DNA of 63,910 nucleotides, the filler included, from Licmophora abbreviata (lineage: Eukaryota): assembly GCA_900291995.1 (NCBI GenBank). It is 13 parts of 13 records of this genome, joined end to end, with 100 filler letters (N's around TTAATTAATTAA, not from the genome) between each part and the next. Parts side by side here need not be neighbours in the genome. Positions count along the whole stretch, not along the records: positions 57,164 to 60,442 come from OLMU01000860.1; 12 more parts are not named here. One strand, given 5' to 3'. The translations under genes and the position numbers were made by a program. The notes under the pieces were generated by a model. The model was not told the DNA's origin and made no database searches. It worked only from the letters and a program-made list of their open reading frames with translations. Each line of letters opens with the position of its first letter. The stretch's first letter is position 1. Of the stretch, positions 1-63,910 are shown one piece after another.

Positions 1-262
1 CCGTACACGTATACATTTATATGATATAGTAGTAATAGTTTTGGTTAAAAGAAGTGTCTACATGTGTGTACTGTCCATCGGGATTGACATTCTGTAGGCT
101 CCCACTCGCCGAGGGCGCGCAAAAAAGAGTTCACGCACAGCACAATTGAATTCATCATCGGCGGCTTCCACTCACACTCACCAACAAGGTATCTTATCTT
201 ATCCATCAGCACCAGTCGTGTGTTTTTAAGGTATTCTATTCTGTACAGCGAGACGTCCAAAG

Positions 263-1552
263 ATGCATCAAATGTGGGTAGCGCTGTGGCTGGCAGTATT
301 TGGAGCTTGCTGTAGAGTCTCTTGGTCGCTGGCGGCACTCACGAGTCCGCTGGATACAATCATCGTGGCAGGAGCCGGTCCATCGTCGCTGCTCTTCGCC
401 TACCAGTACTTGACGCTGAACCGCTTCGCCAGGATTCGAATCATTGAGAGGTCGCCTCGTCCCGATGTCATCTCTGGACCACGACACAATGATGCTTATT
501 CTTTTGGAAACGGACTCGGGGGGAGAGCGAGAGCCGTGCTTCGAACGATTCCTGGATTACTGGAACGAGTCGAGTCCATTTCTGCATACACCAGGTCCGA
601 TCGGTGGATATGCGATCGAAAAGAGCTCTGCACGGAAATACTAGAAGCGATGGATCAATACTTTGAGGGGAGAATCGATTTATTCTTCGAGACGGAACTA
701 CAAGTCTTCTACGATGACCGAACTGTCGAAGTCGTCGACGCCTACGGAGAATCCCAGATTCTGAGCTACGATCTGCTTGTCGCAGGCGATGGTGCTAGCT
801 CTCTTGTTCGAAACGCACTCATTGCCAAGGGGGAGATTCACTGTACGCGATTTCTTCGACCGGACTCTTGGAAGGCCTTGCGACTGCCTCCTCAACCGAA
901 TTTGTCGGCCGGTGCCTTTTTACCTTACCCGAGGACGCCAAAGGACTTCGGAGCGCTAGTGCCACAGAGGGACGGAACCTTTGTGCTTTTATCGTACTGG
1001 AAACGGAGGAGGAGACGGCCTCAGCTCAATGCATGGAATGCCAATACTCCTCAGGAGTTGCGTGACTGTATTGGGCAGGCGTTCCCCGACATTACTGTCT
1101 TTCCGCCCGACGAATACTTGCAAGCTTACTTGGACGAACGACCTCGCACTGAGTCTTTCATGAAACTCGATCGGCATGCCGTCGAGCACTTTCGGGTTGC
1201 ACTGATTGGTGACGCAGCCGTCGGCATGTACAGTCTCATGGGACAGAACTGGGCGTACGCCCTGGACAGCGCCAATCGCTTGGCCAAAACGCTTGCCGAG
1301 ACCGATTCCGTCCCAGAGGCGCTCAATGTCTACTCGACTGAAAGTGTCGTCCAGGGACATGCGGTGACGGATATTAATCTACTGGCGCATTTGCAGGGCA
1401 AGGGGCTGTTAAAGCCTTCTCTCATGCGCGAAATGACGAGTAAGCTCAATGATCCAAACAAGCCATACGACCAAATCCTACGGGAGTACGGTTGGAAGAT
1501 ACGCCTGAGTCGATTGCTTTGGCGCATGGAACGGTTGCCACTTTCTAGCTAG
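263..1552 (+). CDS. FAD-dependent monooxygenase (kynurenine 3-monooxygenase/aromatic hydroxylase-like) with signal peptide
   Basis: 429-aa intronless ORF with Rossmann motif IIVAGAGPSS, DG motif LLVAGDGASS and GD motif ALIGDAAVGM..MGQ; hydrophobic N-terminus. Confidence 0.8.
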   Translation: MHQMWVALWLAVFGACCRVSWSLAALTSPLDTIIVAGAGPSSLLFAYQYLTLNRFARIRIIERSPRPDVISGPRHNDAYSFGNGLGGRARAVLRTIPGLLERVESISAYTRSDRWICDRKELCTEILEAMDQYFEGRIDLFFETELQVFYDDRTVEVVDAYGESQILSYDLLVAGDGASSLVRNALIAKGEIHCTRFLRPDSWKALRLPPQPNLSAGAFLPYPRTPKDFGALVPQRDGTFVLLSYWKRRRRRPQLNAWNANTPQELRDCIGQAFPDITVFPPDEYLQAYLDERPRTESFMKLDRHAVEHFRVALIGDAAVGMYSLMGQNWAYALDSANRLAKTLAETDSVPEALNVYSTESVVQGHAVTDINLLAHLQGKGLLKPSLMREMTSKLNDPNKPYDQILREYGWKIRLSRLLWRMERLPLSS

Positions 1553-1750
1553 CTATAATAGCTTTTTTGCGCGAATGATTGACTACACTTCCAACTAGCG
1601 GTTGCCTGCACATGATAAATGCGGAAGTGGGTTTGCGACGAATTGTGGTCTTCACCAAAATACGTTCTTATAAACTTGTTGCGTCTTTCAGCTGTTGTTG
1701 CAAGAGGACTCAATACGCAGTGTGATATGTACAAAGCAAAAACACCTCTT

Positions 1751-4700
1751 CTACAAGGAAGCTTCCACCCCCGTCTGTATCGTTTCGTGCTCAACATCGC
1801 CGTTCTCTTCGTCGAGCTCAAGGTCCTTCGTGGCAGCTGCCCGTTCCGCTTGTCGTGTACCAATGTACACCTCATCCGATTGGTAGTGCACAACTTGTTT
1901 GTGCACAAGAGCGAGGAGCCAGGCGGCAGAACACACGCCGGAGGCCTCGAGAATCAGACAGACACGAACAATCAAATATATTAACGGGTTTGATAGGAAA
2001 GCGACTGGGAATGACGAAGCGATGATCCGCCAAGCCAAAGAAGCAATGATCGTAGTGATCAACGCGCCCAGTAATCCAGTGTTGAAGAATGCTTGAAGAC
2101 CATCCGATACACCCCACAAGTTCTCGTCCTCGTCTCCATAGTCGAGCGTTGTAACACGGGCGACGACGAACGTACACAGTGTCACGCAAATCTGGCGTCC
2201 AATCAAGAAAGCTTGCAGATTGTTGCCGCTAAAGATCAGTTGGCACACCGCGTGAGCCACTTTACGGCACTTGCGCTCGTCTTCTGGGAGATTGGCGACT
2301 GTGAAAAGAGCAATTTGCATACCCTCCATCATTCCCACGAAGGCCATGAGTACTAAGAACAAAAAAATTGAAGCGGCCACAGGAACGCCATCCCACATTT
2401 CTGTCTTTCCGTCGAATAACGCCGTCAGCGTGACCGCAAAGGCAAGGCCGAGGAATAAGCCAGACACGACGACACGGGCCCAGAAGAACACGTTTTGTAC
2501 GGGGGTGCGAGGAGAGGCCATTGGCTGGCCTGTCATCTTGGAAAAGACCACTTGAGCCAAGTACACAGAGTGCAGGATCCCAGAGTACTCGATACCTAGA
2601 GACACCCACGTTGAGAAGAGCATGAAGTACGTGTTGATGAAGTCAAGCATGCAGTTCGCCGCGTTGATTTGAGCGGTAAGCTGGCCGATCATGATCGTAG
2701 TCAAGATCATGGCTAACCCCGACGCAAGAAAGATCTCGTTCATGAGATCCGAAAATCCAAACACGCTGGCATCGGAGATAGCGCCCCCGCACATGTTGAG
2801 CGCAAAGACGATCAAAACAACCAAAAACTGGCGTCCGACGATAAAGCGCTTCATGTGGTCGCCCTTGTGTGCTATTCGGGTGGTCTTCCGGCTCACTGGG
2901 TGACTCTCGGCGTACACTGGTGACGAGAAGGAACGGCGACGAGATGTCAGGGCAGTGAAGGACTGAGCGATACGGGCGAAACACAAAGAAGACTCACGTT
3001 CTGGGTCGACAGACTGGAGACCGACGAGGGCGCCCTGGCCACCTTCAATCATTCCAAGCCAGATCAACAAGAACCAGAACAGAATGAAAGCGAAAACCTT
3101 GTGCGTGCTCTGTGACATCGTCGTCTGTTCTGTGAAAATAGCACTCATGACGATGCAAACGCTGAAGACCAATAGACCGAACGAGTACAAGTACTTGATC
3201 GCAGTCACAGAGATGTCAATATCCTTGTCACGACGAGTAACGGGAACTGCTCCATGACGCTCGGCGCCCTCGAGGTACACCTCATCTGGCTGGTACCCGA
3301 CGACAAGCTTGTTCCATCGACCGAAGACCCATGCAGCCGAGCACAGACCAGTGAGTTCCAGGAAAAGGCACACACGACTTGTAAGGTAGATCAACGGGTT
3401 AGAGAGGAAAGCGACTGGGAATGACGAAGCGATGATCCGCCAAGCCAAAGAAGCAATGATCGTAGTGATCAACGCGCCCAGTAATCCAGTGTTGAAGAAT
3501 GCTTGAAGACCATCAGATACACCCCATAAGTTCTCGTCCTCGTCTCCATAGTCGAGCGTTGTAACACGGGCGACGACGAACATACATGTTGTGACACAAA
3601 GCTGACGCCCAATCAAAAACGCCTGCAAATTCTTGCCGTTGAAAGTGAGCCGATAGACTTTGTAAGCAAGGGCGTGCTTCTTGAGTTGGTCTTCCGGGAG
3701 ATTGGCGACCGAAAAAAGAGCAATTTGCATACCCTCCATCATTCCGACGAAGGTCACGAGTACAAGGAACACAACAATAGAAACGGCGGCAGGAACACCA
3801 TCCCACATTGTCGTCTTGTCATCGAATAATGCGGAAAGCGTGACTGCAACCGAGAAGCCGAGAAAAATGCAAGACATAGTGACACGGGCCCAAAAGAACA
3901 TTTTCTGTACGGCCGTACGAGGGAGCTCTTTCGTTTGGATGGGCATCGCCGTAATCTTGGAGAAGATTATCTGAACCAAATACACCGAGTGCAAAAGTCC
4001 CGTCAGCTCAATTCCTAGGGAGGCATAGGAAGTTATCAACATGAATTGATTGTTGATAAAGTCAAGCATGCAGTTAGCGGCGTTGACTTGAGCGGTCAGC
4101 TGACCGAGTATGATCGTCGTCAATATGAGAGCGATTCCGGTGGAAAGGAAGATGCCGTTCAATACATCGGAAAGGCCCAATGGGTCGGCATGGTCGATAG
4201 CGGAAGTCAACAAGTTTGTGGTGAAGACGACGAGCACCACTAAGAATTGGCGTCCAACAATGTAGCGCGTCAAGTTGTCCCCGTTGTGCACAAGATTGGT
4301 GTTTTTCAAAGCGCGGGGGTGCGATTCGGCGTACGCGTTCTTGTCAACCGACTGTAGAGGAATGAGCAAGAATATTTCAGTTTCGCTTCTCGTATTGGTC
4401 GGTCACATTCTAGCTCATGAACGTACCTGAAGACCAACGAGCGCTCCTTGGCCCCCCTCCATCATGGCAAGCCAGCAAATTAAGAACCAAAAGATAACAA
4501 AAGCGGCAGCGGGATGGATACCCATATCGGCGGTTCCCGTGGTCTCCTTGGTAAAGACGGTAGCCATCACCACGACGACAGAGAAGATCAAGAGAGCCAT
4601 CGAATAGAAAAGCTTGAACACGGTCGTTGTGCGGTCTATATCCTGATCGCGACGAGTGACGGGAGCTGCTGCATGGAGCTCGGCGCCCTCAAGATAGACC

Positions 4701-6505
4701 TCATCCGGTTGAAAGCCAATCAAGAGCTTGTTCCATTGACCGAAGACCCAGGAAGCGGAGCATACGCCAGAAGCTTCCAGGAACAAGCACAATCGAATGA
4801 TCAGTCGAATCAGCGGGTTCGATAAGAAAGCCAACGGGAAAGACGAAGCGACGATACGCCACACCAAAGAAGCGACAATCGTGGTGATGATGGCTCCCAA
4901 TAAGCCAGTGTTGAAGAATGCCTGAAGGCCATCAGACACGCCCCACAGGTTCTCGTCCTCGTCGTCGTAGTCAAGGGTCGTGACACGGGCAATCACGAAC
5001 ATACACAGCGTCACACAAATTTGACGTCCAATCAGGATAGCCTGCAGGTTCTCGCCACTAAACGCAAGCAGACAATTGGCATGGGCAATCGCGTGGCTCG
5101 CAAGTTTGTCTTCGGGGAGGTTTACGGCAGCGAAAAGAGAGATCTGCATACCCTCCATCATACCAACGCACAACATCAGGATAAAGAACGCTATAACAGA
5201 AGCGATCGCAGGAACGCCGTCCCACATGGTAGTCTTCCCACCAAAGAGGGCAGCCATCGTGACGGCAAAGGCAAAGCCGAGGATGGCAATCGACGCAAGG
5301 ACACGGGCCCAGAAAAAGGCATTCTGTAGAACGCTTCGCGGAGCCTCATCGGATTGGACAACGTTTCCAGTGACCTTGAAGAAGAATATCTGAAGCAAGT
5401 ACACAGCGTGCATGATGCCGGAGTACTCGATCGCCAACGATGTGTAGGTTGTGAACAACATGAAATAGTTGTTGATGAAGTCAAGCATGCATGTGGCGGC
5501 ATTGACTTGGGCAGTGAGCTGACCGAGCATGATCGTCGTCAGCACGACGCAAAGTCCGGAGGCGAGGAAAACTTCTTTCATAATTTCGGAGAATCCCAAT
5601 ATGTCGGCGTCTTTGACGGCAGAAGCCATCAAGTTGATGGCGAAGACAACGAGGACGACCAAGAATTGGCGTCCAACAATGAAGCGTTCCATATTGTTTC
5701 CTTTCTGCGCCAAAGTAGCACACTTGAACGAGCGAGGATGCGAATCGGCGTAGAGCTACACGTTGAGATAGCGAAAGGAAGTGAATGAGATTCTTTGAGT
5801 CTTGCGTCGGGCGAGTAATCGAGCATGCCGTGAGTGAAAGTTGAAAGTACCGGTACGTACCGCCTTGTCAATTGGTTGAAGGCCGACGAGGGCACCCTGG
5901 CCTCCCTCCATCGTTGCGAGCCATACTATCAAAAACCAGAAAATAAAGAATGCTAGGGCTGGGTGTAGTCCCATGTCGGCAGTCGCAGTGGTCTGCTCCT
6001 TGAAAATAGCAGCCGTCACAACGACGACGGAAAAGATCAAGAGCGCAAAGCTGTAGGAGTACTTGAAGCTCTCGATACCAGCAGCAATGACAGAGCGGGG
6101 AGCTTCTGTTGTCTCTCTGCCCTCAACTTGACATGCTCCCAAGTATGACCCTCTGGCACTGCCCTCTTGGTCCGCCGGGAATCTCGCAGGGTTGCCGTGC
6201 GCATCGGCAATAGGCAGAAACTTGCCAGAGTCGTCGTCGTCTCCGGCCACACTGGCGTCCTCATCGTCGACCGTCTTGCGAGCAGTGTAAGGGTTCGCGC
6301 CCGCAGATATGTGTACACCCTTAGAGTCAGAGACCGGACTGCGAATCGAGGCTCGCATCTTGCCGTCGGTAGAGTCGTCGTTGTTGTATTGGCGCTCGGC
6401 GTACCGGCATGGGTTCATCAGGTTCGTCTCTTCGGTGATGATCTGTCCTGCATCGGGGTGGGCGCGAGAACAGTCGAACGAGAGCTCGATCTCTTCAGAC
6501 GGCAT
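1751..6505 (-). CDS. SIT: Triple tandem silicon transporter (three fused SIT units), about 1497 aa; exons 6505-5861, 5755-4427, 4351-2998, 2916-1751
   Basis: Each unit has the SIT motifs EGGQ, GRQ, CMLD, EGMQ, GRQ and DEVY. Three GT-AG introns (5756-5860, 4352-4426, 2917-2997) join the ORFs in frame; 4494 nt spliced, with no stop between units. Confidence 0.92.
1995..3581. repeat. Near-identical 177-nt direct repeat in SIT units 3 and 2 (1995-2171 and 3405-3581)
   Basis: Manual comparison shows 2 mismatches; offset 1410 nt = 1329-nt coding unit plus the 81-nt intron. Confidence 0.9.
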
Positions 6506-7193
6506 TGTGAACAAGCAAGAAGTTTTAGACTGGGGCTTGGAGGATATTCAGACGAGGATATGAGTGCCGTACTTGTATGCTACGAGCCCAACGAGAATTC
6601 GCGTGCGCGTCTGTCTCTGGTCTGTTTCCCTTTTTCGCTTTCTTTCACGCCGCGTTTTGCTACTCCATGAGCCTGTTCACGGTGAGCCCCTTCGAGTCTT
6701 CTCAATGCTCCTTGTCGACAACGGCCGTGACGAGCAGAATACTAGTACGACAATGTACAAAGTTCGCTTCGCCCATCATTTTATGTTGACGAATGCTCTG
6801 TGGGACTGTCGATGAGTGATGTGTCTGTTGATGGAATACAGAAATGGATTATATTATATATGAAGCCTACGATTAATTGTGTCCCTGACTAGATCATTGA
6901 AGTTCCAAAATATAAAATATAGCGCGGACAGCGGACATGGTTCAGTTCTACATAACAACAATCCGTGATGATGGATGCTAACATGCCAACAAAATGCGAG
7001 CTCTTTTGTTGTGGTGCGCGCTCCAACCTCCATCAAAGTTTAAAGTTTGGCGCTCAAAAAATGAAAAAAGTGCATTCTGCACTCTCATGACGGCGACGGT
7101 GATGCGAGACGAATCTATGAAGCGAAACCGATCTCTTTCCAAACTTGGACGGAGTCGGGAAGTGCAGACGTTACTCTGAATCTCCTACGGCAG

Positions 7194-8453
7194 ATGGTCG
7201 TCTGCTCGGCCTCGGCCTTTTCGTCAATTGTACCTTCGTCCGGACTGTTGCTACCCGTGCTGCTCCTGTCCTTCACCATCCATACCACGAACGCCCTCTT
7301 CGTCCAGCCCCCCTCTAAAATCAAACCATATCCGGCCCTAAGACTCCCAACGGCAGACCGTCTCGGTGTTTCGTATAATGGCATAGCCCACGATGCTGGA
7401 AAGGCGGCATCTTTGCCTGGATTTGCCTTGTCGCTCGATGCTCAGTTTCCAGCACTCGACGAATCGACATTTCAGAAGCTTCAGAGTGCCTACTGCGCCT
7501 GGTCCGACACAAAGAGCCGAGTCCGATGGCGCGAGGGTGCGAACTACACGCTCCTTGACTTTTTGCCGCCGCTACTGCAGGCAGTCTCTGGGTTGCACTT
7601 TCGCTCGTCGCGGACCGTACAGAAAGATCTCCCATCCTTCCTTGGCGGACCGGGCGATCGTGTAAAGAGATACACGGAGCAGGAGGTTCTCCTTACGTCC
7701 AACTGCTGGGGATTTGCCTGGGAGGTCCTGTTTCAGGCCGACAATGCCGACACCAGTGCCATGACAATATCCACAGCAGATCCAGTCAGTGCTTGGAGGG
7801 CGTTCACTGGACCGGGATTTGATCTCATACAGAGCACAAGGACAAAGCCGGCTTTGCTTTCAGACAAGGAACTCAGGAACAGAAGCATAAAGGGCGGCGA
7901 TGTCCTATTGATCTGGCATCAGAATCCAACAACGGCATCCGGGCAGGATCTATACCTCGATCATGTCGCTACGTGTATCGACGAAGATGTTTACTACGAG
8001 AAAAGCGGAAGCGGAGACAAAGTACCGTTCCGGATAAACACATGGGAAGGTATAACTGCAAATTTCCCGCCATCAATATTCTTTTGGGAATGGAGGCGCC
8101 TCGTGAGGAACAATCCCCTCTCGCCCAACGTCTACGGCAGTGTTCCAAAGCTTCAACCCGCTTCGCAGATCTTTGGGGTCGATTCGCAAGTTACGGCCGT
8201 CAACGAGTACATAAGAGATCGCGTCTCGATCCTTTCTGAATTGAAGCCACGTGTGGCGCAACGGTTGAGTCTGCAGGCAGATACGGGTCTAGGTGGCGTC
8301 GTGGAGGCGCAGACGTATACGGGCATACTGGTGTTGGAAGATGTTGTTTTTGATGACAAGACAGGACGAGCGTCGCTTCCGAGGAGCGCTTTTATGCCAG
8401 AGTGGTACATGAAGACCCAGCAGATGTTACCGACGAGACGTCGCAACTCGTAA
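7194..8453 (+). CDS. Uncharacterised protein with signal/bipartite presequence; possible NlpC/P60-like (papain-fold) Cys-His hydrolase
   Basis: 419-aa ORF; hydrophobic LLLPVLLLSF..NALF; motifs SNCWGFAWEV, GDVLLIWH and LDHVATCI..YYEKSG. Confidence 0.6.
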   Translation: MVVCSASAFSSIVPSSGLLLPVLLLSFTIHTTNALFVQPPSKIKPYPALRLPTADRLGVSYNGIAHDAGKAASLPGFALSLDAQFPALDESTFQKLQSAYCAWSDTKSRVRWREGANYTLLDFLPPLLQAVSGLHFRSSRTVQKDLPSFLGGPGDRVKRYTEQEVLLTSNCWGFAWEVLFQADNADTSAMTISTADPVSAWRAFTGPGFDLIQSTRTKPALLSDKELRNRSIKGGDVLLIWHQNPTTASGQDLYLDHVATCIDEDVYYEKSGSGDKVPFRINTWEGITANFPPSIFFWEWRRLVRNNPLSPNVYGSVPKLQPASQIFGVDSQVTAVNEYIRDRVSILSELKPRVAQRLSLQADTGLGGVVEAQTYTGILVLEDVVFDDKTGRASLPRSAFMPEWYMKTQQMLPTRRRNS

Positions 8454-8792
8454 AGGTGCATCCCTTTTGATCATCGCAAGAGTGCTCTAGAGGATGTTCT
8501 TCCATGTGAACAAGCCTATCATGGATCGACCGTCCGTGCATCTAATCGCAAGACTAAAGGTGAGGATCCTAGTCCCGACAGTAGACTTTTATGACTCGAG
8601 ACATCCATGAATATCGTCTCGATTCCCCCATGGATGTATTCGCTTCGGAGCAAATTTAAGTCGCTTGAGAAAGAGAATATAAGTAGTAGGCATTTTGACA
8701 TTGCTCCCATTTCATTGACCGTATTGTACGCTGTCGTTGTCGACTTGACCAAGATCCTCGCATTCCAACATTCCTAGGATTCCTAGTCTCCT

Positions 8793-9353
8793 TCATTTCT
8801 GCAGTTTATCTAGAATGTTGTGAATGACGTTCTTCATTACTGGCTGGCCGCGACGCGTCCGCTTGGAAAAGACCTTGGCACTTTCCTTTCTCTGCTTCAG
8901 CTTGCGCTGTCTCTCTCGTTCTGTCGAGTCGCGTTCAAACTGTTGCTTGGAGCGCTTCTGTTTTTCCGTCTGTGCTTTTTGAAGGGAGGCGGCAAAGGGA
9001 TTCGTCTTGTGCCGACGCTGTCGTTTGTTGCTAGTCACACCCGCAGGGGACTCTATTTGTTCTGTAGAAACACAAGCCGACGCCGACTCCCCTGGGACTT
9101 CCTCCTTCCTCTCAGAATCCTCCATTCTTTCTTCGGTCTTTCGTTTTCGCCTGGCTCCCGATCCTGCTTGATATCCTTCTTTGCGCATGGCCGTCTTGTA
9201 TTGACGCAACAAGACTGCCTTGTGCTTGACTTTTCGTTCCTTGCGCGACTTGTACTCTTGGATGGCCCGCGTGACGCCCTTTTTGCCGGCCGCAAACTCT
9301 TCCACACCCAAAGCCTTGCGGCGACCTGTGCTACTTTCTGGACGACTGGACAT
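8793..9353 (-). CDS. Basic coiled-coil nucleolar protein, Fyv7/TAP26(CCDC59)-like rRNA-processing factor
   Basis: Lys/Arg-rich 186 aa ending in the family-typical KRTRRGQPVMKNVIHNILDKLQK. Confidence 0.75.
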   Translation of the reverse strand: MSSRPESSTGRRKALGVEEFAAGKKGVTRAIQEYKSRKERKVKHKAVLLRQYKTAMRKEGYQAGSGARRKRKTEERMEDSERKEEVPGESASACVSTEQIESPAGVTSNKRQRRHKTNPFAASLQKAQTEKQKRSKQQFERDSTERERQRKLKQRKESAKVFSKRTRRGQPVMKNVIHNILDKLQK

Positions 9354-11078
9354 GATTGAAATTACNNNNNNNNNNNNNNNNNNNNNNNNNNNNNNNNNNN
9401 NNNNNNNNNTTAATTAATTAANNNNNNNNNNNNNNNNNNNNNNNNNNNNNNNNNNNNNNNNNNNNCATCTGGCCAAGGAAATGCTGGGAGAAACAACGCC
9501 GGTACGGGCAACCGTCGTAGTGCGAGAAACCGCAAATAAAGAGTGAGCTGATGTATTGGAGGGCGGGCACTTGTTTGTGGACCTACAGCAATGGCTACAT
9601 ATGCTTGCCTGGGCGAGATTGTAATATGCATCAATATGATTTGGTTTGACGTCGAGAAAAGAAAACGCAAGTGGCGACGTATCTCTGCCTCGAAGGCGCG
9701 TCGTCGCTTTCAAGCGTCTAATTGCCGCTAGGCCTAGGGAAGCTTAGATATTCAGCAGAGTAAATAGGTTATGGATTCATCGATCAAGGAATATTGATGC
9801 TACCTCCGAATACCAAGGGAATCTTTCGGCCGCAACATTTATCGGGACGCGAAGTTGCTTGTACAGGGTCTCCCGTCATGCGATGTGTGTTCTGACCCGC
9901 GGCGCCTTCTGCCGGGTCGCTCAGATTATGTGTACTCCTATCTGCTGCAGTCTCCTCCCTCTGAACACTGGAATTTTTGGCGACGAAGAATGTCTGCACG
10001 ATGCGATCTCCAGGGTGTGATTGCGCTCGCTTTGCTCCAGAGCCGTCGGGCGGGGCTAAACTAGAATGTTGGATATTAACTTGGGCGAGAGATTCGAGTC
10101 CTCGTTTCTTGTAGCGTCTGCGTTTCCACTGAGGATTCGTGAATGCATCCACTCATAAAGAGGGGAGCTAACAGCGAATCATCGAGTGAGCGTGTTCCTT
10201 AGTTGATGTTCTTGTCTGAATGTACATTCACCGTCGACGCTCACACCGTTATGCATCCTCAGTTGTCCTCATTGCTCTTGATCAGCTAAGAAAATCCTCC
10301 ATGAACCCAACAACCGCGCCACAGTGCCATATTCTAGTCGTCAACGATCAACAAAAGGACGAGATGTTTTCTTTCGACGCGTTCCGAATGCAAAATGTGA
10401 GACGCCGGCCGCTTCTATAGCTACTCATGTCCTTATAGAAATGTGTTTCAAATCCAATTTACGTAGGATAATACTTGGCTCTACGTAAATTGGCGGCCTC
10501 GGTGCGCCAATTTTGGAAGCACTCCGAGACCACTGGATACCTCACATCGGTGGTCGACGAACGCCGCACGTCGACGCCCTTGAAGCGCATAGTACTCCCC
10601 AATTTGGTCTAGAGGTGACAGAGAATCATTCTGTAAACCGATAATTTGTCGAGAAGCCACAAAATCACTCATTTCGAGCGACTCCAGTGTCGGGAGGGAG
10701 GCGCGCTCCGTCATTCGTGTTGATTTTGCAGTACAGAATTGACGTAGAATCTACACAGATTTCGGCTCAACCCGAGCCTGCAACCTCACTTGACGACGGA
10801 CTTCGTTCAGAGGTCCCACTCCCTTGTGAGCATCGATTGGACTTTTCCTTCCGCATTGGGTCAAAGATAAGAGGTTGAAAGCAGCGAGAATAAGGCTCGA
10901 AGCGTCTGGGACAGCCTGAAGTTTCTGCAGGCTGAGAGTCAGTCGAGAGGTGCGCTGAGATACCGAGTCGGACTCGAAACAGGACCCTTCAGCAGGTGTC
11001 GTATACGACAGTAGTCTGCATCGTATCGCCCAGGACAAGATCAACGTTGGGGAAAGACGGGACAGCACGAATCCTTCC

Positions 11079-14000
11079 ATGCCAACATCATTGCTAGAGG
11101 TAGTCCTCGATTCCAATTCCCCGTCTCCGTTTGCCAACTTGAAAGAGGATCCATCCCGCAATCATTGCGAATCGGTCGGCAGGGCAAAAAGCTTTACGGA
11201 GGGAGTAGCCATGTCGTCGCACGATGCAGACGAGAACAGGCAGGGAGGCGTCGGATCGACAGTCGCGGCACTGCATGCATCCTTTGACGCCGCGCTTCTA
11301 GAGACAGGCAAGGATACCGATTCAATCTTTCGGATTGACAAGTTGGCGAATGGAGTTGCTCAGACGTCATCGTGGGATGGGCATGAAATGAATCGAAGCG
11401 CCTCAGGAGAGCTCTCTGGGAGAAAGCACCTGCGTATTCCACCTCGAGAAGGTGTAGAAACTTGTGACGCGGTTGCGCCTGGAACTGTTAGGAAGCTCCA
11501 GAAAACTGATAGTATTACCCCAGCGTGTGAGACAGCAAAGACACCTGGCCGACACCTGCGACCGCCTGGATCTGCAATGAGGAAGTCGAAGACCCCGACT
11601 TCCGCGGCACGCAAAAGACGAACTCCGATGCGACAGCGGCATTCACCGCGCCTGCAGCAGAGGCGAGCAAACAGCGGCGTCCCACCTACTCCACTTGCCG
11701 GCAATGTACTGGACGGTTTTGCTATCCAGTCGCCCGTCACGCCGAAAGCTGCCCTCTTTGGAAAACCGCCTCCTTCGGGTACTCCCACTAGGACAACTCC
11801 TTTTTTCCCGCAGACCATGACGAAAGCCGCGAGGACGAGGGCTTCGTTGACGGGCACGACAGCAAGCGTAATGAGCACATCTTTGGACAATTCACAAAAG
11901 ACCGCAACTGAAGACGCGGCCTCGCCAACTCCGTTCCATTTCACGTCTTTCCCTGCGTCCTTGCCCCGTGTGAATAACCGCCGAGGGACCGACCGTGATA
12001 ATGATAGTCCCAAGCGTCGGCGGCCACCATACTCGTCTCGTAAGGGTGCGCCCGGGACGTTGGACATGGAAATTGATTGTGGTGAAGCGGATTCGAATAT
12101 CAAGTTGTCGGCGCGACCTCAACATTCAATGCAAAACTCTAGTCGCGAGGACACCCACAATTCTAGTCTGAGTAGCTGGTCAGGTGATGCGGGACATCTC
12201 CCGCCGCCTGAAGCGCCGTCCTTCCCACCTACGGTTCTTGAGTGGAAGTCACCGGAGAGCGACAGCGGGCCGCCGGCAAAGGAGACTGATCGTCGCCAAG
12301 ATGAACAGGAGCGACCTGGAGGCGCCTTCGCGCAGGACAACACGCTCTTTGCAGAAGACGAAAACGAGCAATACGGACCTAGTGACGAAGAGTTGATGAA
12401 CAGTCCGTCCGAAAGTCAGGTCACCCGCACGAGGCTGAACTTCAATTTGGTGGGCAAAGCCGATCGAGCCGACGAAGGTAGGTGAAGTGTGTCACTACGA
12501 ATGGTTGCATTGTGAGAAATCATTTCTCATCGCGTCGTTCCTGAACACTCTCTATCGATACAGGCGGCCATCGATCAGACAAGGCAAAGGCTGATGTCTC
12601 CATCTCTGTTTCGACGCAGACCGCTCTGTTCGATGCTTCGGGCTGTGAGGATGCGACGGCCGCATCGTCGTCGTCGATGACACCCAACAGGCATGGGACT
12701 ACTAGCGGACCTTTGTTTGCAAGGGGGGAGATCGGGCTTTCGCCAGTGTCCCGACATGAGGAGCAGTTTCCTTTTCGAATGGACGCTCAATGCTCCCCGA
12801 TTCCGGGGATTCCAGACGAAGAGGGGGGCCACCCGCATGTGTTGCGTTCGCGCCCGTCATTTCCAGGAAGTCCCGGTGAAATGGAAATAGACAGCCATTC
12901 CGCCAAACCTTTGACCAGAGCTCGAAAGAGCCGTCCGCCATTGATTCCATCCTCATCTCCAAGGAAACGCCCGCAGCGTGAGTCCGTCGGAAGCGCGACA
13001 ATAGAAAGAGCCGAAAACGACGAATCTTCCCGCCTTTCGCTCTCACAAGAATCGGAGGAGTCGGTGTTCTCGACAGCGAGTAGCAAGATGCGTCGATTGC
13101 GGCCGATGCCAGATATGTCAGCATTTGACGCTGGTTCTTCGCTTCGCAGCTCGTCCACCGTGAACACCACCGGCGATGAAAGTCCAGGAACATCGGAAAA
13201 CCGAAACCCACCTGCGTCTCCGAAGCTAGTTTGTCCCCCGACGCCAATGCGAACGCCAGCTTGGGCTCAGTCTGTGCATGGATCGCACGCTCCTCTAGCG
13301 AGGTCAAACTCACTGATCGCGACGAAGGTTCTTGCCACCTGTCCGATCCAAGTGCTTGATGGTCATTCGTCACTTGAAAGTTCGCTGTTGGATGACGACG
13401 ATGATGACCCTGAGCCAGAAGGCTTCGCACCTAGATTTCCGCCTGTTGAGGAAGGAATGGAGAATCTTTCTGATCTTCAGGAGATGTTGACAGACGATGC
13501 ACCGCCACGGACGAAGTTAACGCGACATTCCTCCCTTCCAGTCGCAGACATGCCACCACCCCCGCCCCTCGTGTCCAGAAGCTCGTGCAGCCCACGTGCT
13601 CTAAGCGGATTGGGGGGCTGTACGGCAGCGACCAACATGTCACCAAAGACTCCAGGGCCACTGAAGACAGCAACGCGCTTGTCGAGCGGATTCGGAGAAG
13701 TCGGTTCCATCGTTTCCTTTGCCGACAATTTCGAGAATTTGGGGGAACTTGGCACCGGAACCTTTGCGGACGTCTACAAAGTGCGCTCAAGGTTGGACGG
13801 TCAGCTGTATGCTNNNNNNNNNNNNNNNNNNNNNNNNNNNNNNNNNNNNNNNNNNNNTTAATTAATTAANNNNNNNNNNNNNNNNNNNNNNNNNNNNNNN
13901 NNNNNNNNNNNNNACCGGAACCTTTGCGGACGTCTACAAAGTGCACTCAAGGTTGGACGGTCAGCTGTATGCTGTGAAGCGAAACAGGCGCCAGTTCCGC

Positions 14001-15153
14001 GGGAAGCGTGATCGAGAAATGGCACTCGCTGAAGTCCGAACCATGCAGCAATTGCAGAGCGTTTGCGCCCACCCGTCAGCAGGTACCACAGGCGGCAAGG
14101 CCAATGCGAAGACCGTGCACAGTCTCTTTGTGCTTTTCTTCTTCCAGGCTTGGCAGGAAGAAGGGTACTTCTTTTGTCAGACAGAGCTGTGCTGTCGTGA
14201 CACTTGTCGCGATCTCTTGCAGTCGCTAAGAGGCAACTGGCAATCAGCGTCGAAGAAGTATAACAGCCTCCGAAGTCTGAAGTCGCACGGCTCGGCCACG
14301 GCAAGCACAGACATGTGCAATGTTGGACGTCTGACGCCTGAATTGACAATCTGGAAGATCTGTCATGACGTGGCCGCCGGCTTGAGCCATGTTCATGCTC
14401 ACCGTGTAGTCCATTACGACATCAAATTGTCGAACGTTTTCTTCATCGCGCACAGTCGTCTCGGCGCCATGTGCAAGATCGGCGATTTTGGCATGGCGGG
14501 TCAGATCGGAAGCGCTGAAGACGGACAGGAAGGCGACACTATGTATATGGCCCCGGAGCTCCTGTCGTCTGGTGTCAAGCATACAAGCGCCGACATTTTC
14601 AGTCTAGGGCTCTCGTTGTATGAACTGGCATCACACGTGTTGTGGGAGATGCCTTCAGAAGGCCCTCGCTGGCTCGAGCTTCGGAACGGCTCTCACGCTC
14701 CTGACCTACCTACGTCACGGAGCAAGGAGCTGTCGCAGTTGATCCAATCTATGATTCACCCGGTCCCCGAATTCCGACCGACTGCTGACGATATCTTGAA
14801 CAAAGTCGATAACGTGAAGGCAGTTGGAACGAAGTGCGACCCGTTCCTGAGAGACTACATTAAAGACATCGAAGAATTCGACCGTGTCGAGGAGCAACGA
14901 CTAGCAATGGAGCAGATGGAAGCGGACGAACGGTAAGTATGTCGTCGAATCAGTGACGTGCAACTACCGCAAAACGACTAGCTCACTCCAACTGTGTTCG
15001 CTCTCTTCCTCAATCATTCCTTGTAGAGGACAAACGCCACGAAATGCAAACACTAAAAGGCTCTTTCGCTTCGACACAACGGAACTGCCACCCGGCATGG
15101 AAGCCCCCGCGCCTCCAGTGCTGTTTTCTCCTCAGGCCGATCCAAAGAAATGA
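11079..15153 (+). CDS. WEE1: Wee1/Myt1-family protein kinase with a long disordered S/T-P-rich N-terminus (introns about 12478-12563 and about 14933-15027; spans a gap)
   Basis: LGTGTFADVYKV..YAVKR, HYDIKLSN, KIGDFG and the Wee1/Myt1-type EGDTMYMAPELL; many SP/TP sites; first intron joins ORFs 11079 and 12677 in frame. Confidence 0.85.
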
Positions 15154-15774
15154 TTGAATACTGTAAAATTACGCATACTTCCCGATAACGTGAAACCAAC
15201 ACTACAACTTAAAAGCAAACATGTATGTTATAACAACCTGGTGAGATCGATAAGGTATGATGTCTATACACGTAGAATAGGCCCAATTTTGGAATCTACC
15301 CATCGTTGCCGGAATCATCAGAAGTCTATAGCTAGGATCCAAAAGAATCAACAGTACAGGCTCCCTCTCAAGGAACGCAGTGCTGTGACAAGAAATGAAC
15401 TGGTAGGCATATGTGCGTAGTCTATATCTAGAGACAATACCTATGATAGGATACGACCTACGGTGCCATGTATGAAGCATGTTGTCACCGCATCGGAGAT
15501 CTATTGAGAAAAGGTCCAAATCGCAAATCGTGAGTTTTGAGTTTTGGTGCCAAACATCAAACATCGCTGATTGATGGAATCCGGCATTCAGTCATCGAAA
15601 AATGCTTCCAAGACCTCGGCACGCCTCTCCACCGTTCAATTTCAGCGCGCCTCATCCGGCCGGAATTCACTTCAATTGAACATGAACTGCCATCCCCGAC
15701 TCTCGACTCTGCACTCTGTGTCTATCTTCAATCTCTTGCTCAAATTTTGAGATCGTTTCAGTCACATAGAAACC

Positions 15775-16806
15775 ATGTATCTGTCTCTCTTCTTGTTCTG
15801 CGCCGTTCCAGCGCTCGGGTGGACCACGGTGCCTCACAACGCACGAAGCTCGGCCAGGATGAGTGCCGCGCGACTTTCGGCCAGCACAGCGTCTACGGCA
15901 ACAACTACTTCGTCTATTGCATCCGCTGCGTCTTCTGAGACCGTCGAGTTTGCCAAATACGAAGGGCTCGGCAATGATTTCATTTTGATTGACAATCGTG
16001 ATCAGAAGGATCCGTCGTTGACGCCAGAACAGTCAGCTCATTTGTGCGACCGCAATTTTGGAATTGGAGGGGATGGTGTCATTTTCGCGCTGCAGCCTCC
16101 GTCCAGCGACTATGATTTCAGTATGCGGATTTACAATTCGGATGGCAGCGAACCAGAAATGTGCGGCAATGGTATTCGGTGCTTTGCGCAGTTCCTGAAA
16201 GATCTCGGCGCTGATTCCGAGTCCTACCGAGTCAATACCTTGGCCGGACCGATCATCCCCGTCATGAACGAAGATGGCACCATTACGGTCGATATGGGAG
16301 AACCGATATTGGAAGGAGGCAAAGTTCCGACTACCCTTGAACCCAACTTCGAAGGCGACAGTGTTGTGGAGCAAACGCTGGCATGCAATGGGAAAGAGTG
16401 GAAGTGCAGCGCTGTTTCAATGGGCAACCCGCATGCCATAATCTTTGTGGACGACTTGCAAGACCCGACTGTGTTAGAGTTTGACAAGGACGGACCCGCT
16501 CTGGAGTCACATCCTGCATTTCCGGCTCGCACCAATGTAGAGTTTGTTCAGGTCATATCAGACAACCACCTCAAGATGAAAGTGTGGGAGCGAGGGGCCG
16601 GTCCGACACTGGCATGTGGGACTGGCGCGTGTGCTCTCACTGTAGCGGCCATTCGAGCAAACAAGATCCCCAGGGCAGGGGTAGAAGGTACGAGAGTTAC
16701 TCTGCCTGGAGGCGACTTATTTGTCGAGTGGAGAGAATCGGACAACAAGGTCTACATGAAGGGACCAGCGACCTTTGCCTTTCAAGGAATTGCAAAGTTA
16801 AAGTAG
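15775..16806 (+). CDS. dapF: Diaminopimelate epimerase, plastid-targeted
   Basis: FAKYEGLGNDF, GIGGDG, PEMCGNGIRC, SMGNPH and ERGAGPTLACGTGA; signal peptide plus Ser/Thr/Ala-rich transit peptide. Confidence 0.96.
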   Translation: MYLSLFLFCAVPALGWTTVPHNARSSARMSAARLSASTASTATTTSSIASAASSETVEFAKYEGLGNDFILIDNRDQKDPSLTPEQSAHLCDRNFGIGGDGVIFALQPPSSDYDFSMRIYNSDGSEPEMCGNGIRCFAQFLKDLGADSESYRVNTLAGPIIPVMNEDGTITVDMGEPILEGGKVPTTLEPNFEGDSVVEQTLACNGKEWKCSAVSMGNPHAIIFVDDLQDPTVLEFDKDGPALESHPAFPARTNVEFVQVISDNHLKMKVWERGAGPTLACGTGACALTVAAIRANKIPRAGVEGTRVTLPGGDLFVEWRESDNKVYMKGPATFAFQGIAKLK

Positions 16807-17122
16807 TGAAGTTGAAAGTCTCATCAATACTAAGTCGTAGATTGATGAACCCGCACATGAGCGAGTCTACTACACTGTAGTTACGGTAGTTGCGGACTAG
16901 CGAGCTACAGCCCCGCCGATGTAGTTCTATCTCATCGTGGATGACGCTCTTCCCGTCACATCCCCTTCTCCGTGGCGTCTGGCAGTCCGACCACTGACGG
17001 CTCCAACCTCATCGACGACAACTTCAAACTGCGCACGCCTCGAACAAAATTGAATCGGAACACACTCGAGTGAGTCAAGAGCGTCACGCGTCACAGAATC
17101 AGCGCAAGCGTACGTGTTAACC

Positions 17123-17892
17123 ATGGAGGAAGCAAGCATCAGCGACGTTCGCTACGCCGAGATTGAAAAGTTCGTCACCTCGTTTATTGCAATCGAAGAT
17201 GCTTCATCATTGTTTCATGAAGAAGGAATTCATCTGGAGTCTCTCAATGAGCAAGCAGGAGTCACAGTTGAGAGTAGACCGACTCACACACTCGCCGCGG
17301 GCAGCGATGGCCCGTGGCGCTGGGACGGCCTGGACCTTATGAACGATAGAACGGCCTATGTTTCTGTCACGTCCTTGTCCAGAGGAACGACATTATGCAT
17401 GGTTCTGCTGAAGGCGCCCGAGTGGAAAATCATTTCGGCTATGACTTGCCAGTCGGGTGATTGGACGCGTCAATTGCCGATGTGGTCTCGGAAGGTGCCA
17501 AACCATACATGAAGGCAAACCGAGCTGCCGACGGTGAGGCCATGGCGAACGTTTTCCATCCGGTCAGTCGTCTCACATATGCTCGTAGTGATGGAGCTCT
17601 CAGCGTTCACTCTCAACCCGAATTCTGCAACATGGTCAGCACCCGGTGGAGCTCGGATCCTTACAAGGCGTACTCTCATCTTCAAGAAGACCCCCGGGTT
17701 CTCGCCTCCGACAAAATGATGGGCGGTTCTATGATAGGGCCACGGCATGGAGTTATCCGGCTGAAGGTTGGGTTCCCTCCTCTTCTCTACACGGATATAC
17801 TGTTCTTTGTCAAGATTGACTCACAATGGTGGATCGTGGCCAAGTCGTCCGTGAACGATTCGTTTCTGGAGGACGAAGCCAAGAAGGACTGA
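17123..17892 (+). CDS. Tandem NTF2-like (putative lumazine-binding/SnoaL-like) protein with an apparent frameshift near 17460
   Basis: Two overlapping ORFs, each ending in an NTF2-like strand pattern (LLKAPEWKIISA; YTDILFFVKIDSQWWIVAKS); one extra T in GGTGATTGGAC would fuse them. Confidence 0.6.
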
Positions 17893-17943
17893 TGGGTTAT
17901 TAATTAATGAGAATTCTAGCTGTTCGATAGTCTCAATCTTGCT

Positions 17944-18756
17944 CTACGTGTCGACTTCTCGTTCGAGCTTGGCAAGTCGGAAGCCGATCTGGCGTCGACG
18001 ATTGGCTGCGGCCTGTGAAAGGTTGGTGGTGCCTTCGAAAGGTAAAGCAAAGTAGAGTCGCAGCGCGTCTAGCTCTCCGACCGGATCATTTTTGGCTTGA
18101 CAAACTTTAGCGAGTAGCTCCAAGGAAGAAGAATCCTTCTGACAAGACAAAGTGCAAGCTTCGGTCGACGATTCGAAGGCCCCGTCTACGTCGCCCACAG
18201 CTAGCAGTGACTCAGCGTGGCCTCGATATGCCCGAACCAACCACTTCAGCCCTGTCGGTACCGTTGTTTCTTCGGGAGACATGTCCCCGCTCATCTCGTC
18301 TCTCGCTCTCTGAAGATCTATTGCTGACTGTCGGGCATGTTGGATCCCACGTTTGTACAACAAACATGCCGTGTCGTAGTCTTTCTGTTGCTTCGCCCGT
18401 CCCGCTTGCATTACAAGCTCGTATCCATCCAACAAGTCTCGTGATGGAGGAGGAGAGTCTCCGTCCGCCTCGATTATTAGGTCTAACAATGCATCCCCCG
18501 AAATCCTTCGATGTACAATCTTCTTGTCGCTTTCTTCCACCACGACAGGCCCGTTGCCACAGAGCGATTCGCAAGTTCCCGCCGATACCGACATGCCCGG
18601 AGGCGCCAATGCCTGGAGCTTTTGCAGTGTCTCTTGCGCTCCGTCAGCCACACATCCTGGAGAAAGACAGACTTGGTATTTCTTGGATTGAATCGTCGTG
18701 GCCAATGCTGTCAGCAGGTACGAAACTTTGAAAGCACAGAAAAACAAGGGCGCCAT
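17944..18756 (-). CDS. Thioredoxin-like [2Fe-2S] ferredoxin domain fused to TPR-like repeats, with signal peptide
   Basis: C-x4-C-x26-C-x3-C (VCLSPGC...CESLCGNGPVV) followed by TPR-like helices (KDYDTACLLYKRGI; AYRGHAESLLAVGDVDGA). Confidence 0.7.
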   Translation of the reverse strand: MAPLFFCAFKVSYLLTALATTIQSKKYQVCLSPGCVADGAQETLQKLQALAPPGMSVSAGTCESLCGNGPVVVEESDKKIVHRRISGDALLDLIIEADGDSPPPSRDLLDGYELVMQAGRAKQQKDYDTACLLYKRGIQHARQSAIDLQRARDEMSGDMSPEETTVPTGLKWLVRAYRGHAESLLAVGDVDGAFESSTEACTLSCQKDSSSLELLAKVCQAKNDPVGELDALRLYFALPFEGTTNLSQAAANRRRQIGFRLAKLEREVDT

Positions 18757-19012
18757 GGCATGGTGAGTGTGTTGTGCAGTGTGGCCACAGGGTTTGCCAG
18801 GTTGAAGCAGTTTGTGAGCACGATCTTGTCGACTTGAGAACAAGGACATTTCGAAAATGTCAGAGAGTCATAGCACATAAGTATACGATTTGACTCCTTC
18901 GATCGATCGCGCTGCATGATGAGTGATGCCACGTGCGTTCACAATGGCGGTCGAAGTGCAGCGTCGGCGACTTCCAATTTGCTTCCTTTCTCTTTGCTCC
19001 AGCTCTCCCATC

Positions 19013-19733
19013 ATGCCCCCTATTCGACCACAGGTCCTCAACGACGCCTTCTTGGCAGCAGCGAATGAAACAAGACAAAAACTTCCGCAGTTGACGTCGA
19101 ACCAAGAGGTACGATTGTGGGAAGTCCGTCGGACACAGATACTCCTTCTCCCACGCGCTGAATTCTGTACTCACTGATGGATTCCATTTCGTTCTTCCTT
19201 TTCCCTCTATTGATTTCATTCTAATGTTTACTCAGGTCGCTCGTCTATATCGTCATTCTTTAAAAACGTTGAGTAGCTGGGCAGTCGATCGCGAAATCTT
19301 CAATGAAGAGGCTACCGTCCTAAGGGCTCGCTTTGACTCGGCACGAGGTTGCACTCCGGCCAAGGCGTCGCACTTGTTGGTCGCTGGACAGCAAGAACTC
19401 TTTGAAAACACTCATCCTGATAAATACTGTGTGCCGTAAGTAATGCAGCTATCCATGAATGGCTCGTTAGTCATGGAAATATGCACGGAATATGTCGCCA
19501 AGAGCTAACTTCGCTGTCGACCACTACATTGTACTTGCAGCTTCATGCCCGGAGGTTCATTGTTTATGCGCAACCCACCGCCCCCGGCCGAAGTTTGCTT
19601 CCCGGATGGAAATCTTCCCGATGACTTTCCCAAGTATACCGTCAATCCAGACATGAGCATCAGCAAGCCGGAAACTGGCAAGAGTGCCATTGGAAGTGTA
19701 TTGGTTGACTTTACAAAGAAGAACATGGAATAA
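19013..19733 (+). CDS. NDUFB9: NADH dehydrogenase (complex I) subunit B22/NDUFB9, LYR family; exons 19013-19108, 19236-19435, 19541-19733
   Basis: Spliced product ...QEVARLYRHSLK..SWAVDR...HPDKYCVPFMPGGSLFMRNPPPP; two in-frame GT-AG introns. Confidence 0.88.
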
Positions 19734-19860
19734 GAAGGATGGCAGTATACGATGTACGATTACTCGTAGGACCAAGGTTGAAAGGAGCGTTTCAATATCT
19801 AATTTGAGAAATGAATTATGATAAACGATTCGTCGACAGTCTGTAAGGTTCAAGATCTCT

Positions 19861-20395
19861 CTAAAAGTCGCTGCAGCGTCCTTTCCGTTCCCAATCTCCA
19901 AAGCGTGTCGGTTCTGGCAGTCTTCCTCCTCGTGTTGGTCCTCCCCATTCGCGCCCCTTGACAGCAAAGGTTGGATGGGGGTCGACGAACATTTCCTCTT
20001 GCTCCATCTCGTCGTCTACGTTCACATCGCCGCAGGCGCTCGTCAGCTCCTTTTCTGATGACTTCGCCGATGAATCTGAAAAAAACAAGTTGGTTGAACA
20101 AGTTAAAAAGCGAGTTAGTTGAGACATGTAGGTGACAAGACGACAGTCCAATGCGATGGATGTCTTTGATAGGGTCAAGCGACGGGCAGACGTCGCAGCA
20201 CGGGACACGGGACCCAGTCAGCGCACCTTGTGATGAGAACGCAGCCTCTGTCTTCGTCGCTTTCGTCTCGGAAACGAGAACTCCCTCAGGACTTCCTGAG
20301 AGATTTCTTCCTATGCATAGTAATAATGAAGGCGGAGGCCGTCCGGCGGTCGCAAAGACGCGCTGCAACAAAGGCTTCGCTGCTCTCATCGCCAT
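19861..20395 (-). CDS. SDHAF4: Succinate dehydrogenase assembly factor 4 (Sdh8/DUF1674); intron 20076-20226
   Basis: C-terminal EWGGPTRGGRLPEPTRFGDWERKGRCSDF signature; Arg-rich mitochondrial-type presequence; phase-1 intron joins the two ORFs. Confidence 0.9.
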
Positions 20396-20912
20396 CTTTC
20401 ATCTTCTTTGAGAGTATCATAGATGAAACGAGCTGTGGAGCTCGTCGCTCTTCGTGTCTGTGTCACCTGAGCACTTATGGACTACGACATTTTGTTCGGA
20501 TGCCCGCACATGCCGCCGGAGGCGCATCTGATCAGCAAAACTGCGACAAAAGTCGATCCCGTGGGAATGTGCGGGAATGGTCATCTGCGAATAGACTCGC
20601 AACTATACTACTCCAGCTACAAACACACGATGGTTCCTTCTATACTTCTACCCGCAAAAGTACAGTTGGGACCAAATTTCCATTCATCGAGTCACAGATG
20701 GGATCGAATTTTCGTCTCACAAAATTTCAACTGCAAAAAATTGACTCGTCTCACAAAAGCATCTCATTGTTTCGTCGCCGGCGTCGTCTTTACTGTGAAT
20801 TTCATCTTACCTNNNNNNNNNNNNNNNNNNNNNNNNNNNNNNNNNNNNNNNNNNNNTTAATTAATTAANNNNNNNNNNNNNNNNNNNNNNNNNNNNNNNN
20901 NNNNNNNNNNNN

Positions 20913-22034
20913 AGCGTTCAGCCATCTATCACGGCTGCTCCGAGCTCCCAGCCGTCCGTGTCGCTTGTGCCCTCGAGCTTCCCGTCCGCGTTCCCAAGCG
21001 CAGCGCCCAGCACAATTCCATCAGGAACGCCGAGTGTGTCCCCGACCCTGTCCGACTGCGGGCTCACTCCTGAGCAACGTTCCGTGGCAATTCTGGCCGT
21101 CCTCGACAATGTCACTGAGCCTACGCTCCTTCGCGATCCTGAGACTTTTCAAGGACAGGCAGCGAATTGGCTCATTGACCAAGACATCTTGTTTCTTTGC
21201 CCCGATGACGAAAAGCTAGTGCAACGTTTTGCACTTGCTTCCATCTATTACGCCACCAGCGGCCCGCAGTGGTTCCAATGCTCAGGAAACCCCGAGGCTA
21301 CTGACCCCTGTGGCACGGAAGAACCATTCGTGGGTGACCAGCGTTTCCTAAGCGGCGTCAACGAATGTCAATGGGCTGGAATTTCGTGCGACAGTCTGCT
21401 CTGTGTAAATGAAATTGAGTTTGGTGAGTGAAAGGTTACGAGCGTCACACGTCATCCACCACGCGACGAGAACACTAACCGTTTAGTGTTTGTCTCTCTG
21501 ACCCACGCTTTCCCTGTAGAATTCAATAATCTCGTTGGGACGATTCCAACGGAAATCGGCTTGCTGACTGGCCTTCAGATTTGGGGCATGGAACGGGGTG
21601 GCCTTGTCGGCGAAATTCCAACTGAGATTGGACTGTTGAGCGACCTCACGTTTCTAGATCTGGACTTTAACAACATCACAGGTAGTCTGAGCGCCGAACT
21701 TTTGTCTCTCGACAAGCTCGAACAGCTCGATCTCAACAATAACCAAATGACTGGTAGTGTTGGGGGTATCGGAGTCTTTCCCGCCATGGAGTTCTTGCAG
21801 TTGCACGATAACTTGTTTACAGGAACAATCCCAGAGGGTGTCGGAATGTTTACCAGCATGGAGGTCTTCACGCTGCACGAGACATCCATCAGTGGAACGA
21901 TGCCTGCGTCGGTCTGCAACTTGCTCATTAATACGACCAACAGCGTTGGTATTCTGGAGTATTTGGTTGCAGATTGTCAGGGGCCCGACCCGGACATTGT
22001 CTGTGAGTGCTGTACCGAATGTCGTGCGGAATAG
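20913..22034 (+). CDS. Extracellular leucine-rich-repeat protein (5'-truncated at a gap); intron 21424-21519
   Basis: PS/PT-rich linker, Cys-rich LRR cap (ECQWAGISC), plant-type LRRs (NNLVGTIPTEIGLL) and C-terminal ADC...CECCTEC. Confidence 0.88.
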
Positions 22035-22151
22035 AGTGGGTCGGATGTGTGACGACGAGAATGGTTTATATTCAAGGAACCAATCTTGTCGCTATATAAA
22101 CCAGAAAATGATGTTCGCCTATATTCTCATTCGTCGACTTGTCTTGATCTA

Positions 22152-22910
22152 CTAGTCATCGGGATAGACTTCGACATGTATGGCCCCCAGCGCAGCCGCC
22201 AAGTCCCGCGCTGCGCTGGCATACTTTTGCGAGACACCCACCTCCAAGGGAAATCCCATTTCCGCCGCCTGAACACAAAAATTACACACCTCTCCAAAGG
22301 AGCTGGCAGCCTCAGCATCCGACAATCCAGTCGCTTTGGCATAGTCGGTCGGATTCGCCGCCATCAAGCTGGCTTGAATACGCGTCAATCCTATATCGGA
22401 AAGTGGTGGCAAGTCGGCCGGCACCCCTACTCCGCTTGTATAAACTCCAAAAGGCACTCCATGTCTTGATTGTTTGGTGAGCTGAACAGAGTTTTGGAGC
22501 AGTTCGTACTGCTGAAGTGGCTCGCTGGCACTACAGAACCAGACTCCCGCGTCACTCTCGCCCATGCCTCCGACAAACTGCTCACTTTCGGAAGAAAGAT
22601 GATAGTGGTGATTGACTGCCTCCAATACAGCCTCGGGTGACGACACCTCAATCAAGGGAGTCTTGTTCGCTGCTGAAGGCATCAAGATGCGACTTGAAGA
22701 AGCTTCACTGCCACTCTTCCCTGGCAACCAAAGAAACAACGGAGGGTTCGCCTCAGCAGCTGTGGCGTGGTCTGAAAATCGTCGAATCCCAGCTGTAGAG
22801 ACATCGATACCGGCTCGATCAGCAAGATTCGATACAAGGAGCCTGTCACAGGCTCGTTTCGCCTTCCATCGGAAGGAACCGACTCTTCTCGATAGAAACG
22901 CCGCCGTCAT
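22152..22910 (-). CDS. Probable mitochondrial protein resembling TatD-associated radical SAM proteins but lacking CxxxCxxC
   Basis: Arg-rich presequence; VWFCSASEPL (GGEP-like), GVYTSG (TNG-like), ASLMAANPTDY and FGEVCNF motifs in radical-SAM order. Confidence 0.55.
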   Translation of the reverse strand: MTAAFLSRRVGSFRWKAKRACDRLLVSNLADRAGIDVSTAGIRRFSDHATAAEANPPLFLWLPGKSGSEASSSRILMPSAANKTPLIEVSSPEAVLEAVNHHYHLSSESEQFVGGMGESDAGVWFCSASEPLQQYELLQNSVQLTKQSRHGVPFGVYTSGVGVPADLPPLSDIGLTRIQASLMAANPTDYAKATGLSDAEAASSFGEVCNFCVQAAEMGFPLEVGVSQKYASAARDLAAALGAIHVEVYPDD

Positions 22911-23133
22911 GGTCGCGTCGTCGCAATGTCAGAAGTGAAGTTTGAAAGTGGGAAGTTGGAAAGTCGAAAGTGTGAGCCGCGCGCGGTTGGTGGAAGAATC
23001 GCGCGATAGCAAGCGTCGTGACACACGCACTTTGAACTTTCTTGGAAGATGATTGCTGGACCGGCGACATCCTTCTGCAGTGTGCTGTTTTCGTTGCTGT
23101 CGAGAGGAAGAACCACAAGCTCAGCCACGCACG

Positions 23134-24195
23134 ATGCTCAGTGTCCTTAGAATTGCATGCCTGTGCTTCTCGCTGTCCGTCGGGACTCTGGCGTTCAGCA
23201 CGGCGCCTCGTCGCAACAACGTGCGCGCCGCCACTAGATCTGCTGAACTTCAAGAGGATCCGCCAATGGAGGNNNNNNNNNNNNNNNNNNNNNNNNNNNN
23301 NNNNNNNNNNNNNNNNTTAATTAATTAANNNNNNNNNNNNNNNNNNNNNNNNNNNNNNNNNNNNNNNNNNNNGCCTGGTTGGGAGGTGTCGCAACGGCTG
23401 CTGGACTCGGCGTGCTGTCGTCGTCGTCGCTACCCGCGTGGGCCAGCGGAGGGGCTACTGCGGGAAAGTACGCGTAAGTGCCGATGGAATCGTTAGTTTG
23501 CTTGCGGGTCGGGCTGGTACAGTGGGCAGTACTCAACACAGTTGTTTCCAATTCTATACGTAGAACTATTCCAATTGCCAAGAGACGTTACTATGGAAGG
23601 GTTCAGCAGGCCGTACATGACTTTCTCGCAATGGGTCCGGATGTCGTCAAGGGTGACATGACGGTTCCTAATATTCAGCAGTTCTTTGATGTCAAGGGAA
23701 CCGTCATTATTGAGGCCAAGCGCAAAGATATCAGTGGGCAGTGCACTAAAAAGGATGGAGACTGTAGAGGACAAGAAATACGAGACTCTCGATACAATGA
23801 CATGAAGACTAGCATGTATCTTTTGGCGGTGAGTTTTTGTGGTGGCGCAGTTTCGACCTCGCGAACGACAACACACGATCGACTTGTCTCACCTGAGACA
23901 CACATGCTCTTCGAAACTACTTCTCCAGAATGCATTTCGTTTGAATCAGACCAAGGCACCGGATAACTTGCCAACCGTCAAAGCTGCAAAGAAGTTCTTT
24001 CGTGAAATGGATGCCATGGAACGGGCAATCGTCAAGAATCCCAAAAAGAACGACCCGTCCACGCAGCAACGCTACTTGAATGCGTTAGATATTCTTGATG
24101 AGTATTTGGATTTGGTTGAGCTGCCACCTACCGAGTCGGGACATTACGAGCAAGAATTTTCAACCTTGGTAGGAGAATCGGCGAGACTAACGTAA
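23134..24195 (+). CDS. Plastid (probably thylakoid-lumen) protein of unknown function; introns 23474-23563 and 23829-23928; spans a gap
   Basis: Signal peptide ending TLA-F, transit peptide, then a hydrophobic stretch ending PAWA-SGG (A-x-A lumen peptidase-like site); exons join in frame. Confidence 0.7.
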
Positions 24196-24268
24196 GTTGG
24201 ACGCTAAGTATAACGAAGTTGTTTACTCTATTAGTGATAGCAGAGCAATGACCCGTAACCAACGTTGA

Positions 24269-25867
24269 CTACTTTGTATCATTCTTTTGATTCTTGCTTG
24301 ACTCTCTCCACCAGTTGAGATGAGGATACTTGACCAGCATGCTCGTCTCGCTCTTGTCGACAATGGCGTCAGTCAAAATGTCCCCGTACACGCCGTGGTA
24401 TAAAAGACCTCGACTGCTGAGACCAGTAAAGATCCAGACATCGTCAACAAAAGACGAGCTAGAGACCCGTCCGATAATAGGCAGTCGGCCCAATCTTCCT
24501 CGTCGACTCTGTACTCTATATCCACTTGTCACCTTATGAATGTTTCCTTCATCCCACACTTGTGGGGCGAGGTCGTAGGATCGGTCTCGAAGGTCGGAGG
24601 CGACTTGGCTTTCCGACAAGGGCTCCGCTCGGTACTCGTGTGTGGCTCCAATTAGAACTTTCGAGTTGTCCAACATAGGCGAGATGTACTTGCCACAAAG
24701 TAAGGCTTGTTGTTGTTCCTGGAAATCATCGATAGGAGGAACTGACATTTCAATCGACTGGCCACGAATCAAGTCGACAGGCAGATTGCTGGTAGCGCTG
24801 GTTGTGCCATCCAGTATGTGATCGTGCCACAAGGCGGAGCCTGACGACAGAATCACAGTGTCATATGACTCCAATTTGCGTTTCCAATCGTAGTCTGGAT
24901 CCGATGCTTCCGCTTCCACAATCCATTCTGCTTGACAATCACCCGACATGTCCATACACGCAGCCCATAGTCCTTGTAGATATGAGGGAACATGAATCGC
25001 TCGACATGGTTTCGATAATCGTAAACCGCCCATAGAGGAGGTCCCACACAATCGATCCATTTCGTTTGAATCCAACCATTCACAGAAATCAGGGTGGTCG
25101 ACGGCTGTTTGCTGGAGCTGCTGTACATTGGCTTGCGTCGTCGCCACCCTATAGAGCTCGTTTCGCATAACTGCCTGTGGAACGTAGCGAGACGATGCTC
25201 CAACAAGTCGAGCTGTTGATGTGAGACCTTCCAATCCCCAGTGCACTAGCTTTCCTTTTGGGGACAGCGGATGAACCAAACTGCAAACGGAAGAATAGAG
25301 AATAGAAAGGGCAGTGACACGTAGTGAGTGAGACCGACGGAAAACACTTGTCATTCCAAGCACTTAATGTCGTCGCAACTAGACGGTGGCGTCTCGTCTC
25401 AGAGATCTTGGTGATATGGACTGTCGTCATGAGCCAGGCTCCATGAGGAGTAGCAAATAGTGGATCCTCACTGACGCGACGCCGCGATAGTAGTCAAACA
25501 TGAGTGCGGAAGAGCAGAAAGCTTCAACCTAGCCTAACTTACCCACCAGCTACCGATGATGCTCCCGCAGTACCGACTGGGGCCTTGTCAATCACTGCGA
25601 TGTGCACTGCGTTCTTCTTCTCGTTAAACTTTTCCAGCAAATGAAACGCTGTCGACAGCCCGGCAAGGCCTCCACCGACAATGGCAATTTTTCGCGGGCC
25701 GGATTCGTTGCTGGCAGCAGTCTCGGGAGTTTCCTCCAATGAAAGAAAGCATCTACCAGGTCCGATCCGTGGCCGCGACAGTCCTCGGATGACATGAATC
25801 GAATTTCTCATGGAAAAAGACGAACAAACATTCAGTAGGAGAAGAACATTCGAAAGCAACCGCAGCG
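24269..25867 (-). CDS. FAD-dependent oxidoreductase, DAO/glycine oxidase/MnmC C-terminal-like; intron 25281-25542; 5' end at a gap
   Basis: IAIVGGGLAG, GASSVAGG^LVHP, IRGQ, IGATHE and TGLSSRGL motifs. Confidence 0.85.
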
Positions 25868-25983
25868 NNNNNNNNNNNNNNNNNNNNNNNNNNNNNNNNN
25901 NNNNNNNNNNNTTAATTAATTAANNNNNNNNNNNNNNNNNNNNNNNNNNNNNNNNNNNNNNNNNNNNGCTAAAGATCGCGACC

Positions 25984-26976
25984 ATGACGCTACGCCGGTC
26001 CCCTCGTCGCGCCATGACGGCCATGAAGCCCTCCCCGATCACTCTAGATCCTCTCAAGTCTCGAAAGAAGTCTGTCCCATCAAACAGAAAGGTGAAATTG
26101 GTCACAGCAGCGGCAACTGCCACATTGGCTGTCGCATCCCCTGCTTCGGCGCTGATCACACCATCGCCAAGAGTTGCGGCACGGCCCACGTCCCTGAGCC
26201 GGCTGCAGGAGTCCTCGAAGAAGTCGGGTGGGAGAAGAAGTACGAGTAGTGCTAAGACTACAAAGAGAACCTACAGTTTCGATGCCGTCTGGGCAGGAAG
26301 ATTTCCATCGCTGAACGACAAGGGAATCCAAGTTCACACGCTCATTCTGGGTTCACATCCGTCGGTTCGTTCTTTTCAAAAAGATCAGTACTTTGCACAC
26401 CCTCTCAACGCCTTTTGGTGGATCGTGGGCGACTGCCTTGGCTTTCGAAGGCAGAGTGGTATTGGCGCCACTGGAAAGCCCTATCAACTGACGGAGCAAC
26501 TCCGCTACGACAACTCGCACATTCTCCCGTACGACCAACAGCTGGAACGATTTGTGTTGCACGGCTTCGCGCTGTGGGACATTGTCCAGTCATGCCATCG
26601 ACCGGGGTCGCTCGATCAAGATATCCGAGACGAAGTACCCAATGATATCCGCGCGTTCTGCGAGGCGCATCCGTCAATTCGACGCATCGTACTCGTCAAT
26701 GGTGGGACAGGCTCGAGTCTATTCCGTAAGCACTTTCGCGAATGGTGGATGTCTGGAGAACTCCAAGCCGCCCCTGATGAGCAGTCGCAAAAGGCATTCG
26801 GGAGAGCTCCAAGCGTGCCCAGTCCGGGCCGAGTCATTCGTTGCGTTTGCGCCATTTCGGTATCTCCAGCGGCGGCCAAGTGGAGTTACGCAGAGAAGCG
26901 TGACTTTTGGGCGCAGCACGTGTATGAGCCTGGTCTGGACGATTTCCGGCAGTTGCAGGGCGACTCATCTTTGTAG
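25984..26976 (+). CDS. Hypoxanthine-DNA glycosylase-like protein (UDG superfamily, family 6)
   Basis: LILGSHPSVRS..QYFAHPLNAFW, ALWDIVQSC.RPGSLDQDI, PNDI, NG and SVSPA motifs; basic N-terminal extension. Confidence 0.85.
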   Translation: MTLRRSPRRAMTAMKPSPITLDPLKSRKKSVPSNRKVKLVTAAATATLAVASPASALITPSPRVAARPTSLSRLQESSKKSGGRRSTSSAKTTKRTYSFDAVWAGRFPSLNDKGIQVHTLILGSHPSVRSFQKDQYFAHPLNAFWWIVGDCLGFRRQSGIGATGKPYQLTEQLRYDNSHILPYDQQLERFVLHGFALWDIVQSCHRPGSLDQDIRDEVPNDIRAFCEAHPSIRRIVLVNGGTGSSLFRKHFREWWMSGELQAAPDEQSQKAFGRAPSVPSPGRVIRCVCAISVSPAAAKWSYAEKRDFWAQHVYEPGLDDFRQLQGDSSL

Positions 26977-27133
26977 CAGTACAAGAGTTGAAGATGATTT
27001 GAATGACGCTGAAGTCATGCCCGTCTACGTTTCACCTCTCCACAAACATATAGTTACTGCGCAAAAACTAAATTGAATGAGTACGCTATTCTATATTATC
27101 ACTCTAGTCTACAGTATCAACACTACTTCACAG

Positions 27134-28309
27134 CTATGACCCCAGCTTTTCAACGAGATCTCGAACCTTCTTTCCTTCCGTCTTGGCTTGATCTGCACAG
27201 AAGCATTCCGACTCTCGACGACTTAGTGTCGGACGGGTTCGACCTTGCGCAAATCGGTCTCGGTCCGGCGACACGTATTCATCGAAAACAACCAGCGCTC
27301 GGACGTCAAAGGATCGTCTTGGCGGAGCGTTTCTCTCTTTCACAGTTGCCAGCGCACAGTGCCACAAATCGGAGGGTCTCTTCATGTCGCGGTCGTATTG
27401 TAAGAACAATAAGCACTCCTCGGTTGTCATGCGAGGAAAGGTGAACCAGCGACTTGCTGATACGTCAGGCTTTGCGTCGGGGAAACATGCCCGTTGAGGT
27501 GACGTTCTACTGGTACTATCAGTGCTGCTGTATTGAGTGGACCGCACGGCCAGTGGAGCACGACGCACAGGCTCAGAAGGAGCAGCGTTCCGCCAGAGAT
27601 TGACTATACAGAATCGTCGCCCCGATGCAAGCTTCTCCTCCAACGCTGCTTGTGAAAAGAGCTCTGACTGATATTCATCGTCAATTCGGTTGTTTCCGAT
27701 AAGGCGGGCGACTTCGCCAATGCGATCGAAGGCCCCAATGTCAGTGTCGATATGTACCAAGGGCGCAATCGATGCTGTGGGCAAACGCTGGTTCGCCGCG
27801 CTCTCGCCCATGTGCCTCCCGATGAGTTGATCGTCGCCGCGATACATAGGGTGCCAAAAGACAGTGTCCAATATTCTAGTTCCAGGAAAGGCGTTGGGGA
27901 TGACACTGTTTCGGAGTAGCGGTAGATACTTGGATCGAATCTGTTCCAGGTCTTCATAGTCAGTGACGGTCGTGGGCGCATGTTGAAGCTCGAATCCGCA
28001 ACGCTGTATCGAAGGATCTACCAACAGACCTTTCTCATCATCCCAGAACCCCTTCCTTCCATCATAGATACATTCCAGACATCTTCCATCGCCGTTGACG
28101 TGATCGAAATAGGGCTGCTGCACTGCCTCGCCATAGTGAGAATGAACGTATTCGTTCGCCGCCGAGTAATCGATCTCTGCTTGGAGCCAGACTACCGGAC
28201 CCAGCTTATTTGGACTATCAGAGACGGACAAGGCGAACGTAGATGATACAGTGAGCAGAAGCGCCACCGCAAGCCTCTTCGGGAAGCTGCCGTCGCGTCG
28301 CAGTACCAT
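27134..28309 (-). CDS. CmcJ/AsaB/NvfI-like Fe(II)/2-oxoglutarate oxygenase with signal peptide
   Basis: CGFELQHAPT, HID, VNLWRN..PLAV, WFTFPRMT.EECLLFLQYD, HCA and RRSFDVRALV in family order. Confidence 0.75.
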   Translation of the reverse strand: MVLRRDGSFPKRLAVALLLTVSSTFALSVSDSPNKLGPVVWLQAEIDYSAANEYVHSHYGEAVQQPYFDHVNGDGRCLECIYDGRKGFWDDEKGLLVDPSIQRCGFELQHAPTTVTDYEDLEQIRSKYLPLLRNSVIPNAFPGTRILDTVFWHPMYRGDDQLIGRHMGESAANQRLPTASIAPLVHIDTDIGAFDRIGEVARLIGNNRIDDEYQSELFSQAALEEKLASGRRFCIVNLWRNAAPSEPVRRAPLAVRSTQYSSTDSTSRTSPQRACFPDAKPDVSASRWFTFPRMTTEECLLFLQYDRDMKRPSDLWHCALATVKERNAPPRRSFDVRALVVFDEYVSPDRDRFAQGRTRPTLSRRESECFCADQAKTEGKKVRDLVEKLGS

Positions 28310-28554
28310 TGTCGTCGCTACTATCGAATGCTCCGCGTGTGCCTGTGATGGATTTTCCAGCCTGGCTCGGCTCGCGCTCAGACGGCGCGCTGGGCGATGC
28401 TGTGTGGCAAAGCGTTCTGGATGTCTTTCATGATGAGTTGCTACCGGCACCGACCCCATGATACCCGATTGCAACTAGACGAGCCCACTGTTCCAGTTAG
28501 GATCATACCATACCTCCTCCTATCATGATCTTCAGTGAACGTCGGTTATTATGG

Positions 28555-31500
28555 CTACCGTCGAATGTAAAATAGCATGTATGCCCCTTCACACTTCAAT
28601 ACATCGTCTCCCACGCTCCCATCATTGCTCGCAAGGCTAACATGTGCGTCGTTGCAATGATACCACTGCTCTCCCACCTTCACGTTCGATGTGTAGTGAC
28701 CCTGAACGAGCGTCCCCTTGTGATTAACACTTCCAAACAAGTCGTAAAGCAACTCTGGAGCGCTGCTATCGGCTGGACTAGGAGCGGCCACATCTTCGAC
28801 TTCGCGCCAGTGTGGAAGCAGTGGACCCATGTCGAGACCAAACTCCGGATATGACACGAAGTCTGTTATCTTGCGATTGTTGGCAGCATCAAAGCGCTTC
28901 AAATGAATACAAAGCACCTTGGGGAGTCGTGCAAATGTATGCTGTTTCCGTGTCGTCGTCTTTTTAGCGCAGGAAGGACAGTCCACAGGATCGGCCAATG
29001 CCTCGGCGTCCGTAAAGTGCTGTAGGCACCATTGTAAGGACAAGTTACTCGAACGAGATGTACCTTCCATTTGCTTGGCAAGGGGGAGAGAGATATTGAG
29101 ATATGTCTCGGGCAGAGAACGCTTGCATCCACATTCACCGCAGATCAGCACCGAGCGCAGAGTGCCCTCGAACAACTTATTGACAATATCTGCGACAAGG
29201 GGAAAGATAGGACAATTTGTGACAGCCATGAGACTCAACCATGATAACATAATCACAAGATAGCCACTGCAGTGCTCTCCCTACCACAATCTTGTCGTTG
29301 ACGTGTTCCTGTCATCAACTCTGGGCCCTTTGATGTGGAGGCCTGGTTGCGTATCTTGCGAACAGTATCTTGGTATATTCGGCAGTGTTTCCCGAGGGTG
29401 TCCAGAAAGGCTTGAAGGAATTCATGTGCATCGCGTTGCTCGTAGCCTGCCAGATGGTCCATACCGCCACTTCTCCAAGCAGCAGTTAGAAGGTCGGATA
29501 GTACGAGGGGCTCACCTCGCAAGTCCGCTTTGGACTCGGCCGATGCGCTGGCTTGATAAGAAAAGTGGTCCGAAGAGTTCGGGGGCTCACATACAGCGGC
29601 CCGCGCATCTTTCCCAACAGAACTCCCAAAGTAATCGAGAAAAATATTATCCATCTCGCATGCCAAGCAGATGTCGTCAATACTGTCAAGTGGCTTTGTA
29701 TCGCTAGTAGCAGCACCCGCACTTGCGGTGTCGGCTAGTAGCTGCTTCGCGACATATCGCCGAAGGCACCGACACGATCTGTGATCATGCCGAACATCAA
29801 GAAGAAAGTGACGCTGGAACGGAACACAGTGCACTAAGACGTTGATGACTGAACTCATGAAGCACGTTTGGCCAAGGTTGTACGCTCCGACAGGAGCACG
29901 AATCTTCCAATTATCAGTGCCTATTGGTGAAAACAATCGATGAAGACGAGTTGAGCGATCGCCGTGCCTGTACAACTGACTGCTCAGATAATCAATTCGA
30001 AGCACTAACCTCTCGACTCTTGATACAAGGCGAAATCCAAGGCCTTTGGCCCCCAAGTCAAAGACTGATTCCGTGGTTCACCTCTAAACACGCGCGAGCG
30101 ATGCAATGTCATCTGAGCCGCATTCCTATACTCGTTGGGAACCACTAATGGGTAGGACGCAAAGAGACCGCGCCACACGACACCATAGTCACTGATTGTC
30201 GCGAATTGCAGTGCATCAAAGGAGCGCTGAACTGGCTGCGCTGTCCATCCCATCCATGGTAGTCGCCGCGATATGTCAATTCTCTCGCGCTCTTGATCGA
30301 AAACAGCGTGGGCTACGAGATCTCCACAGTCGAAACAGTACACTTCCGCTCGATCGCCACAGGTGACAGCTATAGAGAGAATCAGCAAAAAGAAAGGAGA
30401 AAATCAGTGTCAAGTTCGAAGGTAGGCACTACGAGCATATTAGCGCCTCCAACGTACCAAAAGAGTGCCCAGTCTCAATCATGTGGTGGATAATATTGTG
30501 TGCCGAGCCGTTGCAGGAATCATTCGGGCCATAGCCAACGAATTCACATTCTAAGCACTGCAGGACGCCATCGCTAGTTGCTCTGCATGGGGTGTCGTTC
30601 CATACACGACTCGATGGGCGAGAACTATGCGCACCCAACGCTCCAAAGGGGGATATTGAGGTTTGCTGCTTGTTTTGTTCTCGATCCTGTCGATGATCCC
30701 AGTATGCATTACGACTCTGACGAAAGCGTTCCACCCATTCCTCCACCTTTGACCGAGCCAGCGTTGCGTCCTGTTCCCAGAGTTCTCTATGGATGCGGCG
30801 GGTATGGCCCTTGTCGCCGTGGGAGCCATGAGACCCAGCACTTCCGATGGAGTTTAAGTATGACCCAGGGAGTACCTGCGGAAGGCCAAGATCGACTCCA
30901 TTCTTTCCCTTGGTTGTCTCCTTCTTGCGTTTTTTCGACGCGGTTGCTGATTTCTTGTCCTTTCGCTTGGCTAGTGCTCCACGACGCTGCTGAAGAATGA
31001 GTTCTTCCATACGACGTAGCTCATGGTAGCGACCCTCTGGCAGAAGAAACTGGGTAGCGGGCTTTGCTTGTGAAGGCGGCGCTGCAGCGGGGGATATCGT
31101 ACTGCTGATTCCTCGTTCGGATTCGACCGACGAAGCTGCCACTTCCGGTACTACTGGGGTGACCAATCCGCCAGAGATCGGTGTTCCATCCTTCGATCCG
31201 ACAGTCACGGGTGCCCCCTGCGCAGATTTTTCCGGCATAGAATCAGAGACAGAAGACGTCGATACTTTCATCATTGATGTTTGTGCACCGAGTGAGCCTT
31301 CGCTTTTTAGGGGTGCGTCAGAGGCACGCTCGGGATCCCGATTGTTAGTAGAAGCAACGCCCGCCACTCCTTGAATAGGTGTAGTCACAGGCACTGGCGC
31401 GGCGACAGGCGTCGACGCAGTAGTTTCCGCCCCTCCTGAAGAAGCGATCTCCTCTCTCCCCAAGATTGTGACCGGACCTGCGCTTTCTNNNNNNNNNNNN

Positions 31501-31711
31501 NNNNNNNNNNNNNNNNNNNNNNNNNNNNNNNNTTAATTAATTAANNNNNNNNNNNNNNNNNNNNNNNNNNNNNNNNNNNNNNNNNNNNCCCTCCTGAAGA
31601 AGCGATCTCCTCTCTCCCCAAGATTGTGACCGGACCTGCGCTTTCTTCTGATTTCACTCCCATTGACACCGTCGCTTCCTCGCTCCCCGGCACGGCCTCC
31701 GAGGCGACCAT
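28555..31711 (-). CDS. Ubiquitin-specific protease (peptidase C19), USP22/Ubp8-like with a UBP-type Zn finger; multi-exon, start uncertain, spans a gap
   Basis: Cys box GAYNLGQTCFMSSV, EQRDAHEF, IHLKRF, His box VNHKG..GHY..WYHCND; Zn-finger CLEC...H.IHH...VYCFDCGD. Confidence 0.85.
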
Positions 31712-32815
31712 CGACTCACGCTCCTTCCTGACTGGAGCTGTCTCGGTGTACGTGTACTTGTCGGTACAACGAGCAGGCTGGGGAAGAGGGCAAAAGGATC
31801 CAGCTATTCCCGGAGAAAGGAGCGCGTCGGTACGTCGTTGCTCATCGCCGAAGAGAGACGGCTGTGTGTGGACGAGATGGCCTTTCGGTAGAAGTATCGT
31901 GCAGCCGTCTGGCTGTAGCAGCGATGCCAGATGAAGCGCATGTACAGGATTCACAATCGTCCACGAGGTCGAATTCGGAGACGAAGGAATACATTCAAGA
32001 TCGAGAAGGTGCGGCAGAAAGGCCTCCAAGTGGCTACACCGACAGGTGTTTTGAGTCTCCCGGGCAGCAGCGGCTATGCTTTCACATTTGCCAGAAGCCG
32101 ATTCATTTCTGGTGCTCGGATCCACTATTTCGATGGCCAAGCTTCATTTTTCTGTCACTTTAGCGACAGCGATACTCCTCGAAGTGTCGTCACCGGTGAC
32201 ATGCGACTTGCGGAGGACGCTGAGATTCTCTGGCGCTGGCCATGGAGTGGCAAGAAGTTGAAACTGGCAACGCGGTCATGGCGATGAGCGATGAGCTTGA
32301 GATCTTGAACACGGGTCCGTCAGCAGACAGACCGGGGGGTCGTCACCCGAATGCCGGATTCATTTTTTCTTTCGGCTTGATCTGTACCGAGTTAGCCTTA
32401 GCACTGTACCAGGTACGAGTAGGTCTCGATAAGTCTATCGGAACTATTGATTGACTACGGCGAGCTATCAGGTAATTGCAGGACTACCTATCAGGCGGTG
32501 AGTCAAGTCCGACAACGCAATAGCTATAACCTATGATGCAAGCTATTGAAATACAGCTCCGGGCACGGCGCTGCCAAGGCCATGAACTGTCAAGCTTCCG
32601 CGTTGGAACGCACGACTGAAGAGTGTGGAGTAGCTACATGCCCATGTACTGTAAACAATGCAATCGCTAGAGTAGAACGTTTGCCACGCGGCGACAGTCC
32701 GCGCGTCACGTTAGTACATGTAGACTCTACAACCCCTCTGACGTCGCTTCAAGAGCACAACCTTGCTGCCGCGACTTGTCAACCAGCTGGCACTGGAGCA
32801 GGGTCTCGTCTCTAC

Positions 32816-34551
32816 CTATGAAAGTGAATCTGGCTGGTTATGGTATCTGATGTCGAGCATCATCCCATGGAACGGAAGGCCGTCCAATCGCGTCACCTCA
32901 AACAGCAAACCATCGTCCTGCATGCAGAAATAAAGAAACATTCCATCCGGCGAAAAGGCGAGCCCCGTCGTTTCCAGCGTGTAGCTAACCTCTTCCAATA
33001 TTGTAAAGAACTGTCCCAGACTATTTCGTCCATGGATACCTGCCCTTCGTCCCTGATCCTCTACAAAGTAGAGAATATCGTGATCTTCGTCCGCCAAGAT
33101 TCGCTTCAATTGATCCGGCGTTCCGTCGAACGCGCCATGCTCCGTCGAAAAGCTCTCATACGTACCGTCGTCCAAATTGATGAAGAAAAGCATTTTAATC
33201 TTCTTGCAGGTCATGAAGAGAATGTTGCCGGATCGATCGAGACCTTCCGAACTGGGATAGTAAAGCTCGGCGTTGAACTTTGCTACTTTGTGGTCACGAG
33301 TCCAGATGTACGTCCCCTTCGTGCTGTTCTCTGATTCAGGCTCTAATACAAGAAACTCCAGCGTGCCCTCACTGTGCAATATATCCCAGGGCGAGTCCCA
33401 GTCCACCACATCAGGCGTCAACCTGCGAAGGGCGCCTTTCTTTTGATCTTCCGTTACGAAGAATTGTGGGTGCGTCTGGTTCCTGTCGTCGTACGCGAAA
33501 GCTTCCAGTCGTCCTGTCTTGAATCCCTTCGCCACTTCCGCCGGTCGGCTTCCGAATGGATCTACTTGATAGACTTTGCCAACCTCAGAGATCTCCTCAC
33601 ACGACACAAATGTACCCCAAGGCGTTCGGCCTCCCTAGGAAATACGAGATACGATCAACATGACACAAGCAAGTTCTGGTCAGAACAAGATCGCATCACA
33701 CAATTCAAGCACTACGAGCACACCTGCCTTGACTACACGTACCGCACAGTTCATGGTAGTTCCTGTGAGTAGCATTTTGTAGTCGATCATCTTCCCAGTT
33801 CGGTCGAACACGAGGGAGCCGACTCCCCCTTGTCCCGCTTCCTCCACCTCGCTGTTGCTCAGGTACGCCCATCCGCCCGGATTCTCCGGATGATCTTCGG
33901 GGAATGCAAAGCATGCCCCGTAATCCGGGCGATGGTGAAAGCGGACCGATGACTGGCCTCCTTCATCGAACACAACTCTGCTACCGGCAACTGCGATGAT
34001 ACGGGCGGTCAGACCTTCAGACAGCAAGAGGCCGGCCTCTCGGGTAGTCAAATTTCCCGGCTGGTACGTTACTGGCGTGGCCGGTAGGACAGGATCGTCG
34101 ATCTTGATGGAAGGAGAGGGCGTCGGGGGATCTGTCGATACAGGTTCAGCCGATGAAGGCGTAGCAGTCGGGAACGATGAAGACGTAGAGGTGGGGGGCG
34201 ATGAAGGTGTAGCAGAGGGAAATGGTGAAGGCGGAATGACTGGTGAGGGCGTATCCAACGAGCCGCCCTGACGGAAGGAGAAGCAGTGAATTTCAAAAAG
34301 AGGTGAGTACCGGTACACCTTGTTGGTGCTACGTTAGTTCACTACAGTGGAAAAATAATCGACTACACTTGATCATCGCGCACCTCTGCCAGCGTCGACG
34401 AATCTCCACCGCCGCCTGAACCGTCACGCGCTGCGATGACCACGATCACAATTGTCGTCAAGACGACGAAGGAGACAGCGGCGAATAGCGTCGCCCAAGC
34501 TCGGGTCCTCCTATCCTTGAAAGGACACAGCCGGTCAACAAACGAGACCAT
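32816..34551 (-). CDS. phoX: Membrane-anchored PhoX-family (DUF839) alkaline phosphatase, copy 1; exons 34551-34384, 34267-33743, 33634-32816
   Basis: N-terminal TM helix, short P/S/T stalk, then PDYGA, YLSNSE, spliced NCAGGRTPWGTFVSCEE, EAFAYD, TED and ETTGLAFSPDG. Confidence 0.88.
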
Positions 34552-35054
34552 GCTCTACCGTGATGTATGAGAGGAGTAGAAGTGATCACGGCGTCAAAAC
34601 CTGTGTTCGCATCACGGAAAAAGTTCTTTTGAATCTCGCAATGGGGGGCTCCTCTCTCTCAAAGCGAAAATTTGGTGATGATTTACTTATGGGCATGCCA
34701 GCGTGTCGAGGCATTTCGCGGGACCAAAATGTGTGAGTGACATATCATACCCAAACATTCACAATTTAATTTTCTTTATGTTAATGATATATTCATTCAT
34801 TTAATTACTGAGTATTAGTTCATGCACACGACTCGCGGAAACAGATTTTGGCGATTCGACCACTACCCGATGTGTATTGCGAAACTCCTGTGTGCTGCGC
34901 TGTCGGCCTCTCTCTACGCCACACTCTTACGAGTCACAGCGAGAGAGCCTTCCTGGCTCCACACATAGATGATAAGGGGCGGCTCTCGACCTTCGGTATA
35001 TCCGTTTGAAGCTTTTAACCTTTGTACCAAGTCGCCAGTGTTGCCTGTGCCACT
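34552..35054. promoter_or_regulatory. Divergent intergenic/promoter region between phoX copies 1 and 2 with an AT-rich core (about 34740-34825)
   Basis: Head-to-head ATGs at 34551 (-) and 35055 (+); visibly AT-rich tract; TGAATCTC at 34630-34637. Confidence 0.55.
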
Positions 35055-37250
35055 ATGGAGGACGAACGTCCAATGGAAAGCAGAATTTGTCCTCGCGTCA
35101 AACACAGGCGATCTCGGCGTCTACTCATCGCGTTTGCCATTCTCGCGGTCATTGTCTTGTTGATCGGGGTCGTAATTGTAGCCCTCTCTGCCGGCTCATC
35201 TTCTTCCCCTAGCGCCAGTAGTGTGGGCGATGAAAAGGTGCGCGTGCATGTACAATATACTGTCGGTACCACGTTGGCCAACGCTCATGTCTTTTCGCTA
35301 ATTATATGCCGTACAGAATTCAGCTACTGCCAGCCCCAGCCCAACACGCGACGAAGAAATGATGTCACCGAGCCCTAGTACTACAGCGCCACAACCAGTC
35401 GATCCCAACATACCGCCCCGACCGAGTTCTATGGCACCATCGCAGGCAACCAAAACTCCTCTGCCAAGCACAATACCACAGTCACAAAACCCGACCGCAG
35501 CTACAGCCCAGCCAAGTTCTATGACCTCCGAACCAAGCCCTGTAACTGAGAGTCCTGTCACTGCTCAACCAAGCAACGTAGCAAGCTCACCGATGGTCAC
35601 GGCGACGGCATCTCCGGTGGGCGGGGCCTCTTCTCCAACAATACAGCCATCTGCTTTTCAGACTGGAACCCCATCATCGTTTTCTTCTTCTCCCACGTTA
35701 CAGCCATCGGTGTTCCCGACATCGTCACCGACAGTCAGTATCACTGGAGTCCCATCAGCTGGTACGTCTTCCCCAACTCTACTACCGTCTGTGCTTCCGA
35801 CGGCAGCAGCATTCACGGAAGGCCCATCGACAGGCTCGTCTTTTCCGACAACGAAATTATCTGCGTTTCCGACCTCAATACCGACGGTCGAAACTAGTGA
35901 CGCCCCATCGGTAGGCACCTCTTCTCCAAGTCCACCGCCAACCACCTTGCCGATTCCTCAAGTCACTATGTTGCCAGTACCACGTCCGACTGAGTTCCCA
36001 TCACCACAACCTACCTCACGACCAAGTTCACTCCTCACATCAGAGCCGACATCGACACCAGCGGCGCAACCAACGACATTGCCTACACCAGCACCAACGC
36101 CGCGACCAACGACATTGCCTACGCCAACACCAACGCCAACACCAACGCCACAACCAACGACGTTCCCTACACCTGCACCGACGCCGCGACCAACGATGCT
36201 CCCTACATCAACACCAACGCCACGACCAAGTGTGCTGCCAACGTCGGCGCCGACGCTGCGACCGACTATGCTGCCTACACCACAACCCACGATTGTCACA
36301 GCACAACCATCAGACGTTGTAGTAGCTGCGCCGACGCCTCCGCCGGCTTCGTCCGTCGCCGGCCAGGAACTCCCCACGTCGTCGACAGCTGAAGCGTCAC
36401 TCCGCACATCGGCTCCATCGTTTGATCCACAGGGTCCCACTGCTGCGGTACTGCTTGCCGAGGGTATCACGTACCNNNNNNNNNNNNNNNNNNNNNNNNN
36501 NNNNNNNNNNNNNNNNNNNTTAATTAATTAANNNNNNNNNNNNNNNNNNNNNNNNNNNNNNNNNNNNNNNNNNNNTTTGACGACCGGAACCCGAGAGTTC
36601 CTCGTTTTTTCGTATCTGAGGACCGGTCGCGAGGTGCACTGCGACGCTTTACACCTAATACTGTGAACATGGAGGATCCATGGAGTATGTTACATGGTAA
36701 CGGCACTTTGCAGTATCTCGTAATGATGCCTGGTTCCGGTGACAACGCACGGGGAACGTACTACTGGACGGACGATCAAGACGAAGCGAAGGCTAATGCG
36801 CAACAGCACTATCCTTACTCGGAAGGGATTGATCGAGACAAGAACATTCTATATATGGTTTGTAAAAAGGTGAAATGGATTTTCCTGATTAACCTGGACG
36901 ACTTCACCTATGAGCGATATTCAACTGAACACGGAGTGTTTGATGGAAAGCCGGATCAGATAAGCCGCATTGTGGGATCAAATCAGGATATTCTCTATTT
37001 TAGCGAAGAGCATGGAGAAACTAATGGGATTCATGGAAGGAACAGTGTTGGTCAGTTCTTTACCATTCTCGAGTTGCCGGGCCATCGAAGCGAAACGACA
37101 GGGGTAAGCTTTTCTCCAGATGTGAAACGCATGTACTTTGCTGGGCAGGACGATGGTATTGTCTTTGAAGTGAGGCGCGCAGATGGCCGTCCGTTTCATG
37201 GCAAGACATTGAACGTCCACTATCACAACCAAGCGGCGGGGCCGTCGTGA
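35055..37250 (+). CDS. phoX: Membrane-anchored PhoX-family phosphatase, copy 2 (long mucin-like stalk; N-half of the catalytic domain lost in a gap); intron 35238-35316
   Basis: TM exon, about 385 aa PT/PS-rich stalk to EGITY, gap, then FDDR..FFVSED..GALRRF...SEGID...[10 protein letters not shown]...FHG, collinear with copy 1. Confidence 0.82.
35940..36300 (+). repeat. Degenerate coding tandem repeat of PT(T/M)LPTP(A/T)PTPR units in the phoX copy 2 stalk
   Basis: Repeated CCAACGACATTGCCTAC / CCAACGCC units. Confidence 0.8.
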
Positions 37251-37767
37251 TATACCAGGGAAGTTTCGACGTCTAGGGTTTGCCATCATAGCTAGAAGAG
37301 TTGCGGGCTATGCTACCAGCCACAGATACGACGCAGCATCTTCATACATTCATACTATTATTCCCATTTTATTCAATGTCCATACCGGTATCATCTACGC
37401 TTGCGGATGTGTGAGCTTGTCTCCGGCGCTGTCGCCCTTTGAAGAGAGCTGATCGTGTAGGGGCTCCTTGCGTCGAATGAGACTTCAAATGGGGACCTGC
37501 CAGCGCGCGCTGTCTGGCGAGTTTTGGGCGATGTTTGAGCGACTTGAGAACACCCTCTCTGCACGCACTCTGAACTTTGCGAAAAGTTTGGCGCCAAAAA
37601 TTGTCAGGGTGATCGCAGTTTCGAGTTCGCAACATCGACGTGAACCCAAACCAATTTCTAAATCATAGTCTATTCAGACCTACCCTGGCACCTGTTTTCA
37701 ACTTGTACAATCTTCTTGCGAAACTTTGGAGTGACGATGCGTGCCGAGTGAAACCTCAAATGCTACC

Positions 37768-39025
37768 ATGGTGACTGTTTCGCATACAATTTGTCGCTGG
37801 AGAGACAAGAGGTCGCGTCGTTTGGCCAGAATCGTTGGTGTATTGACGGGCGTCTTGGTCTTGATCGGTGTCACAGTCGTCGTGATCGTTGTAGCCGCCT
37901 CCTCCCGTTCCAGTAGTGAAGTCCCTGTGGAGGTGAGAATGCAAGAATTGGTCTCTCTGAAGGGACACAGAGTGCGATCTCAACTAACCATGATGTCCTG
38001 TGTCACTAGGAGCCGCTTGACGACCTAGCCAGTCCCAGTCCCAGTTTCAGCCCCACACTGAATCCCAGCCCCTATCCGATTGAGTCGACGTCTGAATCTC
38101 CCTCCTCAATACCCAATACCAGTACGCCGAGCCTCAGCACTGGAAGCCCAGTTGTATCGACATCACCATTGCCTGGCTCTCCCGCTCCGTCGCTCGATCC
38201 ACAGGGTCCCACCGCAGAGGTATTGCTCGCTGAGGGTATCACGTACCNNNNNNNNNNNNNNNNNNNNNNNNNNNNNNNNNNNNNNNNNNNNTTAATTAAT
38301 TAANNNNNNNNNNNNNNNNNNNNNNNNNNNNNNNNNNNNNNNNNNNNTTCGACAACCGGGATGCGAGTCGGCCCCATTTCTTTGTATCGGAGGATCGATC
38401 ACGCGGCGCGCTCCGACGTTTTGCGCCCGATTTGGTCGATTGGGAAGATCCTTGGAGCATGCTGCACGGCAATGGCACTCTGGAGTACCTCGTCCTGGAA
38501 CCTGGTTCCGAGGACAACGCGACTGGCACGTACTACTGGACATCTGATAAGCGCGAATCGCAGCTCAATGCACAGCTAAACTACCCCGACTCGGAAGGGA
38601 TTGATCGCGATAAAAACTTCCTGTACATTGTGTGCAAAAAGGTGAAATGGATGTTCATCGTTAATCTTGACGACATGACGTACGTGCGACACTCGACAGT
38701 ACATGGCGTGTTCGATGGGAAGCCGGATCAGTTGGGTCGTATCCTGGGGAAGGACCACGATATTCTGTATTTTACGGAAGAGCACGGACGTACGAACGGA
38801 ATTCATGGGCGAAACAGTGCGGGGCAGTTCTTCACCATTCTGGAGACGCCAGGCTATCGAAGCGAAACGACTGGCATTTCATTTTCGCCCAACAGTATGC
38901 GCATGTACTTTGCAGCTCAGGATGACGGTGTGATATTCGAGGTGATGCGCGCGGACGGAAGACCATTTCATGGAATGACGTTGAACGTGCACTATCACAA
39001 CCAGGCGACGGTACCATCTTTGTAG
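37768..39025 (+). CDS. phoX: Membrane-anchored PhoX-family phosphatase, copy 3 (short stalk; same part missing in a gap); intron 37933-38009
   Basis: TM exon, about 79 aa stalk to EGITY, gap, C-terminal half closely similar to copy 2 ([14 protein letters not shown]...ETTGISFSP...FHGMTLNVHYH). Confidence 0.82.
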
Positions 39026-39290
39026 GGTTGGGATGTGGCTTGCCACTGCTAGCATTAGGAGTGTAATGTTATGGATTTATCCTTTTTATCTTCAAGCGTG
39101 TTCGTGGCCGACGAGAATGAATCATTCGCACTCGAACCTCTACCTGGTATCATACCGGTGATGGTAGTAGCGGTTGACTGACTCGCGTGAAGAGCATGCA
39201 TTTGAAAATAGCTCGTGTCCATAGCTCGAAGTGTTTTGTGTGTGTTGAATTTCTGTTCGAGAATGCAGAACGCACATCGAACATCAGCGC

Positions 39291-40621
39291 ATGACCATGA
39301 CGAACTTTGGCCATCGCCAGTTGATTTTCGGGCTGATGGGGACCCCCCGTTTACTTTTGACTGTGATAATTTTCTTCTCATACTTCAGAAGTAGTAATTC
39401 TGGCTTGATGCGCTCCAGAAAGAGCCAGATAAGGCGAGATTCGACTTCCGATTCTAGCAGATGGGATGAGTTTCCTTCCTACCGCGACACAGTGGAACTT
39501 GCTCGACTGTCGCACTTAGTTTATCGATTTCGAGGACAAGGATCCTGCAATGCGACCGACTCGGATGGAGCACCCCTGTTGCCCTCTGATCTTCACTGCC
39601 ATTTTTACTTTCACAGCCCAAAGCAGGGCACGCAGCTTCTGCTTCTCTCGTCCGACGTGCACTCGTATATTGCCGTCGTCTTTGCAGGAACTGATGATCT
39701 GAGGACGGCGCTGACCGATACTGACATACTGGAGAAGCCCTTTGGTAAACTTGATGAAAATGGAGAGTCCTTGATTCTTCCAGGACCTGCACGAGTACAC
39801 GCCGGCTTTGATAATGCCGTCTTTGGTGACGGGCTATACGACATGATTCTTGACAAAGTCGACGAGTTGCACGTCCTGCAAAACAGCTACCGCGTGTTTC
39901 TAACTGGCCACAGCCTCGGTGGGGCTGACTCGGTTCTCACAGCTGTTGCACTGGCGCATCACTACCCGGAGCTGCCCGTTACCAGTATAAGTTTTGGGTG
40001 CCCCAAGACAGGCAATAGACACTGGCGAGACGCTGTACACGGCTCCTTTCCGAACTTGTCCATATGGAGGTTTGTGCATGGCTGGGACTTGGTTCCAAGA
40101 CTGCCAGAGTATCCCTTTGACCACGTAGGACATACACTACAGATGAATCCTAGTGCAATGAATGCGTACTACTTTCACCGCGGGAATGTGACTTTGGGAT
40201 ATGCGGGAGTCCCGCTCGGTTGGTCGTGTACGTACTTCTATTCCGGTAGCTGCGCATGCTTGGTGGAAGTGTTGTTATGCGTCGTCAAGCTAAGACTCAC
40301 CTCCCTTTGGCGCCACCACGTTTCTGCTGCTCAGCCAAAATATGGATCTTCATTCCGGGTGCGATGTGGTCACATTCTTGTAGAAAGTACGAAGCTTATC
40401 TATGGAACCAGTCAAGGATTGATCCCGACACCTACTTTGTCGACAAGTTTGTCCCTATTTCAATGCCCGACGATGACATGATGGATGACGACATTAATGA
40501 CGATGATCCTGCTTGGAATCCCCCAGATGATCTGTTTGTAAGAGACGATACTGACGACAACAAAGGCACGGCCGAGCTGAAAGATTGGCTAGTTGTCTTG
40601 GGCGACATCGCTTTACAGTGA
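39291..40621 (+). CDS. Class 3 lipase; intron 40228-40334
   Basis: VVFAGTD, VHAGF, LTGHSLGGA nucleophile elbow, SFGCPKTGN, DLVPRLP, HVG and a C-terminal His (WSHSC..Y). Confidence 0.9.
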
Positions 40622-40739
40622 GAGTCGAGTCGTACCATCATTCATGCTCATTCCTTTTACGATTCTAAGAGACTTAATCTAAGAGACAAGCGCTTGAATA
40701 CGCAACTGCAGTGCACTGCAACAATACCTTGCTAATTGA

Positions 40740-43121
40740 CTACACCGAGAAAAGCGTCTTGACTTGTTCGGGTGTGTACTGCAGAAAGGAGAGGTCCTCA
40801 TAGCCGCCTTTGTCGGAATGTATCGCAGCGTACAGCTCGTTGTATGTCCGACACACGGTCTCCGAAATCTTGGACTTGGCTAGCTTTCGGAGCACGGGGT
40901 CCTTAATGTTTTCAAAGGACGGCAGCGGAGGCGAATAAAGCGACGAATAAAACTCCTTCATGCTGGTGTCCACCTCTTCCGGTGTCAAACCGGGGTGAGT
41001 GGCCATGGTGACTCCTTCGACATCCAACATACTCTTCCATGCCGTCGCCATGGTCCTCAGTCCGCACAAGTCCAGTACAGTACTCGTTTCATTTTCCACC
41101 AAGCCATCAATCATATCTTGCTCTCTATGCGTAATCATTCCGTCCAACTTGGAAGCGACCGGTGTTGATAGTCCCGCCTTGTTGGCAGTTGCCAATGTCA
41201 GCTTCAACGCTACAGTATGATCCAGCGTGTGACACGACGACAAGGCTGCCGCCAAGAGCGTCTCTGCTACAAACTCCAACGAAAGCGATGGCTGGATCTC
41301 GGTCGGACACTCGACGTCAGTGGAGAATCCCGGTGAGTCTGTGCGGACACGTGTAATCTGTGTCATCATTGCTTGCGCGAGAGACGCTTCCGACTCGCCC
41401 GTCATGATCGTAATGGATTCGAGCATGGCAGCATAGACTCGGAGAGAGGCTGTATAGCCTTCTGTCGCTTCGTTGAGACACTCAACAATGGCTGTTACCA
41501 GTGGATTGTCCGGGATCTCGTGGCCCTTCTCAACGGCGAGCTTGTGCACCGCCTTGTCCAAGGCGGACCGGTAAAACAGCAAGAGACCAGCGATGGAATA
41601 CAGGGACGACACACGAGACCTCGCGGCAGCACCTTCCTCGTCATCGTCGAGCGTTCCATGCCCATCGTCGTCCTCGGTGCCATCATTCTTACGCGTCAAC
41701 GATGCAATAACTTGTATGATGCGGTGCTTGAGCGGGCGAGCAATTCCACTCATGGCATGAGCCAACATATCGGCCGCCGACATGCTGGACTGCGGCGCCG
41801 AAAAGTCGCCAAATTCATCGTCTTCTTTGTCCTCTTCGTTGACTGGATCTCCCTGGTCGTCATCCGACGACGATACCAATCCTTTGGCGACATCAGCTTC
41901 GACACTACACGTCTGGAAGGCAAACGCCAACATGTCTCCGACATAATTGACAGGGTCGTGTGCCTTCATTTCAATGGGAGGTTGACCGTCGTGTCCAGAA
42001 CTGAGCGCAAGTAGGAAACGTCGCGTTTCTTCTCCGCGACGCGCATTGGCAATCAACTCGAGCGTGTGCGAATAGAACGCCGGCACATACTGCAAGGTCC
42101 TCAAAGCCTGTCGAAGGAAGGGATGACTTAGCGCTTCGTCCATGGCATCTTGATCGATTTCAGGATGCGACGTTATCATTCCAGCACCACTGCTGTTTGT
42201 TGGAATATGCGAGACAGTATTCAAGTGAAGATAAGACTGAAGCCAATGGTAGAGACGTTCGTAGGCCCGTTCTTGCTTTTGCGCCAAGGATTCCATCATT
42301 CTCACGGCTGACGTAGCTCCGAGTCTCTTGGCATCTTCTAAAGAAGACGTCACGGTCAAATCCAGCATCGGATCTTTGACACTTCTATGGTGGCTAGCAG
42401 CACCGCTGTCGGGTCCAAAGGTCCGAGTGAGCTGATCGCGAATTGCGCGCACGCGTTCGAGTGCCTCCAAGAAGTGCGTTCCCTGAAAGGCAGTGTTTGC
42501 ATCGCCCTGTACGTCTTCGAAATTGTACTGATCCAACAAAACGGAATGCTCTTGGGAGAGATCGAACTTTTCGAGAAAGGAATGAACGGTCTCAGCCCGC
42601 ACCGCCGCCTCTTGGCGTTCACGAAAGGCTTCCGCCAATACCACAGCTAGCTGCTCCTCTTGCTCCAAGGAATCTTCCGGAGAAAGTTGCTGTTGAGGAT
42701 ACGATTCTGGAAGATTGCTACCAGTACCGGGCGTATTCGATTTCTGTTCTTCTCCTTCCTTGCCAGGCTGTGTGACAATGGTCTGGACACTGGGACTGAC
42801 GACATTGGTATGAATGGCGGCATCGACTCTGTGCGCAATGTTCGCAGTCTCCGTGACGCCCTGTCGCAAGGTTTGAACTGTCTGAAGCAGCGTCTTTAAT
42901 TCTTGTTGCAGTAACAAAGCCTGTTGAAGAGCATCTTGCTCAATGGCGACGCGGACACTGCGAGAATCCATGTCGTGCGACGACGGAAGGTGTGCCAGGG
43001 CATCGAGCGCGGCTTTCATGGCGGGAGTGTCGGTGCGCACTTCCAGAGCTCTCTGCACTTTGCTAGACAGGATAGACGTGCCTGGAGGGGCAGTCGCGAT
43101 TGAATCTACGCTTTCTTGCAT
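40740..43121 (-). CDS. COG6: Conserved oligomeric Golgi complex subunit 6
   Basis: About 793-aa helical ORF with QERAYERLYHW, RRFLLAL, PIEMKAHDPVNYVGDMLA and ARPLK.RI.QV motifs. Confidence 0.88.
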   Translation of the reverse strand: MQESVDSIATAPPGTSILSSKVQRALEVRTDTPAMKAALDALAHLPSSHDMDSRSVRVAIEQDALQQALLLQQELKTLLQTVQTLRQGVTETANIAHRVDAAIHTNVVSPSVQTIVTQPGKEGEEQKSNTPGTGSNLPESYPQQQLSPEDSLEQEEQLAVVLAEAFRERQEAAVRAETVHSFLEKFDLSQEHSVLLDQYNFEDVQGDANTAFQGTHFLEALERVRAIRDQLTRTFGPDSGAASHHRSVKDPMLDLTVTSSLEDAKRLGATSAVRMMESLAQKQERAYERLYHWLQSYLHLNTVSHIPTNSSGAGMITSHPEIDQDAMDEALSHPFLRQALRTLQYVPAFYSHTLELIANARRGEETRRFLLALSSGHDGQPPIEMKAHDPVNYVGDMLAFAFQTCSVEADVAKGLVSSSDDDQGDPVNEEDKEDDEFGDFSAPQSSMSAADMLAHAMSGIARPLKHRIIQVIASLTRKNDGTEDDDGHGTLDDDEEGAAARSRVSSLYSIAGLLLFYRSALDKAVHKLAVEKGHEIPDNPLVTAIVECLNEATEGYTASLRVYAAMLESITIMTGESEASLAQAMMTQITRVRTDSPGFSTDVECPTEIQPSLSLEFVAETLLAAALSSCHTLDHTVALKLTLATANKAGLSTPVASKLDGMITHREQDMIDGLVENETSTVLDLCGLRTMATAWKSMLDVEGVTMATHPGLTPEEVDTSMKEFYSSLYSPPLPSFENIKDPVLRKLAKSKISETVCRTYNELYAAIHSDKGGYEDLSFLQYTPEQVKTLFSV

Positions 43122-43470
43122 GACCAAACTGACGAAAAGACCACGGAAAGCTTCACAACGAGACGATCGACGGCCAAGACACCGTCATTGTGACAGTGGG
43201 CACCGCTCTCATCGCCGGGTCATTTTCGGTTGGATACCTTTTCCGGGTTTTCAGAATCCCGGAAGTATCATACGAGTAAGACCATCAAAGAGTCCGTCCT
43301 TCGCTCCGCTGGATCCAATCTGCACCGCTCAAAAAAGTTTTTAGTTTTGATTAAATTCATCACCATGACAGCTTGCCGGCAGTAGCTTGGTGCCCGTTGC
43401 AGTGTTCTCTTGCAGACTCGTCATCGCTCACTCATCATAGATCTCTAGACAAAGACTCCTAGATCGCGCT

Positions 43471-46400
43471 ATGTCGTCGAGACGAAAAGCTCGAGGCAAG
43501 AGTGCCGATGCTACGGCTTCCCGGAAACAAGAGCCGACGGCGGGAGAACTGCCTGCATCGCTGGATCACGTCGCTACGTCCAGTCGAACGACGAAAAGGA
43601 TACTGTGGGGTCAAGTGCGAGCCTCTCCCTATGGCTCGTGTCTGGAACATGTGACGAAAGAAGGCTCCATCGCCTCTGACATGTCCGCAGAGGCCTTTCA
43701 TCAGTGGCGTCAAGCGAACCTGCCCAAGCTCAGTTTTCCAAAAGAAGGATTCGATCATGTCTATGGACAGAAAACCATTCAGGCTGTCGACTCGGTTGAT
43801 TTGGGCGATCCCGTTGTGCCTGATGGTGGCGTTGGCGATGAGGATGTGGGAGCGACGCAGGCCGCCGTAGAAGCTCACACGCCACTCACCATGATGGCAT
43901 CCAAACACGAATTTGGGTCTGACAAGTCGCCTTTGGATGCTCCTGTCGGGGCCTTACGAGACAAATGGCGGCTACTGCCCCCACTTCCTGCGACTCCGCG
44001 GCGTCATGCGACAGCATATAGATTCCTTCAATCATTTTATCAACAAGGAAATGAAGCAGATCGTCCAGTCACCTTCGGCCTGTGAGATTCGAAGTGAACA
44101 CGATCCCAAGTTTTACCTCCGATACACAGACTGTTGGGTTGGAGAACCTACTGTTGATGAAGACTCCTATAGTAGTACGCAGGCAACTCCCTTTCAGTGC
44201 CGATTGAGAGATTGCACCTACTCGGCGCCCATCTACGTTAATGTTCGGTATACTCGCGGCAGACAGATCGTCGTCAAGAAGAAAGTGCTGGTGGGACGCA
44301 TGCCCGTTATGCTACGCTCCAACAAGTGTATCTTGCATAACAAGACAGAGCGACAGATGGCAGCCTTAAAAGAATGTCCCTACGATCCCGGGGGCTACTT
44401 TATCATTAAAGGAGTTGAGAAGGTGATTTTGATTCAAGAGCAGCTCAGCAAGAATCGTGTCATTTTGGAACAAGACAACAAAGGCAACATTACAGCCAGT
44501 ATCACGTCGTCGACGCACGAACGCAAGTCCAAAGCATATATTTTTGTTAAGAATCGTCGTATTTACATGAAGAATAACACTCTGGGAGAAGACATTCCCA
44601 TCGTCATTATTCTAAAAGCAATGGGCGCCGAGTCAGATTTGGAGTTGGTATCGTTGGTCGGGTCGGAACCTGAACTTGTCGATGTGTTGGCAATGAGTAT
44701 GGAAGAACCGTTGCGTCTCGGCATACATACGCAGAAGCAAGCCTTACAATACGTTGGAGGCAAGATTCGCGGACGGACTGCAATTACTGCTACTGGTACA
44801 GGGTGGTATCGCAAGCCGACGACTCCAGAGGAGGAGGCTAGGGACGTGCTGGCCAATGTGGTGCTGAGTCATGTGCCGGTTGACAATTTTGATTTCCGTC
44901 AAAAATGCATCTTTGTCGGACACGTTGTGCGCAGAGTGATATTCGTGCATCTCGGCAAGAGTCCTCTGGACGACAAAGATTACTACGGAAATAAGCGACT
45001 TGAACTTGCGGGGAATCTTCTATCGTTGCTGTTTGAGGATCTGTTCAAGCTGTTCAACAAGGATCTAAAGCGACAAGCCGATATGGTTCTTTCGAAAGCG
45101 AATCGGGCAATGGCGTTTGATGTTTGCAAGACTATTCGACCAGACACAATAACGAACGGATTCGTCGCCGCCATTTCGACCGGAAACTGGGTACTGAAAC
45201 GCTTCCGCATGGACCGAGCCGGCGTCACACAAGTGCTGTCACGACTGTCGTATATGTCAGCGCTAGGAATGATGACGCGAGTGAATAGTCAATTTGAAAA
45301 GACGCGAAAAGTGAGCGGACCTCGTTCTCTACAGCCGAGTCAGTTTGGAATGCTGTGTCCCGCAGATACTCCGGAGGGAGAGGCTTGTGGGCTCGTCAAG
45401 AACTTGGCGTTGTTGGCCCACATTACTACCGACGAAGATACCGGTCCCATTGAACGGCTTTGTTATGATCTGGGTGTCGAAGACGTGCGTCGTCTGACGG
45501 GTAACGAAATCCACTCTTTGGGCGCTTACCTTGTGTTCTTGAATGGCCTCATTCTTGGTGTGCACACGCGACCGAATGAGTTTGTGAGGCATGTCCGAAA
45601 CATGCGACGACGAGGACTCGCAGGGGAGTTTGTGTCGGTTTATCTCCACGAGGGTCAGCGATCTGTTCATATTGCTACTGATGGAGGGCGAGTGTGTCGA
45701 CCTCTCATTATTGTAGAGGAAAAGACTGGGTTACCAAGGCTGAAGCAGCACCATATGGAAGCGCTCGCAGTTGGTTCGCTTACGGTCCAAGGTTTGCTTC
45801 GAAAGGGGGTCGCTGAGTACGTCGACTGCAACGAAGAGAACAACACGTTCATTGCCGTGACTGAACGCGATTTGGAGGTGGCTCGAAAGGATGGGTCGAA
45901 TGATCACAAGATGAGATACACCCATCTTGAGATTGATCCGCTGACCATTCTTGGAGTAGTTGCTGGGCTCGTCCCTTTTCCTCACCACAACCAATCCCCT
46001 CGCAACACATATCAGTGCGCTATGGGGAAGCAAGCTATGGGTACGATGGCCTGCAACCAATACTCCCGCATGGATGGTCTTATCTATACCTTGATCTATC
46101 CGCAAAAGCCGCTGGTTAAGTCTCGGACACTGGATCTGGTCAACTTCGATAATATTCCAGGTGGTCAGAATGCTTGCATTGCCGTCATGTCCTACAGTGG
46201 GTACGATATTGAAGATGCTGTCGTCTTGAACAAGGCTAGCATTGATCGAGGCTTCGGGCGCTGTATGGTGCTGCGAAAACACCAGACTAGTGTGCGCCGA
46301 TATGCAAATGGTACTATGGATCGAACCTGCGGTGCACCTGACGCAAGTGGATTTCAGGATGGCGGCGACGACAAGCGCTACGCGAAATTCAAGGCGATTG

Positions 46401-47404
46401 ACAAAGATGGCATCTGTCGAGTTGGAGAAATGCTCGAAAGCGGCGCAGTAATGGTCAACAAGGAATCTCCAATGGATACATCCACTAATGTAGGAGGCGA
46501 CAGCTTCGGGGCGGGAACTGGACTGGCATCATCACAGGTTCAGTACAAAACGTCGGGTATGTCTTATCGCGGCGGGGCACCTTCGATGGTCGACAAGGTA
46601 CTCATCACGTCAAATGAGAATGAACAATTTCTGATCAAGGTGATGCTTCGCCAGGTGCGGCGTCCTGAGATTGGCGACAAGTTCTCTTCACGTCACGGAC
46701 AAAAGGGCGTTTGTGGGCTTATTGTACCCCAGGCTGACATGCCATTCAATGAGTTCGGTCACACACCAGACCTCGTTATGAACCCACACGGCTTTCCGTC
46801 TCGAATGACGGTCGGTAAGCTACTAGAGCTACTGGTAGGAAAAGCTGGAGTATGCGAAGGTCGACAGGCGTACAGCTCCGCTTTTGGCGAGGAGCATGGG
46901 TCGGCTGACACGGCAGCCGCTGCTTCCGAAGCGCTTATGCGGAACGGCTTGAACTACACCGGAAAGGATGTTTTGTATAGTGGTAGTAGTGGTAAGCCCC
47001 TTGACGCGTACATCTTTTCGGGGCCTGTGTTCTACCAGAAACTCAAGCATATGGTGTTGGATAAGGTTCATGCTCGTGCTCGTGGTCCCCGCGCCGTGTT
47101 GACGCGGCAGCCGACCGAAGGCCGTTCTCGCGACGGCGGGCTTCGCTTGGGAGAAATGGAGCGCGATTGCTTGATTGCCTACGGCGCGAGCAATCTCATA
47201 ATGGAGCGACTGATGCATTCCTCAGACGCATTCTCGGCAAGCGTATGCCTGACATGCGGACTCGTTCAGTACCAGAACTGGTGCCAGTACTGTCGCTCGG
47301 GAGAGAAAGTAGCGGACATTCGGCTACCGTACGCGTGCAAGCTTCTCTTCCAGGAGCTGCAGTCAATGAACGTACTACCGAGACTACGACTTGAGGATGT
47401 TTAG
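43471..47404 (+). CDS. POLR3B: RNA polymerase III second-largest subunit (RPC2) with an apparent 1-nt insertion at the C run 43978-43982
   Basis: DPGGYF, DTPEGEACGLVKN, HNQSPRNTYQ, GDKFSSRHGQKG, GLRLGEMERD; Pol III-type SGYDIEDA; the DKWRLLP-HFL..RG motif is split across two frames. Confidence 0.95.
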
Positions 47405-47449
47405 CGACCATTGTCGTTTCAATGATAGTTAGTCCAGGATTAGTCTTGA

Positions 47450-50400
47450 TCATATGCGTTCAACGTCCCAAATGGTGAGTGAGGGTTTCGTGCTGAAGCC
47501 AGATGCCTTCTTCTTTCCGCCACAAGTTTGCTTTAGGAGGACCTTGAGTCTCCTCCAGCCGTCGGCATTATTGAGCGAGCTCAGCTCCTTCGCTTTGTCG
47601 ATACAGTTTTTCCTCGCAGGCTCTTTCATTCCCTGAACAAATGGGCCACTGATAAGTTCTCCAGGCTTGAGGTCGCCGATGGCAGGGGAAGAAGACGACA
47701 GACGAATCTCCATCGAAAGGTGCAGCAACTGACCAAATGCATTTGGGTCTGACCCGCACGCATAGTAGAGAGCAGCGTATAGGCGTGGAAAGTCTTCTAC
47801 GGCCCAAGGGGGCAACGATCCCGACGCACCACGGAGCAGAGCCGCCCCTACGACTGCAACGCCTTGATCAGATTCAGAACTCCATCCGAGACGAGCCGTG
47901 TCATACGTTATATCGAGCTTCCGTCGGATGGAAACGCCCACGGACTGGAGCGTATCCTGCCCAAGCCGAAAAACATTCTCGAAAAAATCGACAATGGCTC
48001 GGCTCTGAGGTCCATCTAAGGACAGTCCAATCTGCATGTCTTGAGTCTTGTTGATCTGTGGGCGCAGCAGTAATAGTGTCGCCGTAGTACATGCATCAGA
48101 GAGTAGTCTTTCGATCGACCCATCAACGGAAATCGGGGCCTGTCGGTTCTGAACGAGCGACTTGACCAAAGAACAATGTGTCAGAAACCAAGCTTCACAG
48201 AGAGTGGGCCGAGGATCCTCGAACATCGGGTCTGGTGGGCATGGGTGCAGGACAGCGCGGTTCACCGCATGTCGCGTCTCGTTGAGAGCCGCCACGCAGC
48301 AACTCGTTGAATTTTTGTGAATGCCCGAGCCTGCTCCTGTGTCCAAAACTTCCCCAACGGCCCTTACAAACAGCCCAGGGGGTACGTGAGATTGAGACAG
48401 GACAGAATCGTTAAAAAGGGCACTTGTTGAGTTCGGACCACAATCGCACTGGCCGCAAATGATCTCGCACTCAGCTATTGTCCACGCAACAATCGCCTGA
48501 GCAGCACCAGTTGGCAAGTCGGTCATGGATGACGCTCTTACAAGGGAAAACATCGACGCCACGAAACGCCCCCACTATGGAGTTAACAAGAGTAAACGAT
48601 CTTAGCGTCGTAGCACATCAATTAATAGTCTCCATGGAACAAGCCTATGGTCACGTACCTGAAGATGAATCGCATTCGGACTGCCTGGGTTTGCCAATCT
48701 AGCATATCCAAGCTGACCGAGTTTGACCAGAGTCTTTGATACACAGCTAGTGGTCGATGCGGATGAGTCATCTGCCACCTCAAACAGAGAAGAAATTATC
48801 CTAGGGGAGAAAGAAGCGAGGTCGAACACCTCTTCGCAAAGACGGAACAAGGTTTCTTCATTCAGGTCGTGTCCGTTTCTCAGGATTGCAGAAACTGACG
48901 CAGTCGCCGTTTCAAAAAGTCCGAGCATCGCTGAAGAAACTTCAATGCTGCTACTTTCCCCACTGGCCCCGATGTTGTGCGAGTCAAGCTCCGCTAGACG
49001 GCAAGCAGTGCTCAGCAGAATGCGTCTAGACTTCGGAGTGACGCCATTTCCATGGAAAACTCCTGCACCTCTCGTGTTTTCGATTGACTTCAACACGCCA
49101 TGGAGTCGGCATAGCTCGAGCGTGAGAGGCAAGCCACTGGTTGTCCCAACTCTGGACGTGGCAACAGTCAGCTGTTCGCTCTCAAGCGTTAGACGCATCA
49201 GAGCTAAGCAGCCAACGTGATCCTCTCCTCCGGGCCCCCTCATAGCCCCTATTCTGTCCTGATCGAATGACGACGCGGCAGCGAGTTCCGGAACATGAAT
49301 AATCGATAGTATCGCAGCATGCACCGCACTGTCAAGTGTCTTCCTAAAGTCCTCACGAAGAATCCCATAACGCTCTGGGTCTACGGTGATCACGGAGAGC
49401 ATAGGGGCGAACGATGCAGTTGCGATTCCCGCGAGGCGACTGATCGGTAGTACAGCCGACCAACGAAGAGTCGGAAGCTGTTTCACGAGACAGATACAAG
49501 TATCTCTGAGGGCAAGGGAGGCAATGCGGAGCGTGCTAGAATCACTCGGCGTCCTCAGACTTGCCAGATTGAGCGCAAGCTGCCCCAATGGCTTGGCGAG
49601 AGCAGAAAGAGCGTGCAGCGTTGTTTCAAGCGGCAGCCCGTTCTCGTCTCGGTGACTCGCAATGGAGTCTGCACAGTTCTTCACAAGACGATCCAAGACG
49701 ATCACGGAGACTGCCGTCGGCGTTGACTGTCCCGACGGTTGATCGCATGCTATGGCGGTCCCTTCTGAGCCAGCCACGGTCCGGAGAACATCGCGAACAT
49801 CGTTTCGCTCAATTTCGAGCTCTTCATCGGATTCCGCACTCAGATCATCAAAGTAACCAGAAGTGTACCCACAGGACACAGCTAGCCGCATAGAACATTG
49901 GACAAGATGATCAACGACCAGACTTTCTATTGATGCTTCCGATAGTGTAGTATTTTGATGCTCGCGGGACCATGCCAGTAGTGCATCGTGGAGGCAAAAG
50001 AGAGGCTCGTATGTCAGTGCACGTACAGATCGATTCGAATATGAGCAGACTTTCTGAAACAGAGATGCCAGCGATGTCCAAACCTCTCGCGACCCCGTCT
50101 TTGGAAATCGTAGAACATGCGGTAAGCATGCATTGGCACACGCACAAAGACAGTGTACGGGCTGATTGGCGCCTTCGGCAAGATGCCCCATCTCGAACCT
50201 TTCATCAGCGGCAGCCCCTAAAGCATCCCAGATCAATTCAGTAGCCAATGTCGCAGCTTCTCCTCGGTGCGCACACTCGCTCATTGCTGAAGCTCTCCAG
50301 GCATCAGTTGTATTGCTTTCGACGATCTCCTTCTGTCGTTTCTTCGCTTTACTGGATTGGCGTTTCTTCGCAGCCTGTTGTAAGCGCTGATCTGAAGACA

Positions 50401-51682
50401 GCCCCAGTGAAAATGACAGAATCTGATCTTGAGTCCACGATCCTGCTTCGAAAATAGAGAGCAAGAACGACCACGCAGCTTGCGTCACAGGTGACACTTG
50501 TAGTGCTCCCGATGATAGATAGTGCTTGGTCATCGGCATAGCATGCCGAATGAACTCCAGTGGCAGCGGGAGAAATTTAGCCCAGCGTTCACACGCCATT
50601 AAAACATGTTCGTGCGAAGCTTCAGTCGCAACCGGTATATCATGTATCGCGTCCCAGAGGAGACTCACCCCTGTGGTGGGATTTCTCAACTCGTCGTACG
50701 ACGCTTGTATACAGCGGGGATCTATGGAAAGTCGCCCGCGAGCTCCGCCAGGACTCCCGAGTATCGCATCAGGTATGGTTGCGACACACACGCACAGACA
50801 GCCATGCAGTACCTGCGTCCGATGCTTTTGTTCATCACTGTTGATCGTTTGTGAGAGCTGCGCCACCATGCTCAGAGACTGGGTGACCATGCTTACCAAG
50901 GGAGTCGAGCTGGCAGCTGCAGAAGTAGTTTCTGTTGACATGGATACCGACTGTGGCGTGTAGCGCAGTCTTAGAGCCACAATCGCCAGTATCGACCCAA
51001 GCGTGTACACGAGAGGCTTGGTATTGTTGTCATGGTCGAGGGTCGTCGCTGCAGCTGTCAAATATATTATGCCTGAGATTGTCAACATGGTCAATTCTCC
51101 CTTGACTTGGTCTTCGTCGATCAATCTCGATGTTCCGTGATCTTGCATCCATCTTTGTAGCAATTCTCCTAGCAAGGGATGAAACTGGTGCATCCACTGC
51201 GAGTACTGGATTACCAGCTCAGACAAAGTGAATTCAGCTCGTCCCCTCGCGACTACCTGTGGGTTCTCCATTTCCAGGTCAATGCATTCGGAAAGCTTAA
51301 CTCGCCTCACACGATGCAGTAATGTTTGCGCAGCAAATAATCGCTCGGCAGAATGGGCCTCGGCGTGACACAACAGTGCCACGCAAGCCAACCAGGTCGA
51401 TCCAGGAAACTCATCAGTGACTTCGATGCTAGTACATGTCGGAGCAGTATTCATAGTTTCACCATCGCTGTGTAATGACGCCTGCCACTTCGACTGATCT
51501 TGCTGGCGCTGCTGCAATGACTGAAGTTTTCGACGCACGTTTCGGGACTGGACCTTTAGAAGAAACGCATGAGCTTCGTGGGCATGATGAGACAGCTGCG
51601 ACGCGGCTGAATTTGGGACGCCGAGAGAGTAAAGAATCTGGAGCGCTCTTCTTAGTTCTGGAAGTAAGGTTGGGGACCCCAT
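47450..51682 (-). CDS. Large alpha-solenoid protein, importin-beta/transportin-3-like; intron 48575-48658
   Basis: About 1380 aa spliced, helical and Leu/Ala-rich; ERLFAAQTL (importin-beta N-terminal-like) and acidic loop ESDEELEIERNDVRDVLR. Confidence 0.6.
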
Positions 51683-52109
51683 GATGACCAGCCTATAAGC
51701 TCTTACTCATTGCTCGCAGGGCTGTCAATCAATGCAACTTTTTAATTGTGCAGCTGTCGTTCCCGGGCTAACGTTCAATCCTTCATGGGTTCATTTGGCC
51801 GACACTCGACTGACTCCCACACTCGCAGACGGTGACGATGCGGTACATGTACAAGAAAAGATTGTACCTGCTAGCCTGGTAGGAACCTATGATANNNNNN
51901 NNNNNNNNNNNNNNNNNNNNNNNNNNNNNNNNNNNNNNTTAATTAATTAANNNNNNNNNNNNNNNNNNNNNNNNNNNNNNNNNNNNNNNNNNNNTCGAGC
52001 AGTTACTCGATGGTAAGCATATCTAAGAAAGTTCGCCAATGTCCCTTCTCTTCGACGTCTTGTGAAGCCGAGTCGCTGACTGCCGTCACGCACATGCGCA
52101 TCTTCTCAT

Positions 52110-52712
52110 CTAGTTTGGATACCAGTCGGTCGAAGCCGACTCAGCCTCCAAATGATCGACAAAGTCATGTACAACCGAATCCGGGTACGCTTCTCGCGCT
52201 GCCTCTAAAGCTCCCCTCTCCAATTCTAAATTCGCCAGTGGCTCGAGCCACTGTTGTCCAAAGTCCTTGCCGTACGCTTTGACGACCGGCTCACTGATTT
52301 CGCCCTGCAAGCCCTTGACGAGAGCTTCATTCTGCAAGACAAGCAAGACAGGCTCTTCATGCTTCGAGCGACTATCCAAACTGGCCACAATACGCAATGC
52401 CGAGGAGGAGGGCTTGGTATCTGATAGACGTTCCGGAGCAGAATACCACCCTACAATCGTAGTATCTCCGGAGTCGGCAGCAGAGGCAATCAAAGCCAAT
52501 GCCGTTTCGACCAACGGTTTCGTGGGAGCTTCGTGACACACAGGAACAGCCTTTGTAATTTGTACATTGCTTTCCACATCATACGTTCCCAGCAAGACCC
52601 CATGAACTACACTCGTGCTGTGCTTGGCCGCATGAAGCAGCATGGACGTGACCGCGTCCGAGGAAAGGACCACCGTCCGATTCTTGAATGATTCATTCTT
52701 TTCGTCTGCCAT
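52110..52712 (-). CDS. EMC8: ER membrane protein complex subunit 8/9 (UPF0172, MPN-like)
   Basis: MLLHAAKH...VHGVLLG, AVPVCH, IVGWY and DFVDHLE...DW.N motifs. Confidence 0.88.
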   Translation of the reverse strand: MADEKNESFKNRTVVLSSDAVTSMLLHAAKHSTSVVHGVLLGTYDVESNVQITKAVPVCHEAPTKPLVETALALIASAADSGDTTIVGWYSAPERLSDTKPSSSALRIVASLDSRSKHEEPVLLVLQNEALVKGLQGEISEPVVKAYGKDFGQQWLEPLANLELERGALEAAREAYPDSVVHDFVDHLEAESASTDWYPN

Positions 52713-53171
52713 TGTACAAGAGGAAGCACTGGAGGATAGAAACGCGAATATCAACCGGGGGTTCTTTGTGTGAACGGCGGTATGATACGTGTCGACAAAG
52801 TGTCTGACCGCCATGAGCACTACTGAAACGAGCGTACGGAGACGGGCGGAGACGCGACACGAGGACGACGAGCGACACCTGACGGGGACCGCCGGACAGA
52901 CGCGCGCTCTTTTCTTTCGAACATCGTCACATCGGCGCCATCACCAAAATTGAATACTCGCTACCACCCCACCACACAGAGCGGAACATCACTCGCAGCG
53001 TAGACGATCGTGGTAAGAGGCTTACTTGTCTCTGATACTCTCGATCTTGAGAGAGAGGGAGAGCGTAGAGTTTAATTTGCGCCATTTTGAGTCAATTTGG
53101 GCCATACCGCGGCTGTACAAAACATCACCACAACAACTCGCCAACACGACCACAGTCTAACAAGAATCGGA

Positions 53172-54185
53172 ATGATGAAACGGCAACTCTGCAACGCCGC
53201 GTGGCTCATGGCTTTAGGTACGATTCTGACAATGCCCTCTGAGGCTGCATGGAGGTACAATGCAAAACGAGCCTCGACCCGGAACCGTGTTGTGGAACAA
53301 GCTTCCGTCGCTCGCCGTGGTGGGGACACGGACATCTACGAACTGAATCCCAATTTTGTTCCATCGAATAGGCAACAGGGGAGTGTACCTATGATGAGTT
53401 TGTCTACAGCCCCTACGCTCGGTGACCTGGAGCGCTCACCGTATCAGCCTCGACAGGAAAAACAACAGTACATCAACAGTGACGACATGTCATTTCGAAT
53501 ACAGCAGTCGTCGACAAGTCCAATCCAACGACTGCAGCAGCACATGGCTCTGATTCATCAAATCAGTCCCACAATTTCGGTCGTCTCCTACGTTTGCGTA
53601 GCCATCTTTTTCCTGTGGCAGATTCCAGTCTTTCAAAAAGGACGCATGCTCCCTCACTACTTTGTTTGCAGCCGTCGCAATGTTATAAGACGGCGTGTGT
53701 ACTCCTCAATGATACTATCGGCGCTGTCGCATGCATCCTTGACACATTTACTATTCAATCTAGTGGCCTACATATCATTGGGTCCGACCGTCAAACAGGC
53801 CCTGCGGGGTTGGCAGTTGTGGCCGTTTGTCATCGGTGCGAGTGTGTCGGGATCACTGATGTACCTACTTGCAACTCGAGGCGGCGGTGGCTGTATGGGA
53901 CTTTCCGGTGTCACATTGGCTCTTCTAGCATTGTTTGCCCGTATGTATCCCCAGCGTGAAATTGGACTGGCTATCTTCGGGATCTTGCCGGTGCGATTGC
54001 CTGCCGAGTTGGCCTTGTACGGAATACTGGCGTGGAGTAGCGTAGGGACACTGATCCTTCCAAACAGTCGCGTGGCACACAGTGCGCATTTGGGTGGAAT
54101 ATTGTTTGGAATTCTATATCACGAGATCTGGAAGCAGCGAATGTATCTGCGGCGAGTGCGACATAAACTTTGGAGGTCTTCGTGA
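53172..54185 (+). CDS. Rhomboid intramembrane serine protease with N-terminal signal peptide
   Basis: SH..LTHLLFN, catalytic GLSG, AHSAHLGG; multiple TM helices. Confidence 0.9.
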   Translation: MMKRQLCNAAWLMALGTILTMPSEAAWRYNAKRASTRNRVVEQASVARRGGDTDIYELNPNFVPSNRQQGSVPMMSLSTAPTLGDLERSPYQPRQEKQQYINSDDMSFRIQQSSTSPIQRLQQHMALIHQISPTISVVSYVCVAIFFLWQIPVFQKGRMLPHYFVCSRRNVIRRRVYSSMILSALSHASLTHLLFNLVAYISLGPTVKQALRGWQLWPFVIGASVSGSLMYLLATRGGGGCMGLSGVTLALLALFARMYPQREIGLAIFGILPVRLPAELALYGILAWSSVGTLILPNSRVAHSAHLGGILFGILYHEIWKQRMYLRRVRHKLWRSS

Positions 54186-54766
54186 AATAGAGAAACACTG
54201 ATGATGATCCGGCGGACCGTTGTAGGCTGGCAGTGGCTGTGGTAAGAAACGGCACGGCTACGAACGAGGTTACTCTTTGATTTCTCATAAATCATGTTAG
54301 AAGAAGAAAACATAGCTTAGCACGTAGCATAGCGAGCACCAGGAACCAAAACGTCGGATCGACAAGGACATGTAAGAGATGTTGTTGTGGTGTTGAAGTT
54401 CCCCGTGGCAAAAGTTCATGCCCGGAGCCCGGGTCAGAAAGATGCGCGCGATATCTTCAAGCTCCATTCGCGCGGTTTCCGCGCGGCTGACGCGTGCGTG
54501 TTTTGTTTGTATGTGCCGGATCGAGTCGAGACGAGATGTCAACAAAATGGCACCGCACTCTCGCTATCATCGCCGCTGCTGTCGAATCTCTTTGTCTTGC
54601 TTGTCGTCACTTGGAAAGACCGTAAGCTGAGGGAACAATTCCTCAGGTCATTTAGGTTTTAGGGGATTCTCAGAATCAAACGAGGCTAGTCTGCCAACGA
54701 CAAACCAGGCGCCGCTTTGGAACACTCCTGCTGCTTCTTGTCAGGTCAAGGAACGACGGGGTGAAA

Positions 54767-57700
54767 ATGAGGGAATCGCTGTCGAAGCTTCTTATAATTG
54801 CGCTGACATTGACATGTATCGTTGGGCCGACCTCTGCTTTCGTGAGTGTCAATCATGTCTCGAGCGTTTCTCTTTCTGGGATCAGTTCTACGACGAATTC
54901 GAGAGTGGCCCATCGGCCGCTAGTGACTCAGCTCTATGCCACCAAGGAAAAAGAGAAGACCGCGACGAAGGACGGCACACCTCTTGTAACAGAGCGCAAG
55001 GCCCGTAACGGCTGGAGATCACGACGTCGGAGTCGTCGTGATCATCATCATCAAGAAGAAGAAACGGTGGATATTAACGTGACACAATTGCTCGAGGAAG
55101 TGTCGGCCGCTAACGCAACGTTGCGGGAACCTCACGTACAGGCTGCGGAAGATGTGGTGGAACTCGTAGAAGAGCTCAATCGTCGAATCGAAGATGGGTC
55201 AAAGGAAATGTTTGGTAACCTTACCGCCGTAATGGAACAGAAGCTCGACATTCTTCCGGAGTCTGCTGCAGACGATGTATCAGGCTTCATCGCCAACTTG
55301 ACAAAACAGATTCAAAAGGCCCAGAAAAAGGAAATGGAGCGACAAGTCATGGAGTTTGAGTCGCGCATCGTTCGGCCGCTTGAAGATTTTGCATTTTCGG
55401 ATGCGGCGCCGAATAAGAGATCCAAGGAAGATAGGGATCGGGATCAATTGATCCTCAAGGGAGTGAATTCGACGGTGGAGGAGTCGTCGAGGAGGATGCG
55501 AACAGCAGAAATCATGCGCAACTTGAATGTCGCGCCATTTTACTACTCCATTGCTCTGTTGCAGCGATGGTTTCGGAAACTATCATATCCGCCCATGATT
55601 TTGATCTCCTTGTGGTCGAGTCTTGCCCGCGTCGTCAAGAGCAACTCGCCTCAGCTTGTTTCCCGCAAGAACTCGGAGGGACAGACATATGAAGAGTACA
55701 TTCAGACTGCCGAAGTTATGCAGGCTGGGTGGAAGCGCACGGGTGAGATTGCGGCCAAAGGTTCCTGGGGGAAGAAGTGGGCAATCCTTCGACGGTCGGC
55801 CGAGATTTGGGCTTATTTTAGTTCGTTTTACATCAAAGAGAAGCGCATGGTAAGCAAGTACAATAGTGGTCGATGGTCCAAAGAGAAGTTCACCAAGGAG
55901 AGATCCAAATTGGGGGCAGAGGTGACCCAAAACCTGCTTAAATTGGGACCTACGTTCATCAAGGTAAGTTTGCGTGCGGGGCCGTAGTCCGGTAACAATT
56001 CTATTTGCAGTATTTCTGACCAATGCTGTCAAATCGCACCGGCACGAATAGGTTGGTCAACTCTTTTCTACGAGGATCGATATCGTCCCGAAAGAATATA
56101 TTGAAGAGCTCAAACGTTTGCAAGACAATGTTCCGCCGTTCTCGGGTCAGCTCGCTGCCCAGATCATTCAGGACGAACTGGGAAAACCTGTCGAGCAGCT
56201 CTTCGATTCATTCAACAGTACATCACTTGCTGCGGCTTCCCTCGGACAAGTTCACATTGCAACAAAGGGTGACAAAACGTTTGCTATCAAAATCCAGAGG
56301 CAATACCTGCGTGAGCTCTTTGCCGTGGATCTGGGGCAGCTGCGACAACTTGCCGCGTTCGCTGACGCTCTCGACATCACGTCAGAGGGAGGTCTCCTTG
56401 ACCGAAACACTCGTCGAAGTTGGGTGAGCGTTTATGAAGAAAGCAAACGCCTCCTTTATGAAGAGATTGATTATCTAAATGAAATGGAGAATTGCAACAG
56501 GTTTAGGTGAGCAACCGCGTTTGAAAATCCGGATTGTTCGCCTTGGGTGAACGTTACTCAGTATGTCAGTTCTTTCTACTACAGGCGCAATTTCGATACT
56601 CCAAAGTTTCGACACATCGCTGTCCCAGGCACGTATCCTGAGTATACGACCGAGAAGGTGCTCTGCATGGACTATCTTCCTGGAATCAAAGTCACCGACA
56701 AAGAAAAAATACTGGAGGCGGGCATGGACCCGGTTGATATTAGTATCAAATCTGCGGAAAGTTTTCTGGAGCAGCTCTGTCGACATGGTTTTTTCGTGAG
56801 TACTCGTACTGCGTGGGCAACCAAACCAAGCTATGCTAGAACGATTCAACTTATCATTGATCATTGCTTTGTCCATATCCACAGCATAGCGACCCTCACC
56901 CTGGAAATGTCGCCGTTGAACCGGGACCCAGGGGAGAAACACGGCTGATATTTTATGACTTCGGTATGATGGACTCATTTGGTCAGAAGGAGCGGAAGGC
57001 GCTCGTTGATTTCTTCTTCGCTGTTTACTACGATGCCAATGTGAAGGACGCGTGTAGTGCTCTNNNNNNNNNNNNNNNNNNNNNNNNNNNNNNNNNNNNN
57101 NNNNNNNTTAATTAATTAANNNNNNNNNNNNNNNNNNNNNNNNNNNNNNNNNNNNNNNNNNNNGACGAAGTCTCGTGGGAGAACGAGCTAAGCGAAGAGG
57201 AGAAAAAGAGTGTTAACCGACGACGCCGCGCACAGCTCGGGGAAGAGTTTCTGTCCATGAACGAAGATGCTCCGTTCGTGTTCCCCCCAACATGGACGTT
57301 CGTCTTTCGAGCATTCTTTTCATTGGATGGCATCGGAAAAACGTTAAACCCCAAGTACGATTTAACCAGGATTGCGCTCCCGTACCTGAAGGAGCTCTTG
57401 GATTTGAAAGACGGCAATGCCTTCAAGACTTCGGCGCTTCGCCTAGGGAAACGTGTTGGACTTCGACCTGAAGACATCAATCAGCTCGTGACACAGCCGC
57501 GGCGAGTCGCTAAAGCGGAAGACACAATCCGGAGGTAAGTCGCTTTGAAGATTAGCAGAATTTTGGTCTCCCCAAGTGAACCGCTTCTAACACGAGCTCC
57601 CTCGTTTTTCTTTCGAGGAAGATTGGAAAAGGGAGATTTCAAGTTGCGCGTCAGAGCTATGGAAGTGGAGAGACAACTTCAGAGAAGCAAACTTGTTCAA

Positions 57701-57910
57701 AAGAATACCTTCGCTGCAGTGCTCTCGTGCTTACTGCTGAACACAGGAGTATGCGTTGCAACCGTCGGGCGAGAAGTCGCTTTTTCCAACCCCTTGAGCA
57801 AGGCGTTGTTTGTGGGAGCCGGAATCCTCGGTTTGAGAGTACCGTACGGTATCATTCAGGTCACAAAGCTGGACAAGTACAACGAACGATTTGGAGTGAG
57901 AAACATGTAG
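54767..57910 (+). CDS. Plastid ABC1/UbiB atypical kinase (ABC1K7/ABC1K8-like); multi-exon, spans a gap
   Basis: SAF bipartite presequence; LGPTFIK^[40 protein letters not shown] and [15 protein letters not shown]. Confidence 0.92.
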
Positions 57911-58020
57911 GATCTAACTTCGAGACTGTCGATATACAACCATCTCAAGAGATGTTATCATCACACGCGTACTAGCTAGCACAATTAGTCTATTCACTAA
58001 CGTAAAATAAGACCGTGACC

Positions 58021-60442
58021 CTACGGTTCCCCCCGCGAGGCGTTTCGAGCAGGGGAAGCGGGACTAGTTTCGCGAGCCGATTGAAGCTGTCCCTGGAATT
58101 CACCTTGCTCCCACTGGCTGTTGGGGCGACCGGTGCCTTCGGATTTCAACACCTTCACCATGACAGCTACATCTTGAATAACAATCTCGTCCCTGTGATA
58201 CTTGCTCATGACGCGCTGGACTGATCTAGGAGACTTGAATCGAACCAGACCTAACGGGAGGACAGACAGGAAACAAATCCATTGTCAGAACAGAATTCGA
58301 TCACCATGACGCTACAATAACAGAAACGACAAGCGAGCAACACACCAAATCCACGTGAATTAGACGCAACCGCGGCTTTGTCGATTTCGCCAAACTCTTG
58401 GAAAACCTCCTCTAGCTTCTTGCTTAGCGCTCTCTTACGCATTCCCGTGACTATGACGGAGTTTTCCGGAATCTCGTGAGCAAGCCTTAGTCCGAGCATG
58501 GCTGCGCACTCATGAATGGCACGAGATGCATCGACGGGTTTCATTATGCCATGACGTACGCTCGCAACCATCTTGTTCAGCAACTCTTGCATAAACATTC
58601 GCCTAAGCAGTGCGACGGTGTAGAAATGCAGAATGAGCGGCGATCGATCACACGACGAGTTAACTCAAGCAACCATGGGCATACCTTTCTTCCTCTGAGG
58701 CCATCTCCTTACGCTTTAGCCAATCGTTTGCTTCGCACAAAGCACTCGCTTCTATTTCCATGCTATCCCCCTTCCCTCCCCACGAGAGGTCATAAATGTC
58801 TACTGGCTGAGCATCGTCTTCCATTAATGCCTTTGTTAATGCCTGACTCATCATTCCGTCGACACCGGCAACGTTTCCTTCGACCTCGTTGCGCATTCGC
58901 TCCAAGTTCTGGTCCTTGAATTGATCAAACTCATCCGCGAGATTTTCAGTGCCATCGGCCTCGTCATCAGACTCACCGCCCATTCCCATCGATTCGCCAG
59001 TCGAAAGCATCGACTGGTTCGAACGCAGGGACAGCGACGGTGAGATCATGCCTGACAACGGTATCGGCGCCGCTGTCGTGGATGTATATGCTGGATCCTG
59101 CGTGTCCACCATGATGTTCGAGTCACCTGGTAGCCGAGGCTCTGCGCTTCGCCGACTGGCAGCCGCTCGATTTTGGTACTCCTTCTCTTGCAAACGCTTC
59201 CTGTATCGATAAAACACGAACAATGCCACCAGGACGGCAGAAATACCGACAATAGAGACGGCCACAATTATGGCGGTGCTGGTACTGCTTGAGCCGGAAT
59301 CTGGCGTCGGTGGGACTGTTGGAGCAGGCTCCGGAGAGATTGCGGACGGAGGCATGGACGGACTCTGACTCGGCATTAAGCTCGGTACTCCCGAGATTTT
59401 GACGGTCGGGGAAGCTGAGGGCACGCTCGATTCTGTAGGTGTCATTGTGGGTGGTTCGGAAGCGAGAGACGGAAACGCGCGCTCTGCTTCCAACACGTCC
59501 AAACCAAGGGCTTGCAAGTCAGCCGCGACTCCCAAAAGATCTTGATTGACAGTACTGAGAAACAAGAGCGAGTACCCGGTCACATTCTCGTGCCTTGATA
59601 GCCATGTCATCCGATACCCGATATCATTCAACGCCGTTTGCAATCGTCGTGACCCCAATCGTCGTGCATCCGGTCCAAAATCAAACAGTTCTTGGGAGCG
59701 AATCTCACAGGTCGTCAAGATCCGATCGTCATCTTGTTCCCGAGTATTGAAGATGGTCGTCAAGTTTGCCATGTAGCCACAAAAGAGCGCTTGTTCCGTG
59801 TCGTTGAAAACGACGCTACTGGCAATGGTGAATCTCTGACTGAACGACTGTCGGTCCTGAATGACATTACTAAAGGTCGGTTCTGCCGAGGGCGAGACGG
59901 AAGGACTCGCTGTGGGGATGTTTGTCGGTGATTCGGACGGAAAATCTGTCGGCTGTGCTGTCACAGTCGGAACCCCTGTCGGTAATTCGGACGGAAAATC
60001 TGTCGGCTGTGCTGTCACAGTCGGAACTCCTGACGGGACGGGTGTAGGAATAGGCGACTCTGTTGGAACATGCGATGGCTGCACTGACGAGGATGGGGAG
60101 GCCGATGGACCCACTGTCGTCGAGGGAAAGGGCGAGGGACCAACTGAGGGTTCATCCGTCGTTAAACGGCTGGGTTCGCTAGTAGATGGCGACATGGTGG
60201 TCGTTGGAAGCGGTGTGATCGTGGGATTTTGGGACATAGTCGGTATGCTGGAAGGAGCATTGGAAGCGGTCGGTGTCGGAGATAGTGATGGTCCAAGAGT
60301 CGGCTGCGCGGTGCCTCTTGCTAAGGTCGACAGTATCCCAAGCCACCACAACCCCATTAGCGATCGGCTTCCCCTTCGTCGACGTACTTTCGGCCAAGAC
60401 TCAAGTCCTGCTGCAGCCACGATCCTCGGGACGGATGACACG
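58021..60442 (-). CDS. Type I single-pass membrane protein: signal peptide, P/S/T-rich ectodomain, TM helix, cytoplasmic tail ending in an RRM; exons (gap)60442-58685, 58602-58346, 58250-58021
   Basis: TM AIIVAVSIVGISAVLVALFVFY followed by RYRKR; spliced C-terminus has RNP2-like VIVTGM and RNP1 RGFGLVRF. Confidence 0.78.
59931..60027. repeat. 54-nt-period coding tandem duplication (VPTVTAQPTDFPSE x2)
   Basis: ATTCGGACGGAAAATCTGTCGGCTGTGCTGTCACAGTCGGAAC at 59931 and 59985. Confidence 0.9.
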
Positions 60443-60962
60443 NNNNNNNNNNNNNNNNNNNNNNNNNNNNNNNNNNNNNNNNNNNNTTAATTAATTAANN
60501 NNNNNNNNNNNNNNNNNNNNNNNNNNNNNNNNNNNNNNNNNNCCACTCCCTAATAGTAGCAGGCACCGTTATTAGTTATTAGTCGAGTCAGTCGAGTCGA
60601 GTCAAGGAGCCAGCAGCACGAAGAAGCTGATATCTGATATCGTATTCGCCATGGCTGAGCTTGTTCATTGATTCTGTATATTCGTAAACGTACATGTAGA
60701 TAATAAGTGCGACCGTTTAAAGACCATAAAATACTTTACATAAAATACTGCGAGTTCACTTATTGAGTGTCGCGTATCCCAATTCACACCGTATTGTACG
60801 ATTTCAACTGTCGAAAAAATTGTGACCAAATGCGAACAGATTGCAAACACGGAGATAGTTTTTTTTGGCTGCGGCGCACAGCAAGCACCCTTCAACCTGG
60901 CCGTGCCATCGACCCGTTCTTGTTGCACCATATTACGGTGCCGCTCTAGTTCCCTCCCCACC

Positions 60963-62066
60963 ATGGGTATCAAGACTAGCAGTACTGCTGCACGGGTGCG
61001 TGTAGGCATCTGCTCCTTCTTGATGGCACCTTTATTGGTGGCCCTTGTGAGCATCCCCATCCTCAAGACAATACAAAAAGGTCATCCGTTGAAGTACGTG
61101 TATGCCAATCTTCTCCTCTTCACCCCCTTTCGCCAGCAGGCCATGGAAACATGGCCCAAAGTGCTGGAGTTAGGCGCCGAGATTATTCCCAGACATAAAA
61201 TTGCTGAAATGAACGCCGCTGACTTCACCATGGACTCTTTGGACAAGTTGTCCAATCATTTTCGCGACCCCGTGCTGATTCGAGGATTGTTCTCCGATAC
61301 GCCTGCCCTTACCTTGTGGGAGAAGCCAGGATACCTTCGAGAGAAACTGGGAGATCTGTACGTTCCCGTTGTCAATGATGCCGGCTACTCTAGCACGCAA
61401 GAGGATCGAACGGCCATGTACTTTCGAGATGCCGCTGAGGAGATCATGAACAATGCCAACTCCACCAAGTATCTCTTCTTTCCAGTCAAATCGCGCTTCC
61501 ACAGCAACTTTAGTGCCGTCCAAACAGAAGAAAGTATTGAACGCATCAATCAGCTTGTGCTGGATGATTTGCACATCGACTCCAAAATATTCCGAGGATT
61601 CGGCACTGAAAGTCACAAGACCTACGCCGGTGCACAACTCATCATTGGGCAGGGGCATGCTGATTCCGAGAAGAGCACTGGCACAGGGTGGCATTGCGCC
61701 CCCGGAAATAATTGGTTTGTTCAGGTGACAGGACGTAAACGTTGGTATTTCATTGATCCGGCCTATTCGCCCTATCTTCACCCGCTACGGGGTGGAACAG
61801 TGAACATGGCGACCGGCACAGCCAACATGTCCTACTATGAACAGTTTATTCCTGTTGGGTATGGTGACGTCGAAGCGGGCGATGTGCTGTACAATCCCGA
61901 TTGGCAATGGCATACCATTGTCAATTATGAAGGCCTTAGCATCGGGGTGCCTATGCGAGAGTTCAATGTATCGCTCAGCGTACAGAACAATGCTCAGTTT
62001 ACGTCCATTGTGGGGATCAACGTACTGCTTGACAAGTTTGGACTGTCGATTGGTGGGTACGCATAG
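60963..62066 (+). CDS. JmjC/cupin-like domain protein with an N-terminal membrane anchor
   Basis: PVLIRG, TGWHCAPGNNWFVQVTGRKRWYF and GDVLYNPDWQWHTIVN. Confidence 0.88.
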   Translation: MGIKTSSTAARVRVGICSFLMAPLLVALVSIPILKTIQKGHPLKYVYANLLLFTPFRQQAMETWPKVLELGAEIIPRHKIAEMNAADFTMDSLDKLSNHFRDPVLIRGLFSDTPALTLWEKPGYLREKLGDLYVPVVNDAGYSSTQEDRTAMYFRDAAEEIMNNANSTKYLFFPVKSRFHSNFSAVQTEESIERINQLVLDDLHIDSKIFRGFGTESHKTYAGAQLIIGQGHADSEKSTGTGWHCAPGNNWFVQVTGRKRWYFIDPAYSPYLHPLRGGTVNMATGTANMSYYEQFIPVGYGDVEAGDVLYNPDWQWHTIVNYEGLSIGVPMREFNVSLSVQNNAQFTSIVGINVLLDKFGLSIGGYA

Positions 62067-62760
62067 CGAACAAAGAGGACCGGCGCTTGTGACACGTGGC
62101 TCACACACTTTCGACTAGATGGCGAACAGAGTCAGTCAGTCTGGAGGATACCTGTAGACAAACAGCTTTGTACAAATCCTCAACGTTTTCATTCAGGTAG
62201 CTCGTACTAGCAAGGAATACATGTCATACGACGTGGTATACTCGAGCACGTACATCTTATGAGGAAGTACTGCAATAGATAATCTGCTGAATTGTCTCTA
62301 TAGTAGTCCCTGTCGAGTTACTGTTCTAGAGGAAAAAAGCACCCCCTACTAGTACATCGTCGCAATCGCTCACCTATCTTTGTACACGCATACTCACTGC
62401 CCTCAGTCATTACAGTGAAAAAGGCTTGGGCATTTTGATTTGCTTCAACGTGGGTTCCGCCGTGAAAGAGCCGTAGAGAGATTCGGGCTGCGCCACGTTG
62501 CTGTTGCTTCGGGGACGCGCCTTGCTGTCGACAGAGGAGTGCTGGTGGGGCTGACCGCGATTAACAAGAACAAATGAAACAGTGTTAGTGTTCAGTTAGC
62601 GTGATGAAAGCGAAATGCAAAGGAACAACAACGTCCGTGCTGCGACATTCTCGATCGGCGNNNNNNNNNNNNNNNNNNNNNNNNNNNNNNNNNNNNNNNN
62701 NNNNTTAATTAATTAANNNNNNNNNNNNNNNNNNNNNNNNNNNNNNNNNNNNNNNNNNNN

Positions 62761-63910
62761 GCCACAGTCAATGAAGCAGCCACAGCCATGGCAAAAGCTT
62801 CGCTCCCAAACTCGACACTAAGAACTCCGCCATATAAACCATTCTTCATTTGCTTCTTAGCTACAGCATGTCGAGGATGCGAATCGAGTCCAGGGTAGTG
62901 GACGGCCGTAACAGATGATGGGCGCTCTATCTTGACTTTCTGTAGATGCTGAGCTAGGCGCAATGCAGTTTGACTTTGACGCTCCACGCGCACGTGGAGT
63001 GATCGCAGGCCCCGCAACGTCAGCCAGGAATCAAACGGTGATGCCACTGCGCCCATGGCCTCTTGCACCTGCTGCAGTCTGGGTCCCATTTGTCGACCCC
63101 GTTCGGTCCAAGGCGACATGGTTGCCACTCCGACGAGAACATCTGAATGTCCACCGAGATATTTGGTTGCAGAGTGAATAGATATATCCGCACCGAGCTG
63201 TGGTTACAATTGTATGTTACGAATCCAGAAAAGTTAAAGTTGCGGCGACGACACATCAGATAAAATTGATAATCATGTTCCTCCTGACTTACTCTCAGTG
63301 GCTGTGTCAGGCATGGCGGTGCCAGGGTCGAGTCTACGACGGTCATTATATTCGTCTTCACTGCACATTGCTGGACGATGTGACATACTTGGGCGATGTC
63401 AATCACATGACACATTGGATTCGATGGCGTTTCCATCCACACAATCAAATCGGATGCATCTCTACTATTTGCTGCAGTGATCGCCTGCTCGATAGACGAA
63501 GTATCTGTGAAATCAACATGTTCGTATTTCACCTGAAAGCGCTTCATGACCTCTTCCAAGACAGTCGGCACGCCATGGTACAGATCGGCAGGGACTAGAA
63601 CCGTCACCGGCGATGCATGCGCCATGACGACACTCGACACGGCACCCATGCCCGACGCGAAGGCACAAGATACGGCATTCTCGACTTCTCGCGTATCACC
63701 ATGGCATTCTAGGCGTCCGATCGTTTCCTCTAGCAACAGCCTCGTTGGATTGTCCATGCGCGCATATTTCGAATCGTTGTCGTGATAGGGACCGTCGGGG
63801 GGTCGAGTGTAGGTAGTAGCGAGATGTATGGGAGGCGACATGGGAGCGTTGTCAATCGATGATACCAGACCCGCGTGAGCGAGGTGAGTCGAAAGACCAA
63901 CCGAACTGTC
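62761..63910 (-). CDS. Cys/Met-metabolism PLP-dependent enzyme (cystathionine gamma-lyase/synthase family), partial at both ends; intron 63198-63292
   Basis: SPPIHLATTY, YARMDNPTR, FASGMGA, WMETPSNP, VVDSTLA, spliced HSATKYLGGHSD (PLP lysine), RGLRSL and HYPGL. Confidence 0.93.

Follow-up and report, generated by a model that had tools for sequence, protein, structure and literature searches.

The minus strand of the window, a 63,910-nucleotide stretch of Licmophora abbreviata DNA (GCA_900291995.1; 13 parts joined by filler), encodes at positions 58021-60442 a member of a diatom-wide family of putative single-pass type I glycoproteins, for which we found no characterisation. The protein ends in an RNA-recognition motif (RRM) fold. 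We propose that its tail acts as a platform that may hold RNA at a membrane, and give this statement as a whole a probability of roughly 0.4. The underlying architecture, in which a signal-like segment, a stalk, a globular domain, a second stalk, a transmembrane helix, a linker, a helical domain and the RRM follow one another, is highly probable.

A three-exon gene with conserved introns

The gene model comprises three exons (Table 1). Read without splicing, the frame meets a stop 7 codons into intron 1, and intron 2 cuts the RNP1 motif as RGFG/LVRF within its Gly codon. This bears out a first-pass annotation of the window, which held that RNP1 is formed only by splicing; indeed, all of the protein elements listed in that annotation are found in the spliced product.

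Two other genomic sequences, L002 (identical to L001 and L003) and L004, have both introns at the identical codon position and in the identical phase. The spliced product aligns with homologue P0002 as one collinear segment (aa 20-683 against 121-795, 43.6% identity), and its cytoplasmic part is 62-67% identical to the five best-scoring homologues over 228-259 aa. Collinearity runs end to end across both junctions and includes transcript-derived homologues. Profiles built from the family matched the product with 207.9 bits (E 3e-66) for the helical domain and 118.1 bits (E 6e-39) for the RRM. Judged by sequence, these end-to-end matches exclude a chance origin of the architecture, and comparison confirms a real three-exon gene with both junctions supported.

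It is hardly credible, then, that the gene model is an artefact in which the RRM exons stem from another transcript or a pseudogene remnant. The junctions in L. abbreviata are derived from comparison, and the gene is carried by a scaffold piece of 3.3 kb in which its 5' end meets a gap (60443-60542), both of which would leave room for such an error; against this stand the collinearity with full-length homologues across both junctions and the conservation of intron positions and phases in other genomes. Furthermore, the gene ends just 110 nt, counted from stop to stop, from its convergent neighbour, too close for another gene to fit in between. One sequencing run contributed a single 175-nt contig at 59405-59579, within exon 1 and containing no joints. 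A plus-strand ORF at 59861-60490 (209 aa) was rejected as an antisense shadow of the Pro/Thr/Ser-rich coding region.

At the 5' end, no stop interrupts the frame in the 28 codons between the scaffold gap and the first ATG, so that this ATG is a provisional start; residues are numbered here from the first ATG at 60357. In most homologues inspected, a Met lies within ~15 aa of the equivalent hydrophobic segment.

Table 1 Features of the Licmophora abbreviata locus, in window coordinates and in order from the 5' end of the gene.
Feature	Position	Strand	Description
Three-exon gene	60357-58685, 58602-58346, 58250-58021	minus	719-aa product after GT-AG intron removal
Open frame 5' of first ATG	60358..60442	minus	…KVRRRRGSRSL; either a 5' leader or N-terminal coding sequence that the model lacks
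First ATG and signal-like hydrophobic segment (aa 1-18)	60304..60357	minus	Assigned from sequence
First stalk, mucin-like (aa 21-165)	59863..60297	minus	61% Pro+Thr+Ser
54-nt tandem duplication in first stalk	59923..60036	minus	2.1 copies, 95% matches; 18-aa repeat (GVPTVTAQPTDFPSE.PT)
Globular ectodomain (aa 166-296, ~130 aa)	59470..59862	minus	Predicted β-α-β-β-α-β sandwich, SEA/MAD-like
β2-β3 hairpin loop (aa 227-241)	59635..59679	minus	RRL-GS-RRLQ
Second stalk (aa 297-360)	59278..59469	minus	Pro/Thr/Ser-rich
Transmembrane helix (about aa 360-382) and basic stop-transfer (aa 383-388)	59194..59280	minus	Hydropathy peak 3.0; YRYRKR
Cytoplasmic disordered linker (aa 389-467)	58957..59193	minus	Ser-rich family-conserved motif (MISPSLSLRSNQSMLSTG)
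Acidic helical domain, exon-1 part (aa 468-557)	58685..58956	minus	LADEFDQFKDQNLERMR … DWLKRKE
Intron 1	58603..58684	minus	82 nt, GT..AG, phase 2
Exon 2	58346..58602	minus	Remainder of helical domain and RRM from β1 (RNP2, VIVTGM) to RGF-G
RRM, whole (aa 603-679)	58144..58469	minus	Split by intron 2; matches the family RRM profile over all 77 of its positions (118.1 bits)
Intron 2	58251..58345	minus	95 nt, GT..AG, phase 1, inside RNP1 Gly codon (G/GT)
Exon 3	58021..58250	minus	RNP1 remainder (LVRF), α2, β4, 39-aa tail, TAG stop (58023-58021)

A family found across diatoms

At a threshold of E≤1e-3 the family comprises 176 proteins and 241 representative clusters. All named members are diatoms, from the genera Thalassionema, Fragilaria, Cylindrotheca, Seminavis, Nitzschia, Fistulifera, Mayamaea, Epithemia and Rhizosolenia. 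The RRM is also present in 130 of the 238 proteins that contain the helical domain, while 103 end no more than 40 aa from the exon-1 boundary; five have a tail of 44-90 aa without an RRM, and none of the 238 pairs a complete helical profile with a missing RRM. Further upstream, a transmembrane-like segment was identified in 209 of the 210 members having at least 150 aa there. Whole-ORF relatives, several of them from MMETSP transcriptomes, hold ectodomain, transmembrane helix and RRM in one frame, which argues for one gene; at the level of the family, the RRM is thus encoded together with the ectodomain, as the first-pass annotation had it.

Members are labelled in the databases only as "hypothetical" or "RRM domain-containing protein". 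Full-text searches of the main text of openly accessible articles turned up no publication on either a transmembrane RRM protein or a SEA-like mucin from diatoms. Pt2015 was set aside as unrelated, being a 147-aa plastid protein according to the portion of PMC9701398 available.

A SEA/MAD-like ectodomain with an RxL hairpin loop

The first stalk matches the Pfam PT repeat at E 6e-4, which is below the Pfam cut-off, and Pro, Thr and Ser account for 65% of the second stalk over aa 306-360. The globular ectodomain between them contains three N-x-S/T sequons (NDT185, NLT198 and NVT258), and the family majority consensus retains an NVT sequon in this putatively glycosylated domain.

The ectodomain model (pLDDT 91.3, pTM 0.85) was compared with known structures using VIA. 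SEA/MAD domains that adjoin membranes headed the list. The best match was MAD12 of PCDH15 (Z 9.1, rmsd 3.1, 100 aligned), and MUC16 SEA structures were found at Z 7.9 (SEA5; rmsd 3.3, 107 aligned of 122), 7.5 (8gkl) and 7.2 (1ivz). Further matches included Gpr126 (Z 6.9), TMPRSS6 (Z 6.8) and 2e7v (Z 6.3). By the scale of the tool, Z values up to 9.1 are middling; best values of 7-8 are common, and unrelated ferredoxin-like folds also reached 6-7.5 here. Identity in the structural alignments with SEA/MAD domains is 6-8%, and Pfam SEA (PF01390) gave no match to the exon-1 protein even at E≤10. Foldseek against the PDB returned generic ferredoxin-like matches (TM ~0.3) with no SEA domain among the matches listed. 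The predicted domain is best described as SEA/MAD-like, a likeness of fold and not of sequence. When the ectodomain alone was compared with longer proteins, none of 1520 candidates reached E≤1e-3 in what was a shared-word, and hence weak, search.

The hairpin loop contains the motif ARRLGSRRLQ, with RRL at 232 and 237. Of 65 family members, 44 carry RxL in the equivalent loop (34 as RxLQ), whereas the other 21 have short or Cys-containing loops without it; most members have paired RxL motifs on either side of a variable loop insert. The autoproteolytic motif of animal SEA domains is G/SVVV. No conserved Gly-Ser with hydrophobic residues was seen in the loops of the 65 members, and the GS of the L. 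abbreviata protein is found in this protein only. The first-pass annotation regarded RxL motifs as proposed processing sites in diatom wall-associated proteins, which agrees with the relevant part of PMC5647440. Ectodomain processing at the RxL loop is probable by analogy, and the placing of RxL in a SEA-like hairpin loop parallels the animal SEA cleavage position, likewise in a β-hairpin (PMC10556640), an analogy that favours cleavage by position only.

A proteolytic relay receptor of the Notch/MUC1/RsgI type could be constructed on these features, although we consider this distinctly unlikely. The RxL hairpin would be cut with the two halves remaining associated, force or wall damage would strip the N-terminal part, and a second cut would release the helical domain together with the RRM, which would then act on cytosolic or nuclear RNA. 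The SEA/MAD-like fold adjoining the membrane and the paired RxL motifs around the variable insert are in line with this. As described in the sections of PMC10556640 that deal with them, SEA domains hold together after being cut in a β-hairpin and serve in mechanotransduction or intramembrane proteolysis; likewise, the available account of TpSAP3, a diatom type I protein, reports that its cytoplasmic part is cleaved off (PMC5647440). However, the animal autoproteolytic motif is not conserved in the family, and close to a third of the members compared have loops without RxL.

Transmembrane helix, linker and acidic helical domain

A transmembrane helix equivalent to that of the L. abbreviata protein is present in the model of homologue P0011. 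The stop-transfer that follows was anticipated by the first-pass annotation as RYRKR; the basic motif is indeed there, but it reads YRYRKR. Basic residues after the helix, together with the conserved NVT sequon of the ectodomain, point to a type I topology.

The region of P0011 that corresponds to the linker has low pLDDT. In the family consensus, the transmembrane helix is followed by YRRR and then by an unconserved stretch, with conservation restarting ~60-90 aa later at SPSESL…. This bears on whether the protein might belong to the silica deposition vesicle and resemble SAPs or silicanins, being active in frustule morphogenesis and having an RRM that is incidental. The outline does resemble that of SAPs as given in the part of PMC5647440 that describes them (signal peptide, hydroxy-amino-acid-rich lumenal part, RxL, one transmembrane helix and conserved cytoplasmic region), and the named family members are restricted to diatoms. 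In the same description, however, the defining marks of SAPs are a conserved segment of 28 aa that immediately follows the transmembrane helix and runs of Ser, 14-36 residues long in TpSAPs, in contrast to the unconserved stretch after YRRR and the Pro/Thr/Ser-rich stalks seen here; nor does that description mention an RRM for SAPs. We thus consider such a role quite improbable.

The helical domain spans aa 468-599 as a whole and is family-specific as far as the searches extend: phmmer against PDB sequences gave E 0.17 and 0.22 at best, which is chance level, and no match from a feature search of the ESM Atlas was usable (with whole protein P0033 as query, the value of 0.79 was below the usable level). 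When the whole P0011 model was submitted to VIA and Foldseek, RRM matches filled both lists. Prediction of a homodimer of the cytoplasmic module (two copies of P0011 residues 225-445) scored 0.00, which is evidence neither way.

The C-terminal domain has an RRM fold

When the separate exon pieces were scanned against Pfam, RRM_1 scored 15.0 bits (E 0.024) and RRM_3 14.7 bits (E 0.033), both below threshold. Among the homologues, RRM_1 (PF00076, cut-off 20.7 bits) scored 36.7 bits in P0002, 34.6 in P0101, 32.7 in P0011 and 30.4 in P0033, and was below threshold in some others (20.1 bits in P0025, 13.0 in P0005, none in P0006); 8 of the 15 homologues scanned were above the gathering threshold. 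The fold was examined in P0011, the closest homologue, which is 62.5% identical over the cytoplasmic part. Its model is of high confidence (pLDDT 90-98) and has the order β-α-β-β-α-β, with strands at 365-369, 390-395, 403-407 and 430-436 and helices at 377-384 and 410-422. The best 50 VIA matches were all RRMs (Z 10.8-13.4), and Foldseek gave 180 matches at E≤1e-3, for example RRM1 of ZNF638 (TM 0.89, rmsd 1.2). The modelled C-terminal domain is clearly an RRM fold, as first read from the sequence.

The consensus for the RNP1 octamer is [RK]-G-[FY]-[GA]-[FY]-[ILV]-x-[FY], and that for the RNP2 hexamer is [ILV]-[FY]-[ILV]-x-N-L. RNP1 of the L. abbreviata protein, RGFGLVRF, agrees at 7 of 8 positions, the departure being Leu at position 5. 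Across 98 family sequences the columns are R87/K9, G97, F95, G94, I58/L34, V78, R98 and F71/Y27, with Ile or Leu at position 5 in nearly all. RNP1 is nearly invariant while helix positions, such as 376-383, vary, which suggests that the β-sheet face is constrained. RNP2 (VIVTGM), by comparison with its consensus, keeps the hydrophobic positions and has neither the aromatic nor the Asn; in the family, the four commonest residues at position 2 are non-aromatic (I75/L10/V9/M3) and position 5 is Gly (G96). Only one of the three canonical RNP stacking aromatics is kept. Assignment to the UHM-type or xRRM-type was set aside, as RNP1 is intact and no R-x-F motif was seen after α2 in the alignment.

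From the sequence features, RNA binding by this RRM is a tentative proposition, somewhat short of even odds. The same architecture could alternatively hold an RRM that does not bind RNA and serves as a protein-binding or structural module, linking the glycoprotein with partners in the cytoskeleton, in trafficking or in signalling, or packing permanently on the acidic helical domain. This is unlikely but far from negligible, given an RNP2 without aromatic and an RNP1 whose position 5 is aliphatic in almost every one of the 98 sequences. Among PDB sequences, Y14/RBM8A is one of the best matches to the RRM (E 1e-4); its own RRM is known to use the β-sheet to bind protein (Magoh) and not RNA. The helical domain and the RRM always go together and are co-conserved, and their net charges are opposite (-12 over aa 471-603 and +6 over aa 604-680), such that the β-sheet could be masked intramolecularly. 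For the conserved cytoplasmic domains of SAPs, binding to cytosolic or cytoskeletal proteins is proposed by the authors in the relevant part of PMC5647440. Conversely, an RNP1 in agreement at 7 of 8 positions, basic at its first position and with one further Arg that is invariant, is as expected for nucleic-acid contact. The RRMs of PTB, which are without canonical aromatics, still bind RNA.

A proposed membrane-anchored platform for RNA

We most favour an arrangement in which the two mucin-like stalks would flank the membrane-proximal SEA/MAD-like domain on the non-cytoplasmic side, be this the cell surface or an endomembrane lumen. On the cytoplasmic side, the disordered Ser-rich linker would lead to the strongly conserved acidic helical domain, with the RRM directly after. 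The tail would most likely be a membrane-anchored platform, holding RNA or RNP at the cytoplasmic face via the conserved β-sheet face of the RRM, while the glycosylated ectodomain may report on, or be anchored in, the extracellular matrix or wall.

An improbable extension of this scheme is a diatom-specific relay from surface to RNA, in which a SEA-like, RxL-processed mucin receptor would sense the mechanical or wall state at the cell surface or in the silica deposition vesicle. Shedding and a second cleavage would then free or activate the helical domain and RRM, which could act directly on specific mRNAs to control where they localise, how they are translated or how stable they are. If true, this would represent a Notch- or RsgI-like logic whose output is an RNA-binding protein as opposed to a transcription regulator.

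Diatoms produce walls of patterned silica as well as matrices for adhesion or gliding. To our knowledge, little is understood of how gene expression is coupled to events outside the plasma membrane or within the vesicle where the wall forms. The family described here is conserved and easy to recognise, its single-pass and presumably glycosylated members bearing an RRM in the cytoplasmic tail, and could link the cell surface or a wall compartment to RNA. It is a concrete candidate for a part in translating wall or secretory proteins locally, or in direct post-transcriptional surface signalling. It would also extend SEA-like membrane-proximal domains, possibly with a protease-cut hairpin, to a photosynthetic stramenopile lineage.

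Comparison with known systems

The diatom family resembles the animal SEA transmembrane mucins MUC1 and MUC16 in its Pro/Thr/Ser stalk, membrane-proximal and predicted β-α-β-β-α-β domain, single transmembrane helix and cytoplasmic tail, as well as in the presence of a processing-type motif in the β-hairpin loop; similar likenesses extend to the SEA/MAD-bearing receptors protocadherin-15 (MAD12), Gpr126 and TMPRSS6. In contrast to the animal proteins, there is no sequence similarity, the loop motif is RxL and not the animal autoproteolytic site, a second stalk separates domain and membrane, and the tail is a folded helical domain with an RRM.

The bacterial RsgI SEAL-domain anti-sigma factors, as presented in part of PMC10556640, similarly place a juxtamembrane SEA-like domain on a single-pass protein that is cut in the β-hairpin and whose cytoplasmic part controls gene expression. 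RsgI is, unlike the diatom family, bacterial and autoproteolytic, with a cytoplasmic part that binds a sigma factor, and the comparison is one of analogy only (PMC10556640). Closer in lineage are TpSAP1-3, diatom type I proteins whose lumenal part is rich in hydroxy amino acids and which also have RxL motifs and conservation in their cytoplasmic region. Compared by description only, SAPs are mostly from centric diatoms and differ in the segment right after the transmembrane helix and in having Ser runs in place of Pro/Thr/Ser regions; the descriptions given in that part of PMC5647440 make no reference to a globular ectodomain or to an RRM.

The RRM itself resembles those of canonical RRM proteins (ELAV/HuR, hnRNP D, PABP and Y14/RBM8A) in its fold, the RRM_1 match of homologues and its RNP1. 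It differs in an RNP2 of the form V/I-I-I/V-S/T-G-M, in a β2-β3 loop that alignment gaps indicate to be shorter than in HuR, and in being a single, membrane-tethered RRM fused to a family-specific acidic helical domain. Integral membrane proteins that hold RNA at organelle surfaces include AKAP1, p180/RRBP1 and MTDH; these use KH/Tudor or basic disordered regions and are not known to have a large glycosylated ectodomain. The diatom RRM, in contrast, appears to be carried by a receptor-like type I glycoprotein.

Gene structure and genomic setting

The gene lies on a 3,279-nt piece, on which a stop-to-stop frame on the minus strand spans 608 codons (15 are X over the gap), from the N-gap at 60443 as far as 58660; the remainder is found on two more minus-strand frames. 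Joining three exons yields a 2160-nt coding sequence, or 719 residues from the first ATG. Both introns are GT..AG: intron 1 (82 nt, phase 2), in which the unspliced frame meets a stop after seven codons, and intron 2 (95 nt, phase 1), which interrupts the Gly codon of RGF-G/LVRF (slashes mark splice positions). The RNP1 octamer is thus present only once the transcript is spliced, as the first-pass annotation had proposed. Ahead of the first ATG the frame stays open through another 28 codons, up to the end of the piece, so the start codon may lie further upstream. Most homologues whose sequences were read have a Met at most ~15 residues from the same hydrophobic segment, which makes the first ATG a reasonable candidate start. 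A Gly/Val/Asp-rich plus-strand frame overlapping the Pro/Thr/Ser-rich stalk was rejected as a gene and taken as an antisense shadow of the biased coding sequence.

The 13 pieces (1.1-13.5 kb) are joined by identical 100-nt linkers (N44 + TTAATTAATTAA + N44), and features touching a linker are therefore incomplete. The Pfam ABC1 match (E 1.8e-10) of the neighbouring atypical-kinase gene ends at such a linker and the open frame resumes beyond it, placing these neighbouring pieces in their true order. The two genes are tail to tail with 110 nt between their stops, which leaves room only for very short or overlapping 3' UTRs. The frame on the next piece matches Cupin_8 (E 6e-16) and JmjC_2 (E 5e-5), and is predicted to be a JmjC-type hydroxylase or demethylase-like gene.

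Features of the window and segments of the predicted protein
Feature	Position	Strand	Remark
Linkers 1-6	9366-9465, 13814-13913, 20813-20912, 23273-23372, 25868-25967, 31489-31588		
Linkers 7-12	36476-36575, 38248-38347, 51895-51994, 57064-57163, 60443-60542, 62661-62760		
ABC1 atypical-kinase gene	54656-57910	+	crosses linker 57064-57163; stop 57908-57910
Piece carrying the gene	57164-60442		
Exons 1, 2, 3	60357-58685, 58602-58346, 58250-58021	-	
Stop codon TAG	58023-58021	-	
Linker-region Ser-rich motif	58990-59049	-	
Tandem repeat, 54 nt	59923-60036	-	duplicates 18-residue unit of stalk 1
Rejected frame	59861-60490	+	209 codons
Predicted JmjC-type gene	60744-62066	+	440 codons
Hydrophobic, signal-like segment	residues 1-18		
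Stalk 1	residues 21-165		61% Pro+Thr+Ser
Globular region	residues 166-296		three N-x-S/T sequons; RRL at 232 and 237
Stalk 2	residues 306-360		65% Pro+Thr+Ser
Sole strong hydropathy peak	residues about 360-382		then YRYRKR
Linker region	residues 389-467		
Acidic helical region	residues 468-599		net charge -12 over aa 471-603
Basic RRM	residues 603-679		net charge +6 over aa 604-680
Tail	residues 681-719		39 residues

Comparative support for the splice junctions

Comparison with relatives argues strongly for both junctions. The spliced product aligns with the homologue P0002 as one segment (residues 20-683 against 121-795), and its cytoplasmic part is 62-67% identical to the five best-scoring homologues over 228-259 residues, spanning both junctions. 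Family profiles of the helical domain (positions 1-134) and the RRM (positions 1-77) match it at 207.9 and 118.1 bits, respectively. A single sequencing run covers 175 nt of exon 1. Several full-length homologues are MMETSP transcriptome ORFs; ectodomain, transmembrane helix and RRM are thus on one transcript in relatives.

Relatives also occur in four metagenomic loci; L001, L002 and L003 are identical across shared sequence and were hence counted as one, and L004 represents a second species. Both species share the codon and phase of intron 1 (AT/A and AA/G, against AG/G in the window), while intron 2 interrupts the same RGF-G Gly codon, G/GT, in all three. The flanking coding sequence is conserved while intron lengths vary between the species. 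Intron 2 of L002 (3764-3868; L001 and L003 likewise) spans 105 nt, keeps the reading frame and contains no stop codon, and tblastn therefore reads through it as a 35-residue insertion in RNP1. Gene prediction that does not draw on RNA evidence would leave the RRM of this relative disrupted.

Family distribution and architecture

With the cytoplasmic part of P0002 as query, 176 proteins were found at E<=1e-3 (the best 120 of 176 listed). The exon-1 cytoplasmic segment of the window, searched against 1.84 billion representatives, matched 241 clusters at E<=1e-3 and 179 at E<=1e-10. Most members are unnamed, and all those with an organism name are diatoms: Thalassionema, Fragilaria, Cylindrotheca, Seminavis, two Nitzschia, Bacillariaceae sp., Mayamaea, Epithemia, Fistulifera (two copies) and the centric Rhizosolenia. 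Database labels are "hypothetical protein", "expressed unknown protein" or "RRM domain-containing protein". In the protein collection, the top hit for the exon-1 protein shares only 45% identity with it. Searches of the main text of papers outside subscription journals turned up no work on transmembrane RRM proteins or SEA-like mucins of diatoms.

The architecture of the family is fixed. Among 240 proteins, 238 have the helical domain, followed by the RRM in 130. A further 103 end at most 40 residues from the exon-1 boundary, the expected output of intron-ignoring gene callers on genomic contigs, and five carry a 44-90 residue tail without RRM, their profile match ending at the exon boundary; a complete helical profile without RRM was found in none of the 238. 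A transmembrane-like segment lies upstream in 209 of the 210 proteins having at least 150 upstream residues. Sequons are confined to the N-terminal side of the helix and basic residues follow it, from which we infer a type I topology with a cytoplasmic RRM. In family alignments A1 and A2, the otherwise disordered linker contains a Ser-rich motif with almost no variation (consensus SPSESLxSNQSLLSxG). It lies ~30 residues ahead of the helical domain and could be a phosphorylation cluster, docking site or cleavage site.

The RRM and its possible ligands

Scored singly against Pfam, the window exon pieces reach only E 0.024 (RRM_1) and 0.033 (RRM_3). Among homologues, the RRM_1 cut-off of 20.7 bits is exceeded by P0002 (36.7), P0101 (34.6), P0011 (32.7), P0033 (30.4), P0021 (28.9), P0026 (28.7) and P0107 (28.3). 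Scores for P0025 (20.1), P0078 (17.1) and P0005 (13.0) fall below it, and the Pfam scan gave no RRM_1 match in P0006, P0009 and P0108, nor in the exon-1-truncated P0001 and P0003. In an AlphaFold model of the closest homologue, P0011, built from 98 aligned sequences, the transmembrane helix is followed by a disordered stretch; residues 230-353 then form helices (block-mean pLDDT 82-96), and residues 365-436 fold as a β-α-β-β-α-β domain (pLDDT 90-98). Foldseek matched 180 PDB chains at E<=1e-3 (for example ZNF638 RRM1, TM 0.89, rmsd 1.2 Å, 73 columns), and in an all-against-representatives structure search RRMs filled 50 of 50 rows, with Z up to 13.4. At the level of the predicted structure the RRM fold is settled for the family, and with the MMETSP ORFs this bears out the earlier proposal of an RRM on the same gene as the ectodomain.

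Across 98 family sequences, the RNP1 columns read R87/K9, G97, F95, G94, I58/L34, V78, R98 and F71/Y27, and those of RNP2 V/L/I, I75, I/V, S/T, G96 and M90. Three aromatic residues of an RRM usually stack on bases; only one of these, at RNP1 position 3, is kept here. Near-invariance extends over the β3 positions that face outward, one of which is an invariant Arg, and over E-I-V-V-Q-D-V ahead of and within β4, while helix positions such as 376-383 vary, indicating constraint on the sheet face. Such constraint fits RNA binding; for binding of RNA or an RNP by the tail at a membrane, we put the probability at roughly 0.4. It would fit a permanent partner equally well, for example the adjacent acidic helical domain. 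Y14/RBM8A, whose RRM holds Magoh by its sheet, is among the best PDB sequence matches (E 1e-4). A protein-binding or structural role for the RRM is the somewhat less probable reading.

The ectodomain and its hairpin loop

The ectodomain (window residues 155-300) was modelled from 66 aligned sequences with a mean pLDDT of 91.3 and pTM of 0.85, giving β(12-24), α(32-44), β(59-72), a loop, β(88-100), α(108-129) and β(134-137) in model numbering. Foldseek matches were weak and generic. A search of every representative chain placed membrane-adjacent extracellular domains at the top: Protocadherin-15 MAD12 (Z 9.1, 8.9 and 8.8; rmsd 3.1 Å, 100-102 residues aligned), MUC16 SEA domains (7.9, 7.5, 7.2), Gpr126 (6.9), TMPRSS6 (6.8), CELSR1 (6.4), a transmembrane-protease SEA domain (6.3), Cadherin-23 MAD28 (6.0) and IA-2 (5.9). 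The ranking also includes ferredoxin-like folds that are unrelated (a nucleoporin chain, 7.5; PheRS, Cas6 and ACT domains, 6-6.7), the tool itself warns that Z values of 7-8 are frequent, and Pfam SEA does not match the window ectodomain. We therefore label the modelled domain SEA/MAD-like by fold and position, rather than a member of the SEA family.

RRLGSRRLQ, noted in the globular region by the first-pass annotation, maps to the loop (model residues 73-87) of the only β-hairpin. Of 65 members with a complete ectodomain, 44 carry RxL here once or more, usually as a pair around a variable insert, and 34 have RxLQ directly ahead of β3; the loops of the other 21 have no RxL and are short or contain two Cys. 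Animal SEA domains are likewise cut within a β-hairpin (PMC10556640), and RxL has been proposed as the motif at which wall proteins of diatoms are processed (PMC5647440); by position, the two together suggest that the loop is cut. A cleavage-driven relay seems improbable as the function of the protein.

Alignment A1 contains three loop types: paired RxL…RxLQ, two-Cys (such as D-C-x3-D-P-x-C in P0005, P0006, P0070 and P0009) and short (9-14 residues). The two-Cys group has its own cytoplasmic signature (LQDEFDQYKDQNLEQLRS, FEGIMSAAVTKALMG), which suggests that the loop subgroups are old paralogues.

Comparison with silicalemma-associated proteins

Diatom SAPs (PMC5647440) resemble the RRM-tail family in outline. 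They have a signal peptide, where the family has a signal-like segment, along with RxL, a single transmembrane helix and a cytoplasmic segment that is conserved. The SAP lumenal part is Ser-rich, and the tail of TpSAP3 is cleaved. The features that define SAPs are Ser runs and a segment of 28 residues immediately following the transmembrane helix. In the RRM-tail family, by contrast, and with SAPs compared by description, positions past YRRR are unconserved and conservation returns 60-90 residues further on.
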